This document shows, one piece after another, positions 1-64,000 of a stretch of DNA of 64,000 nt. Origin of the DNA: a virus (taxonomy: Duplodnaviria > Heunggongvirae > Uroviricota > Caudoviricetes). The stretch lies in IMG/VR virus record IMGVR_UViG_3300028840_008157. One strand, 5' to 3'. The notes under the pieces are model-generated. The model searched no databases, was not told the DNA's origin, and saw only the letters and a program-made list of their open reading frames with translations. Each line of letters begins with the position of its first letter. Positions within the stretch are counted from its first letter, which is position 1. The translations under genes and the position numbers were made by a program.

Positions 1-2
1 CG

Positions 3-479
3 CAGGGAGGCGGCGGAAGCGGCGCCATCATGTCAGGAAACATGACCGAGTTCCACAAGAAGATGGAGGCGGAGGCCAAGGCGCAGGGCGTTTCATACGG
101 GGAGTACATCGCCAAGAAGTTCGGCCCGAAGGGCGTCGAGGCCGGTCGCGCCATCCTGGCCAAGACTTCAGAGAGGATTTCGGAGGGTTCTCCCCCGGGC
201 GTGGCGTTCTACGAGGCCATGGATCATTTCTTGTCTGGTTCCATGGCCCGCGAGATCATCGCCACGGCCCTCGCGAGCGCCAAGAAGGTGGCCTTCTCGA
301 TCGAGGAAGGCGAGGAGATCGACAGGGACGTAAAGATCGACGAGCTAGAGAAGATGTTCCAGGCTTTCGGGAGAGCCTTGTCGGTCCTGGAGGAGGAACT
401 GGAAAATCTCAAGGTATGGAAGTCGGCGTTGCCCCGCGACGTCGACATCCCTAAACACATGAAACAACTGGAGGAATAA
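3..479 (+). CDS. Hypothetical protein, probably truncated at the 5' window edge
   Basis: ORF 30..479; the frame stays open upstream to position 3 (QGGGGSGAI-M); GC3-rich codons as in neighbouring genes. Confidence 0.65.
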   Translation, partial: QGGGGSGAIMSGNMTEFHKKMEAEAKAQGVSYGEYIAKKFGPKGVEAGRAILAKTSERISEGSPPGVAFYEAMDHFLSGSMAREIIATALASAKKVAFSIEEGEEIDRDVKIDELEKMFQAFGRALSVLEEELENLKVWKSALPRDVDIPKHMKQLEE

Positions 480-482
480 GTC

Positions 483-1217
483 ATGAGAATCGCCTCGTGC
501 AACAACAACTCGTTGGACAGGCTGATCCGCCGCGAGGCGGCCCTTGGCGACCTGGAGAAGGTCGTCGAGGCCGCTTCCTCCAACAACGATCCAGAGGACG
601 TCTTGCCCGCTCTTCGCATGATCGTCTCCGCGAATCATGACGTCCTCGAGGAGATGGACCTCAAGGGAACCCTGTCCAGGCTCGCGGCCAAGGGGGTCAA
701 GGTCGCGTGGGCCGAGGGATTCATGGGGGGCCTTGGCGGCGCGCTCGAGGGAATACAAAAGGGATGGCAATCTGGCGCGCAAGGGGCGAAGGTTCAGAAG
801 GCCAAGCAGCAGGCCATCCAAGCCCTACAAAACCTCATGCAGGTCGATCCCGAGGCGCACAAGATCGTCGGCAACGTGATCACCCAATTGTCTCCCGCCG
901 GCGCGGCCGACGCACAACAAGGACAGCAGCAACAGCAACAAAACCTGCAACAAATACCGCCTCAACAGGCGGCCCAGGAACTCGCCCAACAATCACAAGG
1001 TCCCCAGGGGATGCAGCCGCAGCGCATGCAACCGCAGAGAGCGGGCCAAGCCCAGGCGTCGCCGATGGCCGCGTTAAACAATCTCATGCGCCAGAACGCG
1101 GGCAACGAGTCCTTCAATAACGATTTGCAAGCCCTGATCCAGAAGTATAGCCCCCAACAAGCCCTTCCTGGGGCTGGCCCGGGAACTCCTGGCGTACGGG
1201 TGCCGGCCGGAAAGTAG
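483..1217 (+). CDS. Hypothetical Q/A/G-rich protein, possible internal head protein
   Basis: GGAGGA RBS, tightly packed after the previous stop; low-complexity poly-Q C-terminal half. Confidence 0.75.
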   Translation: MRIASCNNNSLDRLIRREAALGDLEKVVEAASSNNDPEDVLPALRMIVSANHDVLEEMDLKGTLSRLAAKGVKVAWAEGFMGGLGGALEGIQKGWQSGAQGAKVQKAKQQAIQALQNLMQVDPEAHKIVGNVITQLSPAGAADAQQGQQQQQQNLQQIPPQQAAQELAQQSQGPQGMQPQRMQPQRAGQAQASPMAALNNLMRQNAGNESFNNDLQALIQKYSPQQALPGAGPGTPGVRVPAGK

Positions 1218-1221
1218 TCCA

Positions 1222-2703
1222 ATGCTGATCGTCGCGCCGAACAAACCGAAGCAGGTCGTCGCGTGGCGGTGGCCATTCTCCCGCGAGAGCGAGTTCGAGG
1301 CCGCGGCCAAGCGACTGTCGAAGGAGAAGCTGGGCAAGCTCAGGTTCCTGGTCGACCAGTTCTCCAACGCCATCCTCCTGGGAGAGTTCACGCGGGCCAT
1401 CCCCGACGCGAAGACGCTGGATCGGGCCGTCGAGAGGTTCGAGGTCCTCGCCAACCCGATCGTCTCCGCCGCCATGTCGATGGAGGACGAGCTCGCGAAC
1501 CGCGGGATCAACGTCTCCTACAGGACCAAGGACCCGATGACCGGTAACGAGGCGCGCATCGACGAGCTATACATGTCGCTATTCAACCTCGTCAAGATGG
1601 CCAAGGCGTGGTGGGGGGACGAGGAGAAACGTCGCGGCATCCTGTCCGCGATGGTCGCGAGGATGACGTCCATACAAGATACCCTCGAGCGCGTGTCGGA
1701 GCCATATGCCAGTCCCCGCGCCATCAAGGAGATCGACAAGATACCCTACCGCGAGGACTCGGACTGGGGGGAGAAGATGCGGGATAAGGTCGAGACCGCC
1801 CCGCCGGAGGCCAAGCCCGAGACCCCCGCCCCCGCTCCGGAACCGGAAGCCCCATCACCCGCCGGTGACGTCCCGTATTTCGCCGGGACCGGAGACGAGG
1901 AGAAGAAGGGCCATCAGGCCAAGTCAAGAACCCAGTTAAGGGACGACGTCCTGGACGCCCTCAGGGCCAACCGAGACAAGCTTCCCGACGACCTGAAGGC
2001 GGGATTCCCAGGGTTAGTCCGTTTCTTCATGATGATGTCCAAGGTCAAGACGGCCGGCTTCCTGGAGAACGTCTACAACCAGCGCAAGGGCGACGTCTCC
2101 AGGCTGCTCCAGCGCTTTTACGGGGACGATTACGCTCGCGTCAAGGACTTCGAGCAAGCCGTCCTCTCCTGGCTCGAGCACGTTTGGAACGTGGAGGATT
2201 TCCCCGAGGTCGACCCCCAATCGCACGGCATCGAACCGTTCGATCACCTGATGGACGTCGCGAGGGAGATGACCGACAGGGGGGATTCGCACGAGGCCGT
2301 CGTCGACGAGATTTCAAGGCTGATGATGAAGATCACGGGAGGACGCGAGTTCAAGCTCAACGACCTGGTCAACAAGCGCCCCCACTTCTTCTCTTCCAAC
2401 CCGGAGTTCGCCGAGGCGGTCGAGAAGACGCGGAAGGAGATCAGGGGGACTCTATCGGCCCCCGCCGCCCCGGCCATACCGTCCCAGATCCCGAAGGCCA
2501 CCCCGAAAGCGCCAATCGTTCTGGAGCCCCCGGAAGAGGAGGTCGGCGTCCCGGAGGAATACACCGGCCCGATGCCCCCGGAACCCGCGCCTCCCCCGAG
2601 GAAGCCATCCGTGGAGGTACTGAAGCCGGGCGAAACCCCGAAGGCCGACACGCCTAGGTTCTTCAAGCCCCCAAGGAAACCGACGAGGAAGCAACGAACA
2701 TAA
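1222..2703 (+). CDS. Hypothetical protein with Pro-rich linkers, possible internal head protein
   Basis: 493-aa ORF with operon-like spacing; contains the KVKTA motif shared with other head-region proteins. Confidence 0.8.
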   Translation: MLIVAPNKPKQVVAWRWPFSRESEFEAAAKRLSKEKLGKLRFLVDQFSNAILLGEFTRAIPDAKTLDRAVERFEVLANPIVSAAMSMEDELANRGINVSYRTKDPMTGNEARIDELYMSLFNLVKMAKAWWGDEEKRRGILSAMVARMTSIQDTLERVSEPYASPRAIKEIDKIPYREDSDWGEKMRDKVETAPPEAKPETPAPAPEPEAPSPAGDVPYFAGTGDEEKKGHQAKSRTQLRDDVLDALRANRDKLPDDLKAGFPGLVRFFMMMSKVKTAGFLENVYNQRKGDVSRLLQRFYGDDYARVKDFEQAVLSWLEHVWNVEDFPEVDPQSHGIEPFDHLMDVAREMTDRGDSHEAVVDEISRLMMKITGGREFKLNDLVNKRPHFFSSNPEFAEAVEKTRKEIRGTLSAPAAPAIPSQIPKATPKAPIVLEPPEEEVGVPEEYTGPMPPEPAPPPRKPSVEVLKPGETPKADTPRFFKPPRKPTRKQRT

Positions 2704-2708
2704 CCAAG

Positions 2709-2740
2709 GAGCCGTTCCGTAACGGGACGTGGACTGAAAC
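2709..2740 (+). CRISPR. Solitary, degenerate type I-C CRISPR-repeat-like unit (no array)
   Basis: GAGCCGTTCCGTAACGGGACGTGGACTGAAAC: 7-bp hairpin CGTTCCG/CGGGACG followed by an 11-nt tail TGGACTGAAAC, the architecture of I-C repeats (..GCGTGGATTGAAAC). Confidence 0.45.
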
Positions 2741-2834
2741 GATTAGGAAGGAATAAGAAAGCCAGGATTCGTAGCAAGATCATGAGGACGTTAGTGGCCT
2801 CGTGGACAGCTACCCTCTATGGGAGGAAGTAAGG

Positions 2835-3884
2835 ATGAAATTCTTCAACTCGCGGATCGTGACCAAGACGGTCCAGCTCGCCGATGCCTTGAAGGCCGAG
2901 AAGAAGCCTGACAGGAAGCTCGATGAGGTCCTGGCCGACATCAAGTCCAAGGGCCAGGTCAAGACGGCTGGCTCCGAGGCGCAGGTCAAGACGGCCGAGA
3001 AGGCCGAGGACAATATCGTCAAGCTGGCGCGCGCGATGGTCGAGAACCCGACCAAGGAGAACATCGTCGCGTTCAGGAGCGAGTTGCCTCCGACTGGCCA
3101 GGCCGTCGCCCCGACCGACGTTTCCCCTGCCCAGGGTGCGCCAGGCGAAGTCGCCGTCGAAGAGGGGAAGGCGATTTCCGAGCTTCGCATCCTCTCGGCC
3201 AAGTCGGTCAACCCGGAAGTCAAGGCGATCCTTGACGATGCGATCTCTCGCTTGACCGACGTGCAGGTCAAGCCCGAGCAGGCCGGACGAGCCGTCGGCG
3301 AATGGTCCTCGGAGGGCGCGCCCGCCCAGGTCGGCGTCGGCGAAGCCCCCGCTCGAGCCTCTTCCGAAAAGGAAGTAAAGGAAGCCAAGGTCGAGGAACC
3401 CAAGGCCGAGAAGCAGGCCAAGAAGGAGCTGCCCCCAGAGTTCCTCGAGAACATCAAGGGCAAGAAGAAGGACGAAGGAAAGAAGGAGAAGGAGGAGGCC
3501 AAGTGCGCCGATAACGAGGCGAAGTGCGCCGAGTCAGCGCCGAAGACGCTGAAGATGGCCAAGTCCCTCGACTTCCGCCAGTGGGCCGCCGAGGACGTCG
3601 TGACGGCGTGGGGCCAGCACGGGTCGTTCGACAAGTGCGTGGCCAACGTCGATGGCCTCGTCAACGAGCCTAAGACGTACTGCAAGCTGCTCCAGGTCGC
3701 GAGCGGCAAGGCCGACGCCATCGTCAAGACGGCCGCCGCCAAGAAGACTGAGAAGAAGGCCGCCCCGAAGGGCGTCTTCAAGAAGCTCGCGAAGCTCAGC
3801 GACGACGAGCTCGCCTTCCTCAAGGAGTACTGGAGGAACCTCTACGGCGACGAGTACGTCGCCAGCATGACGAAGGACTACTAA
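2835..3884 (+). CDS. Hypothetical K/A/E-rich virion-associated protein
   Basis: ATG at 2835 after GGAGG/AAGG; three VKTA motifs; C-terminal small Cys domain (FDKCVANVDGLVNEPKTYC). Confidence 0.8.
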   Translation: MKFFNSRIVTKTVQLADALKAEKKPDRKLDEVLADIKSKGQVKTAGSEAQVKTAEKAEDNIVKLARAMVENPTKENIVAFRSELPPTGQAVAPTDVSPAQGAPGEVAVEEGKAISELRILSAKSVNPEVKAILDDAISRLTDVQVKPEQAGRAVGEWSSEGAPAQVGVGEAPARASSEKEVKEAKVEEPKAEKQAKKELPPEFLENIKGKKKDEGKKEKEEAKCADNEAKCAESAPKTLKMAKSLDFRQWAAEDVVTAWGQHGSFDKCVANVDGLVNEPKTYCKLLQVASGKADAIVKTAAAKKTEKKAAPKGVFKKLAKLSDDELAFLKEYWRNLYGDEYVASMTKDY

Positions 3885-3926
3885 CCTGGGGGCAGGAAAA
3901 TTCCGTCTCCATGGTAGATGAGCCGG

Positions 3927-3969
3927 GAGGCGCCACGGAGCCGGAGCGGGTTCCGTGGCGCCTTTCTTT
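3927..3969 (+). terminator. Rho-independent terminator
   Basis: About 15-bp GC stem AGGCGCCACGGAGCC/GGTTCCGTGGCGCCT followed by TTCTTT. Confidence 0.75.
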
Positions 3970-3982
3970 AGGGGAACGAAGC

Positions 3983-4007
3983 GTCGCCCTAGCGCGAGGA
4001 TTGAAAC
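3983..4007 (+). CRISPR. Shortened solitary type I-C repeat-like unit
   Basis: GTCGCCCTAGCGCGAGGATTGAAAC keeps the GTCGC start and GCG-NGGATTGAAAC end of I-C repeats with a shortened stem; abuts the AGGAG RBS of the 4020 gene. Confidence 0.35.
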
Positions 4008-4019
4008 AGGAGAACGAAG

Positions 4020-4421
4020 ATGTTCAACGCCAGGAAGCAACGCAAGATCGCGGCCGAGGACGCCCCAGTGGCGGCCAAGCCAGCGGTCAATCCAAACGCC
4101 GGCTTCATCGACCTGAAGAAGGTGCTCCAGCAGCTCCATGAGATCGCCCGAGACCCTACGGGCAAGGACGTCGAGGTCGATTCCAGCAGCAAGCAGGGCG
4201 TCCATACCTTCACCATCAAGGTCAAGCCGACCGAGATGATGCAGCGCGCCGAGGAGAACGGCGCGGTGGCCACCGAGGCCGTCGAGGCCCCCGTGTCCCC
4301 TCCGCCGGCGGAGGCGATGCCCGTCGCGTCGTCGAAGGGTAAGTTCATGAGGACGGCCGACGCCAAGGCGTCGAGCCTCTCTCGGTACCCCGAATCGTTC
4401 CTGAAGTCGATCGGTTTCTGA
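4020..4421 (+). CDS. Hypothetical protein
   Basis: AGGAG RBS; basic N-terminus MFNARKQRKIAA; VASSKGKFMRTA motif. Confidence 0.8.
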   Translation: MFNARKQRKIAAEDAPVAAKPAVNPNAGFIDLKKVLQQLHEIARDPTGKDVEVDSSSKQGVHTFTIKVKPTEMMQRAEENGAVATEAVEAPVSPPPAEAMPVASSKGKFMRTADAKASSLSRYPESFLKSIGF

Positions 4422-4439
4422 ACAAAGGAGAGATGAAAC

Positions 4440-5444
4440 ATGAGGATTCAGTCGCGGAAGGAGGCGTTGTCGTGGGTCGACGCGCTCTCCGGCAAGAAGC
4501 CCATCGAGACGGTCCAGGACCAGATCGAGACGGCCGACGAGGCCGACCCGTCCAAGGCGCTCGAGATGACGTCGAGCATCCTGTTCGGCACGCCCATCCA
4601 GCAGGAGTCGTCCGAGCAGACCATCCGCAGGCACTCAGAGGAGGTTCGTCGACGCGAGGTCGCCAAGATCAACGAGGACCTGACCAACGACGTCAAGCTC
4701 AAGCTGTCTGACGCCGGCGTCGACCCCGTCGCCCTTGGCGTCGTCAAGTCCGAGGAGTGGGAGTCCATCTCCGACCCCGACAAGGCCGGAGAGATCGCCA
4801 AGATCGCGGCCCTCAAGCAGGAGAAGAAACTCTCCGAGGAGTGGCAGGCCGAGGGCATGAAGCCCGCGACCCCTGCCAAAATGTCCTTTGACGAGACCAC
4901 CAAGGGCGGACGCGTCATGTCGTCGGCGGCAGCCAACGAGGAGACGAGGGGAAGGCCGTCAAGCATCGGTGGTGACCCGTTCAAGCTCGACCAGATCGCC
5001 TCCGAGGCCAACGAACACGATGACGCCGTCAAGCGAAGCCGGGCTCGCCTGGACGCCGCCAAAGAGGCCAAGCGCAAGTCGATCGAGGAGAACCAGCCCC
5101 CGGAGGAGGCCGCGCTCAGGGAGGGTTCCATCCGAAGGTCCGGCGGCCACGACTCCGAGATGGGTCGTTACAAGGCGCCCGCCAACCAAGTCTCCATCCT
5201 CGACACGTACGGGGAGGGCAAGCTGCCTCCCGAGGAGCTCAAGAAAAGGATGGAGGACCTCTTCGCCTCGAAGGTCCCCGACGCCAAGTCACGGACCAAG
5301 AAGGCGCAGGAGGAGAGGCGAGAGGAGATCAAGCGGCCCAAGGAAGACGACAAGTCATGGGAGAAGGTTTCCAAGCCGACCTCAACCGCCGACCTACAGG
5401 AGAGGCTCGTGTCCTTGTGGCTACCCGAGGAACCTGGAAAATAA
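4440..5444 (+). CDS. Hypothetical charged protein
   Basis: AAGGAG RBS; 334-aa ORF with GC3-biased codons. Confidence 0.8.
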   Translation: MRIQSRKEALSWVDALSGKKPIETVQDQIETADEADPSKALEMTSSILFGTPIQQESSEQTIRRHSEEVRRREVAKINEDLTNDVKLKLSDAGVDPVALGVVKSEEWESISDPDKAGEIAKIAALKQEKKLSEEWQAEGMKPATPAKMSFDETTKGGRVMSSAAANEETRGRPSSIGGDPFKLDQIASEANEHDDAVKRSRARLDAAKEAKRKSIEENQPPEEAALREGSIRRSGGHDSEMGRYKAPANQVSILDTYGEGKLPPEELKKRMEDLFASKVPDAKSRTKKAQEERREEIKRPKEDDKSWEKVSKPTSTADLQERLVSLWLPEEPGK

Positions 5445-7882
5445 GGCGGATCGCGCAGGATTCGCTTCCCGGTGATCCAGGGCCAGAGAGCCCGGAGCCC
5501 GGCGATCCCGACGTCCAGCCCGAGACGCCGATTCTCGACCCCATGGTCACCGCCGACCAGCTTGGTCGCATCGCCTACCTCAACTCCCTGTGGCGCGGGT
5601 ACCAGAACAAGGGGCTGGACTCCGTCGTCGTTGGGAACATCAAGAACCAGGTCGCCAGCAACCAGGGCATCAACGTCATGGCCGGCGACGAGATATCCCA
5701 GATGCTCATCGACGCCGGCGTGAACGCTCCCGGGGGAGACAACCCCAAGGACGCCATCCTCCCGGACAACATCGACACGGTCTTCGCGCAGCTCAAGTCC
5801 CAGTACGGGGAGGACAACCCCGAGATGGCGTCCAACATCGACGCGGCGCTCGAGAAGGCGCGCCAGGCGGCCTACAACCAGGACGCCTCGGGGAACTCCG
5901 TCCAGGCCGACTTCAGCACCTTGTTCGCCCAGGAGTTGCAGAAGGCTCGTGGCGGACGCCCCCTGGCATCAAGGTGGGGGCTCGTCAAGACCGCGCAGCC
6001 CGTCGACCCGCTCGTCATGGAGCCTTTCCAGTCCATCGACGACATGAAGGCCCGGTTGCTCGAGCTGGGGAGACCCCAGGAGGGCGAGGAGTCAGAGAAT
6101 GCCCTGCGACGGGTATACGAAAAGGTTTTGGCCATGGTTGGCCCCGAACATACAGATAGGGCAAAGGCGGCGGTGAAGGCCTTCTATCAATTCGGGAAGG
6201 TCGCCGATCTTTGGTCCTTGTTCCAGGAACTAGGGCTCGCCGCCCCCATCGACCAGGAGGTCATTGGCGAGATCATGGAAACAAACCCGGACCTCTTCAA
6301 GAAGGACGCGGCCAAGAAGGGCCTTTTCCTGCCCCCGCATGACGCGAGCCTTTACACGTTGCCCGAGGGCATGACGAAGACCGCCTCCGGCGGAGTCGGA
6401 GGCGCCGGCTCGGCTTACCCGGCCTACGAATTCGAGGGATCCAACCGCTATTGCCCCAAGCTCCGTAACGTCGTCAACACGTTCGTGTGCCGCTACCATT
6501 GCCTCGACGGACTCAAGATCGACGACGCCCAGGTCGTCTGCGGCGAGGCCATCTGGAGGCAGGTCGTCGCGGACAAGTTCTCCCGCGAGTACCGCAACAA
6601 GGACGGCGAATGGGTCGGGGGATACCTCAACAAGCGATTCGAGATTCATCGAGACGACGGCGGTCACCCCTACCAGCTCAAGCCCGGACGGCGGCACGCG
6701 CCCATCCACGAGGACGCCTGGTCGTACGAGAAGCGCATGCAGGAGATGCGCAAGAAGGAGGGCAAGAAACGCGGCTACGGCCCCGTGTCCGGAGAGGGCG
6801 AGAAGGAGAAGCTTTACAACTTCGACCAGTACGAGCTCATGGGCGGACCCGAGTCCAGCACGCTCGGCGCCAAGCCGCGCGACCCGCTCGCGAAGAACGC
6901 CTCGTGCGGCTCCTGCGGCCTGAAGACGGCGATACACGACCCGGATCATCCAGACATCGGGCATGATCCCCGCGAGGGGTACCGTGCCGAGGAGCTGTTC
7001 GAGGACCACGTCAGCCTTGGCAAGCCCCTGACCCAGGCCGAGGTCGACGAGATCATCCATACCGTCCGGACCGCCTCCGGGCCGCTCACGCTGGACGACT
7101 TCGAGGAGAAGAACGGGTTATTCTGGTTCAAGCAGCCCGAGTTCGACGAGGAGCCACCCCCGGCCGAGGCCGCCTCCAAGTGGTCCATCAAGGAGGCCAA
7201 GACGGAAAAGCGGGAGGGGGCGTTCAACCTTCGCCGTCTCGCCGTCGACAACGGCAACCCGCTCATGGACGGGATCGACATGGGACCGAAGGCCAAGGCG
7301 TGCGCCTCCTGCGGAAAGAAGTTCGCCCTGACCTACGCCGGAGCGTGCGACGTTTGCGGCTGCGGCCAACTCCTGACCAAGAGCGACGGCGACATCAAGT
7401 CCGAGACCCACGCCGTCGACAAGCCCGAGTTCTCGCTTGACATCAAGGCGTCCGATGATGACGTCGAGGTGCGTTACGCCAATGGCGTGTTCATGGCCTC
7501 CCAGGGCGCCAGGCGCGCTTACGGGGAGTCGGCCGCCGTGGCCGTGGAGAAGCTCGCCGCCGTCCCCGAGGACGTGTCCGTAGAGGAACTCGGCCAACAA
7601 CTGAAGAAGGATGAATCAGGCGGGGTTCCCGGCGAGGAGCCGGTCGTAACGGAGGCCGAGCCCCTGGAAACGGTCGACGCGACCCCCACGACGGAACAAA
7701 TACCGATGGGAGAGGCGCCGGAATCAGGAGAAAACCCGTTCGAGGCCATGGCCTCCGACGCGGAGCCCGCCCCGGACGCCTCCGAGCTTCAGGCGAATGC
7801 CGGGGAGCCCCTGGCGGAGGGCGACGACCCTCTCGAGCAAAAGGAAGACGAGGAGAATTACGACGAGCTGATGGGAATCTGA
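5417..7882 (+). CDS. Large hypothetical protein with Cys/Zn-ribbon segments and acidic tail
   Basis: Likely GTG start at 5417 after AGGAGAGG; Cys motifs CPKL..CRYHC, SCGSC, CASC..CDVCGC; several KTA/KEA motifs. Confidence 0.8.
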   Translation: MATRGTWKIRRIAQDSLPGDPGPESPEPGDPDVQPETPILDPMVTADQLGRIAYLNSLWRGYQNKGLDSVVVGNIKNQVASNQGINVMAGDEISQMLIDAGVNAPGGDNPKDAILPDNIDTVFAQLKSQYGEDNPEMASNIDAALEKARQAAYNQDASGNSVQADFSTLFAQELQKARGGRPLASRWGLVKTAQPVDPLVMEPFQSIDDMKARLLELGRPQEGEESENALRRVYEKVLAMVGPEHTDRAKAAVKAFYQFGKVADLWSLFQELGLAAPIDQEVIGEIMETNPDLFKKDAAKKGLFLPPHDASLYTLPEGMTKTASGGVGGAGSAYPAYEFEGSNRYCPKLRNVVNTFVCRYHCLDGLKIDDAQVVCGEAIWRQVVADKFSREYRNKDGEWVGGYLNKRFEIHRDDGGHPYQLKPGRRHAPIHEDAWSYEKRMQEMRKKEGKKRGYGPVSGEGEKEKLYNFDQYELMGGPESSTLGAKPRDPLAKNASCGSCGLKTAIHDPDHPDIGHDPREGYRAEELFEDHVSLGKPLTQAEVDEIIHTVRTASGPLTLDDFEEKNGLFWFKQPEFDEEPPPAEAASKWSIKEAKTEKREGAFNLRRLAVDNGNPLMDGIDMGPKAKACASCGKKFALTYAGACDVCGCGQLLTKSDGDIKSETHAVDKPEFSLDIKASDDDVEVRYANGVFMASQGARRAYGESAAVAVEKLAAVPEDVSVEELGQQLKKDESGGVPGEEPVVTEAEPLETVDATPTTEQIPMGEAPESGENPFEAMASDAEPAPDASELQANAGEPLAEGDDPLEQKEDEENYDELMGI

Positions 7883-7913
7883 TCGTCGTCCAGGAAGAAA
7901 GAGGAGCAGAGAA

Positions 7914-8855
7914 ATGGCTGACCGGATTCGCAAGATCAATAGCACGACCGGCGAGACCCACGCGCTGATCACGACCGACTCGCTCGCGTCGGGCGCGAGG
8001 ATCAACGGCATCGCGGTCTCGCCAAACGGGACCGTGTACGCGGCCGACTACGCCAATCACGTCGTCTACAAGATCTACGAGCAAGGCAGGATCTTGGGCG
8101 TCCTGGTCGGCGAGCTGACCACGAGCGGCGACACCGCGAGCAGCGGCATGTACGGCAGCGACGGGCTCGACGCCCGCCTCGACTCGCCATACAGGCTTTG
8201 CGTGGACGCCTCGGAGAACATCTGGGTTTCCGACCGGGCCAACCACAAGATCAAGCGGTTGAGCCCGAGCGGTCGCTGCCAAACGCTGGCCGGGACCGGC
8301 GTGGCGGGCAACGTCGTCGATGACGACGGCCTGACGTGCCAGTTCAACAACCCGACCGGGATAACCGTGGACAAGAGCGGCAACCTGTACGTCTGCGACC
8401 TGGGGAACTTCCGGATCAAGAAGGTATACCCGTCCGGCAAGACGGTCGTCCTGGCCGGAAGTACCACGGGGTTCGCTAACGGGAACGGGAACGACGTCAA
8501 GTTCGCGTCCTGCTACGGTCTCGACGTCGATCCCTCCGGGATCGTCTACGTGGCCGACTACGGGAACAACAGGATCCGGCGCCTCGACCAGGCCGGCAAC
8601 GTCGTGACCCTGGCGGGTTACAGCGCGGGGTTCGTCGATGGAAGCGGTAACGCGGCTCGGTTCAGCGGTCCGTCAGAGTTGGTCCTCGACCCGAGCGGAC
8701 GGTTCATGTTCGTCCTCGACTACTCCAACACGGCCATCCGTCGCGTCACGTCCAACGGGACGGTCACGACCTTCGCCAACTGGCCTGCGGCCACCGCGAA
8801 CGCCATGGCGATGGACAAGAGCGGGTTCTTGTACTACCTCGAGGACAATGTCTAA
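7914..8855 (+). CDS. NHL-repeat beta-propeller protein
   Basis: Repeated motifs of the form FNNPTGITVDKSGNLYVCDLGNFRIKKV and GIVYVADYGNNRIRRL. Confidence 0.9.
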   Translation: MADRIRKINSTTGETHALITTDSLASGARINGIAVSPNGTVYAADYANHVVYKIYEQGRILGVLVGELTTSGDTASSGMYGSDGLDARLDSPYRLCVDASENIWVSDRANHKIKRLSPSGRCQTLAGTGVAGNVVDDDGLTCQFNNPTGITVDKSGNLYVCDLGNFRIKKVYPSGKTVVLAGSTTGFANGNGNDVKFASCYGLDVDPSGIVYVADYGNNRIRRLDQAGNVVTLAGYSAGFVDGSGNAARFSGPSELVLDPSGRFMFVLDYSNTAIRRVTSNGTVTTFANWPAATANAMAMDKSGFLYYLEDNV

Positions 8856-8866
8856 GAGGAGGACCG

Positions 8867-9076
8867 ATGCTTACTAAAATAGGGGTCGTGACCAACAGGG
8901 AGAAGAAGGCTGGACCAAACGTCCAGGACGCCCTCGAGGTCAAGGCTTCCAAGAAGTTCACCAAGAAGGTCACGTGCCCGTCCTGCGAGGCGGAGCTCGT
9001 CAAGGAATGCCCGAGCGAGGCCATGTGCGAGGTCTCGGTCCTGAAGTGCCCCCATTGCGGGGCCAGCGTAAGATAG
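8867..9076 (+). CDS. Small Zn-ribbon protein
   Basis: GGAGGA RBS; CPSC...CPHC pairs. Confidence 0.75.
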   Translation: MLTKIGVVTNREKKAGPNVQDALEVKASKKFTKKVTCPSCEAELVKECPSEAMCEVSVLKCPHCGASVR

Positions 9077-9086
9077 GAGGCCCTCG

Positions 9087-9539
9087 ATGGCGGACAAGGT
9101 CAAGTGGCTCAGGCCGGTAAGCGCCGGGACGTCGACCGAGCCGGACATGCCCCAGAAGACCGTCGTCGCGAACTTCACGACCCTGAACAACGCCGCGGGG
9201 ATCGCCATCGACAACTCCCGCAACATCTTCGTGAGCGACTCCGCTCGTCACGTCATCCTCAAGTACAGGTTCGGCTCCAAGGACGCCCCCGCCGTCTACG
9301 CGGGAGCGTACGACCAGGCGGGACTGGTTGACGGACAGGCGACGGCCGCCCGGTTCGATTCCCCCGGAGCGATCGCCGTCGACCCCAGCGGGGTCCTTTG
9401 GGTCATCGACGTTGGCAACAATCGCATCCGCAGGATCGACGCGAACGCGAACGTGTGGACCGTGGCGGCCACGACCGCCGCCGCTGGCGACCCCATCGCC
9501 GTCGACACGAGCGGCAAGATATTCTTCGTGGAGACCTGA
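9087..9539 (+). CDS. Short NHL-repeat protein, likely paralog of 7914
   Basis: ARFDSPGAIAVDPSGVLWVIDVGNNRIRRI; N-terminus MADKVK resembles MADRIR. Confidence 0.85.
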   Translation: MADKVKWLRPVSAGTSTEPDMPQKTVVANFTTLNNAAGIAIDNSRNIFVSDSARHVILKYRFGSKDAPAVYAGAYDQAGLVDGQATAARFDSPGAIAVDPSGVLWVIDVGNNRIRRIDANANVWTVAATTAAAGDPIAVDTSGKIFFVET

Positions 9540-9542
9540 TCA

Positions 9543-9803
9543 ATGTATAACCACCCATCTCTGCCCGGACGGTTCTTCAAGTCCCAGGGCGCCCTCCGAC
9601 AAGCCCTCGCCAAGAAGAAGGGTTCCGGCGGCGTTGCCGGGATGGCCAAGTCCATCAAGGGCGAGGAGCATCCCCACGCGGCCTGCATGGACAAGGTCAA
9701 GAGGCACAACATCGACGTCTCGGACCCGGAGGCTTTCTGCGCGGAGGCCGTCGACGTCGCGAAAGGAACTACCCATTGGAGGGGGAAGGACAAGGAGGAC
9801 TGA
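9543..9803 (+). CDS. Small hypothetical protein with C-x(15)-C motif
   Basis: HAACMDKVKRHNIDVSDPEAFCA; operonic spacing after the previous gene. Confidence 0.7.
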   Translation: MYNHPSLPGRFFKSQGALRQALAKKKGSGGVAGMAKSIKGEEHPHAACMDKVKRHNIDVSDPEAFCAEAVDVAKGTTHWRGKDKED

Positions 9804-9845
9804 TGACCTCTCCGGGGCGAGCATGTCCCGAGGGGGACCGCGCGG

Positions 9846-9876
9846 ACGCCGCCCGGGAGATCTCGGGCGGCGTTTT
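9846..9876 (+). terminator. Rho-independent terminator
   Basis: ACGCCGCCCG/CGGGCGGCGT stem followed by TTT. Confidence 0.6.
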
Positions 9877-9884
9877 CCGTTCGA

Positions 9885-9916
9885 GTCGCGCCCCTTACGG
9901 TCGCGCGGATTGAAAC
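9885..9916 (+). CRISPR. Solitary 32-nt type I-C CRISPR repeat-like unit (no array, no cas)
   Basis: GTCGCGCCCCTTACGGTCGCGCGGATTGAAAC closely follows the I-C repeat pattern GTCGCGCCC-N5-GGGCGCGTGGATTGAAAC: 32 nt, 7-bp stem with one mismatch, 11-nt 3' tail. Confidence 0.65.
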
Positions 9917-9920
9917 GAGT

Positions 9921-9946
9921 AGGAAAACGCGCCGTATGATCTGAAC
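9921..9946 (+). promoter_or_regulatory. Putative phage promoter AGGA-N18-GAA
   Basis: Same spacing recurs upstream of genes at 24173, 30782, 49422 and 49400(-). Confidence 0.45.
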
Positions 9947-9993
9947 GTGTAAGTATGGAAGTGTGAAGCCTTTTATAGGAGAGGGAATTGACC

Positions 9994-12900
9994 ATGAGGT
10001 TCATTGGAAACATCGAGTCCGCCATGGATGCGCTGAAGTCGTCCAAGACGGGCGCCCCGTCGGGAACCCCCCAACGCAACGTCGTCACGAACGCGCCGTT
10101 GCCTAACTCGGCGTTCGCCCAGAGCGCGGCGGCGTATACCCCTTCGCGGGTCAAGACGGCGCAGGTGTCCGGCAACGTCATCTACACGCAGCCTTCGTTC
10201 TTCAGCCCGCTGCACACGCCGCAGAACTGGCAAATCCCGACCAAGCGCCGCGAGGTATACCAGTGGTCGTTCGTAAACGGCGACAAATTGATGACCAATG
10301 ACGGAACTTACAAGTGCATTTCAAAAATAGTCGAAGGTGACAAGCTGGTTACCCATACGGGCGAAGTCCAGACGGTTGACAAGAGGACTTCCAGGATGGT
10401 GGATACGGACTTGTTCTCCGTATCTTACGACGGTCATTACCTTCGAACCAGGCTCACTCGAGGCCACAAGGTATACGTCCTCCGCAGGGAGGACGTCCTT
10501 TGCAAGTATAGCAACAGCGGTTGCAAGATGGCCTCTCGTTACTGCGATTCAAACAACCTGCATTACATGTGCCGAAGGACGAAGTGCAAACGACACGAGG
10601 AAAGAGAACTCGTTCCGGAACTGGTTCCCGTGGAGAACATCAAGGAGGGGGATTTCGTTTATACCCCGTCTATGATCTCCGACAAATCATCATCCAGCAT
10701 ACCTACCATTGATCATGCCAGGCTGCTCGGATACTACTGCGCCGAGGGATGCCTTTTGGGCAAGACGGGCGTATGCTTTACCTTTGGAATCCACGAGGAA
10801 ACATTCGCCAATGAAGTTGTAGCCTTGGCGACAAAATGCTTCGGAACCGAGGTCAGGAAAACAAGAATCGCAAAGCATCCCGAACGCGGAACGTGCGACG
10901 TATTCGTTAATTCGAACAGTCTGAACGCCTTTTGCCATGAGCATTGCGGGAGCATGGCGACCAAGAAGCGGCTTTCCGTCGGACTCATGACGTCAAGCCG
11001 CGAAATCCAATTGAACTTCCTCGCCTCTTATTGGAACGGGGATGGATGCCAGAGTTTTACGAAAGGAAATCATGGAAGGGTCGATTTCAGGACGTCGTCC
11101 ATGTTTCTCTCTGAACAAATCCAATCCCTCTTGTCCATGTGCGGATATCCGTCAAGGTGCAGTTTTTCGAGGACCAAGAACAACCACAAATCCATGGTCC
11201 ACAGGCAATCCAAGAAGCCGTTCTTCGATTGCTACACCGTATCTTTTGGGGCGAGCGCGGGAGGAGACTTCTTTGACCTGTGCGGTGCCGACGTTGGCTC
11301 CCAGAAGGGAAGGAAGTCAAGCGTCAGGCTCGTCTCCGGAATGTTACTGAGACGCGTCAAACGCGTTTCCTCGAAACCCTACAAGGGGAAGGTATACGAC
11401 GTTCGCGTCCCTGGGAACTACTCGGTCGTTTGCAACGGCATAGCCGTGGCCCAATGCCGCTACTACTACGAAAATGAACCCAAGGTCGCGTCGGCGATAG
11501 ACTTCTACAGCCACTTCGCCATCAACGGGTTCGAGACCCAATGCGAGCATCACGCGATCAAGCGGTTCTTCGACCAGCTCAACAAGAAGCTCAACCTGGA
11601 TTACTGGGCGAAGCTCATTTCCAAGGAGTACTACATGCTCGGGGACGTGTTTCCGTTCCTCGAGATCGAGTGCCAGAAGTGCCACGGGGGCGGCTTCACC
11701 GATAGCGGTAAGGTTTGCCGCCACCCCGGCGGATCGTTCAGGCGTCTCGTGGTCCTCAACCCGGACTGGATCGACGTCCAGACCAACGTCATGGTCGACG
11801 ACCCGATCATCACGCTGCTCCCGGACGACGAATTGAAGAAGATCGTCTGGCGCAAGCAGCCCAAGGCCATCTACGACAGGCTCCCGACGAACGTCCGGGC
11901 TCTGATCCTGGCCAACCGGCCGATCCCGCTGTCCAACGAATGCGTGTCGCACCTGCGGCACAACCCGTACCCCTACGGGACGTACGGCGTGTCGCTCCTG
12001 AGAAGGCTGTTCAAGACGCTCGCCTACAAGGACAAGCTGATGTCGGCGCAGTGGATCATCGCCGAGCGCATGATCCTGCCCGTCCGCGTCGTGAAGCTCG
12101 GCGACTCCGAGCGTCCCGCCGGGCCGGCCGACATCGCCGACGTCCAGAACCAGCTCGCGAACGTGGTGAACGACCCGAACCTGACGCTGGTGACCCACCA
12201 TGCGTTCAACTACGACTGGATCGGGACGAGCGGCAAGGTCCTCCAGCTCTCGAACGAGTACGAGCTGATCGACAAGGAAATCCTCCAGGGTCTCATGATC
12301 AACGAGGCATTGCTATCAGGAATGATGGGAAGTTATCAGTCAGCCGCCATCGGCGCCGAGGCCATGATCCAGCGGATGGAGTCGTGGAGGCTCGAGCTGG
12401 CCCGATGGATCGAGGATCGCATCTACAAGCCGGTCGCCCAGATGAAGGGCTTCGTGGACGAGGCCGCCACCAAGGAGGTAGGCGAGCCCGTTTGGATCTA
12501 CCCGAAGATCCAATGGAACGAGCTCAACATCCGCGACGACAGCCAGCAGAAGCAGTTGCTCAACTCGCTCTTCGACAAGGGTCTCCTATCGGGCCAGTCG
12601 TTGCTCGAGAAATACGGGCTCGACTACGACCACGAGATCGAGCGCCTGCGGTTCGAGTCCGCGACCCAGAAGCTCGCCGGGATGGCCGGCGCGGGCGGCG
12701 CGGGCGGCATGATCGGCGGCATGGGCGGCGGAGCTGGCGGGGGCATGGAGGGCTTGTTCGGCGGAGGCGGGGCGCCCGCTGGCGGACCGGAGATGGGCGG
12801 CGCCCCGGAGATGGGCGGCGCGGACATGGGAGGCGCCCCGGCGGCCCCGGCCGCGGCGGCCGGAGTAGGGGGCACGTCTGGCAAGATACTATCCAAGGGC

Positions 12901-13422
12901 CGCAAGCCCATGGGCCAGGTTCCGGACGAGGCCGACATCCAGCCGGTAACCGTGAGGCTGACGTCTCTCGAGTCGCTGATGTACAAGGAAATCTCCGCGA
13001 TGAAGCTGCCGTTCGCGGTCGGCGTCCAGCAGCAGATCGGCCCGTACGTGGCCGACTTCTGCATCCCGATGCTCAAGATGGACATCGAGGTCGACGGCGC
13101 GTACTGGCACAACCAGCCCGAGACCAAGGCGCACGACGAGATTCGGGACGACGAGATGTCACGGGCGGGCTGGACGATCCTAAGGTTCGGCGAGTCCGAA
13201 CTAAAGGAGCGGCTGCCAGAGGTTCGGAAGACTATATTGGCGTACGTCCACAAGAACTGGCGTCGCGCCATCGAGGAGCAGAAGCGCCAGACGAAGGCGT
13301 TCGACGAGGCGTCTCTGCGCATGACGAAGATATCGGGCGAGACGGAGGAGGTGTCGCCCGTCATCGAGCCGGAGGTCGACGGTGGCGATTCCGATCAAGG
13401 AACGGGGAATCCGGTGGGTTGA
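9994..13422 (+). CDS. Portal protein with intein and C-terminal DUF559/Vsr-like endonuclease domain
   Basis: Position upstream of protease, scaffold and MCP; portal-like segments (YYENEPKVASAIDFYS, YYMLGDVFPF, HLRHNPYPYGTYGVSLL, PVRVVKLG); Gly-rich linker then GPYVADFC..IEVDGAYWH..RDDEMSRAGWTILRF. Confidence 0.85.
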   Translation: MRFIGNIESAMDALKSSKTGAPSGTPQRNVVTNAPLPNSAFAQSAAAYTPSRVKTAQVSGNVIYTQPSFFSPLHTPQNWQIPTKRREVYQWSFVNGDKLMTNDGTYKCISKIVEGDKLVTHTGEVQTVDKRTSRMVDTDLFSVSYDGHYLRTRLTRGHKVYVLRREDVLCKYSNSGCKMASRYCDSNNLHYMCRRTKCKRHEERELVPELVPVENIKEGDFVYTPSMISDKSSSSIPTIDHARLLGYYCAEGCLLGKTGVCFTFGIHEETFANEVVALATKCFGTEVRKTRIAKHPERGTCDVFVNSNSLNAFCHEHCGSMATKKRLSVGLMTSSREIQLNFLASYWNGDGCQSFTKGNHGRVDFRTSSMFLSEQIQSLLSMCGYPSRCSFSRTKNNHKSMVHRQSKKPFFDCYTVSFGASAGGDFFDLCGADVGSQKGRKSSVRLVSGMLLRRVKRVSSKPYKGKVYDVRVPGNYSVVCNGIAVAQCRYYYENEPKVASAIDFYSHFAINGFETQCEHHAIKRFFDQLNKKLNLDYWAKLISKEYYMLGDVFPFLEIECQKCHGGGFTDSGKVCRHPGGSFRRLVVLNPDWIDVQTNVMVDDPIITLLPDDELKKIVWRKQPKAIYDRLPTNVRALILANRPIPLSNECVSHLRHNPYPYGTYGVSLLRRLFKTLAYKDKLMSAQWIIAERMILPVRVVKLGDSERPAGPADIADVQNQLANVVNDPNLTLVTHHAFNYDWIGTSGKVLQLSNEYELIDKEILQGLMINEALLSGMMGSYQSAAIGAEAMIQRMESWRLELARWIEDRIYKPVAQMKGFVDEAATKEVGEPVWIYPKIQWNELNIRDDSQQKQLLNSLFDKGLLSGQSLLEKYGLDYDHEIERLRFESATQKLAGMAGAGGAGGMIGGMGGGAGGGMEGLFGGGGAPAGGPEMGGAPEMGGADMGGAPAAPAAAAGVGGTSGKILSKGRKPMGQVPDEADIQPVTVRLTSLESLMYKEISAMKLPFAVGVQQQIGPYVADFCIPMLKMDIEVDGAYWHNQPETKAHDEIRDDEMSRAGWTILRFGESELKERLPEVRKTILAYVHKNWRRAIEEQKRQTKAFDEASLRMTKISGETEEVSPVIEPEVDGGDSDQGTGNPVG
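10267..11454 (+). mobile_element. Intein with LAGLIDADG homing endonuclease (396 aa) in the portal
   Basis: N-junction W|SFVNGDKLM; block B LTRGH; LAGLIDADG blocks LLGYYCAEG and FLASYWNGDG; block F/G KVYDVRVPGNYSVVCNGIAVAQ|C; visibly more AT-rich than flanks. Confidence 0.9.
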
Positions 13423-16400
13423 GTCCTACAGCGGCGAGAAGTCTTCCCACCTCAAGGAGGAGATGGACTCCCAGATCGGGCCCGGCGCCTATTGCCGGTG
13501 GGAGGGCCATGACCCCACCACGGGCAACGACTACTACGTCGTGGTCTCTCCTGGATTCTCCAAGAAGCGCGGGTTTCACTTCTTCGCGGGCTTGAGAAAA
13601 ATGCCCGCCGACCACGGCGCGAGCGGGAAGAAGTTCACGACCCAACGCGAGGCCATGTCCCACGCCAGGGAGACGTGGCAAGTACCGCCTCCTCGCGACA
13701 AGCCCCCGACCATGCAGGGGTACCGGGTCGAGGACATACAGAACGCCCCGATCCTCCGCGAGATCCAGCACAAGAGCCACGCGTCTTCCGAGATGACGAT
13801 GGAGAAGCTGGCGTCCCTGGCGGGCTCCGCCTCCGAGCAGCCGCATTCCGAGAGGCGCATAGGCTCCAGGATCACGGCCGACATACTCTGCTACGCCTAC
13901 GCGGCAGCCCCCGTCATCGGGTTCCTCCCGGCGATGTTCTCGAGACCCCGTTTCACGGTCGTCGACGTCGTCAACGTCCCGGACAACCACAAGGTTTTCA
14001 ACGAGTTCACCGGTCGCGTTGAGAAAGTATCGAAGGGAAAGGCCACGATGGCCCCGGCCGTCGCGACCTACCAGCCCCCCGGCGCGGACGAGTTCCAGAA
14101 GGCCGTCTACGGAGACGGAGTCGACATCCAGAACGAGCTCGTCAAGGTGTCCAACAAGGGGCAGACGATATCGAGGGTCGACGCGTTCGGTGACGCGCCC
14201 GGCAAGAACTACAGGCAACTGACGTGGGACATGCTCCGGATGAGCCCCACGGTGAGCATCTCCGCCAGGGACTTCATGGCCAACAAGGCGCAATGGAACG
14301 GCCTATGGAACAGGCTCAGGTCCAAGTACGACACGAAGAGGCCGGCGAGCCTATATTGCAACCTGACCAAGCCCCAGCAGAGGAAGGGCGAGATCGCCGA
14401 CTTCGAGTGCCCGGACCAGAAGGAGCAGACGGGCCTCACGACGAAGCGGAAGGAAATCCGCCCCAACATGAGGGCCGAGATATACGACGACGTGATCCGC
14501 GAGATCAAGTCGACCTTCCCCAACGCCAACATCGTCCTGAAGGACGCGACGCAGGGAAGGCTCCAGTACGTCAGGGAGGCGGAGGGCGACGAGTTCAACT
14601 GGAAGGAGAACTTCGGCGAGGTCATAAAGGTCACCGGATCCACGCTCCTGAGGTACGACGACGCCGGGTTGCCCCTCTGCATCGTTCCAGACGAGCGTTC
14701 CTACACGAAGATGGAGCAGGACACGTCCAGGAAGAAGAGCGAGTACATCGTCAAGGACCCGGCCGCGATGGTCCTCCCATACGCGAGCAACGAGCTGGAG
14801 CAGCTCGGAATCCTGCACGAGTACATGACGTTACTGAACTCCAAGCCGGAAAATCCTGCCGCGGAAAAGACGTGGTCTATCGGTCTACCGAGGATGTTCG
14901 AGGCGTTGCAGATGCCGGACGAGGCGGCGTGCCTCGAGCTGCTCAACGACCCGCAGCATTCCGAGGAGTGGAAGTCGCAAGCCCTTGGATACGTAAAGTC
15001 CCTCGGCCTTTCCTATGGGCCCGTCCCCGTCATCAAGGACAGCCTCCTGGCGCGAGTCCGAGCCGAGATCGCGTCAATGATGGAGAACCACGTCAACAGC
15101 ATCATTGGGCTGAAGGAGACCGGAGAGCTATACGAGCCCGAGCACGGGACGGTCATGAAGCAAGGCCTCGACGAGATCGTCTCGGCACGAACCTCCGGAA
15201 ACGGGCTTAGGATGAAGAAAGCCGCCGATTCCATGAGACATTCCCTCATGGGCTTCAAGTGGCTTGCCGCCACCGGAAACGTTCCCCTGTCCAACGACCA
15301 GTTCGTGCATAGCTACACGGCGGCCCCCGAGCTGATAGACCATCAGCCCGACGACGTTTTTCACATGGACGAGATGGGCATCTCCCCGTGGGCGACCATG
15401 GATTCGCCGACCGAAAAGGACCTTCGTCACGTCTCGAAGTCCTACGCGTTGCCTTGCGAGGCCGAGTTCCCGTCCTATGACACGGGTACCGAGCACGTAC
15501 GCGTGGGCCGGTGGTACGACGTCGAGAAGGGCCAATGGCACTTCGGAAGGCTGCCCGAGAACGTTCGCCCCGTGCAAGGAGCGTCTACCGGCCTGAAAGG
15601 CCTCCCGGCCATCATCAGGAACACGAACATGATGTTATCCAGGCCAGACGGAAGCCCCATGCAGATCGACACGGCCGAGGGCCGAAGGTACAGGACGTCG
15701 GCGGGACCGGAGGGCCCGGAGGCCATCATCGAGGGACACTACGACGCACTGGTCGCCCCGGAATACGCTTCCACCAAGAGGTCCGACGCTCCGATGGTAG
15801 AGAAGTCCATCGAGCGCGACGGCTTCATCCTGATGTGCGTCCCCACGGGGGCCTACGAGGCCTCTGCGACGGGCAAAGGAACGGCGCTCAGGCAATACAA
15901 AGAGAGGAACGTCATCGGTGCCGACCCCAAGAGAAGTCCCTCCCAGTACGACGTGAAGGACGAGAACGGCAACGAGATCAACGTCGCCGACCGGGCATTC
16001 AAGGTCAAGGGCAAGAATAACCTGTACTTCGAGGACAACGAAGCCGCCTTCCTGGTCCTCGCCAAGATAATTGGCAGGGACCCGCGAGACCTCGGCCCGC
16101 TGACCGTCCTCAACATGGACGACCAACGGATCATCGACGCCCATGTCCGGCAGGGCGTATACTACGCCAACTGCGTGGACGAGTTCAGGAAGCAGAGGGA
16201 GACCAACGAAGCCCAGTTCTTCGACGAGGCGGGCAACCTGATGCCCATCGCCGATGACGCCAACAAGGAGACGAGGGCTTACTACAAGATGGTCGAGGAC
16301 GGCATGGCCTTCGAGGCCAACCTCGACGAGAAGATGTACGAGTACGGGTCCACGTGCCGGAAATGCAGCAAGAGCAAGTCCGAGAACGTCGCGCTGCCAA

Positions 16401-17131
16401 TCCGCCAAGCCTACAACGAGGCCGTCAAGGAGGCCCTTGAGGATCCCTCCTCCGTGTTCAAGCGGAACGTCCGCGAGCTCTTCGGGATAGCGTACCTCGA
16501 CGATGGAGAGGAGCAAATCGCCCGCGACGAGAAGGGCGACGCTTTCGTGTTCGGGTCCGTCGAGGACGCCGAGGCGCACCTGGAGGCGTTCCGGAGCGAG
16601 CTATCCGACAACCTCGGGAAGCAGGTCGACGAGGTATACGTCAGGTCCCTCGGCGAGTTCGTCCTTCCCTACGCGAAGCATCAAGATCCGGAAGCCCCGC
16701 ACGTCGTCAACCAGGTTCGCTTCGAGGAGCACGTCCAGAAGACATGGGGCCCCGGCGGTCGCGGGCTGGCCCCCGGCGAGGAACTGCCCGGCGTGGAGAA
16801 GCCAAGAACCGAGTGGACCGAGGAGGAGAAAAAGCGGTTCGAGCGTCCTCCTGACGTGCCGCTCCCTGGACCCGGCGTTCGCGTCGAAGACCTCGAGAAA
16901 ATCCCCAGGAAATACTGGGCCGAGCCCGAGCAGCCGGCTACGGAACCACAACCCCCACAACCCCAGCCTGAAACCAAACCCCAACCCTCGGGACCATCAG
17001 CTCTGCGACCCATCAAGTCGTCCGTCATCGAAAGGCTGATCGCGCTCGCCGACAAGCTCGACTCCTCCGGTCGGGACGGCGAGGCCGACGCCGTGGACCG
17101 GGTGTTGAGGGCGACATGTCGAAACCAGTAA
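13382..17131 (+). CDS. Large hypothetical protein (1249 aa), possible internal head or ejection protein
   Basis: Long GC3-biased ORF between portal and protease; C-terminal helix RLIALADKLDSSGRDGEADAVDRVL. Confidence 0.8.
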   Translation: MAIPIKERGIRWVESYSGEKSSHLKEEMDSQIGPGAYCRWEGHDPTTGNDYYVVVSPGFSKKRGFHFFAGLRKMPADHGASGKKFTTQREAMSHARETWQVPPPRDKPPTMQGYRVEDIQNAPILREIQHKSHASSEMTMEKLASLAGSASEQPHSERRIGSRITADILCYAYAAAPVIGFLPAMFSRPRFTVVDVVNVPDNHKVFNEFTGRVEKVSKGKATMAPAVATYQPPGADEFQKAVYGDGVDIQNELVKVSNKGQTISRVDAFGDAPGKNYRQLTWDMLRMSPTVSISARDFMANKAQWNGLWNRLRSKYDTKRPASLYCNLTKPQQRKGEIADFECPDQKEQTGLTTKRKEIRPNMRAEIYDDVIREIKSTFPNANIVLKDATQGRLQYVREAEGDEFNWKENFGEVIKVTGSTLLRYDDAGLPLCIVPDERSYTKMEQDTSRKKSEYIVKDPAAMVLPYASNELEQLGILHEYMTLLNSKPENPAAEKTWSIGLPRMFEALQMPDEAACLELLNDPQHSEEWKSQALGYVKSLGLSYGPVPVIKDSLLARVRAEIASMMENHVNSIIGLKETGELYEPEHGTVMKQGLDEIVSARTSGNGLRMKKAADSMRHSLMGFKWLAATGNVPLSNDQFVHSYTAAPELIDHQPDDVFHMDEMGISPWATMDSPTEKDLRHVSKSYALPCEAEFPSYDTGTEHVRVGRWYDVEKGQWHFGRLPENVRPVQGASTGLKGLPAIIRNTNMMLSRPDGSPMQIDTAEGRRYRTSAGPEGPEAIIEGHYDALVAPEYASTKRSDAPMVEKSIERDGFILMCVPTGAYEASATGKGTALRQYKERNVIGADPKRSPSQYDVKDENGNEINVADRAFKVKGKNNLYFEDNEAAFLVLAKIIGRDPRDLGPLTVLNMDDQRIIDAHVRQGVYYANCVDEFRKQRETNEAQFFDEAGNLMPIADDANKETRAYYKMVEDGMAFEANLDEKMYEYGSTCRKCSKSKSENVALPIRQAYNEAVKEALEDPSSVFKRNVRELFGIAYLDDGEEQIARDEKGDAFVFGSVEDAEAHLEAFRSELSDNLGKQVDEVYVRSLGEFVLPYAKHQDPEAPHVVNQVRFEEHVQKTWGPGGRGLAPGEELPGVEKPRTEWTEEEKKRFERPPDVPLPGPGVRVEDLEKIPRKYWAEPEQPATEPQPPQPQPETKPQPSGPSALRPIKSSVIERLIALADKLDSSGRDGEADAVDRVLRATCRNQ

Positions 17132-17571
17132 CGAAATACGAACCTGGGATCCAGGACTGGGACGCGCCCCCCTCCTCGGACGGGGACATATGCAACGTCG
17201 GGTTCGAGTGCGCCAAGAAGCTCTCGGAGATGACAGAGGAGGAGAAGGACGAGCTCTACCGTAAACACGTGGAGCATTGCAAGACGGTCGTCAGCAAGGA
17301 CGTCGTGGAGCTAACCCCGACCCAGGTGTTCGAGGAGCCTCCCAAGAAGAAGAAACGTCAAAAGGCCAAGAACGCCGAGATGACGATGGGCGGGACCGTC
17401 GTCCCTGGCGAGGATTTCGACCTTCTGGTCTCGCTCGTCGGGGAGCAGGAAGCCGAGCGTCTCGCCGGTCCAAGGCCAAGGCCGGTCGACGACGGGGAGG
17501 TCGAGAGGAAGGAGATGGCGTCGAAGACGGCGGCGGAACGGAACGCGCTGGCTCGCTTCCGATCCATATAG
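17116..17571 (+). CDS. Hypothetical protein
   Basis: 151-aa ORF overlapping the previous stop; GAGG upstream. Confidence 0.7.
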   Translation: MSKPVTKYEPGIQDWDAPPSSDGDICNVGFECAKKLSEMTEEEKDELYRKHVEHCKTVVSKDVVELTPTQVFEEPPKKKKRQKAKNAEMTMGGTVVPGEDFDLLVSLVGEQEAERLAGPRPRPVDDGEVERKEMASKTAAERNALARFRSI

Positions 17572-17641
17572 CAGGGATCCGGGACGGAAAGTCCTAAGTT
17601 ATCTAAGTGGAAGGCCACGATATCAGAGGGTCGCTACCGGG

Positions 17642-20600
17642 ATGCTCTTAAAATACCACAAGCCAGTGCGCGGCAAGATCATGGCGATCCTCCAAGCGCC
17701 CGGGCAACACGTCGTCGAGGTCCCGAAACCCAGGGAAGAGCCCGTCGGCCATGAGGTGAAGTACGCCGACGCCGTCGGACGCGAGATCAAGCAGGTCCTC
17801 GCCAGGAAGTTCGTGGGAGAGATCAAGCGTCGCGCCGACGGGACCGTCGACCTCGTCGCCGAGATGGCGAAACACCCGGAGGCGCTCTGGGTCAGGGTCA
17901 AGGCCATCGAGGCCGACGTCCCAAACGACAACGGCGACCTCTTCTCCGAGGACGAGATCTCCAAGTCCTACCAGACGTTCGAAGGCGTCCCCGTCTTCAC
18001 GAACCACGAGAACAACAAGGTCGAGGCCGCCAAGGGCAAGGTCGTCATGGCGGAGTGGGTGCCGGACGAGAAGTCCGTGTACTGCACGATGTTCATCGAT
18101 CGGGAAGCCTTCCCGACCCTTTGCCGCGCCATCGAGGAAGGCTACATCACGGACGTGTCGATGGGCACCCAGGTCGACTACTCCACGTGTAGCATCTGCG
18201 AAAACAAGGCGATCACGGCGGCCGACTACTGCGACCACGTCAAGACGATGAAGGGCCGCACGATCAACGGCAAGCAGGTGTTCGAGCGAAACTACGGCCT
18301 GAAGTTCATCGAGATCAGCGTCGTCACGGACGGTGCCTGCAAGGATTGCACGATCCGCGACGTTCTCGACCCCGAGGATTTCGTGGAGCAGGCCGGCGAG
18401 CTACAGAAGGCCGCCGAGTCCATGGAGCGCGTCGTCAAGACCGGGGACCGCGTCGAGCAGGACGACCTCGGGTCGCTCCTGTCCGGCATGAAGGATTTGG
18501 CGTCCTCGGAGCTCATGACGAAGGTCGCCGGCCAGGATGAGATCTCCAAGCTCAACCAGGCCATGGACTTGGTCCAGGACGTCGCCCAGACGATGCTGAG
18601 CCAGCGCCAGTACATCGACCTGGAATTCCTCGAGGACGTCGTCAAGGTCCTCGCCGACTTGCAACACGTCAACGACGAGCTCGTCGACCAGGGCTACGGC
18701 CGCGTCGGCGAGCCGCAGCAGCCAGGCGTGCCGCCGATGCCGGAGGCCCCCGGAGCGCCACCGATGCCAGGGCAGGAATCCGCCCCGGCCGCGCCGAACG
18801 AAACAATGGTACCCGCCCCGGGAGGGGTCGGGAAAGTCACGGAGCCCGCCATGGCGTCGAACGACAAGGAGACGCGCCTCTCGTCGTCTATAAAGGATTT
18901 GCACGAGAAAGCGCAGAAAATTTACGAAGAGGCTAGGGCCGAAGCGAGCTCTCGCGTCGGCGGCAATGGAGGCCAAGAGCCAGTGAATACCACCGAAAAG
19001 CGACAGGAAACCGTCAAGAAGCTCGCGCACGTCTGGAAGAACCCCTGCGTCAGGGGATTCAAGGCCGAGTTCTCCGAGGGCCCGTTGAAGATCATCATCG
19101 GGGACGAGGAGGTCTATGGAATGCGAGGCGCGCAGAAGATCGCTTCCCTCAAGATCGCCGATCTTGAAGATGACATCCGCGACGTCATCGACAAGGACCC
19201 CAAGTTCGCCGGGGCCGAGATGTTGACGGCCCTGAAGAAGCTCGCCGAGTCCGCCCCGAGCAACACGGCCGAGCAGCAATCGGACACCATGGAGGCGCAA
19301 CTGGAGAGCCAGCGCGTCCCGCTGCATCCCCGGACCGACGAGATCCGCCAGTCGATCACCGAGGACCAGCTCAGGGAGAAGCAGCGCGGGTACGACAAGC
19401 ACGCCCGGGACAACGACCCCCGCGACGTCATAACGGAGGCCCAGCTCCCCGACGAGCGCCAGGACGCCCCTCGCGACGAGGTCATGGAAGGGCAGCTCCG
19501 CGACAAGGGCATCGAGGGCAACCAGACGCCGGCCGACAGGGATTCCTACGCCGCCGGCGTGACCGACCAGAAGCAACAGATCACCGAACGACAGATCAAC
19601 GACTGGCGGGAGTCCGACGAGGCTCACCGCCCGGAAACCATCACGGAAGACCAGCTCAAGAGCGATCAGGGCGAGCCGTGGGGACGCCGCATCGCGTCGA
19701 AGGAGGACGCGAGGAAGGCGCTCGCCGCGGGGATGCAGGCGTTCGTCAGGACGGCGAAAGCCACTGGGGCGACCCCAGCCGAGATCGTCTCCTCCGTTTC
19801 GGAGTTCGTCGCCTCGCCGCGTAACGCGGTCAAGGCGACCAACTTCATCGAGGCCTCGAAAGTGGGCCAAGATGGACGCGAGACGATGCTCCGCAGGGCT
19901 GCGTTCCACGGGACGCCCCGCGACTCGTCCAGGCTTTCCGTGCAAAACTACCTGCTCGGCAGTCTTTCCGACGTCGGCCTCCGCGGCGAGGTCGGGCTGA
20001 AGATCGCCGAGACGATCTCCTCCCAGAAGGACGCCCCCGACAAGATCGCCGAGGCGGTCAAGGCTTGGAAATCCTCCGAAGAGGCGAAGGACGAGCCCAA
20101 CGCGGCGGAGTTCCTCCGCGAGGCGCTCGCCGAGGACTCCGAGGAGGTCGTGAAGGTCATCCTGGCGTCAAGCGACGTGAAGGGCGAAGGCGAGAAGTGG
20201 GTCGAGTCGGCCTACGACGCCGCCACGAAGATCGCCGCCAACCAGGGGATCGAGGTCTCCAAGCGAGTACAAGTCCAGAAGAAGGCCGACGGAAGCGTCG
20301 AGGTCAACCTCATGGGCCGCAAGGCTTCCGGCGACAAGAAGGTCAAGGTCGCCGAGAAGAAAGAGGCGGACCTGAAGGAGCGCAAGGAAGCCCGGCGCAA
20401 GGTCGCCCAGATGCCCGCGGGCGGGATGCCCGCTGGCCCGGACCCCATGGGAGCCCCAGGCGGGACGACGATGCCGATGCCGCCCGCGGCTGGCGACCCG
20501 ACGGCCGCCCCCCCGGTTAGCGCGCTCGGCGAGCCGCCCGAGGCCGGCCTGGAAGAGGAGCCGATGGAGGGCGAGGCGCTTCCGCCAGGAAGCATTTGCC

Positions 20601-21208
20601 CGGCCTGTGGTTCCGACGACGTCGACATGAAGGGCGGCGACTTCAACTGCAACCAGTGCGGCTCGACCGGACACATCACGGTCAAGATCGACATGGACAC
20701 GTGGCCCGGGTCGATCGAGGAGAAGAACCCGGCCGAGAAGGCCGAGATGGAGGAGGAGGGGCTCGGCGAGGAAGGCGGGGAGATACCGCCGGCCGGGCTG
20801 CCCCCCGTCGGGATCGCCGCTTCGTACAAGGTGACCCCGGAGATGGTCAAGAAGGCCGGCAGCGAGAAGTCGCCGATCGGACGGTTCTGCCCGCATTGCG
20901 GGTCGAGCAAGGTCAAGTTGGCCGCGAAGGCCGGTTCCGGGAACGGCACGTGCGAGTCCTGCAAGGGCGCGTACGGGTTCGACACCTTCGTCCAGGAAGG
21001 GACCAACGACATCTGGGCGAGGATCGAGTGGCAGGACCGAGGCCGAAAGTCGCGGTTCGCCGCCAAGCCCAAGGCGTGCAACCCCAAGAAGGCGAAGCTC
21101 GAGGCGGCCCTCAAGTCGAAGGGACTCGTGAAAAAGTTCGCCAGCGCCGACGTCGCCGGGAAGGCGAAGATCATCGCCGACCTGCACGACGAGGGGGTCC
21201 TTGCCTGA
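17642..21208 (+). CDS. Prohead (capsid maturation) protease-like protein with long C-terminal extension and Zn ribbons
   Basis: NDNGDLF, FTNHEN..AKGKV, DVSMG (candidate catalytic Ser), CSIC..CDH, FIEISVV are typical of large-phage HK97-type prohead proteases; CPAC/CNQC and CPHC/CESC ribbons. Confidence 0.8.
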   Translation: MLLKYHKPVRGKIMAILQAPGQHVVEVPKPREEPVGHEVKYADAVGREIKQVLARKFVGEIKRRADGTVDLVAEMAKHPEALWVRVKAIEADVPNDNGDLFSEDEISKSYQTFEGVPVFTNHENNKVEAAKGKVVMAEWVPDEKSVYCTMFIDREAFPTLCRAIEEGYITDVSMGTQVDYSTCSICENKAITAADYCDHVKTMKGRTINGKQVFERNYGLKFIEISVVTDGACKDCTIRDVLDPEDFVEQAGELQKAAESMERVVKTGDRVEQDDLGSLLSGMKDLASSELMTKVAGQDEISKLNQAMDLVQDVAQTMLSQRQYIDLEFLEDVVKVLADLQHVNDELVDQGYGRVGEPQQPGVPPMPEAPGAPPMPGQESAPAAPNETMVPAPGGVGKVTEPAMASNDKETRLSSSIKDLHEKAQKIYEEARAEASSRVGGNGGQEPVNTTEKRQETVKKLAHVWKNPCVRGFKAEFSEGPLKIIIGDEEVYGMRGAQKIASLKIADLEDDIRDVIDKDPKFAGAEMLTALKKLAESAPSNTAEQQSDTMEAQLESQRVPLHPRTDEIRQSITEDQLREKQRGYDKHARDNDPRDVITEAQLPDERQDAPRDEVMEGQLRDKGIEGNQTPADRDSYAAGVTDQKQQITERQINDWRESDEAHRPETITEDQLKSDQGEPWGRRIASKEDARKALAAGMQAFVRTAKATGATPAEIVSSVSEFVASPRNAVKATNFIEASKVGQDGRETMLRRAAFHGTPRDSSRLSVQNYLLGSLSDVGLRGEVGLKIAETISSQKDAPDKIAEAVKAWKSSEEAKDEPNAAEFLREALAEDSEEVVKVILASSDVKGEGEKWVESAYDAATKIAANQGIEVSKRVQVQKKADGSVEVNLMGRKASGDKKVKVAEKKEADLKERKEARRKVAQMPAGGMPAGPDPMGAPGGTTMPMPPAAGDPTAAPPVSALGEPPEAGLEEEPMEGEALPPGSICPACGSDDVDMKGGDFNCNQCGSTGHITVKIDMDTWPGSIEEKNPAEKAEMEEEGLGEEGGEIPPAGLPPVGIAASYKVTPEMVKKAGSEKSPIGRFCPHCGSSKVKLAAKAGSGNGTCESCKGAYGFDTFVQEGTNDIWARIEWQDRGRKSRFAAKPKACNPKKAKLEAALKSKGLVKKFASADVAGKAKIIADLHDEGVLA

Positions 21209-21266
21209 ACAAGGGCTGAAACAAGGAACGATAGATCGAAACGTAACACGTAAAGGAGATTGGGAG

Positions 21267-24158
21267 ATGCGGAAGAAGGCCGAGAAGACGCTCACGGACG
21301 GCGGCAAGTTCCCCATCGAGAGTTGCCGCGAGCGCATCGCGCGCCGATACGGCCAGGACGCCGTCGCGCTGAGCGGGCCCTGCGAGGGGACGTCGCTCGT
21401 GGATTGCGTCTGCCAACAGCTCGAGGACAGGTGGGACAAGGTCGGCCCGAGGCTCGCCGGAAGCGAGAAGAAGGCCGTCAAGGTCGCCATGCGCCTCGCG
21501 GAGAGCTACTCCGCCAAGGACGACACGGACGCCTGCGTCTCCGATCTCCAGAAGATCGGCTACGAGAAGACCGCCGCCGCCGGGATCGCCGACTACATGA
21601 AGGCTTTCGCGATGGATCGGGTCGCCCAGGACGAGCTCGACGAGATCGTCGGCGTCGTCTCCGAGGAAGACGAGCCCGAGGTCGGTGACGACATGGGGTT
21701 CGACGACATCGACGAGGAAGTCGGACCGCCCGTCGAGGAAGACGTCGTTCCCGAGGCCGAGGAGGAGGTCGAGGTCGACCTCGAGCCGGCCGAGGAACTA
21801 CCGGCCGAGCTACCGACCGTCGGGGGCGAGGAGACCGTGACGATCGAGCTCCCGCAGGAGGTCGCCGACGAGCTCATGGCCGCCATCTCCGGGGCCACCG
21901 AGGACGTCGATGTTGTCGACGATGACATCGTCGAGCTCGATACGGAAGAGGTTCCCGGGGAGCCCGTCGAGCTCCAGGAGCCAGGCGAGCAGGTCGTGAC
22001 CGGCGAGCCGGCCATCGAGGAAGCGGCCGCTGGCGGAGACGAGCACGACGAGGACGAGCCTCATTTCCCACACGAGACTCCCGAGGAGCATGAGGCCCAC
22101 GAGAAGGCCGAAACCCCCGAGGAGGAGAAGAAGGAGCACGAGTCCGGCGAGCCCGAGAGCGAGGAGTCCAAGGAACACGTCGAGGAGATGAAGGAGCGGG
22201 TCGAGGATAAAGGTGAGGACGAGGACGAGGACGAGAAGGAGGAGAAGGAGGCCGCGCTGATGCTTCGCGGCGGACGCCTTCGCCGAGTCGGCCAGACGAT
22301 CCTGCGTCTCGGGCCCGAGATGTCCCTTAACAATACCGACCAACAGGCCGGTGGCAAGCCCCTTGGAACCGCCAAGGAGAAGACCGTCGAGAAGCCGGAG
22401 CCGATCGCCGACGGGAACCTCGAGACCGAGGGTTACTCGGCTGGCGACAAGAAGTTCCAGGACGGAAGTACGATGGGCAAGGAACCCCCATTCGACCCGA
22501 AGACCGTTTCCAAGGAGGAGGTCAGCAAGGGCGACGCGAGCCTCATGGGCAAGGACGAGTCCGTCCCCCGTGGCGACCCGGACGTCCCGGCCGGCAGCTC
22601 CCCCTTGGGCCACGAGCCGTGGCAAGGAGGTGACGTGAGCACCAAGGGCACCGTGATCGCGACGTTCACCCCCAAGGGTCTCGTCGTCGAGACGCCGGAA
22701 GGCAAGAAGTTCCTGGCCAAGGCGGCCATGAAGCAGGTCACGCCGGAGCTCGTCGAGAGCGTCGGCAAGATCCCCTACGAGGGCGACGGCCGCAAGTTCG
22801 CCGCCACCGCCCTGAAGCTCATCCGCGAGTCCAAGTGCGTCTGCGAGGAGGGCGTGACGAAGACCGACACGTCCAAGCTCGAGGCGACGAACTTCACGAA
22901 CGACGCCAAGAAGAAGCCCGACGAGGGAGGCGCCGTCGCCGGGGAGAAGGGATCTCCCGCCCCGCAGGAGGAGGGCGTAACCAAGATCGACACCTCGAAG
23001 CTCGAGGCGACGAAGTTCACCAACGACGAGGAGAAGAAGGCCGAGGCCGAGAAGAACATCGCGACGCTCATCAAGCAGGCCAAGTACCTCAAGGACGTCG
23101 AGTGCAACGACGAGCTCCTCGGCATCTTCGCCAAGAACCTGAGGACGGCCTGGAGGGACGTCCCACAAGTCCAGTACGACCCCGAGGAAGAGGCGCGGTT
23201 GTCCTCCCCCATGGGTCCTCTCCCAGACGAGGTACCCGGCAGGAGGGATCTCGAGTCCGAGATCGACAGCATCAGCAGGCAGATCGGGCAGCTCCTCAAG
23301 AAAAAGGGCCCTCGCGGCATCATGGGACTCGCTGAGCTGAAGAAGATGCTCAGGGAGCTCCAGGAAAAGGAAGACTGGCCGCGCGAGGAGGAGGAAGACG
23401 AGTACTTCATGGGGCAGCAGATCGGAGCCAGCTCCGACAAGGCCGTCAAGACCGCCGAGGACAAGAAGGTCAAGGCTCCCGAGCCCGTCCAGGAGAACAT
23501 GGAGCCAGAGGGTTACACGGCCGGCGGCAAGAAGGTTCAGGACGGGAAGACCATGGGCAAGGAGCCCAAGTTCGACCCCCACGAGGTCTCGAAGGAGGAG
23601 GTCAGCGGCGGCGACTCAAGCCTGATGGGCAACGAGCAAAGGGACTTGGGTCCGAAGCCCGATTCCCCGAAGGACATGCCCGAGGTCCCGGCGGGAGCCG
23701 GCCAGATGGGGCATGAGACTTGGGACGGCGGCAACGTCGAGACCAAGGGAACCGTGATCGCGAGCGAGGAGATCATCAGGAAACGCGAGGCCGAGGCTCG
23801 GCAGAAGGCCGAGAACGAGGCCAAGGTCCGGGAGGCGCGCTTGGCCTCCGCGGCCGCCCTCGCAGCGGACATGCTAAGGCACGGCGAGATCGAGGAGAAG
23901 GAGTACAAGGACAAGGTCGACGAGCTCTCCAAGATGCCGGTGCCGGCGATACAGCAGCTCGCCCTGTCGGTGCGCCAGACGCGCCAGCGCATGGCGAGCA
24001 AGATGGCCGCCCAGGAGGAGAAGCCGTCGAAGACGGCTGGCCTGAGCGTCCCGATCATTCCTCAAAACGCGAACGAGGAGAAGTCGCTCGTCGAGCGGCT
24101 GATCCCCCAGTTCAAGCTGTCGAGACAACTAAACGCCCTGGATGACATGAAGAGCTAA
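21267..24158 (+). CDS. Acidic scaffold/core-like protein with internal duplications
   Basis: ATG 21267 after AAAGGAG..GGGAG; very E/D-rich; sits between protease and decoration/MCP genes; coiled-coil C-terminus. Confidence 0.75.
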   Translation: MRKKAEKTLTDGGKFPIESCRERIARRYGQDAVALSGPCEGTSLVDCVCQQLEDRWDKVGPRLAGSEKKAVKVAMRLAESYSAKDDTDACVSDLQKIGYEKTAAAGIADYMKAFAMDRVAQDELDEIVGVVSEEDEPEVGDDMGFDDIDEEVGPPVEEDVVPEAEEEVEVDLEPAEELPAELPTVGGEETVTIELPQEVADELMAAISGATEDVDVVDDDIVELDTEEVPGEPVELQEPGEQVVTGEPAIEEAAAGGDEHDEDEPHFPHETPEEHEAHEKAETPEEEKKEHESGEPESEESKEHVEEMKERVEDKGEDEDEDEKEEKEAALMLRGGRLRRVGQTILRLGPEMSLNNTDQQAGGKPLGTAKEKTVEKPEPIADGNLETEGYSAGDKKFQDGSTMGKEPPFDPKTVSKEEVSKGDASLMGKDESVPRGDPDVPAGSSPLGHEPWQGGDVSTKGTVIATFTPKGLVVETPEGKKFLAKAAMKQVTPELVESVGKIPYEGDGRKFAATALKLIRESKCVCEEGVTKTDTSKLEATNFTNDAKKKPDEGGAVAGEKGSPAPQEEGVTKIDTSKLEATKFTNDEEKKAEAEKNIATLIKQAKYLKDVECNDELLGIFAKNLRTAWRDVPQVQYDPEEEARLSSPMGPLPDEVPGRRDLESEIDSISRQIGQLLKKKGPRGIMGLAELKKMLRELQEKEDWPREEEEDEYFMGQQIGASSDKAVKTAEDKKVKAPEPVQENMEPEGYTAGGKKVQDGKTMGKEPKFDPHEVSKEEVSGGDSSLMGNEQRDLGPKPDSPKDMPEVPAGAGQMGHETWDGGNVETKGTVIASEEIIRKREAEARQKAENEAKVREARLASAAALAADMLRHGEIEEKEYKDKVDELSKMPVPAIQQLALSVRQTRQRMASKMAAQEEKPSKTAGLSVPIIPQNANEEKSLVERLIPQFKLSRQLNALDDMKS

Positions 24159-24172
24159 CGTGCCCTTGATGC

Positions 24173-24198
24173 AGGAACACGGCTGGCGGCCGGCGAAG
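24173..24198 (+). promoter_or_regulatory. Putative phage promoter AGGA-N18-GAA
   Basis: AGGA-acacggctggcggccggc-GAAG upstream of decoration/MCP genes. Confidence 0.45.
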
Positions 24199-24251
24199 AT
24201 AAAGGGTGGCTGACCGCCAAGGACGAAGACACAGGAGAGAGGAATACAAAA

Positions 24252-24767
24252 ATGGCCCTTATCGAGAAATACCATGTCGTGGCCGCGTTCTACCCGGTCA
24301 AGGCTGGCGAGGAAATCATCGAGGGCATGTGGGGCAAGCTCGACTCGAACGGAGAGCTGGTCCTTGCCACCGGTGCGAGCGGCGAGTACGCCATCGGCGT
24401 GTGCGGCGACACGAAGTCGACGAGCACGTCCGGCCTACCGTCCACGAACGCCTCCAGTCAGGGCGCGTTCGTCAACCGCGTCTCGGACATGTACGACGAG
24501 ACCAAGGCTTCCGGCAAGATGACGGTCTACATGAGCGGCGGCGAGTTCGCCACCAATCAGTACGAGACCGACGTCGGGTCGGCGGTCCCAAGCGATCCGC
24601 TGTACGTGAGCAGCAACGGCAAGCTCCAGGCCGCCGCTTCCACGTCCGCGCAGATCGTGGCTCGCCTGACGAAGGCGGCCGGCGCGTACGACTCCGGCGT
24701 TCCGGGGTTGGACGTCAACGGCAGCTTGACCCTCGGCAACTACTGCGAGTTCAAGCTGGTCCTCTAG
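24252..24767 (+). CDS. Capsid decoration/cement protein
   Basis: Immediately upstream of MCP; ASGKMTVY..GGEFATNQYE and PLYVSSNGKL resemble head decoration proteins. Confidence 0.7.
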   Translation: MALIEKYHVVAAFYPVKAGEEIIEGMWGKLDSNGELVLATGASGEYAIGVCGDTKSTSTSGLPSTNASSQGAFVNRVSDMYDETKASGKMTVYMSGGEFATNQYETDVGSAVPSDPLYVSSNGKLQAAASTSAQIVARLTKAAGAYDSGVPGLDVNGSLTLGNYCEFKLVL

Positions 24768-24865
24768 TAGTGACCAAATAGGGGGCCAGCCGTGCTGGCC
24801 CCTCTCAAATAGGTTGGCCATCCGCCACGGAAAAACCGTACGGGGCCTATCAGAGAGGAAGAGCA

Positions 24866-25729
24866 ATGCTCAAGAATAACCAGAACGATCAGGAACGCGA
24901 GGCCGTTATCGCGCAAGCCCTCGAGACGGATGAGGGTCGCGTCGCTCTCGCGCAGGCCATGGTGGAGCCAATCCGCCGGGCCCTCGAGTACCAGGCCGTC
25001 GGGCGCAAGCTGCTCATGGTGGACGAGCTCCCTCAGGGTGCGCTCGCTCGCTACGAGCGTGACGTTCGCTCGGTCGCCCGCGTCATCTCCCGCAGGGGCG
25101 CGGTGCCGGACGAGATCCAAGAGGGCGAGGAAGTCCTCGTCCCGACGTTCGAGATCGCGACCAACCCGCAGGTTCGGTTGAGCGAGATCAAGGCTCGCCG
25201 GTTCTACATCGTGGACCGTGCGCAGATCAAGGCCAAGGAAGCGATCCAGAAGGAAGAGGATAGCAATATCTTCAACGCTCTGATCGCGTCCGTCAACGCC
25301 GCTCACACGGTCACGGCGACCGGTGGCGCGCTGACCCTGACGGCCCTGAACCAAGCGTTCGCGACGATCGAGGCGCACGACCTCACGGTCGCCAAGATCG
25401 TGATGCACGCCCAGCGGTACGCCGACGTTCGTAACTTCGGCAAGACCGTGTACGACGAGGCGACTCAGCGCGAGGTCTTGACCTCCGGCTTGTTCGGTCA
25501 CCTCTGGACCGCGGACATCCACGTCAGCTCCAGGATGCCCACGACCACCGTCCTCCTGACGGCGCCCGCCGATTACGTCGGCGCGTTCCCGATCCGGCAG
25601 GACATCACGGTTCTCCCCGCGGACGACCCGAAGAAGCTCCGCCTCGGCTGGGTCATCTACGAGGAGATCGGGATCGTGGTCATCAACGACTACGCGGTGG
25701 CCAAGATCACGGTGACCAGCGGCTCGTAA
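24866..25729 (+). CDS. Major capsid protein, HK97 fold
   Basis: GRVALAQAMVEPIRRALEYQAVGRKLLMVDELPQGALARYERD, PTFEIATNP and C-terminal GWVIYEEIGIVVINDYAVAK; strongly biased codons; followed by a terminator. Confidence 0.9.
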   Translation: MLKNNQNDQEREAVIAQALETDEGRVALAQAMVEPIRRALEYQAVGRKLLMVDELPQGALARYERDVRSVARVISRRGAVPDEIQEGEEVLVPTFEIATNPQVRLSEIKARRFYIVDRAQIKAKEAIQKEEDSNIFNALIASVNAAHTVTATGGALTLTALNQAFATIEAHDLTVAKIVMHAQRYADVRNFGKTVYDEATQREVLTSGLFGHLWTADIHVSSRMPTTTVLLTAPADYVGAFPIRQDITVLPADDPKKLRLGWVIYEEIGIVVINDYAVAKITVTSGS

Positions 25730-25747
25730 TCCCAAATCAACACTCAC

Positions 25748-25778
25748 AAAGCCCTCGCCATGCGAGGGCTTTTTTATT
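25748..25778 (+). terminator. Rho-independent terminator after MCP
   Basis: AAAGCCCTCGC-CAT-GCGAGGGCTTT followed by TTTATT. Confidence 0.9.
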
Positions 25779-25790
25779 GGAGGAGACGAC

Positions 25791-26519
25791 ATGATCGAGA
25801 AATTCGTACTGTTCGTCTGTCCTTCCCGCTCTGGACACAGCTTCATCGGATCCGCCATCGACGCGCATCCTAACGCCTGCGTCGGTCATGAGATGAACGT
25901 CATGAACAAGTTCATAAAAGGACGGTGGAAGGACAAGGATTCCATGTTCAGGGATATCTTTGATAAGACTCAGGTTTTTGATAAGAATGGTCGTCTAACG
26001 CCAAACCGTTTTGGGGACAAGCATGACCAGTCCATGCACGGACAGGTCAAGGGCGACATGTCCGGGCTCATTCTATTAGGCAACAAGAACGGCAAGATCG
26101 ACCTGGACATCGACGACTACATGGCTCACCTGGAGGAGTTCCGAAGGTTCATCGCCCCCGCCGAGGTTCGAGCCTTGTCGGTCCTCCGGAACCCCCTCGA
26201 CGCCTCCGGGAACCCCGACTGGTATTACACGACGCAGGAAAGGTACGACGAGCTCACGATACCGAAGATGGTCGTATGCTACGAGGACTTCGTGCGGGAT
26301 ACCCGCAACGAGATGGCGGCCATCGTGAGGTTCCTGGGGTTGCCGTTGGACGAGCTACACCTTGCCACGGTTGACGACAAGTCTTACAAGGAGCCCATCA
26401 GGTCGAGGCGCCGCATGCAGCACAACAAGAAGTACCGGGCCAAGAAGCCCCTCTTCAAGCAGGCATGCGTCGACTTGCCATTGTACAAGCGCTACGAGTC
26501 CGACCTGGGCGACGACTAG
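25791..26519 (+). CDS. Sulfotransferase-family protein
   Basis: 5'-PAPS-binding-like PSRSGHSFIGSAIDAHPN; LRNPLD; VCYEDFV..IVRFLGL. Confidence 0.75.
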   Translation: MIEKFVLFVCPSRSGHSFIGSAIDAHPNACVGHEMNVMNKFIKGRWKDKDSMFRDIFDKTQVFDKNGRLTPNRFGDKHDQSMHGQVKGDMSGLILLGNKNGKIDLDIDDYMAHLEEFRRFIAPAEVRALSVLRNPLDASGNPDWYYTTQERYDELTIPKMVVCYEDFVRDTRNEMAAIVRFLGLPLDELHLATVDDKSYKEPIRSRRRMQHNKKYRAKKPLFKQACVDLPLYKRYESDLGDD

Positions 26520-27157
26520 ACGTACGACGACATCAGGAGGATCGCCTCCTCCGGGCTGGAGAATTTCTCGAACTCCTTGCCGTTATGGAAGTCGTTGATC
26601 CTGGGCCAGTCGTAGATGATGACCGGGACGCCAACGCTGTGACAAAGGTGGCTCAACCCCGAGTCGATGCCTATGAAGAAGGCCGCCTTGGAGGCGAGCG
26701 TCACGCATTCCTTCATGCTCATGGGCAAGCCCAGCCTGGCGTTCTTTCGTCTCGATATCCAGTCCATGATGGCGTCGTGTCGACTCGGCAGAAGGCACCT
26801 GATGCATTGCTCCGGTTGCTGGTTGTTGGAGAGTTGGTGAACGATGAGTTTGCCGTCGCCGTTCCATCGCGTCTTCGTGGGACGATAAGGATGCTTGAAA
26901 CACGTCACGTCCGGCGTGAAAACCGTCGCCCCCCTTTCGACGAGCTTGATCCTCGCCTCTCCCAAGTCCAGGACGGACATGATCTCCTCTAGCTTGCCCC
27001 CGACGAACATGGACTTGTGAAACGCGTCCCCTTCCCTTGGGCAAGCGCACGTCGACGACAGGACCTCCTTCCCTGAACGGATGGAGATGTCGCAGAGCAT
27101 GTTGACGAACGCCCAACAATCGCCCAAACATCGCGTGGGCGGCGCGTAGATGTCCAT
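26516..27157 (-). CDS. Glycosyltransferase family 9 (heptosyltransferase)-like protein
   Basis: N-terminal LGD and C-terminal FIGIDSGLSHLCHSVGVP motifs. Confidence 0.75.
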   Translation of the reverse strand: MDIYAPPTRCLGDCWAFVNMLCDISIRSGKEVLSSTCACPREGDAFHKSMFVGGKLEEIMSVLDLGEARIKLVERGATVFTPDVTCFKHPYRPTKTRWNGDGKLIVHQLSNNQQPEQCIRCLLPSRHDAIMDWISRRKNARLGLPMSMKECVTLASKAAFFIGIDSGLSHLCHSVGVPVIIYDWPRINDFHNGKEFEKFSSPEEAILLMSSYV

Positions 27158-27293
27158 CAGGCGAATCCCTTCATCGAATCCTGTCCCCCCCCATCCTCAT
27201 GAATCATAACGAGATGCGATTCCATTTTGGAATTACGAAGGAAGAACACGTGTTTCTCGTGGTAGCCGATGGTAGCAGGCGGAGGGGACGCCG

Positions 27294-28049
27294 ATGGCCT
27301 TGCGCTCGTTCGGATGCGAGCTGGAGTTCTGCTCCGACTGGGAGCGGACCAAGGACGCTCTCCATCAGGCCGTGGAAGATGTATACGGGCCCCATAAGCT
27401 GATGGTAAGGGAGGCTTGGTACCGGTCCATCAACAACCGTACCTGGCACATGAAGGAGGACGGCTCGACGACCGGAGAGATCGTGACGCCAGTCTCGACG
27501 GAGGATGACCTTGATCTCATATGCGAGGTCATCGGGCTCCTGAGGGCGTCGGGCGTCAAGGCCGGACGGAAGGACGGGTTTCACGTCCACGTGTGGGCGA
27601 GGGACCTCGACCCGAGGATGCTCGTGGCTTCGTGGGCCAGGATCGAGACGCAAGTCATGTCGGTTTTCCCTCGTCACCGCAGGTCGAACTACTATTGCGC
27701 GCCCATACGGGATTCGCGCTTCGAGTCCATGATGGAGTCGGCCAGAAAACACCACGCCGCGTTGTCCATGCGATTGAGGAAATTCCCCAAGTCGCCCAAG
27801 GAGCCACGGATGAAGCAGCGCGGGACCGTCGAGTTCCGCGTCGCGGAGGGGACGTTCGACCCGGTCCTGGTCAGGAATTGGATAAGGTTCTGCCTCCGGT
27901 TCGTCGAGGGGGCCAAGGATATCGACCCCTACGTGTTCATGACGGACAGGCCGTCCAAGCCGAACCTGAGGCAGCTCCTACGCGAGATCGGGATGGAATC
28001 CTCCTACGGGTTCTTCGATTCGAGGAGAAGGCGTTTCGCCCGCGTATAA
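27294..28049 (+). CDS. Putative amidoligase (Amidoligase_2-like, COOH-NH2 ligase)
   Basis: FGCELEF, DGS..EIVTP, GFHVHV and TVEFR motifs. Confidence 0.8.
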   Translation: MALRSFGCELEFCSDWERTKDALHQAVEDVYGPHKLMVREAWYRSINNRTWHMKEDGSTTGEIVTPVSTEDDLDLICEVIGLLRASGVKAGRKDGFHVHVWARDLDPRMLVASWARIETQVMSVFPRHRRSNYYCAPIRDSRFESMMESARKHHAALSMRLRKFPKSPKEPRMKQRGTVEFRVAEGTFDPVLVRNWIRFCLRFVEGAKDIDPYVFMTDRPSKPNLRQLLREIGMESSYGFFDSRRRRFARV

Positions 28050-28081
28050 TCCCGAAGCCGGATGAACCGGGAGGACTACGC

Positions 28082-28981
28082 ATGAAGACGATCTTCGGGA
28101 AGGCGATCAAGAGCGTCTTGTCTGGATCTGCCTGTTTCGGCGTTTCCGGGCCCAAAGGATTCAGTGGTGATTCAGGCGTGAGCGCATATTCGTCCGCGCC
28201 CGGGTTTAGCGGGCGTAGCGGGCGTAGCGGGTTCAGCGGGTTCAGGTTCAGCGGGTTCAGTTCTTCAGGCAGCGGCGTCAGCGGCTTCAGCGGTTTCAGC
28301 GCATGTTCGGCGCCCATCGCCGGGTTCTCGGGGGTCGCGACCAACCTGGTCTATTTCATCGTGGACGAGCAGGAATGGACGGACGCCTACATGTTCGTCG
28401 CCGAGGATTACGCCCTCGAGGAGGTTGAAGAGGGGGAGGTCATCTGGTCCGTCGGGGGGCATTGGCAGTGGAGAGGAGGAGGAAGTCGTCGTCCCTCCTT
28501 ACCGAAGGGCAGGCTGAGCCTGGTGGCGAAGGCCGACGGGAAGGGTCGTTTCGTCCTTGGGGACGACGAAAAGGACGTGACGTCCATGGTAAACCAAAAG
28601 GGAGGTCGCATCGGCTGGTTCGACGTGGGCGATTGCGACAGCGCCGAGGTGATCATCATCTTGGGGAAGGGCGTCATCGGGACGCCCGACGAGCCACTCG
28701 TCGTCCCATCGTCATCGCAGTTCGTCAAGAAGGAAGACGGTTGGACCATAAAGGGTTACGTCGATACCGACATCGTGTTCGGGGAACAACACAAGCATCC
28801 CGTCGAACAGCAAGCCAGGCTAGAACACGACGCCACGTTCTCCGCCTTGGCCGCCGCCGAATGGTCGACGAGATGCGACTACGCGCCGTCCATCCCCGCC
28901 TACTGTAGTTGCCAAGCCTGCTTCGTGGCGAAAAAGTGGAAGGACCATTTCAATAAGGTCAAGTCCGAGCTCGTCGCTTGA
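28082..28981 (+). CDS. Protein with N-terminal SGx triplet repeats (SGFSG)
   Basis: ATG 28082 after GGAGGA; repeats SGFSG/SGRSG at about 28140-28335. Confidence 0.7.
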   Translation: MKTIFGKAIKSVLSGSACFGVSGPKGFSGDSGVSAYSSAPGFSGRSGRSGFSGFRFSGFSSSGSGVSGFSGFSACSAPIAGFSGVATNLVYFIVDEQEWTDAYMFVAEDYALEEVEEGEVIWSVGGHWQWRGGGSRRPSLPKGRLSLVAKADGKGRFVLGDDEKDVTSMVNQKGGRIGWFDVGDCDSAEVIIILGKGVIGTPDEPLVVPSSSQFVKKEDGWTIKGYVDTDIVFGEQHKHPVEQQARLEHDATFSALAAAEWSTRCDYAPSIPAYCSCQACFVAKKWKDHFNKVKSELVA

Positions 28982-29630
28982 TGATCGCCGTGACGTGATC
29001 GGAACCCTCCTCGTATACCTGGCAGAACTCGGCGTTCTCCCCTATGAAGGCTGCCTGATTCGCGTCCATGTACTTCGAGTCGATCTTGCCGCTGGCCGCG
29101 AACCGCTTCAGGACGGGCAACGCGGCATCCTGGTGGCCAGCCGGGAGTCCCCATCCCCAGTTCGACGTGTGCAGGTCTTCGACGACGTACCATCCGCCTG
29201 GCTCGACCTTCGGGAAGAGGAAACCCAACGTGACCTGCTGGTGGATGACCTCGTGGCTTCCGTCGTCGATTATGATGTCGAAGTAGGTTCTCCCCGGCGA
29301 GACGCGTTCCAGCGCCTCCAGGAACCCCTTCTCGTCGTTCTGGTCGGCCTGGAACGTGATGATCCTGTCCTCGTTGAACAGGAACTTGTCGTTGATGTCG
29401 GCCCCGTAGATGACGGCGTTCGGGAAGTACTCCTGGAACATGCGCTGGGACGCCCCGTGGTTCATGGTCTTGCCTAGCCCGTCGTTGACGCCGATCTCGA
29501 GGAGGGCCGAGACGTCGGTTCTGGAATCCTCCCAGAAGTGCGCGTAGAAGTCGGCGAATCCGTGGTAACGATGCCCGTCGCTTCCCTTGTCGGTCCTGTA
29601 CTTGTTGGCCAGGTCGTTCAATAGGCTCAC
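28959..29630 (-). CDS. Class I SAM-dependent methyltransferase (sugar O-methyltransferase-like)
   Basis: GTG start overlapping the upstream stop; YRTDK, LLEIGV..GAS..YFPNAVIYGADI, DIIIDDGSH, GGWYVVED. Confidence 0.85.
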   Translation of the reverse strand: MSLLNDLANKYRTDKGSDGHRYHGFADFYAHFWEDSRTDVSALLEIGVNDGLGKTMNHGASQRMFQEYFPNAVIYGADINDKFLFNEDRIITFQADQNDEKGFLEALERVSPGRTYFDIIIDDGSHEVIHQQVTLGFLFPKVEPGGWYVVEDLHTSNWGWGLPAGHQDAALPVLKRFAASGKIDSKYMDANQAAFIGENAEFCQVYEEGSDHVTAIIKRRART

Positions 29631-30169
29631 GGGATGGATACCTTCTCGCTGCAAACCTGGTAGATGGTCGTCTTGATCGGTCCCGTGTAGCGTCTCAGCC
29701 GGACGCCAGCCTCGTCCAGCATTTCCAGGGCGCTCTCGACGGAATCCTTCCAGTCGTGCCTCCCGTACAGGTGGGACATCATCTCGTCGATGGGGTGATG
29801 ATGGATGACCTCGGATATGGCCCCGCATTGGATGATCCCGTGGGCGCACCCGGCGCAGGGAGCCCATTGCGTGTAGAGCCTGCAATTCCTGGCGCGCCAA
29901 CCCGACAGGATCGCGTTGTCGATGGCGTTCCTCTCGGCGTGTGCCGTATACCGGTACTTCGCCGGCCTCTTGTGGCGGGCGGGGACGTCGTCCTCGACGC
30001 CCCTTGGGAACCCGTTGAAGCCCGTCGAGATGATGCTCCGGCGCTCGTCAACGATGATTGCACCGACCTTGCTCGACGCGTCCTTGGACTTCATGGCCAC
30101 GAAGAAGGACATGCTCATGAAATACTCGTCCCACGAGTCGAATGACGCGTCCTTCAGCGTAGGAATCAT
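29627..30169 (-). CDS. dCMP deaminase
   Basis: WDEYFM..SKD..KVGA, GFNGFPRG, HAERNAI and PCAGC zinc motifs. Confidence 0.92.
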   Translation of the reverse strand: MIPTLKDASFDSWDEYFMSMSFFVAMKSKDASSKVGAIIVDERRSIISTGFNGFPRGVEDDVPARHKRPAKYRYTAHAERNAIDNAILSGWRARNCRLYTQWAPCAGCAHGIIQCGAISEVIHHHPIDEMMSHLYGRHDWKDSVESALEMLDEAGVRLRRYTGPIKTTIYQVCSEKVSIP

Positions 30170-30188
30170 CCCGTTCTCCTTGGGATGA

Positions 30189-30644
30189 TTATACTGTCCC
30201 GGGTCGTCCATCCTCGTTGCTGACGACGACGACCTTGCGATTCTTGAGCATCTCCCTTTCCACGGTACGCGGGTTAAGGCGCGTTATCTTTTTGATCGCC
30301 TCGTCCCTGTTTTTGCGGAACTTCTCGTTCAGCTTTCGGAGGGCCGGTTTCGTCGTAGGAGGGCTCGTGGATACGATCCGGTCGATAATTACCATCGTGT
30401 CGATGTCGCCGTGCTCTTCCTGCCGGCGTCGTACGTGGTCATCGCACCAATTATCGGACTCCTTGATGTCGAAGGCGTAGCCACGAAGCTGGACGGGGAG
30501 CGGACCGAAGTATGTCAGCTTCAGGTCCGACCTTTGACGATCCCCCTTCTTCTTCTCGATTTCGGCCCTCTTGTTCCTACGAGGCATCTTTTTTGTTACA
30601 AGTTCAGACAATTCCTCGAGTTCCGTCTTTTCTTCCGGGTCCAT
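30189..30644 (-). CDS. Hypothetical basic protein
   Basis: AAGGAG RBS before ATG 30644. Confidence 0.65.
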   Translation of the reverse strand: MDPEEKTELEELSELVTKKMPRRNKRAEIEKKKGDRQRSDLKLTYFGPLPVQLRGYAFDIKESDNWCDDHVRRRQEEHGDIDTMVIIDRIVSTSPPTTKPALRKLNEKFRKNRDEAIKKITRLNPRTVEREMLKNRKVVVVSNEDGRPGTV

Positions 30645-30674
30645 TGTGAAAATTCTCCTTTCTGGGGCGCATTG

Positions 30675-30764
30675 TCGGGCCTTCGCGTTACCTGGTCTGG
30701 CGTCAGGCACGGCCAAATTGGACTTGATCGGGCCTTCGCGTTACCTGGTCTGGCGTCAGGCACG
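30675..30764. repeat. Perfect 37-bp direct repeat, 2 copies, 16-bp spacer
   Basis: TCGGGCCTTCGCGTTACCTGGTCTGGCGTCAGGCACG at 30675-30711 and 30728-30764, between divergent genes. Confidence 0.95.
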
Positions 30765-30781
30765 CCCGATTCGCGGTTACA

Positions 30782-30807
30782 AGGACGGAGACATTAACCC
30801 TTTGAAT
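30782..30807 (+). promoter_or_regulatory. Putative phage promoter AGGA-N18-GAAT
   Basis: AGGA-cggagacattaacccttt-GAAT upstream of the 30837 gene. Confidence 0.5.
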
Positions 30808-30836
30808 ATACGAATAAGGGTTAGAGGGGCCATTTC

Positions 30837-33173
30837 TTGCGGATAACCGCCAACAGCAAGCAGGGCGTGATCGAAGCCTTCCTCGTGGCGCTGGCCAACG
30901 CCGTGGTATCCGCCCTCGTGCGGGAATTCGGCATGGCGGAGGAGTTCGCCAGGCAGGTCGCCAGCGCGGCCGAGGGAAGCATCAACGTCGCCCGATGGAT
31001 GGCCAAGAACGGCGTCAACGAGTCCAACCTCGGCGAGATGACGGAAATCCTGAAGGAGTTCAACTCTCTGAAGCCGCGCCTGAAAGCCCGTGGCGCGACG
31101 ACCGACCTGATGAGCCTGGATTATGAAGGCTTGTTCTCCTTGGTCGAGAGCGGGCGCGACATGCCTCCGACCATATCGGAGATAAGAAAAAACCTACCTC
31201 GTGAGATCATAGGCATCGTAACATACGGCTTGGGGATCGCTCAGCGCCTTAACCCGCAGGTCGACATGAACGTCGCCAAACCGCTCGCCTTCCAATGGGT
31301 TCATCATCTCTTCGACGAGGCAGTTCGGAGACCGTGGCCCGGTCCGGATGAATGGGCCATAGAAAGACTTACGGAAGACAAGCGGGAGATAGCGGACGCG
31401 ATGGGCGAGTACTTCGCGTACGTCATGGGCAAACCAAGGGCACGGAATATCCTGGACTTCGATACTCATCCATCGTTGGCTCATTACGTGGATGGCCTGA
31501 TGACGCCGGAGCAGAGGCGTCTAAAGTACAGCATCGACGAGCCGAAGACCGATGTTGGCATGGAGATCATTGCCCTTCCCGATGGCTACCGAGCCATTCG
31601 CGTTACGAAATGGAGCGAAAGGTTCCGAGACGAACTCTGCAAGAGCGCGAGATGGTGCATCAGAAGCCCCGAGATGTTCGAGTCTTACAACATCAGCGAA
31701 CATACCCCGCTTTACCTTCTCCTCGAAGGGAACAGGCAGGTCGGCCTCCTGTCCCTAGCGTTGGGCGAGTTCAAGGACGTGATGGACGCCCCGATCGGCG
31801 AATCGAAAATGCTGAAGGAGGACGAACTCGACAAGATTTTCGACGTCGTCGAGAGCCTAGCAGACGTCGAAGGCGTGGACATGCCAGCCGGCGGGGATTT
31901 CCTGCCGTGGATGATCACGCGAGGCAAGATTCCACCAAGGGCGTTGTTGGACATGAAAGAGGAACTGGAAGAGCTCAAGTCCTGGGGAAGGGAGGAGGGA
32001 CAGGCCGCGGTAATAGACTCCAAAGAAGATTCGATGAACTCGTTGATGCGTACTTACGCGCAGAAGTACCTCGAGATCGTCGAGAAGAGTGATCTCGATC
32101 CTTCCGAGGTAATGCAAATACTGCAAGAAATCACCAATCATGCGCCACTTTCGATAGGCAGGCTTTCCAACGAAACCATCAACAACCTGCGCGCGGTTGG
32201 GAGAATAGCCAAAAAAATAGCCGTCAAGGGAAGGTTCTATCGGCCCCGCTTATCGACGCCGGGCGCGCTTAGCCTGTTTCGACGGTTCCTTCCCGAGGAA
32301 TATCTGGAATGGGCGAGAACCGTCACCCCGGCCTCCAACCAAACCCTCGACCTGACTCGCTACCTCGTCGTGATGAGTCATCTAACGAACAGGGGAAGGG
32401 ACGACGACGCTGACCAAATCGACGAGAAGTACTTCGGGACTATTCCGGAAGATGCTCGCAAGGCCGTCCTGGCGAAGGCTCAACAGGAATTCGTGTCGCA
32501 TCCAGCGGTATTGTCGGAAGAGGAGCCCGTGTTGCCGGGCGTCGCGATCTACAACAATGGCCCAACGGACGAGGGCGAGACGATCCTGAGGGATGGCGAT
32601 GATTGGTACCTTACCTCGGACTCCTGGGACCTCGATAACCTCAGGTCGCCGATAGGAGCCCAGCCTAAATTAGTCGCTTCCACCGCCAAGTTCGTTAGTT
32701 TACTGGGATCGTACAGGAAAAAGATGTTTGAAACGACGAGGACCGACATGAGACGCGCCTCCCAAGGATCAATGACGCCTGAGGAAGCGGAGGAAATGTT
32801 CAAGAAGCACGCCGGAAGGGAAAGGTGGGATTATCGCAGGCGGGACTTCGAGGACCCCTTCAAGGCGACGGACATGGACGCGCAGAATGCTTTCTTTGAC
32901 GACATGCGGGACATCGGTCGGTACTTAGACAAAGACAGCGGGATCAGGAGAAGGATCGAGAATCTCCCGAAAGAGATGAACTACGCCGATTTCGCCTGGA
33001 GGTTGGTGAATTGGGCTCCGGGCGGAAGCGTTGCCCCGTTTCTTGGTCAGGTTTTCGAGGAAAAGATCAGGGACAGGATCGACTTGTTGAAGCGTAAGGG
33101 GAATCCGATAGAGGAAAAGCCCCCTCCCAAGGCTTTGGTAGCGTGGATTGATCGTTCCTGCAAGTGGGCCTAA
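30837..33173 (+). CDS. Large hypothetical protein (778 aa)
   Basis: Long ORF with less GC-biased codons; central ARWCI..FESY..PLYLL segment; C-terminal WIDRSCKWA. Confidence 0.75.
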   Translation: MRITANSKQGVIEAFLVALANAVVSALVREFGMAEEFARQVASAAEGSINVARWMAKNGVNESNLGEMTEILKEFNSLKPRLKARGATTDLMSLDYEGLFSLVESGRDMPPTISEIRKNLPREIIGIVTYGLGIAQRLNPQVDMNVAKPLAFQWVHHLFDEAVRRPWPGPDEWAIERLTEDKREIADAMGEYFAYVMGKPRARNILDFDTHPSLAHYVDGLMTPEQRRLKYSIDEPKTDVGMEIIALPDGYRAIRVTKWSERFRDELCKSARWCIRSPEMFESYNISEHTPLYLLLEGNRQVGLLSLALGEFKDVMDAPIGESKMLKEDELDKIFDVVESLADVEGVDMPAGGDFLPWMITRGKIPPRALLDMKEELEELKSWGREEGQAAVIDSKEDSMNSLMRTYAQKYLEIVEKSDLDPSEVMQILQEITNHAPLSIGRLSNETINNLRAVGRIAKKIAVKGRFYRPRLSTPGALSLFRRFLPEEYLEWARTVTPASNQTLDLTRYLVVMSHLTNRGRDDDADQIDEKYFGTIPEDARKAVLAKAQQEFVSHPAVLSEEEPVLPGVAIYNNGPTDEGETILRDGDDWYLTSDSWDLDNLRSPIGAQPKLVASTAKFVSLLGSYRKKMFETTRTDMRRASQGSMTPEEAEEMFKKHAGRERWDYRRRDFEDPFKATDMDAQNAFFDDMRDIGRYLDKDSGIRRRIENLPKEMNYADFAWRLVNWAPGGSVAPFLGQVFEEKIRDRIDLLKRKGNPIEEKPPPKALVAWIDRSCKWA

Positions 33174-33176
33174 ATG

Positions 33177-33204
33177 GTCCGAGGCTCCACTAGGAGCCTC
33201 GGAC
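33177..33204. terminator. Perfect 12-bp hairpin between convergent genes
   Basis: GTCCGAGGCTCC-ACTA-GGAGCCTCGGAC just after the stop codon; no U-tract. Confidence 0.45.
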
Positions 33205-33347
33205 GAGGTCACCGATGGAGGGTCGGCCCTCGTTGCCGCAGTTTTACCCACTGATGGACCCCCTACCCCGAGTGATCATATTGATGCCAGGTAGGGTAGG
33301 AACCGGGTGAGGCGCCCACTAGCGGCTGGGGCGACCCCCGTTAAGGT

Positions 33348-33387
33348 TCCCTAGTCAGAATTCTAGGTCTCCCTAGTCAGAATTCTA
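33348..33387. repeat. 18-bp direct repeat, 2 copies, period 22
   Basis: TCCCTAGTCAGAATTCTA at 33348-33365 and 33370-33387. Confidence 0.9.
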
Positions 33388-33389
33388 AG

Positions 33390-35789
33390 TTATTTTGAGG
33401 CGACTACTGCCTTCTCCTCGGCGTCGATGATCCTGAGTACATACTCGATGAGCGGCTCCATCGAGACGAAGTCATGGTATTTCTTGTTAGCCAGCTCGTC
33501 CCCGTCGACGCTGACGTTCTTTCGGTAAAGGTACGCTCGTACCCCCATCATGCCGCCGAACAGCTTGAACTTCCGGATGAAGTTCTCCCGTTTCTGTTCG
33601 CGCATCTTGGCGGTAAGGGCCTTGAGTCGCTCGTGGGACTTGTTGAGGAAGACGACGAGCGTCTTCTTCCCGTCCTCGTCGGAGTTCATGAGGCGCGCTT
33701 CCATTCCGGCGCTGTCCGGATCGCGTCCCTCGAACATTTCTTCCCACGTCTTCTCGTTCTCGTCGCATCCGATGAGCTGGACGCCGATCATGAGGTCCTG
33801 CTGCTTGTCCGTGACGGTCTCCTGGACGGCCGCGACGACGCATTTCCTGGTGTCCGAGATCAGCACTTCCCCGGACGGGGAGAGTATATCGACGACGACG
33901 TCGAACGATTGCCCGACCATCTCGGCGGCCTTGTTCTCGTCGAGGTCTAGCATCCATCCCATGCGTCCGCCGCTCAGGGGGTACGTCGCCCTGACCTCGA
34001 CCAAGCCCTCGGGGACCGATCGAATCCTGACGAGGTCGGAGCTCCAGAACTGCTCGTCGGCGTTGGTCTCGACCCGGATGGTGGAGGGCTTGAAGATGTA
34101 ATGCTTGTAGCCGTCCTTGACGGGGGCGACGATGTTGCATGCCGTCACCTGCGGGAAGGGCAACGTCGCGAGCGGCAGATGGGTTCGGGACGAGCGTTTT
34201 CCCTTCTTCGTCCGACGCTTTGGCTTCGGGGGGACGATCCTTACGGACCAGCCCTTGAACACCTCTCCGAGGCCCTTCTTGATCTCCTCGTCGTCGCCGG
34301 CCCATTTCGACAGCTCGCGCCTCGTCTCCTCGTCGGACTCGGAGATGCCGTCAAAAATCTCGTCCTCGAGCTCGACCTCGATCTCGGCGAGCGTCTCGTC
34401 GGCTTGCAGGTCCTCCCTGATGGTGTCCTTGATGTAGTCGAGGACTTCCCCCTGCTTGAGCTTCTCCCTGTCGGAGGTGAGGAGTTGTCCCCTCTCATGC
34501 CCGTTGAGACCGCTGCAATCGATGTTGATGACGATGTGCTTCCTGGTCATCGTCAGGCCGGCCTCGGCGATGAGCTCGGGGCCGAGGGAGCCATGGCATT
34601 GTCCGTTGTTGGTGAATATGATCGGCTGGTTGGCGCGGGCGGTCCCGAGGAAGACCTCGCTGCCGTTGCGCCGATCCAGGCGTCCCTTCTTCTTGTTCAA
34701 CTTCAGGGCGTAGGCGACCCAAAGCTCGACCTTGACGGCGTTGTCGAAACCCTTCGGCTTGATCATGAACGGCGCTCGGCGGTAGCGCATGGACGTCCTG
34801 CCCTGGACGTCCTCTTCCTCTGACTTCCTGGACAACTTCTCCAGGCGTCGTCTCGACCCGAGGACGCGTTCCTTCTTGACGACGTCGCCCCTGAGGTCGA
34901 CGCAGCGGATGGGCAGGATGGAGTCGAACAACAGGACGTTCATGGTGTCCCATAGGGAATCGCGGGTAAAGAACAGGCTCTTGATGCCGGCCAAGGAGAA
35001 CCCGAAATGACGGCATAGCGTCCCGTTCTTGATCTTGTCCGGGATGGAGGTCGAGGTCATGACGGAGGCGTACTCGGGATAGAAGTTCACCTCGCGAGCC
35101 TCTACGAACGGCACGTTCCCGTTCTCGTCGACAAGGTAGAGGTAGGCGGGCATTTTCTCGTTCAAGACGCCAGCCTTCCGGCAGATGGTGAACGCAATCC
35201 GGTCGTCACCGATCTTCTTGCTGACGAGCAGGACGTACTTGGAGAAGGAGAGGGATACGGATCCACCTTGACCGAACGTCCCGACGAGCCACGGTTTCGC
35301 TCCCTTGTTCCTGCCGTGGAGCGAAACCAGGGTCTTTGAGAACTCCTCGACGCCCACGCCGGTCCCCACGTCAAGGACGTCGACGCGGCCCCTCTTTTTC
35401 TCCGTCTCCTCGGGGCCAAGTACGATCCATACGGAAGGCGCGGCGGGAACCCACTCCTCTCCCTCGTCGCGCCCGAACAGGGCTTCCGCCGCCTCGAAGG
35501 GGCAGGAGAATTGACTCGGGTCGACTCCCTGCTCTATGAGGGCGGCCTCGATCATCGCGTCGAAGCTATTGGTCGTACGCTCGGCCAGGGCGTTGCCGGG
35601 CGAGCTTCCGAGGTCGATCAGCCCAGGGTTGGCGAGGTCGTCGCCGTACGGAATCCATCGGTACCCCGAAGACATCGGCTTCGAGAGGTCGACGATGGTT
35701 CCGGTGCCCCCGATCTCCTCGAGGACCTTCTCGACGTCCCCGGAATCCTTGGACTTCATCAGTTTTCGGTACAGTTCGTTGAAGTTCAT
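33390..35789 (-). CDS. GHKL (HSP90/MORC-like) ATPase-domain protein
   Basis: ERTTNSFDA (N box), DVGTG (G1 box), GTFGQGG (G2 box); ATG 35789 after GGAGG. Confidence 0.8.
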   Translation of the reverse strand: MNFNELYRKLMKSKDSGDVEKVLEEIGGTGTIVDLSKPMSSGYRWIPYGDDLANPGLIDLGSSPGNALAERTTNSFDAMIEAALIEQGVDPSQFSCPFEAAEALFGRDEGEEWVPAAPSVWIVLGPEETEKKRGRVDVLDVGTGVGVEEFSKTLVSLHGRNKGAKPWLVGTFGQGGSVSLSFSKYVLLVSKKIGDDRIAFTICRKAGVLNEKMPAYLYLVDENGNVPFVEAREVNFYPEYASVMTSTSIPDKIKNGTLCRHFGFSLAGIKSLFFTRDSLWDTMNVLLFDSILPIRCVDLRGDVVKKERVLGSRRRLEKLSRKSEEEDVQGRTSMRYRRAPFMIKPKGFDNAVKVELWVAYALKLNKKKGRLDRRNGSEVFLGTARANQPIIFTNNGQCHGSLGPELIAEAGLTMTRKHIVINIDCSGLNGHERGQLLTSDREKLKQGEVLDYIKDTIREDLQADETLAEIEVELEDEIFDGISESDEETRRELSKWAGDDEEIKKGLGEVFKGWSVRIVPPKPKRRTKKGKRSSRTHLPLATLPFPQVTACNIVAPVKDGYKHYIFKPSTIRVETNADEQFWSSDLVRIRSVPEGLVEVRATYPLSGGRMGWMLDLDENKAAEMVGQSFDVVVDILSPSGEVLISDTRKCVVAAVQETVTDKQQDLMIGVQLIGCDENEKTWEEMFEGRDPDSAGMEARLMNSDEDGKKTLVVFLNKSHERLKALTAKMREQKRENFIRKFKLFGGMMGVRAYLYRKNVSVDGDELANKKYHDFVSMEPLIEYVLRIIDAEEKAVVASK

Positions 35790-35814
35790 GACTTCCTCCG
35801 CTCTTCCACCCCAC

Positions 35815-36516
35815 TCAATCGAACAATTCCTTGTCCAACGACTGGTCGTACAGGTCCTCATGTTTTACGCCGTAGAACTCGAGTGCCTGACGAAGCAAAT
35901 CGTGGTATTTCTCGCGATTTTTCGTCGGCATCTCGAAGTACATCTGCGCCTGGGAGTGTTTGAATCCCCTGCGCTTGGTTTTCGGGTCGGCCGCCCCGAT
36001 GTTTGATAGCCTCAGGTAGACGCTCTGTGGGGTTCGTCCTATGGTACTGGCCACGCTCATGATGCGAGGATGATTGAAATGTCGGTTTGGTGGATACGGC
36101 CCGTCGAACGCCGCGTACAGCTCCCTGCAAAGTATCCACTCGTGGGTCGTCCATCTCCTTCGCTCGGGGTTCGCCTTGCGCCATTTGTTGATGACGCGGT
36201 AGGCGTTCATCCCTCGGCAAGGCTTGAGCCCGAACTGCTTCTCGATTTCCTTGTAGCTCTTCTTCTCCTCGTTGTACGCCTTGGCCATCGCCTCTTGCTC
36301 GTTCGGGTCGGTGACCTGGCTGGAGGTTCTCAGGTTCGAGACCGTGGCATTCGGTGCCTGGTCTTCGCGTCCCGACTTGTCGAAGATGATGGAGACGGAT
36401 TTCTCGTCGATCTTCTCCAGCGAGAACTCCACGCCTGCGGCCTGCAACGACCCGACCAGGGTCGCGAATGACATCGGCTCTTTCGCGATGTCGAAGACCA
36501 TCTTCCCGTTACCCAT
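35815..36516 (-). CDS. Putative DNA-binding protein
   Basis: C-terminal WTTHEWILCRELY..IGRTPQSVYLRLSNI..DP resembles the N-terminal helical domain of HNH restriction endonucleases; no HNH motif present. Confidence 0.65.
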   Translation of the reverse strand: MGNGKMVFDIAKEPMSFATLVGSLQAAGVEFSLEKIDEKSVSIIFDKSGREDQAPNATVSNLRTSSQVTDPNEQEAMAKAYNEEKKSYKEIEKQFGLKPCRGMNAYRVINKWRKANPERRRWTTHEWILCRELYAAFDGPYPPNRHFNHPRIMSVASTIGRTPQSVYLRLSNIGAADPKTKRRGFKHSQAQMYFEMPTKNREKYHDLLRQALEFYGVKHEDLYDQSLDKELFD

Positions 36517-36564
36517 GGTTCTCTCCTTCTATTATGGCAATTCCTCGTCCCTTGTTCTTAAAAT

Positions 36565-36592
36565 AATCTAACTTCATTATCAGAAAAGTCAA
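36565..36592 (-). promoter_or_regulatory. Sigma70-like promoter
   Basis: Minus strand TTGACT-N16-TAGATT in an AT-rich intergenic block, upstream of the AAGGAG RBS of the 36516 gene. Confidence 0.55.
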
Positions 36593-36708
36593 GCGGGGAA
36601 GATTAAGGTTCAAAAAACGACTCTAAAACATAATACGCAAAGGATTTAACTGCGTTTTGGATGTCCTATTTACGGTAGGATGCGAGAATTTTTTCTCAAA
36701 TTGGTAAC

Positions 36709-39039
36709 TCATTTCTCGCCCTTCATCAACGCCTGGTCCCTGCGGTCCAGCTCGCGCAGCTTGGTCCACTTCTCGACGGCCTTCTCGCCCGACGTCTTGA
36801 GGTCCTCGGGGAGAGGATCAGCGTGGCGGCACTTCGGGAACCCGCTGCATGAGACGAAGGGCTTCGGCTTCGGGTTCTTTCCTCTGGCCGAAACCCTGAC
36901 GACGAGGGGCTTCTTGCATTTCGGGCAGCTCAACGTCGTCGGCTCGGGGACGAGCTTGCGCTTCGGCGCTCCGTACTTGGTCAGCGACATCGTGAACTTG
37001 CATCCCTCGGAGGAGCACTTCAGGTACTCGCCGAATCGACCCCTTGCCTTCATCATCTTCGACCCGCAGTCGTCGCAGGCGATGGGAAGCAGGTCGTCCT
37101 CGGGATCCTTGGGGTTCCCGTCCTCGTCCAAGTCGAGCTTTGACTTGCATTTAGGACAAGCCAGAAATTCCCCATAACGTCCCAAAAACTTCGTCATCTT
37201 CTCGGAGCACTTCGGGCACTCATGATTCGTCGGTTCGCCGCCCTTCTTGGTTGGCATCGCCTTGTCGGCCTCCCCGAGCTCGTCCATGAACTCCTTGTAG
37301 AAATCCTTCAACACCTTGACGTGCCCGACCTTGCCTTCCTCGACTTCGTCGAGCCTTTCTTCCATGTCCCTCGTGAACCCGACATCCATGATGGAAGGCA
37401 AGTGCCCGATCAACGAGTCCGTTACCAATATCCCCAACGTCGTCGCCTTGAACGGCGCCCTTCCGCCTGTCCCGACCTTCTGGACGTAGCCCCTCTCCTG
37501 GATCACGGAGATGATCGAGGCGTAGGTGCTAGGGCGTCCGATCCCTTCCTTTTCCATGAGCTTGACGAGGGACGCGTCCGTGAACCTCGGCGGAGGTTCC
37601 GTGACGTGCTTGGACGGGGTCGCCGTCGCCATCTTGACGGGCTGCCCGACGATCATTTCCGGTAGCGATCCGTTTTCGTTGCCATCTCGCTCGTAAACCT
37701 CGGTCCATCCGGCGAACGACAGGGTTCTGCCCGTCGCCCGGAAGGTCATGGCTCCCTTCGGTTGTCCCTTAGGCTCGATCTCGCAGGACACGGCGTCGTA
37801 GATCGCCGGGGCCATTTGCGAGGCGACGAATCTCTGCCAGATCAGCGTGTACAATTTCAACTGCTCCGGGTTCAGGACTCCCCTCGCGTCGTCGGGCGTG
37901 AAGCCGACGTCCGTTGGCCTGACGCATTCGTGAGCCTGCTGGGCGCCCTTCTTGGAGGCGTAGTAGTTGGGTTTGTCCGGGTAATGATCCTCCCCGTACT
38001 TGCCATTGATGAAGTCCCTGGCCTCCTCCTGGGCATCCTTGCTGACGTGGAAGCTGTCCGTCCTCATGTACGTGATGAGCCCGTGATCAGACCCACCGAC
38101 GCCCTCGTAGAGCTGCTGCGCGATCCTCATGGTTCTTTTCGTGTCGAACCCGAGACGGACGGCGGCGGCTGCTTGCAAGTTGGACGTGGAGAAGGGCGGG
38201 TAAGGTCGCTCCTTGACCTGCTTCTTGTCGTAGGCGACCACGACGTACTCGTCGAACGACAACGCCTTGTCGGACGTCTCCTTGGCCCTCGTCTCGTCGG
38301 GCAGGTATACGTACTTGGCGGGCTTGGAGTCATGCTTCTCCAGGTCGGCGGCCGAGCAGACGACCTTCTTCTCGTCCATGACCTTGAGCTGCGCTCCGAA
38401 TCCGTCCCCCTCGTCGAAGGTCGCCTCGACGGTATGGTACTCCCTCGGGACGAACGCCTCGATCTCCTTCTCCCTCTCGCTGACGAGGCGTACCGCGACC
38501 GACTGGACCCGGCCAGCCGAGAGCCCGCGCTTGATCTTCTTCCAGAGCAACGGCGATACCTTGTACCCCACGATCCGGTCGAGGATGCGTCGCGCCTGCT
38601 GCGAGTTGACGAGGTTCATGTCCACGTCTCGCGGATGCCTGAACGCCTCCGCGATGGCTCTCGGGGTGATCTCGTTGTAGGTGACCCTGGCGAAGTCCGA
38701 CGTCGTTCTCCCGGGAAGCATGAGCTCGCGCAGGTGGAACGCGATGGCCTCGCCCTCCCTGTCCGGGTCGGGGCATAGGAATATCTTCTCGACGCGCTTG
38801 GACTGGTTGACGAGGTCCTTGACCGTCTTGGCCTTCTTGGACAACACCTCGTAGGTCGGCTCGAAGTCGGCGGGGATGTCCACGCCGGACATGGAATGCT
38901 TGCCCTTGCCGATCTTGGATGACGCCAGGTCGCGGACATGTCCCATGGAGGCTACGACGACGTAGTCCCGGCCCAGTATCCTCTGGATGGTCTTGGCCTT
39001 GGCGGGGCTCTCAACGACGACAAGGTATCGAGCAGCCAT
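36709..39039 (-). CDS. topA: DNA topoisomerase IA
   Basis: LVVVESPAKAKTI, ASMGHVRDL, DPDREGE, SAGRVQS, GLITYMRTDS (catalytic Tyr), GIGRPSTY and C-terminal Zn ribbons. Confidence 0.97.
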   Translation of the reverse strand: MAARYLVVVESPAKAKTIQRILGRDYVVVASMGHVRDLASSKIGKGKHSMSGVDIPADFEPTYEVLSKKAKTVKDLVNQSKRVEKIFLCPDPDREGEAIAFHLRELMLPGRTTSDFARVTYNEITPRAIAEAFRHPRDVDMNLVNSQQARRILDRIVGYKVSPLLWKKIKRGLSAGRVQSVAVRLVSEREKEIEAFVPREYHTVEATFDEGDGFGAQLKVMDEKKVVCSAADLEKHDSKPAKYVYLPDETRAKETSDKALSFDEYVVVAYDKKQVKERPYPPFSTSNLQAAAAVRLGFDTKRTMRIAQQLYEGVGGSDHGLITYMRTDSFHVSKDAQEEARDFINGKYGEDHYPDKPNYYASKKGAQQAHECVRPTDVGFTPDDARGVLNPEQLKLYTLIWQRFVASQMAPAIYDAVSCEIEPKGQPKGAMTFRATGRTLSFAGWTEVYERDGNENGSLPEMIVGQPVKMATATPSKHVTEPPPRFTDASLVKLMEKEGIGRPSTYASIISVIQERGYVQKVGTGGRAPFKATTLGILVTDSLIGHLPSIMDVGFTRDMEERLDEVEEGKVGHVKVLKDFYKEFMDELGEADKAMPTKKGGEPTNHECPKCSEKMTKFLGRYGEFLACPKCKSKLDLDEDGNPKDPEDDLLPIACDDCGSKMMKARGRFGEYLKCSSEGCKFTMSLTKYGAPKRKLVPEPTTLSCPKCKKPLVVRVSARGKNPKPKPFVSCSGFPKCRHADPLPEDLKTSGEKAVEKWTKLRELDRRDQALMKGEK

Positions 39040-39174
39040 GTTTCCCTCCGTTCGCTCCCCAACGGCGGGCCTACTTTTCACCGTTCGCCCCAAATGGACG
39101 CGGCGCGGGATGAACCCGCGCCGCTAGGCTCAGGGGAGGGGGCAGAATCCCCTAAACCCTTGGTGAGACGACCT

Positions 39175-39930
39175 TTAGACTTTTACGTAGACGCCCCTCG
39201 ACTTGCGCTTGATGACGCCTTTCTTGGCCATCGTCGTCGCGCAGGCGGTGACGCTGTTCCAGCGGCTTCCCGTCGCCGTCTTGACCTTCTTGAGCTTGAA
39301 GGTCTTGTTCGGAGGCATCGCCTCGATGTACGCTTTCGGGCTCATCTTGGACGTCGCCGAGGTCACCTTCCGGCGTCGGCGTCGGCGCTTGCGCGGCTTC
39401 AGAGACGCGAGCTCCTCGGCCGCCCTCATGGACGTCGAGGCTTTCCCGAGGACGCGGTATATGGCCGGTCCGATCCGCTCCAGGAGACCCTTCTTGGCGA
39501 GCCCCTTGCAGAACTCGTACATGTTCGCCGGCTTGATCTCGGCGCGCTTGCAGATGGAAAGGGCCGTCACCTTGGTCCCCGTCGGGAGTCCCGAAAGGAA
39601 CTGCTTGGCCTTCTGGCCCATGATGCCCCTCTTCAAGGGAATTTCCTTCCCCGAGATGGTGCCGATCCGCTCGACCTTCTCGTCGCTGTCCGAGACTTGG
39701 TCGAAGGACTTCAGGAAGGACAGGATCGCCGTCCTGTCTTCCAGCGACAGCTTCATCATGCTGTCCATGGCCTGGGAGATCGCCTCGACGGATCCAGGAG
39801 CCTTCAAGGCGTTCATGATCTCCGGTTTGTCGACGGCGCAGGAAAGGAGCTTGATCAACCCGCTCCTCGTCTCCCGCGGGGTTCCCAGAACCCCGTCGAT
39901 GGCTTGCAGAACGCATTTCGTTTCGTTCAT
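39175..39930 (-). CDS. Hypothetical basic protein, possible winged-helix DNA-binding protein
   Basis: GGAG RBS; two LAKKGLLER/MAKKGVIKR..GVY wHTH-like ends; Arg run. Confidence 0.65.
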   Translation of the reverse strand: MNETKCVLQAIDGVLGTPRETRSGLIKLLSCAVDKPEIMNALKAPGSVEAISQAMDSMMKLSLEDRTAILSFLKSFDQVSDSDEKVERIGTISGKEIPLKRGIMGQKAKQFLSGLPTGTKVTALSICKRAEIKPANMYEFCKGLAKKGLLERIGPAIYRVLGKASTSMRAAEELASLKPRKRRRRRRKVTSATSKMSPKAYIEAMPPNKTFKLKKVKTATGSRWNSVTACATTMAKKGVIKRKSRGVYVKV

Positions 39931-39996
39931 CCCTTTTTCTCCTTCCGGTATCCCCGGACTCTTGGTTTCCGGAAGGAAGCATACCAGACGACACGA

Positions 39997-40563
39997 TTAT
40001 TGCAAGGGCAAAAATTTGTGGATTAGGTGGCGAACGTGGGTGAACTTGTCCCCCCTGAAGGAATGCATCCCGTTCCACGGCTGGGGGAAGAGGATCGTCT
40101 TGGCGTTCGGGCACGCCTTCTTGAACTTCTCGATGTTCTTGTCGCTGTCGTCGATCAGGAGGCTGTCCTCGTTGGCGAAGGCGTCCTTGCGCGGGCTCAT
40201 GATGAAGTCGCGGAACTTGTCGTCCCCGGTGAACTCGTAGAGCCAGCGGAGCTTCCCGGAGAGGCAGCCCGGGTCGAGGGTCGGCTGCGTCAGGACGATC
40301 ACGTCGCCCTGCGTCTTGAGCCAGTCGTACATGTCCCTGGCCCACGGATAGGGCTTGAGGCCGGCCCATAATTCCTCGCCTTCCTCCTCTACTTTTCCCC
40401 AAAGCTTCTCGGGGGACACGCCGAGCTCCGGGCAGATGTCGTAGTTTCCGGGCTTCCAGTTGTTCTGCGTCCTGATCGGGTCCTTTCCGAACAGCTCGCA
40501 GACGCAGGCAACGAAATCAGCGAGGACGCCGTCCATGTCAACCAGTATGATCATGTTGTTCAC
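39997..40563 (-). CDS. 5'(3')-deoxyribonucleotidase (NT5C-like HAD phosphatase)
   Basis: ILVDMDGVLADF, GKLRWL and LLIDD..NIE motifs. Confidence 0.9.
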   Translation of the reverse strand: MNNMIILVDMDGVLADFVACVCELFGKDPIRTQNNWKPGNYDICPELGVSPEKLWGKVEEEGEELWAGLKPYPWARDMYDWLKTQGDVIVLTQPTLDPGCLSGKLRWLYEFTGDDKFRDFIMSPRKDAFANEDSLLIDDSDKNIEKFKKACPNAKTILFPQPWNGMHSFRGDKFTHVRHLIHKFLPLQ

Positions 40564-40744
40564 CTATGCCCAGTTTGTGTTTATTCATCTTTGCCCAAAG
40601 TCTGCCTTCGATCATCCTGGCGTACCTCTCGACGGCGCCCCCGTGATGCGTGAGCCGGAACGGAAGACTGCGCCAAATCCCCCCCATGCGATTCAGGGAT
40701 GGAAGGTCTTGGTATAGGGCCCACAGGTCTATTGATCGCCTCAT
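40538..40744 (-). CDS. Small hypothetical protein
   Basis: ATGA overlap with the upstream gene. Confidence 0.45.
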   Translation of the reverse strand: MRRSIDLWALYQDLPSLNRMGGIWRSLPFRLTHHGGAVERYARMIEGRLWAKMNKHKLGIGEQHDHTG

Positions 40745-40929
40745 GTTATCTTTCTCCTGCGCCCTCGATTATCATCGAGACGCCCGCGATGCTCGTCGAG
40801 CAGCCACATCAATTCCCTGTCGGGCCTACGCCCCCACGGCGAAAGATCGAACCACGGGGCTTCTACGGACGCGACGTAGTTGAGCTCGGGAAACATGACG
40901 AGCATCTTCCTCAGGACGTTGTCTCTCAT
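40741..40929 (-). CDS. Small hypothetical protein
   Basis: ATG 40929 overlaps the stop of the SbcDC fusion (ATGA). Confidence 0.5.
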   Translation of the reverse strand: MRDNVLRKMLVMFPELNYVASVEAPWFDLSPWGRRPDRELMWLLDEHRGRLDDNRGRRRKIT

Positions 40930-43900
40930 TGCCCCATCCTTACCCTGTGGATGATCTCCCCGAGGACGCGCGTGTGATGGGAGATGACGATGACCTGGTT
41001 GAAACACTTCAGCGTCCTCAGCATCCGGATCGTCGTCTCGGCGTTCTCGTCGTCCATGTGATCCGTGGCCTCGTCCATGACGAGGACCTTCAAGCCCTTG
41101 CCCGTCCGCTCGGCCTGCAAGGTCGCGAAGGCCACGCGGACGATGCCCTTCAGAATCTTCTTCTCACCCCCCGAGTACGTGGAGATGTCGCGCTCCCCGA
41201 ACCCCGAGTCGATCAGGATGTCGATGGCCTCGTGGACGGTTCCAGATTTGGTGGCGCGCTGGCTGTTTACCCGGATGGCCCATCCCTTGCCGAACCCGGA
41301 CAACATTTCGGCCATGATTTCCTGGAACCTCGGCAGCACGCCGTCGACGATGAGTTGCGGGATGCCGTCGCGACCGAAGGCGGCGAAGAGGGCCGACATG
41401 ACCTCGGCCCTTTCCTCGTGGTCCTTCTTCTTCGCCGATATCTCTGAGATTTGACCCCGTTTCCGCGCGTTCTCCTCGACCCGCGCCTCCCACTGCCCGA
41501 CGAGCTTGTTCGCTTCCGAGAGCTCGCTCGTCTTCCTCTCCACCTCCTCCGAGAGCGTCTTCACCAAGGCGATGGACGTGGAGTCATCGACCCTGTCCGG
41601 TATCTTGATGTCCCCGATCAGCTTGCTGAGCTCGTCGAACTTTCCCTTCAGCTCCGCGATCTCGGAGGTCATCGCGGCGACGTCTTCCTTGGCCTTCTCT
41701 GCCTTGGCCAGCTCGACCTCCATATCGGCGAGGCTTGAGCAACGCTTCTTGAGCTCCTCCATGGACTCGAGGAGCCCCTCCGGAGGGGATGGAATGCCCT
41801 TCTCCTTCTTGTCCGCGTCGGCCCGGATGGCCTCGATCTCCTTGACGACCTCGGGCTGCCAACCCTCGATGGGGGGAGCCTTGACGAGGGCGTCGGATAT
41901 TCTCTCCGTCTCCTCGTCGTAGGAGGAGATTTGGTCGTCGGCCTGCGACAGGATCGCCTCGCCCCTCGGGATCGCCCTCTCGAAGTCGTCGATCCTCGAG
42001 CGGCTCTCCAGGCCGTCCTTGGCGAAGGAGCAAGTCTTGCATATCTCGGCGTCCGGAAATCCCTCGAGCAGCTCGACCTTCTTCCTAGCCTCCGCGAGTC
42101 GCCCCTTGAGCTTCTCCATCTTGACCACGGTATCCTGGCGCATGTCCTCGAGCTTCTTGCGTCCGATGGCGCGCTCCTTCCGGGACTCCTCGGACTTGGA
42201 CAGCGCCTGTGACGCGGCCTCGGCGTGCGCCAGCTTCCTGGCGTCCTCCATCCGATCGGCGTTGGCCCTGATCTTCTCGATCTCCGCGAGCCTTGATTGC
42301 CTGAGCGCGTTGTACTTCTCGACCTCCGCCTCCGCCTTGGCCAGGTCGGTTTCCGCCTTCCTGGCCTCCTTCACCCGCTCGGAGAGGATCGACGGGTCGA
42401 CCTCCTGCAAGGCGTCCCTCTTCGCCTTCAGGTCGCGAGCCTTGGAGGTGACCTCGTCCCTCTTGGACTCGAGGCTCGCCTTCTCCTTGATGGCCTCGGT
42501 CCTCTCCTTGTTCAACGCCTCGATGTCGGCCAAGCCCTCCTTCGCGGAATCCAGCGATGACTTGGCCTTCTCGATTTCGCCCTTGATCCGCTTTTCGTCG
42601 CCCTTGGCCTTGTCCAACTCGCTCGCGTCCTCCTCCTCTGAGGACAACCCCTCCTCGAGCCGACGAATCGTCTCCGCCGAACTCTGGGCGGCCGCCTCGG
42701 AGGCTTGCGCCCTCTTCTTGGCGAGGACGGACATCTCGATCAGGCGATGCGTCCCGAGCAGCTTGGCGAACAACTCCTTCCTCTCCGCCGCGCCCACGTC
42801 CACGAGACCGCAGGCCATGTTGCCCTTCTGGCTGGCGTCCTCCTGGGAAGAGAATATGCCCGACATGACCATCCGGACGTCCCCGACGAGTGCCGCGCAC
42901 CTGGATTCCACCTCCTCGACCTTGGGGCCGGCGATGGTTTCTCCGTCCTCGTCCTTCAGGAACGCCTTGGTCGAGGACGACTTCGGCGTGACCTTGATCT
43001 CGCGTATGGCCACGTACTTCTTGCCGCCGCTGCTGAAGGCGACCTCGATCCTGCCGTCCGACTTGCCCTGCGAGACCAGGGACGCCACGGAGCGCGTCGG
43101 CGACCTGCCGTACAGCGCGACCAGCGGGGCCTCGACGACGGTCGTCTTGCCCGAACCGTTCGGCCCCTCGATGGCCGTTATCCCGGCGGGGAGCTCGAGC
43201 TCCAGATGATCATGGCAGGTGATGTTGTCCAGTATTATCGAGTCGATGGAATCAAGCGACCCTATGGCGTCCCCGTAAGCCCCGAGCTCGGACCGGAGCG
43301 ACTCCTCGCCCTCGCATAGCTTTTCTATCGGCACCTCGCATTTGGAGGACTTCCGCCATGCCTCGATCAGCGTCTTCATGGGGTCGTCGGCGGAAAGGTC
43401 GTTGGCGACCCTTCTCTCGCGATTGACGACGACCTTCTCGAAGACGACACCATCGGGCAATATCTCCGGTCGGTCCTCGCATCGCAGCTTGACGTAGTCG
43501 TTGTCTCGCCTGGACAAGTCCTCCAGCGTGTCCACCGTCAGGTACTTCGGTGAGTTCTTGTTCTCGAGCCACGTGTCCGAGACGACCTCCTGCCCGTCGA
43601 CCTCTAGGAGCCGGCAACCGGACCAGTTTCCCTCCTCGCCAAACGACAACTGGCAAAGCGTCCCCAGGTAACCGTCGTTGGCCCGGGGCAGGCCGGGAAT
43701 GGGTTGACGGCCGTGTATGTGCCCCAGGCCATAGACGGAAGCCCCTATGGACGCGAGCGTCGGAGGATCGAACTCGAATGGCCCATTAGCCTGTACCTGG
43801 CCGTTGTTTAGGATGGCCCCGGTAACCTCGAGATGTCCCAGGAAGAAGACGAAATCGCCCTCGTCTATCTTCTCCCTCACCTCGGCCCTGAGCCGGTCCG

Positions 43901-44384
43901 GCAACGACGCGATGCTCGTGGAGGCTTGCTGCTCCGCCGCCTTGCGCTCCAGACCCTTGGAGATTGTCAGCCTCGTCGCCACCGCCTCGCGGCTGATCCA
44001 CGGCAGTGCGCATACGGAGACCCCGTCGAGAACCTGGTGAACCCCTGGTTTTCTGATAATGGTGATCCACGGGCAGCCTTCCAGAGGGGATAGCGCGTCC
44101 TTCTCGAGGGCCGGCCCGATGTCGTGGTTGCCGTAGATGAGGAGGAGCGGAACGCGCTCCTCCTTGTCCATGAAGGGCTCCATGAAGGCGTTGTATATGG
44201 TCCCGACGGTCTTCTCCTTGCCCGCGACGTTGACGTGGTCGAAGATGTCCCCGGCGCAGGCGATTAGGTCGACCTCGGTCTTGTGGGCGTAGGCTACGAG
44301 CCTGTCCCATGCCTCGGCGATGTCCGCCAGCTTCTTGTCCCTGAAATGTATGTCCCCGACGAGGATGATCTTTTTCTTGCTCAT
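40926..44384 (-). CDS. SbcD/Mre11 nuclease-SbcC/Rad50 ATPase fusion protein
   Basis: Phosphoesterase motifs GDIH, AGDIFD, GNHD, GHIH; Walker A GPNGSGKT; coiled coil with CKTC hook; YSGGE signature; VLVMDE Walker B; ISH H-loop; one continuous frame. Confidence 0.92.
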   Translation of the reverse strand: MSKKKIILVGDIHFRDKKLADIAEAWDRLVAYAHKTEVDLIACAGDIFDHVNVAGKEKTVGTIYNAFMEPFMDKEERVPLLLIYGNHDIGPALEKDALSPLEGCPWITIIRKPGVHQVLDGVSVCALPWISREAVATRLTISKGLERKAAEQQASTSIASLPDRLRAEVREKIDEGDFVFFLGHLEVTGAILNNGQVQANGPFEFDPPTLASIGASVYGLGHIHGRQPIPGLPRANDGYLGTLCQLSFGEEGNWSGCRLLEVDGQEVVSDTWLENKNSPKYLTVDTLEDLSRRDNDYVKLRCEDRPEILPDGVVFEKVVVNRERRVANDLSADDPMKTLIEAWRKSSKCEVPIEKLCEGEESLRSELGAYGDAIGSLDSIDSIILDNITCHDHLELELPAGITAIEGPNGSGKTTVVEAPLVALYGRSPTRSVASLVSQGKSDGRIEVAFSSGGKKYVAIREIKVTPKSSSTKAFLKDEDGETIAGPKVEEVESRCAALVGDVRMVMSGIFSSQEDASQKGNMACGLVDVGAAERKELFAKLLGTHRLIEMSVLAKKRAQASEAAAQSSAETIRRLEEGLSSEEEDASELDKAKGDEKRIKGEIEKAKSSLDSAKEGLADIEALNKERTEAIKEKASLESKRDEVTSKARDLKAKRDALQEVDPSILSERVKEARKAETDLAKAEAEVEKYNALRQSRLAEIEKIRANADRMEDARKLAHAEAASQALSKSEESRKERAIGRKKLEDMRQDTVVKMEKLKGRLAEARKKVELLEGFPDAEICKTCSFAKDGLESRSRIDDFERAIPRGEAILSQADDQISSYDEETERISDALVKAPPIEGWQPEVVKEIEAIRADADKKEKGIPSPPEGLLESMEELKKRCSSLADMEVELAKAEKAKEDVAAMTSEIAELKGKFDELSKLIGDIKIPDRVDDSTSIALVKTLSEEVERKTSELSEANKLVGQWEARVEENARKRGQISEISAKKKDHEERAEVMSALFAAFGRDGIPQLIVDGVLPRFQEIMAEMLSGFGKGWAIRVNSQRATKSGTVHEAIDILIDSGFGERDISTYSGGEKKILKGIVRVAFATLQAERTGKGLKVLVMDEATDHMDDENAETTIRMLRTLKCFNQVIVISHHTRVLGEIIHRVRMGQ

Positions 44385-44438
44385 GCGCGCTCCTTGGATA
44401 AGATGATACGTCGTCGAAGGCAGAAAGGTCGCACGCGC

Positions 44439-45029
44439 ATGAAGGACATGGTCAAGATAGGCAACGACAAGATGGGGCCGAACGTCATGACGTTCAGCCT
44501 GCCGCCGGTCATTACATGCAGGCCATCCAAGTGGTGCCTGAAGGGCCGCGATGGGAAGCCTCGTTGTTACGCGCTACGAGGCAGGATGACATGGCCGAAC
44601 GTAACCCGCTCCTTTCGACGTAATTACGAAGCGAGCAAGAAGCCAAACTTCGTGGACCGAATCGTTTCCGAGATCGAGGAAAAAGGACTCCCGTATTTCA
44701 GGATTCACGTGGCCGGAGACTTCTACAGCGCGTCCTACGCCAGAAAATGGATCGAGATCGCCAACCGATGCCCCGGCGTCCTGTTCCGAACGACGACGCG
44801 TCGCGTGGACCACGTCAAATGGATGTACAAGCTCGACAAGCTACCCAACATGAGCGTCCGTGAATCCATCGACCCGATCAGCCCCGTCCCGAAGACCAAG
44901 CTACGCGTGGCATCCGCCGGCGTCGTCCTCCCGATACGCAAGAAGATCATGTGCCAGGACGACTGCGAGCAATGCGGGCATCGTTGCTGGACGAGCCCGA
45001 ACATGGACGAGGTATTCGAGGAGTATTGA
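44439..45029 (+). CDS. Gp88-family phage protein (Cys-rich, radical-SAM-like)
   Basis: GNDK..FSLP..TC..C..CYA and FRIHVAGDFYS..Y motifs. Confidence 0.75.
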   Translation: MKDMVKIGNDKMGPNVMTFSLPPVITCRPSKWCLKGRDGKPRCYALRGRMTWPNVTRSFRRNYEASKKPNFVDRIVSEIEEKGLPYFRIHVAGDFYSASYARKWIEIANRCPGVLFRTTTRRVDHVKWMYKLDKLPNMSVRESIDPISPVPKTKLRVASAGVVLPIRKKIMCQDDCEQCGHRCWTSPNMDEVFEEY

Positions 45030-45090
45030 TTTGGGTCACGAAGACATCCCCCCATGCAGGAGCGTCCACGCCACGGGCGGTGGGCTTACC

Positions 45091-45486
45091 ATGACCGCGC
45101 TAAACTACGCCATCGAGATCATCGAGAAGGAAGGGGGGACCATCGAGGAGATCGCCTTGGGAACCTGGGCGGCGGTCGAGTTTTGCAAATTACGGGGATG
45201 GCCGATACGCCCATCGATCGACGACCTCGCCCATGTCACGGAGAAGCCGTCCAGGATAAAGATGCTCCCGATCAGATTCGGGATCGCCACCAACGAGCTA
45301 GGGGAGGTCGTCAGCGATTCGTATAAAACCCCGGAAAGGGACTTCGTCGCGAGGCTCGAAAAGTCGTTGCCCGATAACGTGGTGGTAATCTACCCGAAAT
45401 CCAGCGTCGGGTTCTCCAGGCGCTCGATTGGTCCGTTCTATGGAGGAACGCCGACGAAGGTCGTCATCACGAGCGAACGCGAGTAA
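45091..45486 (+). CDS. Hypothetical protein
   Basis: ATG 45091; operonic with downstream small genes. Confidence 0.6.
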   Translation: MTALNYAIEIIEKEGGTIEEIALGTWAAVEFCKLRGWPIRPSIDDLAHVTEKPSRIKMLPIRFGIATNELGEVVSDSYKTPERDFVARLEKSLPDNVVVIYPKSSVGFSRRSIGPFYGGTPTKVVITSERE

Positions 45487-45495
45487 GGAGTAAAA

Positions 45496-45711
45496 ATGGA
45501 AGACATCGACAAGGAGCTCGACGAACTCATCGAGGAAATCCAAGGAGTAGCTCGTAACGCCGGGGGAACGTTCACGCCCTACGAGGAGACCAACCAGGTC
45601 GAGCAATTGCGGTGGAGCATCGAGGAGACGGCGGGATGCGTGGAAAAGCTCGCCAGGATCGTCAAGAAGATGCGCGAGGGCGATCCGAACATATTCGAGG
45701 AGGAAGAATGA
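45496..45711 (+). CDS. Small acidic hypothetical protein
   Basis: TAAGGAG RBS. Confidence 0.7.
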   Translation: MEDIDKELDELIEEIQGVARNAGGTFTPYEETNQVEQLRWSIEETAGCVEKLARIVKKMREGDPNIFEEEE

Positions 45712-45932
45712 TCTGGATTGGTTACTCCCTCATGGCTCTTCTGATCATCGGGGGCTTCGTGGGGTGGCGCTTGGAAGTTCGTGATTGGAACGGCGGCTAT
45801 TGTCGTTGCGGCAACAAATGGGAATACTTCGACACGAACAGCCAGGGAGGACGAGGGTATAAATGTCGTGATTGCGGGGCTTACGTCTGGATTTCATGGC
45901 CAAGGGTGGATTCTACTTACGAGTCTTCTTAG
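45708..45932 (+). CDS. Small membrane-anchored Zn-ribbon protein
   Basis: N-terminal TM helix, then WNGGYCRCG..FDTNSQGGRGYKCRDC; ATGA overlap. Confidence 0.7.
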   Translation: MIWIGYSLMALLIIGGFVGWRLEVRDWNGGYCRCGNKWEYFDTNSQGGRGYKCRDCGAYVWISWPRVDSTYESS

Positions 45933-46314
45933 ACTTGATCCGCTTCAGACACCATTCCGGGCGAGACTTGACGTCCTTCTCCCAAAACCTGTAGACCGAC
46001 CATCCCATGCGGCGCAGCCTCCTGTCCACGCGCTTGTCGCGCCGGACGTTGTTGCTGATCTTGGCCCGCCAGAACGGGCTGAGGGCCATCAGGTCGGTAT
46101 CCTTGCCGTGCCAGAACTCGCCATCGACGAAGACGATGAGTTTCTTGCCGGGGATGACGAAGTCGGGCGTGCCCGGCATCCCCCGGACGTTCCTCTTGTA
46201 CTTGATCTTCGCCGACGAAAGGATCCGCGCCATGGCCTTCTCGGGCTTCGTGTCCTTGCCCTTTATGAGGGACATGCGCTTGCTTCGTTCGGCCGGCGTC
46301 AGGAAGTCGGGCAT
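45913..46314 (-). CDS. vsr: Very short patch repair endonuclease
   Basis: [63 protein letters not shown]. Confidence 0.93.
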   Translation of the reverse strand: MPDFLTPAERSKRMSLIKGKDTKPEKAMARILSSAKIKYKRNVRGMPGTPDFVIPGKKLIVFVDGEFWHGKDTDLMALSPFWRAKISNNVRRDKRVDRRLRRMGWSVYRFWEKDVKSRPEWCLKRIKSKKTRK

Positions 46315-48803
46315 TCCTTCGTCTCCTCCCGTGGCTTCTTCGGGCGAGACTTCTTCGGTTTCTTGACGGAGAACGACAACTCCTCGTCGTCCTTCTTGGA
46401 CACGGTCACGACGCATCCGAACTCGAGCTGCTCCTTGAGCATCATCTCCCCGAACTGGTCTTCGACGTGTAGCTCGATGGCGCGCCTCAACGGCCTAGCG
46501 CCCATGTCGGGGTTGAAGCCCTTCTCGAACAGCCACTCCTTCGCCTCCTTCTCGACGACCATCGCGACGCCATGCTCGTCCAGGACGCGCTGGAACTTGG
46601 ACAGCTCGAGGTCGATGATATTGAAGATGTCATCCTTGCTCAGGGCGCGGAACACGACCACGTCATCCAGCCGGTTGATGAACTCCGGCCTGAACACCTT
46701 CTCCATCTCCTGCTTGAGCGTCGACTTCATCTGCTCGTGAGACGCGGTGGGGTCCTTCTTGCCGAACCCCAGCGAACCCTGTCCCTTGATGGCTTGCGCC
46801 CCGACGTTGGACGTCATGATGATGATGGTGTTCCTGAAGTCGACCGTCCTGCCGAGGCCGTCCGTCATGCGGCCGTCCTCCATAACCTGTAGGAGGACGT
46901 TAAAGACGTCGTAATGCGCCTTCTCGATCTCGTCCAGGAGGATGACCGAGAACGGTCGCCTGCGGACGCGTTCGGTGAGCTGTCCGCCCTCCTCGTAGCC
47001 GACATACCCCGGAGGAGCCCCCATCAGCCTGCTGACGGTATGCTTCTCCATGTACTCGGACATGTCGACCTGGACAAGCGCGTCCTCCGAGCCGAACATC
47101 TGCTCGGCGAGCGTCTTCGCCATGAGCGTCTTGCCTACGCCAGTCGGGCCCATGAAGAGGAAGCAGGCGATAGGTCGCTTGATGGGTCGAAGCCCGGAGC
47201 GTCCCCTCCGGACGGCCCTCGAGACGGCCTCGATGGCCTCCTTCTGCGAGATGATGCTCTTGCTCATCTCCTCGCCTAGCTTCAGGACCTTCTCGGCCTC
47301 GGACCCGGAGACGCGTTGCAACGGGACGCCGCTGATCATCGAGACGACCTCGCGGACGACCTCCTCATTGACCTCGCCCGTCAGGTCGGGCTCGTTCATG
47401 GTCGCCGCGCTGAGCCTGTTGCGCAGGCTAGTCAACTTCTCGATCCTGTCCCTGTATTCGGCCGCCAGCTCGAACTTCTGGTTGGCGACCGACTTCTGCT
47501 TCATCTCGTCCATCATGAGGCGCAGGTCTTCCAGCGCCTTCAGTTCCGCTCCATAGACCGACCCGGAGACGAGCAGCCTGAGCCTCGCGCCGGCCTCGTC
47601 GATGACGTCGATGGCCTTGTCCGGCAGGAACCTGGACGTGACGTAGCGGTTGCTTAGCCTCACGGACTCCGTCAGGGCGTCGTCCGTGATGGATACCTTG
47701 TGGAAGTCCTCGTAATGTTTTCTCAAGCCCTCCAGGATGGCGATGGCGTGCTTCTCGTCGGGCTCGTTGACGACGATCGGCTGGAACCTGCGATCCAGCG
47801 CGGAGTCCTTCTCGATGTACTTGCGGTACTCGTCCATCGTCGTCGCGCCGACGCATTGCAGCTCGCCGCGCGCGAGGGCGGGCTTGAGCGTGTTCGCCGC
47901 GTCAACGGCCCCCTCGGCGTTGCCGGCTCCGACCAGGGTATGGAGCTCGTCGATGAACAGGACGACGTTCTTGACGCGTGCGATCTCGCCCATGACGGCC
48001 TTGAGCCGCTCCTCGAACTGGCCGCGATACTTGGTCCCGGCGATCATGGCCGCCAAATCTAGCTCGATGACGCGCTTGCCCATCAGGGCCCGCGGAGCCT
48101 CGCCGCGGGAGATCATCTGCGCGAGTCCCTCCACGATGGCCGTCTTGCCGACACCGGCATCCCCGATCAAGACGGGGTTGTTCTTGCGCCTGCGCATGAG
48201 GACCTGAAGGACGCGCTTCGTTTCCGTGACCCTGCCGATGACCGGGTCGAGCTTCCCTTCCGTGGCGAGCTTCGTCAGGTCGCGTCCGAACGCGTCGAGC
48301 GCGGGCGTCTTTGACCGCTCCTTCTTCGACTTGCCCGAGGCGCCCTCCTCCTTGTCCTCCGTCTTGGAATCCGGCGAGACGTACCGCATGATGGATTCCT
48401 TGACATCCTCCATGTTGACGCCGAGGTTGTTGAGGACGGAACAGGCGATCCCTTCCGAGTCGCGTAGTATGCCCAACAGTATGTGCTCGGTCCCCACGTA
48501 GGTAGCCCCGAGGGCCACGGCCTCCCGCTGGGCCAGTGTCAATACCTGCTTAAGCCGTGGGGTCAGCGGAAGGTCGCCGATGGTCTCGACGTTGGAGGCC
48601 GGGGTGGTCTGTCGGACGACCTCCATCTTTACCTTGTCGTACTCGACGTTCATGCCCTCCAAGGCGTCCTTCGCGACGCCTTCCACCCTGAGTATGCCCA
48701 GGAGGACGTGCTCCGTGCCTATGTAGTCGTGTCCCATGTCCTTGGACTCTTCTCGGGCCAGGGAAATGGACTTGCGGGCGGTTTCCGTGAACTTGTCAAG
48801 CAT
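46299..48803 (-). CDS. clpC: ClpC-type AAA+ chaperone / Clp protease ATP-binding subunit
   Basis: Two Clp N repeats ([10 protein letters not shown]), GDAGVGKT and GPTGVGKT Walker A motifs, UVR middle domain, [12 protein letters not shown] ClpP-docking loop. Confidence 0.95.
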
Positions 48804-49113
48804 CTTTCATCTTCCCCATTGAGTTCCACATCGGATGCGTTTCGTCAGCCGATTCCGGGAGGGGTACCTCGATCTCCTGGTCATGATGACGGACGAGTAT
48901 CTGGTCTATGATCTCTGGAGTCAGCTCGACGACCCAGAACTTGCGTTCCTGGCGCAGTATGCCAGACACGATGGCCGGAAAACGCCTGCCATCATGGCAT
49001 AACTCTATTATTTCCCATGGTTTTAGGTTATCGAACTTGGCGTTCAGGAGCTCGAACGCCTCATCCTTCGTCAGAACCTTCGGCATCTCGCGCTCCTCCT
49101 CCATGTTCATCAT
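48796..49113 (-). CDS. Hypothetical protein
   Basis: ORF overlapping the clpC start; exact start uncertain. Confidence 0.55.
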   Translation of the reverse strand: MMNMEEEREMPKVLTKDEAFELLNAKFDNLKPWEIIELCHDGRRFPAIVSGILRQERKFWVVELTPEIIDQILVRHHDQEIEVPLPESADETHPMWNSMGKMKDA

Positions 49114-49366
49114 ACCTCTGGATGGGGATCGCGCAAGACGTTTTGAGGAATTTGCAGTGTGCGTGCAGCCACGCGATGGTCGCGTCCGGGTCGGCGGACA
49201 TGCTCTCCAGCCCGGCTGGGATGCCCGACCTGTTGTTCGGTCCGGACTTCCATTTCCTGAGCCACAGGTACTCCTCGCGGGGCATGGACATGTCGGTCCG
49301 GTAGTTCTCCGGGACCGTGGCCCGCGTCCTGGTACGCTTCTTTTTCCTGAGCTTCTTCCGCCTCAT
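49061..49366 (-). CDS. Hypothetical basic protein
   Basis: TAAGG RBS, downstream of the minus-strand promoter motif. Confidence 0.5.
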   Translation of the reverse strand: MRRKKLRKKKRTRTRATVPENYRTDMSMPREEYLWLRKWKSGPNNRSGIPAGLESMSADPDATIAWLHAHCKFLKTSCAIPIQRYDEHGGGARDAEGSDEG

Positions 49367-49374
49367 ACCTTACT

Positions 49375-49447
49375 TTTCGGAGACGCCTGGTCCCCGTCCT
49401 TTCCACGCGCCGTATGATCAAAGGGACGGGGTCGAGGGATGTAGAAA
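49375..49447. promoter_or_regulatory. Back-to-back pair of AGG(A/G)-N18-GAAA promoter motifs
   Basis: Minus: AGGA(49400-49397)-N18-GAAA(49378-49375). Plus: AGGG(49422)-N18-GAAA(49444). Inverted CCCCGTCCTT/AGGGACGGGG arms between divergent genes. Confidence 0.5.
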
Positions 49448-49466
49448 TCCACAATGGAGGATAAGA

Positions 49467-49736
49467 ATGGGTTGTCCCTCGTGTTCTAGGTCGAGAAAAG
49501 ACCCGCAACCCGTCCGGAATTACGTTCCGCCGGCCCCGGCAAAAAGATCGACGGCCCCTAAGCCGGTCCCGCAGATCATCAGCGTGGCGGCCCGGGAGAG
49601 GCATGCCGAACGGATTTGCGAGAAATGCGGATGGATGTGGAAGCGCATCAGGTACATCGACGTGAAGACGAGCACCATCGTGGAGAAGTTCTGTTGCCCG
49701 AACAGGCATTGTACTGAGTTCCAGGTCGAGAAATGA
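49467..49736 (+). CDS. Small Cys-rich (Zn-binding) protein
   Basis: GGAGG RBS; MGCPSC, CEKC, CCPNRHC. Confidence 0.7.
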   Translation: MGCPSCSRSRKDPQPVRNYVPPAPAKRSTAPKPVPQIISVAARERHAERICEKCGWMWKRIRYIDVKTSTIVEKFCCPNRHCTEFQVEK

Positions 49737-50176
49737 ACGAGACGTTGGAATCGCTGGTTTGGACGTTGAACGTCCTCATTTGGACCGGGTTGTCGTCTCT
49801 GGCGATCGACAACGTGACCAGCATCTTGACGTCCGTCGACCTCCTGGAAAGGCCGCGCTTGTGGTTCGCGAGCAAGTTGCCCAGGCTCGCGAATCTCGCG
49901 AGCTGCGCCTTCTGCCAGTCATGGTGGCTATGCTTCCCGACTGGTATTTCAGTGGTCTATTTTCCGGACGCCCGCGTCGTCCAGGCTTTCATCGTCGCCA
50001 TGGTCATTCACCGCGTCAGTCAATTCCTGTACGAGTTCTTCGATCGTTACCTCAACAGGGCTCCGATGAACCTGTTCGCGACGGTCGTCAAGCCTGGATC
50101 AGGAGACGAAGTAAAACCCGGACTGGAGGACGGCGGTCCCGAATCGGGTGGTGACGGAGACGTCGGAAGCCCCTAG
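49733..50176 (+). CDS. Membrane protein, DUF1360-like
   Basis: Hydrophobic helices and LASCAFCQSWW (CxxC..W) motif. Confidence 0.65.
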   Translation: MNETLESLVWTLNVLIWTGLSSLAIDNVTSILTSVDLLERPRLWFASKLPRLANLASCAFCQSWWLCFPTGISVVYFPDARVVQAFIVAMVIHRVSQFLYEFFDRYLNRAPMNLFATVVKPGSGDEVKPGLEDGGPESGGDGDVGSP

Positions 50177-50914
50177 CGCGTGTTCCGGCGTCAGGCAACG
50201 GATGGTCTTCTCGTTGACGATGGACACGTCCGTCGCCACCTCGTCGTCGAACAGGACCTTCGCGCCGGGATAGAAATGATCCCCCCTGATCGTCACGACT
50301 TGTCGGCCGACCGTAGGGCCGACCGGCAGGCTTTCCGCGATGGACCTCACGTCCGTGATCGACGGCCCGTCGTCTCCCCTCGGTAGCTCGGCTTCTTGGT
50401 CCTTGACGTGCGTTATGTCGTCGGATGGCCCGTCGTACCAGTAGAGCTTCGTTATGAACGGGAAGAGGTTCCTCGCGTTCCCGTACTTCTTGCTGAACGA
50501 ATCGAGGATGTAACCGACGTTGTACCACTCGAGGATGTCGATGACGACGTCGGCCGGGATGCCGGAGCGCCAGGGGTTCGACCTCGGAGTCTCGTCGTCG
50601 AAGAAATTCCCCACCAGCGTGACCATGCTGCCCGACGCGAGCAGGACCTTGCTCTCCCACGGCATCCCGACGTAGTGAGACGGGCGACTGCAACGATCCT
50701 CCTCGAACTTGGCATCGCAGCTCAAGTACATGGGGACCGTTTGCAACTCCGTGTCTCGAGAATCGTAGAGAAGGGTCGGGATGCCCCCGGACTCGATGAC
50801 CATCTGCGCGCCGCTCAGCAGGACGCCGATGCGCTCGTCGTCGTTCCCGGAGACGATGACGAACGACCCGCGCCCGAACCCGGACGCCTCGGAGAGGAAT
50901 TCCGCTGGGGTCAC
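50099..50914 (-). CDS. IPT/TIG (Ig-like) domain protein
   Basis: GTG 50914 overlapping the upstream stop; GPTVG..VTIRGDHFYPGAKVLF..IVNEKTIRCLTP..DVSVT..FYF. Confidence 0.75.
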   Translation of the reverse strand: MTPAEFLSEASGFGRGSFVIVSGNDDERIGVLLSGAQMVIESGGIPTLLYDSRDTELQTVPMYLSCDAKFEEDRCSRPSHYVGMPWESKVLLASGSMVTLVGNFFDDETPRSNPWRSGIPADVVIDILEWYNVGYILDSFSKKYGNARNLFPFITKLYWYDGPSDDITHVKDQEAELPRGDDGPSITDVRSIAESLPVGPTVGRQVVTIRGDHFYPGAKVLFDDEVATDVSIVNEKTIRCLTPEHALGASDVSVTTRFGTAVLQSGFYFVS

Positions 50915-53900
50915 GAGCTTACCACCATGTTGCCGTCGGACAGCAGCCGCACGTCGTTGAACGAGGCGAACTGCCCGTAGCCGTATTGGAAGTAGACGTT
51001 CCCGTCCTCGTCCATCTTGACGACGCGCCCGCGCCCGACCATGGCGTCGAACGTCTTCTCGACGACCAGGAGGTTTCCGGACTCGTCGACCCTGACGTCG
51101 GCGCAATAAGAGCCATCGGACGTGTATTGGTCGTAGACGACGCGCCCTGACGCCTTGTGGATGATCTTTACGCGCCCGCGATACTCCTCGATGACGTCGT
51201 AGTCCGTCTGGGAGGAGGTCGTCCCCGTCTCCGTGGTCGTCGCGGTGGTCGTCGCGGCCGTCGTCGTAGTAGCCTCCCCTTCCGTCACGGTCTCCGCCGT
51301 GGCTCCCTCCGCCAACGGGTCGCCTTCCGTCACGATGGCCGTCGTCCCGGTCGACTCCTGGACCGATTGGACGGCGACCGTCTGTTGCGCCGCCGTGGAG
51401 GAATCCTGGACGCCTCCCCCCACCGTGGCTACGACGTCCCTGTTGATGGCGTTCGCCACCGACGTCGTCGATGGAGGAGCCTCGTCCTTCGTGATGCCGC
51501 CGACGGCGACGTGGTTCGCGTCGACCTCGACGGCCGCTCCGATGGACAGGAGGGAGAAGTCGACGGAGTCGTCCGAGAACGAGACTTCGCCGGTATCTGG
51601 GTCCATCTCCAGGACGGACGTGATCTCGGACCGCCCGACGCCGGTCAAAGGGTCCCCGCCATCGCTCGTCACGAGCAGCGGCTTGGCGTTCCCGATGAGC
51701 CACGTCCCCTCGCTGGTGATCTCGGCGGATATGGGCCTGTGGATTCCGCCCACGTACTTCAGGTCGCCGACGAATATCTCAAGCCCCCTTGGCCCGACGA
51801 GGGCGGCGTAGTTCTCGTTGTCGGGGTTGAACCCGTCCTGGACGGCGCCGTCGTCGATGGCCAGGAACAAGCGGGAATCGGTTATGTTGGGGGACGCCAG
51901 GAAGGACGTCAGCTCGCCGGCGTGCGCGTCGCTCAGGATGACCTTCAGCACGTTGGTCCCGGAGTCGCCCAGCGCCCCCGCCGGGAGCGAGACCGTGTCG
52001 ACGCTGGGGGACAGCGTCATGCTGAACCCGGCCCCGCGGATCGTGAACTTGGTCAGGTCGACCGACTCCGGGGAGACGTTTCTGGACCAGCAGACGTACA
52101 GGTGGCCGTCATCCTGGACGTAGGAGGTCGTCAACGGGTAGAGGTCGTTCTCGATGAACCGGACGTTGTTGCTTCCGAGCCCCTTGATGATGTTGCCGTC
52201 CCGGTCCAGGAGCAATACCCTGTCGTTCATGGCGTCCGCCACGAGGTACGTCCGGTCGTCGAGTCGCTTGACCGTCGACGCCCCGTCTATGCCGGTGTTG
52301 ACGGACGTCAGTGTCGCGGCCGCAGCCTGCATGGGCGACAGCGGGAACTCGGAGCCCGTGATCCCGATGACCGGGACGCCTAGCCGGTCAACCTGTTGGA
52401 CGCTGTTGTTCGTCCCGTAGTAATAATCCCCCGTGTCGATGCGACCCTCGATCAGGACGTCGCCCGGGTCCTCCACGATGGCGTTGACGATGCGCGTGGC
52501 TCGCAGGAAGTCCTGCGTCGTGGTCACCGTCAAGCCCGCGTCCTCGCTCGTGGTGATGTATGTCAGCGTTATGGACCGAACCGAGGGGCTCGACGTCTTG
52601 GCGGAGTTGGAGAACAACGCCAGCTCGATCTCTACGTTCGTGTTGTCGGGGATGTTCGGCGACAATCCCGACACCTCGAAGTAGTCGCCCCACTGGACGG
52701 ACGTCCCCTGGTCCATGGCCGCGAAATTGGAGGCGCTTCTGGCCCTGGCCTTGATCTGCCCGTCGTTGATGTCGCCGTCCCACGAGATCGCCGCCCACGT
52801 CGACTTCTGGGGCGTCTGTATCCTGAACCTGATGTACCCGTTGGGGTCGAAGAATATCGTGTTGTTGAGTCGGATGCGGTCGACGTTGCAGACGACCTCC
52901 TCGTTGACGTCCCAGCCGAGGGCCGTGTCCGTGTAGAGGCGGATGCCCCATACGGCGTTCCGGGTCGTCAGCGTGCTTATGTCTCGGATGACGTCCTTGA
53001 AGCCCGTCGTGATCTCGCCCGCGTCCAGCAGGATGAAGTCTTCCAGGACGTCGTAGTCCTGCGTCGCCGAGTTGTAGGGCCCGAGAATCTGGAACCTGAT
53101 CTGGCCGTGCGTGGTCGACAGGGTTGAGATGGCCACCTCGATCTCGTTGTAACCCGTCCAATCCTGCGCCTCGTCGAATATCCTGCTCGACCTGAGCTGG
53201 AACCCCTGCTCGATCTTGAGCTTGGCCGAGAACGCGCCGTCCACCTTGATCGAGGAGTCGCTGTTGAAGCTCGAATCGTCGTTCGTCGCCTTGGTCGTCA
53301 GGCTCCAGTTCGGGATCGCCACGTCGTTGGCGAAGACGTTGTCGAAACCCTCCACGATGAGCTCGCTGACGGGCCTCGTCAGTCTCACGTAGTCGTCCCC
53401 GTCCGGTTGCGTCAGGATGTCCATGTTCACGCGCGTGACGGCACGACTGAAGTCATAAGCCGAAGTCCACGTTGTGCTGAGGAGCTGCCCTCCAAGCGAA
53501 GGGATGCCCTGGATGGCATGATTATACTTGTCGACGACGGCCGTCGTCGCGACATAATCCGTAAATGAGTCTGGACTTATGCCAGGTATCAAGGCGAGCA
53601 GGTTGGTTGCGTAGGCGTCCACCTCGTCCCAGATATGTTTCATGGCGAGGTAGAGCTGGAGCATGTTTATGCCAGCGAGCTCTCCGAGGAGCCTGACGTT
53701 CGGGTTGTTCAGGTTGCGGACGAACGTGTCAAGCTGGGCGTGCGTCAGGATGCCGCTGTGGAGCAGGTCGCTGTGTTCAAGCGTCGGGAGCCTGCCCGGG
53801 GAAATCTGCCCGCTCACGATCTTCGACGCGTCGATCCCGTCGACCCTGAAGCCGGGCAACTGCCCGATGACCTCGGTCTGCAAGTTCACCTTCGACGGGG

Positions 53901-54393
53901 AGTCCGTTCCTCCCCGGTGCCGGTGCTGGTTGATGAGCGTCTTGATCGTCTCGATGAAGGAGATGTCGTTTCGTCCGCTCGTGTCGACGCTCTCGACGGT
54001 GGCGTCGCCCGTCGTGACGGCCCCCAGCAGGATGGCCTGCGTCGAGTTGTAGATGACGACGTCCGAGAAGAAGTAGACGTCCCGGTTGTAGCGCGTCTCG
54101 TCGATGGCCTGGGCGTAGATGTAGTTCGTCGAGTTGGGCGTCAGGCCGCTCACCGTCCTGGGCTCCGTCGTCAGCGCCGACATGAAGTTGATGTGTCCGC
54201 GCCCGGCGGATACGGAGACGTTCAGGCCGCCGGCGAGCGATATGTCCCAGCCCTCGATGACGCCGTTCCCGAACACCTGGAACAAGCCCAACAACTGACG
54301 GTCGATGGTCAGGAATCGACGGGCGTCCTCGGCGGCGTTGAGCGGTTCGCCAACCTCGACGGACGACAGCCTGTAATGTTCGGTATACCTCAT
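50911..54393 (-). CDS. Large tail-associated protein (fibre/baseplate-like) with beta-propeller C-terminus
   Basis: 1160 aa; N-terminal GNGVIEGW..VSVSAGRG fibre-like segment; HRH motif; YLVADAMNDRVLLLD propeller blades; Thr-rich linker. Confidence 0.7.
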   Translation of the reverse strand: MRYTEHYRLSSVEVGEPLNAAEDARRFLTIDRQLLGLFQVFGNGVIEGWDISLAGGLNVSVSAGRGHINFMSALTTEPRTVSGLTPNSTNYIYAQAIDETRYNRDVYFFSDVVIYNSTQAILLGAVTTGDATVESVDTSGRNDISFIETIKTLINQHRHRGGTDSPSKVNLQTEVIGQLPGFRVDGIDASKIVSGQISPGRLPTLEHSDLLHSGILTHAQLDTFVRNLNNPNVRLLGELAGINMLQLYLAMKHIWDEVDAYATNLLALIPGISPDSFTDYVATTAVVDKYNHAIQGIPSLGGQLLSTTWTSAYDFSRAVTRVNMDILTQPDGDDYVRLTRPVSELIVEGFDNVFANDVAIPNWSLTTKATNDDSSFNSDSSIKVDGAFSAKLKIEQGFQLRSSRIFDEAQDWTGYNEIEVAISTLSTTHGQIRFQILGPYNSATQDYDVLEDFILLDAGEITTGFKDVIRDISTLTTRNAVWGIRLYTDTALGWDVNEEVVCNVDRIRLNNTIFFDPNGYIRFRIQTPQKSTWAAISWDGDINDGQIKARARSASNFAAMDQGTSVQWGDYFEVSGLSPNIPDNTNVEIELALFSNSAKTSSPSVRSITLTYITTSEDAGLTVTTTQDFLRATRIVNAIVEDPGDVLIEGRIDTGDYYYGTNNSVQQVDRLGVPVIGITGSEFPLSPMQAAAATLTSVNTGIDGASTVKRLDDRTYLVADAMNDRVLLLDRDGNIIKGLGSNNVRFIENDLYPLTTSYVQDDGHLYVCWSRNVSPESVDLTKFTIRGAGFSMTLSPSVDTVSLPAGALGDSGTNVLKVILSDAHAGELTSFLASPNITDSRLFLAIDDGAVQDGFNPDNENYAALVGPRGLEIFVGDLKYVGGIHRPISAEITSEGTWLIGNAKPLLVTSDGGDPLTGVGRSEITSVLEMDPDTGEVSFSDDSVDFSLLSIGAAVEVDANHVAVGGITKDEAPPSTTSVANAINRDVVATVGGGVQDSSTAAQQTVAVQSVQESTGTTAIVTEGDPLAEGATAETVTEGEATTTTAATTTATTTETGTTSSQTDYDVIEEYRGRVKIIHKASGRVVYDQYTSDGSYCADVRVDESGNLLVVEKTFDAMVGRGRVVKMDEDGNVYFQYGYGQFASFNDVRLLSDGNMVVSS

Positions 54394-54402
54394 GTCCTCA
54401 CC

Positions 54403-54690
54403 TCACGGCCCGGCGACCGTCGGGTCGCCGACGATGCTCGCCCCGACCACGTGGTACCAGTTACCATCATTGTCGCCGCCCTCGGTTACCTGCCCTGGAA
54501 GGGCGTTCAGGAAGCGACCGTCCCAATCGCCGAACGACAAGTTCTGGATGGCGTTGACCGAGCGATCGACGGTGGTCCTGACCTGCCTCTGGATCGTGTC
54601 CCTGAAATTGGTTGGGTCGAGCCTCCACAACGGCATCGTCGGGGACGTCGAGTCAATCGTCATCTCGTTCCGCACTGGTCCATCAGGCAT
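54403..54690 (-). CDS. Small hypothetical tail-region protein
   Basis: AGGAGG RBS. Confidence 0.7.
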   Translation of the reverse strand: MPDGPVRNEMTIDSTSPTMPLWRLDPTNFRDTIQRQVRTTVDRSVNAIQNLSFGDWDGRFLNALPGQVTEGGDNDGNWYHVVGASIVGDPTVAGP

Positions 54691-54720
54691 GTCGTTGGCC
54701 TCCTATGACTAGGTTCGACG

Positions 54721-57579
54721 TCATGTCGAGGGCCCCTGCGACGCGGGCGGCGGGTTCACGTCCGGCGACGCGTCCTTGGACGCCGAGGCGAACTGCCATT
54801 CGCCCTCGAGGTTCATCCAGAACTGGTTTTCATCCGCCGACATCCGGATGGACATGTTCATGATCCTGAAGAACTGCCCGTCCAGGGAGACGATGTCGAG
54901 CGGCTTGAGGCCGGGCCTCCCGTACGTCTCGAAGCGGGTCGTGAACGGCGGTATGAACACGCGCGCCCGTAGCGTGTAAAGGTACCGAAAAAGCGCGTCG
55001 ACGGTGCCCAGGGCCGGCTCGTCCACGAACAGGCTCTTCTTGTACCCGAGGTAGCCCTCGGCGCTCGGGTTGTATATCCCCTCGCGATACGTCGAGCCGA
55101 CGGCGACCTGGTTCTGGGAGCGCTTCGTCACGGTCCTGAGCCTGATTTGGTTGTAGACGTCATTGATGAGCCTGTCGAACGAGACCATGTTGTAGGCCAT
55201 GTTCGCCGGGCTGAAGTCGCCTTCCGTGTCGTTGAGCGGGCTCGTGTAGAAGTTCGTCTTCGGCGTGAACGCGCGGTTGCTGTAGAGGCCGCCCGGCATC
55301 GTGTCGTAATGGAACTTTCCCGTCTGGTCGAAGTAGATGGTCTTCATGTCGAGCTGCGCGATCTTCAGGACGCCGTCCTTGAGCGAACTACCGTTCTTGA
55401 ACAGGAACTTCGGCTCGTCGAACGGGTTGGTGAATGGCAGCCCGAAGTCGTTCTTCAATTCCGCGTCCTTGGCGATCGTCCCGTCGGCGATGATGCGATC
55501 ATCCGGCATCCCGACGTTCCGTACGATGTCGCGCACCGCTAGGGTGGCCTTCATGCCGTCGTACGGCGGGCACAGGACGAACTTGTAGCCCTGCAAGGCG
55601 TTCATGTAATCCTCGATCTTGAACGTGATGATCTCGCGGTGCGCCTCGATGCTCACGTTGGCTCCGACGATCAATCCCTCGAAGAGCCAGAAGTCGGGAG
55701 GGCTCGTCGGGAACTTGTCTCCACCCTCGCCATAATCCCAGTATCCTCCTATCTTTACGTATGTAGCTCGGTTAGTGTATGACCTGTAGTCTCGGCCGTT
55801 CTGGAGGTTGTTAAGTACCTTTATGCTACCGGTATGCTGAAGCTCGTTGTAACTGGTCGCGTTCCAGTTCAGGTCGACGGATCGCACGTCGCAGGATATA
55901 TCGAGAACCTCCTGCGGTTCGATCCCTTCGTCTCCAGGAAGCTCCATGCGGCACATGAACAAGTACGGTGATCGCCCGTTGACGACCTTGTAGCCGTTGC
56001 CTTGCTCCACGTCGGACGCCTTCAGGCTCCCGACCGCCTTGAAGTTCTTGACCGAGACGCGCGGGTTGTTGGGCGTCCGCTGGGGTTTCTCCTCGTCCTC
56101 GATCTCCTCTATCTCTAGCCTGACCTCCCGCATGGTGGAGGCGTCCTCGGTCTCGCGCTCGGCCTGCGCGGCGGCGACCTTCTTGATCGTCTCCCCGTTG
56201 TACTTCTCGGCGTCGAGCATGTAGAGCGTCGAGTCCTGTTTCCCGTCGGACGTCGGATCCTTGAAGTTCTTGTCCTGCTCGATCTCGCCGTCGCCCTTGA
56301 GCGTCGGGGAGACGGTCGGTTCCTGGGTCGCGTTGCCGCCCCTGTAGAGGATGTCGAACCCGTAGCCCGGAGTCTCGAACGTCCCCTGCGCCTGGTACTG
56401 CAACGGGCGCATGGCGAAGCCCGCGCTCGTGTTGCCGCTGTATATCCCCAGGTTGCCCCTGCCGATGATCAACGGGTCGTTGATGGGCGCCTGGATGATC
56501 CATGGCGTGTCCTCGAAGGCGTTCGACCGGATGATGAAGCTCCCGATGACGGGCTCGATGCTGAAGGTGAAATACCGCATGTTCCTGTCGAAGAGCCTCG
56601 CCGAGTTGAACCCGGTGAACCTCGCTAGGAGCTGGGCGCGGCGCTCCTTGTTGTTCCCGATCATCTTGAACAGGAACGGCTCCTCGTTGTTCTTGAAAAT
56701 GAACAGGTAGTTGTCGTTGCTCCCGCGCCCCACCTCGATGGCGACGTAGATCGCGCTCGTCAGCTTCAGGTCGAGCAACTGGTCTCGGTCAAAGTAATTG
56801 AAATTAGGCTCCAGGGGTTCGGCGTCCTTGGCCGGCGTCGGGTCCCTCGTGCATGTGTACCAGATGATCTCGAACGGCTGGTTCTGCGCGATGGCGGTCT
56901 TGCTCCGGCAGCCCCAATGGACCGGCGAGATGTCGCTCTCCGGCTTGGAGTCCATGAAGGGCATGATGATGAGCGGCTTGTCGCCGCCCGGTATCGGCAT
57001 CGCGATGTACGTCCACGCCGGCTGGTTGGCCACCGGCGGCCGAGTAAAGAGGGGGGCTACCGGGTTCGTGTCACCCGTCTTGAACAGGTTCTCACAGCAC
57101 TGGAACGTGAAGAACTCCTTCTCGACGGGGTCGTTGGTATCCTCCGGGATTTGTTCCTCCGTCGCGACCGTCGGAGTCTCGCCTTCCGTCTCCTCCTCGT
57201 CGTCCTCCTCCGTCGCGTAGAAGTAGTTTCGGTAGCGGTAATAGGCGTTCGGGTCGGCCGGCGAGCGCGACGTCACGTCCTCCTGCTCGCCTGTCCCCTC
57301 GTCGAGGACCTTTCCCGCCTGCTCGACGAAGGCGTCCTCGAGCGCGTTGCCCTCCCGATCCTCTAGGAAGTTGTCGTACGGTGAAAATACCTCGGATATG
57401 CGCAGCCCGTTGAGGGGGGACGGGATCGGGAAGCAGTTGGTCTGCTGCATCGTCCTGAAGGAGTCTACGGTGAAGTACGTGTAGGACTCCTGGCGCGGCA
57501 TGGCGGAGAAAGGCGAGTGGTCCATGAACACGACCTTGACTCGCGCACGACCGATGTTCACGCCGCCCTTTTCGGCCAT
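54721..57579 (-). CDS. Tail hub/baseplate-like structural protein
   Basis: 952 aa; C-terminal half with LFEGLI, YFDQTGKFHY, VYNQIRL, FETYGRPGLKPLDIV resembles tail-hub proteins. Confidence 0.6.
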   Translation of the reverse strand: MAEKGGVNIGRARVKVVFMDHSPFSAMPRQESYTYFTVDSFRTMQQTNCFPIPSPLNGLRISEVFSPYDNFLEDREGNALEDAFVEQAGKVLDEGTGEQEDVTSRSPADPNAYYRYRNYFYATEEDDEEETEGETPTVATEEQIPEDTNDPVEKEFFTFQCCENLFKTGDTNPVAPLFTRPPVANQPAWTYIAMPIPGGDKPLIIMPFMDSKPESDISPVHWGCRSKTAIAQNQPFEIIWYTCTRDPTPAKDAEPLEPNFNYFDRDQLLDLKLTSAIYVAIEVGRGSNDNYLFIFKNNEEPFLFKMIGNNKERRAQLLARFTGFNSARLFDRNMRYFTFSIEPVIGSFIIRSNAFEDTPWIIQAPINDPLIIGRGNLGIYSGNTSAGFAMRPLQYQAQGTFETPGYGFDILYRGGNATQEPTVSPTLKGDGEIEQDKNFKDPTSDGKQDSTLYMLDAEKYNGETIKKVAAAQAERETEDASTMREVRLEIEEIEDEEKPQRTPNNPRVSVKNFKAVGSLKASDVEQGNGYKVVNGRSPYLFMCRMELPGDEGIEPQEVLDISCDVRSVDLNWNATSYNELQHTGSIKVLNNLQNGRDYRSYTNRATYVKIGGYWDYGEGGDKFPTSPPDFWLFEGLIVGANVSIEAHREIITFKIEDYMNALQGYKFVLCPPYDGMKATLAVRDIVRNVGMPDDRIIADGTIAKDAELKNDFGLPFTNPFDEPKFLFKNGSSLKDGVLKIAQLDMKTIYFDQTGKFHYDTMPGGLYSNRAFTPKTNFYTSPLNDTEGDFSPANMAYNMVSFDRLINDVYNQIRLRTVTKRSQNQVAVGSTYREGIYNPSAEGYLGYKKSLFVDEPALGTVDALFRYLYTLRARVFIPPFTTRFETYGRPGLKPLDIVSLDGQFFRIMNMSIRMSADENQFWMNLEGEWQFASASKDASPDVNPPPASQGPST

Positions 57580-60500
57580 TTATGATTCCTCGGCTTCCTG
57601 GCTGGGCGCCTCGGGCCACCACCAGCTCTCGCCTGCGTCCTTCGAGACTAGGGAGTACAGCTTTTGGTCATCGTCCTTGAAGAAGACGCGGTAAAAGCCT
57701 TCGTCGGTCTTGACGGCGGCCACCCGCTGGGCGGGGATTCGCGGGGCGCTGGCTCCCCTATCAACGTCTTCGATGTCGGCCTCCGTAATCCCTCTCCTGA
57801 ACATCTCCGTCGTGTAACGACCGAACAATATCTTGGGCTTGATCTCCGACAACAGGTCGTTGGCCTGCTCGTCGTCCGATTGCTTGAGGAACGCCTCGAC
57901 GGCTATCTTCACGTACATCAGGGAGTTGCGGAACACGAAGAAGATCGTCACGGAGTCCAGGGCGTCGTCGTAAAGCCCATAAGGGGATTCCGCCACGGCC
58001 GGTTGGGACTCCTCCAACTCCTGCGTCTCGACTCCCTCCTCTACCTCCACGTCCTCCTGTATGGGCGGGATGAAGGAGAAGTCCGCCGGGAGCGCATCGG
58101 ACCACGTCTTGCCGCCGTTAGCGGACCGTCGAACGAGGTTTGCCTCCTCGCTCTGGATCACGAGCAACAGGTGGCCTCTCTTGGTAAGGAACGCGCAATA
58201 CTGGACGACGGGTTGTCCCGAGGAATCCGATCCCTCGGATAACGGCCTCAGAGCTCCCAGGAAGACGTCCCTGGACGCGTCATTGGCCTTGTCCTCCCCC
58301 TCATCGGACTGGGCTCCGTCGTAGGCCATGTCGGCCCCCAACGCGTGCAACGCCTGGGCGGCGTCCCCGTCCTTGGCGTCCTCCCATCCCGAGGGCTCAT
58401 CAGGGGCCGGCAGCAGGAGGTCGTCGAAAACCTCGCTGGGGCAACGCTTGCAGCATATCTTGGCCTTGTAGAGGAAGAACAGGAACGTCGTCTTCGTGGC
58501 GTCGTCCCCGACCAGGAATGGCAGCGTCGCGTCGGGGAACGGCGTCCCGCTGTCGGCGGTGGCGTCCGAGGCGTCCCGGGCGGCCTCCGCCTGCTCCTCC
58601 TCGCTGACGACCCTCAGGGTCACGTCCCTGACCACGGAGAGCGGGCAATTGCAACCGTAGCGGACGGCCATGTCGATGCGCCCCTTGTTCTCGTAGGCCA
58701 GGTAGACGCGGCCCTCCGTGCAATCAGTCGTCGCGGTCACGTTCGAGGACTCGATGGGGAGGGACTCGGCCTTGACGTACGAGAGCTGGATCGTGCTGGC
58801 CGCCCTGAGGTCGGACAACTGGTCCTTGGGTTGCTTCTCGGGAACGGTCATCTCGGGGAGGACGGGGTCGCGGCTGCCGATCCCGAATATCCTCTCGATC
58901 GTCACGCCTTCGGACGTGTAGGAGCGGAATACGAGCCCCGGGACGTTGGTCAGGATCACGGAATCCTGGCCTTGCAGGTTCCTCGTGTCCCCGAAGTCCA
59001 TCTCGTAAAGGGCGTCGCCCTCCCCGTCGGTCTCGGCGAAGAGCGCGATCTTGGCGTTCTCGGAGGTGGAGAGCCTGAGCATGAGCGCGGTGGCGTACTT
59101 CTCCGAGGGCATCGTGACGTTCTTGTCGGCGGTGATTGTGGCCTCGAGGTCCAACTGGCTGGGGACGAGCGACGGCTTCCCGTCGGACCGGGCCGGGTTT
59201 TCCCCGACGAGGTACTTGTCGAGCGTCGAGTCCGGGACCCTGAGCGAGCGCTTTTTCCAGAAGATGTCGTCGAACCCGCGCTCGATCATCATGTCCCCGG
59301 CCTGCGTGGATAGCATGTCGAACAGCGTGGCCGAGTAGAGGCAGCAATCGTTGATCGCGACCATCCCCGTCGCGACCGTCGTCGTCGTCGCGAGGACGAT
59401 GGACGTGTTGATCATGGAGGGGCCGAAGCTCGGGACGATGACGCTCGTGTTGAACGGCCTATAGGCCATGTACTCCGTCCCCAACCTGGCCGACGCCGTC
59501 ACGTTCTCGATCCACCGAGGGGACGTGTACAGGGCGTCGACCTGGAGGCCGCTCTCGTTCCTCCCGAGTCCGATGGAGAGCGTCTCCGCGATGCCGTCCC
59601 CGGCCGCGTAGTCGAGGGCGTAGTCTATGACCTTGAACGCCTTGGACTCGTCGTAGTAGCGGCTCGTGCTCCTTCCGGACGCCTTCGCCAGCAACGGCGA
59701 GTAGGCCGTCTTCGTCACCGCGAAGTTGAAGAACGTGGGGTCCTCCCCCTCGTCGTTCAGGTTGTAGGCGTAATGAAGGGAGTCGGCGTCGGCCGCGTTC
59801 CTGACCTGCTCCTCCCTGGATGACGATGAGACGAGGCCCGGAGGGGCCTCGACGACCTCCTGTGGTTTCACCCCGAACGTCTCGGACAACCTCCAGGCGA
59901 GTTTCTCCTCTCCCTCCTCCTCGGAAACGTTGACGAGGGCGAACCGGTAGACCTTGGCCTGCCACGGTCCGCTTTGGCTCGTCTCGGTGATCTTGAAGCC
60001 TCCAAGACCGGGGCTCGCCAGGCCGATGGCCTGGCTCGATCCCGTCAGGACGACCACGTCGCGCATGACGATGGAGTCCACGGCGACGTACGAGACGTAG
60101 TTGGGCTTTGACCTGCAAATGATCCCGTTCGACAGGACGTCCACGAGCCTCCTGTCGGCTCCCGCCTGGGACAGTCTCTTGACGTCCGCCGGGGCGCCGT
60201 CGGAAAGCTTCATGGCGACGACCAAGTCATCCGCCGGCGGCTGCGAGAACGAGATGATCGACTGCCTCGAGATGGACTCGCCCTCCTGGATGAACTTCTC
60301 CTCGCCGGCGTGCAACGGGCGATAAACCTTGGAGGGGACATAGAGGACGTTGTCCTCGTATCGCAAGCCCTCGGTGGGGAGGTCTATGACGTCGCGACCC
60401 TCGAAGATCGTCACGGCGTCGTAAAGGGTATGCCTGGAGAAGACGACGGAGGGGAGGACGCTGGCGAAGACGAGGCTTGGCGCGCCCAACGCGCCCGTCA

Positions 60501-60750
60501 ACTGCTCGAAGGCATTGAGTATGTCCGTCGTGGAATCGGCCGTCGTCTGCTCCGAGACCGACTGGTAGAAGCGATAGGAGAACGCCTTCGACGGGAGCAT
60601 CCCTGACGGGAACTCGCCGCGCGGGTCGAGCGTCGAGTCGAGCGGGAACGCCGGGTCGCTGATGTCGGGCGTGGCCCCGTATACGACGGGTCGCCAGACC
60701 GTCTTGTACCCCAGGTAGTTCCACGTACGGCCACTAGTGAATATCGCCAC
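57580..60750 (-). CDS. Large tail-associated protein with BNR/Asp-box motifs
   Basis: 1056 aa; RSANGGKTW and SKDAGESW Asp-box-like motifs; directly downstream of the tape measure gene. Confidence 0.65.
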   Translation of the reverse strand: MAIFTSGRTWNYLGYKTVWRPVVYGATPDISDPAFPLDSTLDPRGEFPSGMLPSKAFSYRFYQSVSEQTTADSTTDILNAFEQLTGALGAPSLVFASVLPSVVFSRHTLYDAVTIFEGRDVIDLPTEGLRYEDNVLYVPSKVYRPLHAGEEKFIQEGESISRQSIISFSQPPADDLVVAMKLSDGAPADVKRLSQAGADRRLVDVLSNGIICRSKPNYVSYVAVDSIVMRDVVVLTGSSQAIGLASPGLGGFKITETSQSGPWQAKVYRFALVNVSEEEGEEKLAWRLSETFGVKPQEVVEAPPGLVSSSSREEQVRNAADADSLHYAYNLNDEGEDPTFFNFAVTKTAYSPLLAKASGRSTSRYYDESKAFKVIDYALDYAAGDGIAETLSIGLGRNESGLQVDALYTSPRWIENVTASARLGTEYMAYRPFNTSVIVPSFGPSMINTSIVLATTTTVATGMVAINDCCLYSATLFDMLSTQAGDMMIERGFDDIFWKKRSLRVPDSTLDKYLVGENPARSDGKPSLVPSQLDLEATITADKNVTMPSEKYATALMLRLSTSENAKIALFAETDGEGDALYEMDFGDTRNLQGQDSVILTNVPGLVFRSYTSEGVTIERIFGIGSRDPVLPEMTVPEKQPKDQLSDLRAASTIQLSYVKAESLPIESSNVTATTDCTEGRVYLAYENKGRIDMAVRYGCNCPLSVVRDVTLRVVSEEEQAEAARDASDATADSGTPFPDATLPFLVGDDATKTTFLFFLYKAKICCKRCPSEVFDDLLLPAPDEPSGWEDAKDGDAAQALHALGADMAYDGAQSDEGEDKANDASRDVFLGALRPLSEGSDSSGQPVVQYCAFLTKRGHLLLVIQSEEANLVRRSANGGKTWSDALPADFSFIPPIQEDVEVEEGVETQELEESQPAVAESPYGLYDDALDSVTIFFVFRNSLMYVKIAVEAFLKQSDDEQANDLLSEIKPKILFGRYTTEMFRRGITEADIEDVDRGASAPRIPAQRVAAVKTDEGFYRVFFKDDDQKLYSLVSKDAGESWWWPEAPSQEAEES

Positions 60751-60759
60751 GCGTCATCC

Positions 60760-63700
60760 TTACACGCCAAGGTCGTAGAGCCTCCCGCTCGTCCCTTGTG
60801 GCGCGAACATATCATTCAATACGCCGCTGAGCGCCTTGTTGACGGAGCCCACCAGCGTCTTCGCCGTGTCGCCCCTAACGGAAATGTTAAAGCTTGGAGC
60901 GATCGTTCCCCCTTGTCGTGCGATGGATGGGGACGGTGCCATTCCCGCCATTCCGCCGCCCTGGAACCTGTTGACGTTCTCGAGCAGCCCCGGGAACGCG
61001 GCCGCCGCCCTCTTGTTGACGACGAACTCGCCCGGCTCCAGGAGCGCCAGGACGCGGTCCCCGCCCCCGAATCCGGGCAGTCTGCCGCCCTCGGCCATCG
61101 CGGCGATCCATCCGCCGGCGGCCCTCGTCTGGGCCACGGCGGTCGCGCAGGCGGGATTGACGCTCGTGACGACGGGGCTGACGTCGATCTTCTGCTGCTC
61201 GAGGGTGGACTTGAGGTTCTGGCCCGCCTCCTTCTGGGCGTTGACCTGATCGCGCCCGACCTCCTTCTGGGTGTCGATGCCCTTCTCGGTGGTCTTGCGG
61301 AGCTTCTCGAGTTCGGCGCGGGTCTTCTCGCCCTCGGCGGTCTTTTGCCATTTGGCGAACTCGTTCTCGGACTCGGCCATGCGCTTGACGCCTGGTCCAC
61401 CCGCGGCGGACTTCCTGACTTCCGCTCCTTTGAGAAACTCAGCGTGCCTTTGTTTCTCCTGACGAGCCAGTTCGGCGGCGCGCTCGGCGGCGCGCTCTGA
61501 CTCGGCGGCCTCCCCGTACCGCTGCTTGGATTGCTCGAACTCGGCCTGTTCACGATGTGACTGTTCGAGCTTCTCTAGCTCGGACACCTTCTTCTGCATG
61601 CGTTCTTCGCTTTCCCGACGCTGCCTTTCCGATATGACGCGTTTCCCTTCGGTATAGATTCCCGCTTGACGCTTGGCCATTTCCGGGGCTTCCATGCCCA
61701 ACGTCTTTGCGGCCTCCTTCTGCCCTTGCGCGACGCGCTGCTCGACGTATGCCGCCATCTCCTTCTCGGCGGCCGCCCTCTTTTTGCCCAAGGCTTCGAG
61801 TTTCTTTCCGGCCTCGGCCGCCTTCTCTTGTTCCTCCGCCGCGATCTCCCGTGCCCTAGCCAACTGGGCCGCGTCGAAACTGGCGTCTTTTACGGCCTTG
61901 GCCTCGGCCTCCTGGGAGGTCTTTATCTCTGCGAGGAGTTCGGTTTCCCTCTTCTTGAGAGCGTTGATCCTGACTTGGTTGATCAGGAGTTGATCCTGTG
62001 CTTTTTGTTCCGTTTTCCTATTCTTTTCCCTGTCGAATATTTCTTTCTCGTAATCCCGGGCGATCTGCTCCTGGGTCGGTCCCTCCTCGGTTCTGAACGC
62101 CATTCTTGCTGAATACTTGGCTGCGCTTCCAAGATTCGCGACAGATTCTCCCAACATGTCCTTGAAGCCGGAAAGTTCGTCTGCGACTTTCGTTCCCCAT
62201 CCGACGTCGGCCCCTCCGGTCTGTCTTCTTAGTTCGATGTCTTCTTTCTTGGCGCTTTCCTGTTGTTTTCTTACGCGTGCGAGCTCGTTTTTGAGCGATT
62301 CCGAGCTCTTCGCCGCCGGATTTTCCGGGTTGGCGACTTCGAGGAGCTGTTTCTTTGCGATGTCCGTCGCATATTCTGTTGCCTTGGCCGACTTCTCGGT
62401 AGACTTCAGTTGGACTTCCTTCAGTTTTTCCATCTCCTGGGTAATTCTGTTGAACGCGTCCATGTCGGGAGGGGAGATTTTTACTTGGGGCTTGGATTCC
62501 TCTGGACCGTAGGTGGCCCTCGCGCCTAGCCTGCGAGACACGGCCTGTACCTGCTCGGCCGTGAACGGCTTGTCGAACGCATACCCTTCCGTCGTCATCG
62601 GGGCTCCTGGGGCGCCACGGGCACCAGGGGCTCCGGCGTAACGAACTCCCCTGACGCCGCGACCGCGCGTCCCGCCGCGACCGCCTATTCCTATCCCGGT
62701 CGTGTCGACCCCTGCCGCCGCCGCGTCCCAGTCGGCGAATCTCCTTTCGTACGCCTGGAACCTTTGCTGCTCGATGCGCTCCGACTCGGCCAGCTTCTCC
62801 TTCTCCTTCTTGTATGCCGCTTCGGCCGACGTGGGTCCCTCGCCCATGCCCGTCCCGCGACGCATTGCCTGGGCGCGACGCGTGTAATCCCGAGCCTGTG
62901 ATTCCTGCTTTTTCTTCTCGGCCGCCTCGGCGCCTGCCTTGGCACCTTCCTTGGCGCCTTCCCTGACGGCCGTTTGAGTACCCTTGTCGGGCTTGACGTC
63001 GAAAACCTGTCGAGTTCCTTCCATCAAGGCGATAATGTTGTCCATCTTCTGTAGGACCTGACCCTCGAAGCTTCCGGCGGCGGCCTCCTTCCTTATCTCT
63101 TCTGCCCGAGTCCTCTCGGCGACGGTGCTCTCACCCTTTTCGGCCTTGAGCATGACGCGCTTCTGGATCGCCTGCATCTCGGCGGCCTGCTGCTGGTTGA
63201 GCCTGCCCGAGGGGACCGTTATGGCTTGCCCTGCTCGGCCGCCCAGTTGCAACATCCCGGATTCCGGGGCTTGAGCCCCGAACTGACCCAACGGAGTCGC
63301 GGCCATGGCCGCCGGGACGTTCGGGAACATGGTCATCGGTCCATATTCCTCGCCATACCCCTGCCCGAGCTGCATGAGTTGTTGCGGACTCATGAACTGG
63401 AGCGCGCCCGGTCCGCCGCCGGGTCGCCATCTCATCGTGTGCTGGGCCGCACCGGCCCCTAGCATGCCCGCGCGCAGGCCGCCCGCAGCGAGGAACTGGC
63501 GCTGGAGCTCGCCCATGCCCATCTCGCGGCGCAGGACGAACTTGGCGAACGTCCCCTCGGCGTTCGTCATCGTCTGCATCGCCTCGAGATAACCTTCGCG
63601 CAGGTTCTTGGTCAGCGAGAGCTGTTTCGTGGTAAGGTTGACTTGCTTCTGCTGGAGGGCCGCGAGTTTCGTCTGGAGATCGATGCGTTCCTTGTCGCCC

Positions 63701-64000
63701 AGGTTCCTGGTCCGCAGGAGCGTCTGCGTTTCCTTGATCTGGGCTACGACCATGTTCTTCTGCTTCTCGAGCTGCTGGACTTGGCCGATCTGGAACTCGA
63801 GGGTCGGGCCCGCGCCGAGGTACATTTCCTTGGCCATCTGCGCCTGGGATTCCATCAAGCTGAGCTGCTGTTCCTGGAGCTGCAACGCCGGCTCGAAGCG
63901 ATCAATGCGTCGCTTCTCGAGGTCCGCGATGGCCCGCTTGTGCGTGACCACGTTCTGCTCGAGGATGCTGATGGTTCCGACGGCGTTCTGTATCTTGTTG
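60760..64000 (-). CDS. Tail tape measure-like protein, 5' end outside the window
   Basis: Long coiled-coil A/E/K/Q-rich ORF open to the window end; C-terminal MAEGGRLPGFGGGDRVLALLEPGEFVVN motif typical of tape-measure C-termini. Confidence 0.8.
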   Translation of the reverse strand, partial: NKIQNAVGTISILEQNVVTHKRAIADLEKRRIDRFEPALQLQEQQLSLMESQAQMAKEMYLGAGPTLEFQIGQVQQLEKQKNMVVAQIKETQTLLRTRNLGDKERIDLQTKLAALQQKQVNLTTKQLSLTKNLREGYLEAMQTMTNAEGTFAKFVLRREMGMGELQRQFLAAGGLRAGMLGAGAAQHTMRWRPGGGPGALQFMSPQQLMQLGQGYGEEYGPMTMFPNVPAAMAATPLGQFGAQAPESGMLQLGGRAGQAITVPSGRLNQQQAAEMQAIQKRVMLKAEKGESTVAERTRAEEIRKEAAAGSFEGQVLQKMDNIIALMEGTRQVFDVKPDKGTQTAVREGAKEGAKAGAEAAEKKKQESQARDYTRRAQAMRRGTGMGEGPTSAEAAYKKEKEKLAESERIEQQRFQAYERRFADWDAAAAGVDTTGIGIGGRGGTRGRGVRGVRYAGAPGARGAPGAPMTTEGYAFDKPFTAEQVQAVSRRLGARATYGPEESKPQVKISPPDMDAFNRITQEMEKLKEVQLKSTEKSAKATEYATDIAKKQLLEVANPENPAAKSSESLKNELARVRKQQESAKKEDIELRRQTGGADVGWGTKVADELSGFKDMLGESVANLGSAAKYSARMAFRTEEGPTQEQIARDYEKEIFDREKNRKTEQKAQDQLLINQVRINALKKRETELLAEIKTSQEAEAKAVKDASFDAAQLARAREIAAEEQEKAAEAGKKLEALGKKRAAAEKEMAAYVEQRVAQGQKEAAKTLGMEAPEMAKRQAGIYTEGKRVISERQRRESEERMQKKVSELEKLEQSHREQAEFEQSKQRYGEAAESERAAERAAELARQEKQRHAEFLKGAEVRKSAAGGPGVKRMAESENEFAKWQKTAEGEKTRAELEKLRKTTEKGIDTQKEVGRDQVNAQKEAGQNLKSTLEQQKIDVSPVVTSVNPACATAVAQTRAAGGWIAAMAEGGRLPGFGGGDRVLALLEPGEFVVNKRAAAAFPGLLENVNRFQGGGMAGMAPSPSIARQGGTIAPSFNISVRGDTAKTLVGSVNKALSGVLNDMFAPQGTSGRLYDLGV

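Follow-up and report, generated by a model that had tools for sequence, protein, structure and literature searches.

Solitary CRISPR repeats carried by viruses are currently viewed as evolved RNA anti-CRISPRs, and their origin goes unstated in the parts of the literature examined. In the accessible text of Camara-Wilpert et al. 2023 (PMC10651486), such repeats (SRUs) are treated as evolved mimicry, Racrs are reported often to lie within 1 kb of acr genes, and no PAM-anchored scar is described. A second body of work (Varble et al. 2019, as cited in the consulted portion of 10.1101/2020.10.09.333658) concerns recombination between phage and CRISPR loci through spacer and protospacer, with transduction of CRISPR loci as its outcome. 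The window analyzed here, a stretch of 64,000 nucleotides of viral DNA, contains three elements that can be set beside both, namely E1 (2709-2740), E2 (3983-4007), and E3 (9885-9916). All are intergenic, lie on the + strand between head genes, and are present at the coordinates that the initial annotation gave. Judged from their sequences, they are worn copies of a host type I-C CRISPR repeat, and we consider it probable (roughly 60%) that at least two of them, E2 and E3, were inserted between a PAM and a protospacer at phage sites that the host had been targeting.

The grade of repeat identity suggested by these sequences is strong for E3, clear for E2, and weak for E1. A covariance model trained solely on 19 host array repeats (Planctomycetota type I-C) matched E3 over 9885-9916 with 36.5 bits (E 5e-8), E2 over 3983-4007 with 22.3 bits (E 6e-4), and E1 over 2711-2740 with 11.9 bits, which at E 0.58 is by itself not significant. 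The earlier suggestion that the elements derive from type I-C repeats and are solitary is borne out. Alignment to known repeats had a divided outcome, as E3 and E2 match the model of array repeats, but the best identities to 35 collected array repeats are 24/32 (75%) for both E1 and E2 and 27/32 (84%) for E3, all below the SRUFinder criterion of at least 90% identity. Likewise, no array repeat within three mismatches of E3 was found in 401 Planctomycetota genomes, while the G6-C18 pair of E3 occurs in 2/35 collected array repeats and in 1/301 Phycisphaerae genomes. None of the three reached an Rfam gathering score (CRISPR-DR9 appeared at E 0.057 and 0.72); Rfam is evidently insensitive here, since it matched no CRISPR family in five relatives either, including L078, which carries two I-C copies (30/32) at head-module sites other than those of the window. 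The exact motif GGAYTGAAAC occurs three times in the window against 0.36 expected, a count of three being found in 1/100 shuffles, and in combination with the I-C stem base it was observed three times, where 150 Markov simulations gave an expectation of 0.013 per 123 kb and never more than 1. The chance that three uniform points would cluster inside 7.2 of 123 kb is ~0.01. The 11-nt 3' handle, NGGATTGAAAC, is kept at 11/11 bases in E3 and at 10/11 in both E2 and E1, a conservation that partly reflects how the elements were detected.

With regard to the features by which SRUs are recognized, the elements are intergenic, have no second repeat within 100 nt, and are unaccompanied by cas genes in the 123 of ~441 kb of phage genome covered, where no CRISPR array was found either. 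With spacings of 1.2 and 5.9 kb, the copies do not form an array or mini-array, which would comprise at least two repeats at spacer distance. The scanned ORFs, a subset of all ORFs (39 in the window and 47 upstream), contain no Cas domain, in agreement with the earlier statement that the window lacks arrays and cas genes, and no match to the Cas5 or Cas1 family was obtained in the near-identical 111-kb record G001 or in four distant large records. A scan of G001 for further GGA[CT]TGAAAC units recovered the same three elements and no other. Exact searches of viral contigs with E3, E1, and the L078a copy yielded 0 matches each, as did E3 with two degenerate positions against genome contigs; a blastn search of phages and plasmids with E3 gave chance-level matches only, and the I-C pattern among 50 distant viral records did not exceed the control level.

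The source is a phage G-like jumbo phage, and the elements lie in its head module. Its host is likely a member of the Planctomycetota, as hinted by ClpC, whose matches with organism names are 18/18 Planctomycetota. Type I-C arrays occur in this phylum, and a Cas5d family match was obtained in 56/301 genomes of Planctomycetota, a family that also responds to other Cas5. In Pfam and PHROG comparisons no acr gene was recognized near the elements, the neighbors of which are conserved head-module genes without matches, and a single-protein search of viral contigs with ORF 5357-7882 gave no match. Domain matches identify the gene at 9994-13422 (+ strand) as encoding a portal protein with an intein-like LAGLIDADG insert and a C-terminal DUF559 domain; P0001-P0004 show 85-97% identity to it. 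In the other close relatives of the phage the element junctions are empty, and repeats are absent from 150/151 related loci under default filters. Dispersed copies are nonetheless less unusual than the initial annotation had supposed, as L078 has two and other viral contigs with 2-3 exist. All five clade copies (window plus L078) are in sense orientation, and L078b retains its upper stem. Between the flanks of L078a and L078b there is an apparent similarity, which may be low complexity; an intron or bypass reading of L078a is unsupported, as the downstream ATG reads in frame through the repeat.

The sites of E2 and E3 share a particular layout, in which an I-C PAM is followed by a copy of the first downstream bases, the repeat, and then the same downstream DNA. 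At E2, a long GC hairpin and U-tract of terminator-like appearance (3926-3969, + strand) ends in the TTT (3967-3969) that would be the PAM of the scar. Next comes the left copy of a 12-nt duplication (3970-3981), which is 11/12 identical to 4008-4019 with a mismatch at position 4, then E2 itself, from which 7 nt of the upper stem are deleted, and finally the right copy, comprising the RBS (4008-4019) and the start of ORF 4020-4421; this last segment (4008-4041) we infer to be the former protospacer. The 11/12 duplication has a probability of 0.0004-0.003 against random flanks. A similar hairpin and U-tract precede the same gene in the relatives L074, L095, and L125, which have no repeat there, and L074 presents the empty state of the junction: terminator, U-tract, RBS, ATG. 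The 3983 copy is accordingly both shortened and adjacent to an RBS, as was originally noted; its stem is reduced to 3 pairs, with a predicted stem-base pairing in context of 0-0.26.

At E3, a GC hairpin and U-tract (9847-9876, + strand), also terminator-like, lies 3' of ORF 9543-9803. Both such structures were recovered by folding, as the initial annotation had them, but a terminator scan called no + strand site. The canonical I-C PAM TTC plus GA (9880-9884) precedes E3, and this GA, together with the repeat's own GT, copies the GAGT at 9917-9920. The stretch 9917-9950, which contains a late-promoter-like box AGGA-N19-AA (9921-9945) before the portal gene, would be the former protospacer. E3 is indeed full length at 32 nt, but the hairpin attributed to it is broken, with C7 opposite a T at position 17, where G is invariant in 19/19 host repeats; the canonical stem-base pair has a predicted probability of 0.03 alone and 0 in context. 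For TTC with GAGT (a 2-4-nt duplication) the chance probability is ~0.0015. The scar measure for E2 and E3 was devised after these two had been observed, and the duplication score of E3 is 3, below the threshold of 5 applied to the viral set described below. Both L078 copies are without a scar, which puts the clade total at 2/5.

The same footprint was sought in unrelated viral solitary I-C repeats. From 192 matches in 101 loci, 30 were dropped at contig edges and 97 for lying near another repeat, leaving 65 solitary repeats and, after dereplication, 59. A duplication score of at least 5 was found in 6/59 of these (null 0.76, with 0/400 permutations reaching 6), and all 6/6 duplications come after TTC or TTT (null 0.03). 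When the set is read on the opposite strand, 0/5 duplications follow TTC or TTT, and among the first repeats of real arrays only 1/30 had a duplication, that one a T-run. One further locus, L364, has TTC and a full 34-nt copy that was overlooked by the duplication score, so that a recognizable scar is present in at least 7/59 sampled viral solitary repeats. Conversely, ~85-90% of viral solitary repeats lack a scar by the duplication measure, and in another viral set, made up of repeats with a terminal T, the count was 0/13. An RBS and ATG lie downstream in 9/59 repeats and in the opposite sense in 7/59, indicating no sense bias. Since a PAM and a short duplication precede E2 and E3, and since this footprint recurs in unrelated viruses, both are likely scars.

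A sequence of events can be envisaged by which such scars would arise. The host array would have contained a spacer identical to the ~34 nt that today lie 3' of the repeat, and Cas3, which nicks the displaced strand (PMC11127173, in the portion available), would have nicked that strand a few bases beyond the PAM. The nicked 3' end would then have been attached to the repeat upstream of the spacer, at that repeat's first base; the simplest route would be leader-side half-site integration by Cas1-Cas2, and the alternative template switching. In E. coli, the accessible text of PMC10011333 has the non-PAM end as the first to integrate, at the leader-repeat junction. Recombination between spacer and protospacer would have rebuilt the genome as PAM, short copy, repeat, and whole protospacer, the latter now being preceded by the repeat's AAC in place of the PAM, while the PAM-adjacent fragment would be too short for targeting. 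Such a separation of PAM and protospacer would hide the site from Cascade. Inserts would persist only in non-coding DNA and would then decay, E3 having done so least and E1 most, and primed acquisition around a single site would account for the clustering on one strand. In a native I-C system, TTC is the first and TTT the second PAM, and priming is strand-biased and position-graded, according to the part of PMC5602111 consulted. None of 129 host spacers matched beyond chance runs of 13-14 nt; in runs X1-X5 there was no joint skipping a repeat that would represent an empty allele in close relatives, and no relatives of three viral scar loci were found in the phage collection. Some observations count against capture: the five sense-oriented clade copies are also explicable by RNA-level selection, E1 keeps its stem and 10/11 handle bases, and the PAM of E2 belongs to a terminator U-tract.

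E1 (best alignment from 2711) is the most diverged of the copies by covariance model. It lies after the stop codon of ORF 1222-2703 and ahead of a promoter-like box, and has an intact 6-7-bp stem, from which one pair has apparently been deleted in both arms. Its predicted stem-base pairing probability of 0.77-0.90 makes it the sole copy that folds well, also in context, and agrees with the earlier description of a stem that still pairs. The box 3' of E1 (AGGA...AA, 2749-2777, + strand) was recognized by comparison with the relatives L074, L076, L078, L095, L111, and L125 and is an uncertain assignment, its spacing being greater than the usual 19; it is followed by a head-module gene conserved in the clade (2835-3884, + strand). 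The flanks of E1 contain no significant insertion scar, and E1 is assigned to the same capture process by analogy only; this copy may have an RNA role. A weak fourth candidate (21197-21222, + strand), consisting of a hairpin and GCTGAAAC across the stop codon of the protease gene, loosely resembles a second host repeat family, L309 (23/37). It is not I-C, gave no covariance-model match, and has no scar; the similarity may be due to chance. The hammerhead core motif is CUGANGA; a hammerhead reading of the hairpin and GAAAC was rejected by eye, there being no such core and no Rfam match.

Several other explanations would assign the elements a function. It is conceivable, though unlikely, that abundant late or read-through transcripts carry them as repeat decoys, which would be cut by Cas5c, coated by Cas7c, and titrate host Cascade in the manner of RacrIC1. 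The shared sense orientation in the clade, the retained handles, the folding of E1, the upper stem of L078b, and the type I-C arrays of the hinted host phylum all agree with this, as does the functioning of RacrIC1 from a bicistronic mRNA (PMC10651486, available text). The predicted failure of the stem to form at E3, and in context at E2, argues against designed decoys, and further difficulties are the identities below 90%, the 150/151 related loci without repeats, the placement of E1 and E3 upstream of promoter-like boxes, and the terminator-like hairpins that precede E2 and E3. A scar later put to use as an RNA anti-CRISPR would reconcile the two readings, chiefly for E1. We regard as distinctly improbable a role as processing sites, at which host Cas5c, or a putative phage-encoded one, would cut the head-module mRNA at gene junctions and thereby set stability or translation. 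A cut at E2 would place the 11-nt handle before the RBS. All copies are in sense at gene starts, the same layout exists at a host locus (L261/L275), where the cas5c RBS is fused to a solitary, degenerate repeat, and the best-kept parts are the stem base and 3' overhang that are read by Cas5d (PMC5965381, as far as available). Against this stand the differing positions in the window and L078, the empty junctions of other relatives, the broken stems of E2 and E3, and the lack of a Cas5 or Cas1 family match in G001 and the four distant large records. The initial annotation's proposal of purpose-built mimics, whether for Cascade titration or Cas5c processing, thus finds no support, given that the stems are broken in 2/3 copies, the junctions are empty in other close relatives, and two copies have a PAM-anchored scar.

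It is very improbable that the handle and the downstream 34 nt serve as a guide RNA in Cascade, directed against insert-free sister phages or a host cas promoter (Cracr-like). Single-repeat viral crlRNAs do exist, according to the accessible text of 10.1101/2024.10.29.618823, and if the scar model holds, the DNA 3' of the repeat corresponds to former spacer sequence, so an insert-free sister phage would carry PAM and target. Set against this, the elements lack a second repeat as well as a terminator at guide distance, PAM-flanked matches in 123 kb of phage DNA are no better than in shuffled controls, the best seed runs in 189 kb of host cas/array loci are 7-8 nt (without a separate control), and both E2 and E3 have broken stems. 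The alternative that each element belongs to a phage promoter with TTGAAA as its -35 box is scarcely credible. E1 and E3 do precede AGGA promoter-like boxes by 4-8 nt, and in this respect the GA(T/G)TAGGAA noted earlier does correspond to a late-promoter-like box, which starts inside it; the -35 assignment is not supported, as this AGG[AT]-N19-AA box occurs in 13/34 clade leaders, nearly all repeat-free, the L078 portal gene is preceded by TTAGGAA and no repeat, and E1 reads CTGAAA. No sigma-70-type site was called at these positions. The match of the 5' half to array repeats would also be left unexplained.

Returning to repeat capture, we tentatively propose, at somewhat less than even odds, that the host's own interference and adaptation machinery can paste one repeat into the phage at the PAM-protospacer junction and so permit escape by making the target resemble self sequence, that viral solitary repeats generally arise in this way and supply raw material for RNA anti-CRISPRs and Cas5c processing sites, and that this phage records three successive escapes, the oldest of which (2709) has been kept as a folded RNA. 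No description of PAM-anchored repeat insertion in phages was found in the full-text literature, in which subscription papers are thinly covered. The PAM-anchored duplication offers a sequence test for the origin of solitary repeats, and under the scar model phages would be able to escape at the DNA level without any anti-CRISPR gene. Some entries in the predicted Racr catalogue may be scars, and from each scar a one-time host spacer could be read together with its PAM, as an aid to phage-host linking. For this phage alone the implications are modest: three decaying repeats of only putative function.

In comparison with known systems, the window copies resemble the Planctomycetota I-C array repeats (19 variants) in their 32-nt unit, stem (3-9/15-21), and 11-nt handle, but they are not in an array, and E1 and E2 are shortened. 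Cracr crlRNAs (10.1101/2024.10.29.618823) and host SRUs or mini-arrays (10.1101/2023.03.03.530964), as far as their accessible text describes them, similarly join a degenerate repeat to spacer-length sequence; here, by contrast, there is no terminator at guide distance, no target was found in 123 kb of phage DNA or 189 kb of host loci, and what follows the repeat is an RBS or promoter-like box belonging to the phage itself. To judge from the available portion of PMC10651486, RacrIC1 and viral SRUs are likewise single intergenic I-C-like repeats with no array or cas genes nearby, which may lie within a polycistronic transcript. The present elements differ from these in being three copies within a virion module, all below 90% identity and two with broken stems, and in having no recognized acr neighbor, no evident promoter of their own, and two PAM-anchored duplications. 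The recombination of Varble et al. 2019, in the cited account available, also employs the spacer as homology joining phage DNA to a host array, whereas in this phage a single repeat is left behind at the PAM junction, accompanied by a short duplication.

The three solitary elements in the head module, E1 (2709–2740, plus strand), E2 (3983–4007, plus strand) and E3 (9885–9916, plus strand), are genuine and beyond chance, which confirms their description in the initial annotation. A covariance model built from 19 array repeats of Planctomycetota genomes and zero phage sequence matched E3 with an E-value of 5e-8 and E2 with 6e-4, while its match to E1 (from 2711) was weak (E 0.58); the best identities among 35 array repeats were 27/32 for E3 and 24/32 for both E2 and E1. 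In the account of PMC5965381, the stem base is the part of the repeat read by Cas5d. Its predicted pairing is 0.77–0.90 in E1, 0.89 in E2 alone (0–0.26 in context) and ≤0.03 in E3. The model supports the derivation from type I-C repeats that had been proposed, whereas the predicted broken stems of E2 and E3 argue against purpose-built mimics. The earlier statement that the window lacks an array or cas gene also holds over a wider scope: a near-identical 111-kb record (G001) extends the sequence 59 kb upstream, and in the 123 kb examined, with ORFs scanned for Cas domains, no Cas domain, array or further repeat copy was found.

The window is filled by a jumbo phage head module and adjoining genes, including the portal (9994–13422), the maturation protease (17642–21208) and a major capsid protein (24866–25729) with 55% identity to Bacillus phage G gp27. 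Its ClpC is encoded on a 440,765-nt contig, and all 18 organism-named homologues among the 120 matches listed belong to Planctomycetota or member groups of this phylum; this is only a hint of a Planctomycetota host. One sediment run and one seawater run each contain the entire window, and it could originate from either. The portal contains a LAGLIDADG insert resembling an intein, as well as a C-terminal DUF559/very-short-patch-repair-like nuclease domain, the latter clade-wide. Two NHL beta-propeller genes (7914–8855 and 9087–9539) mark a sub-clade, and a WYL-domain gene lies in the same module just upstream of the window (L161:1659-2168). In the gap separating the NHL gene from the portal in L081, a short stretch (640-800) has a translation that seems to resemble the zinc-finger end of a TnpB. 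A hairpin followed by GCTGAAAC spans the protease stop codon (21197–21222) and loosely resembles a second Planctomycetota repeat family (L309); it is absent in L073, L076, L078, L081 and L108.

We consider E1–E3 to be best read as escape scars, with a probability of roughly 0.6. The established part of this reading is its sequence footprint. At E2, TTT is followed by a 12-nt copy and a single extra base; then come the repeat, the 12 nt again (11/12) and ATG, and without the insert the site has the layout of the related phage locus L074. E3 reads TTC, GA, the repeat with its own start GT, and GAGT. Against random flanks, by measures devised after E2 and E3 had been seen, the duplication at E2 has a P of 0.0004–0.003 and that at E3, together with TTC, a P of ~0.0015; no significant scar was found by the random-flank measure at E1 or at the two repeat copies of L078. 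As reported in PMC5602111, no other PAM of the Legionella I-C system performs as well as TTC and TTT, in acquisition and interference alike. A 9-bp inverted repeat surrounds E3 (9869–9877 and 9922–9930), such that the site before insertion would have formed a hairpin whose loop received the repeat.

The same footprint recurs in other viruses. Intact I-C repeats were sought across viral contigs, with 192 matches at 101 loci. Setting aside 30 edge cases and 97 matches close to another repeat left 65 solitary ones, or 59 once dereplicated. Six of the 59 had a duplication score of at least 5, where permuted flank pairs gave 0.76; each of these six lies behind a PAM (TTC in L377, L397 and L420; TTT in L351, L387 and L412; null 0.03). 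None of 400 permutations reached six duplications or six PAM-anchored ones, and the picture was the same in a first pass, after which the scoring was refined. Read on the opposite strand, a PAM precedes 0/5, which, as the duplications are the same, demonstrates only the one-sidedness of the PAM. Among first repeats of real arrays, duplication occurred in 1/30, a T-run. The score missed L364:301-332 (minus strand), where TTC, a 34-nt sequence, the repeat and G are followed by the identical 34 nt, i.e. a complete protospacer duplicated about one repeat; L359 has a short E3-like form. By the duplication measure, most of the 59 solitary repeats lack a scar, as did all 13 of a second viral set with repeats ending in T. 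Orientation relative to an RBS and ATG is unbiased (9 vs 7 of 59), and 6 of 10 inspected scar-like loci have the start of a sense ORF (≥41 codons) ≤30 nt downstream, as in E2. Dispersed solitary I-C repeats, two or three per viral contig, are seen in L345/L349, L359/L407 and L384; L345 and the second L349 copy have a common upstream flank, suggesting cassette duplication.

Among 151 portal-related loci compared using default filters, many of which stop short of the repeat junctions, significant repeat matches occur solely in L078 (67% portal identity). Its two near-perfect I-C repeats (30/32 vs host repeats) lie in frame at the 5' end, and N-terminus, of the ORF 5357 homologue (6178–6209) and ahead of the ORF 8867 homologue (8944–8974). 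In the former gene, a start that lies upstream and overlaps in a different frame looks like the N-terminus of the homologues. Because the window's own junctions, as covered, contain no I-C repeat in L074, L076, L078, L095, L111 and L125, and terminator-like hairpins stand without a repeat ahead of the 4020 gene (L074, L095, L125) and the portal (L074, L075), the repeats are taken as lineage-specific additions at variable sites.

Several steps can be proposed for scar formation. The right junction would be the repeat-spacer join of the host array, in which case the host presumably carried that spacer. At the left junction, a phage 3' end, 2–34 nt beyond the PAM, would have been joined at the first base of the repeat, give or take a few bases. 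Type I-E nicks fall 7–11 nt from the PAM, and a length of 7 nt is seen in three or four of the six viral scars. Cas3 is described as nicking the displaced strand (PMC11127173), and E. coli Cas1-Cas2 as joining the non-PAM 3' end first, at the leader-repeat junction (PMC10011333). The nicked phage end could likewise be joined at this junction, followed by recombination in the spacer, yielding PAM, fragment, repeat and whole protospacer. Plain template switching during repair, a recombination between spacer and phage of the kind reportedly observed by Varble in 2019, would give the same product, although the exact repeat boundary is then less well explained. By either route, the whole protospacer would be left behind AAC, and repeat ends generally do not match PAMs (PMC8482600). 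Priming, strand-biased and local as presented in PMC5602111, could yield three same-strand insertions within 7 kb; selection for the sense strand accounts for them equally well. The broken stems of E2 and E3 are compatible with decay, and also with selection to avoid cuts in an essential mRNA. E1 stands apart: it is the most diverged in sequence yet is predicted to fold well, and for this reason may have been kept as an RNA element. A scar origin and a later role as RNA are compatible.

Among rival readings, it is unlikely that E1–E3 are RNA anti-CRISPRs (Racrs); resemblance is the sole Racr feature in evidence relative to those presented in PMC10651486. Cas5c cutting of the head-module mRNA is quite improbable. 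In one Planctomycetota genome, a degenerate solitary I-C repeat is fused to the cas5c RBS (L261/L275; G337:C5, ~59730-59761) in an E2-like layout, possibly for Cas5c autoregulation. That E1–E3 encode guide RNAs is very doubtful; a search of the 123 kb of phage sequence and of 189 kb of host cas and array loci found no guide target.

The initial annotation had also raised a promoter containing the repeat, based upon GA(T/G)TAGGAA. This motif is indeed the start of a box, AGG[AT]-N19-AA, that recurs in 13 of the 34 leaders from the clade and is most likely the phage late promoter. E1 and E3 adjoin such boxes immediately upstream, and a role for the repeat itself as promoter part is scarcely credible. 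Other leader elements were encountered as well. A 37-nt repeat-like, non-I-C element (L074:1857-1893; no Rfam match) starts with GT, ends with GTTGAAAC, has a short stem and lies in the leader of the ORF 2835 homologue, downstream of a promoter-like box. Short motifs are common to the ORF 2835 leader itself (2757–2822) and L076 (~2680-2725), as is a long paired stem, making a translational operator possible. L125:8535-8650 and L095:9630-9760 have a common, RNA-like portal leader with apparently paired GGCCA...TGGCC arms, then a TCAAG motif.

We found no description of a PAM-anchored repeat scar in the full-text literature, as incompletely covered. Among known systems, E1–E3 behave like captured viral solitary repeat units (SRUs), but against the 35 collected array repeats they fall below the 90% identity given for SRUs in PMC10651486. 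Unlike Cracr RNAs, the viral CRISPR-like guide RNAs described in 10.1101/2024.10.29.618823, E1–E3 have no detectable guide target in the phage and host sequence searched.
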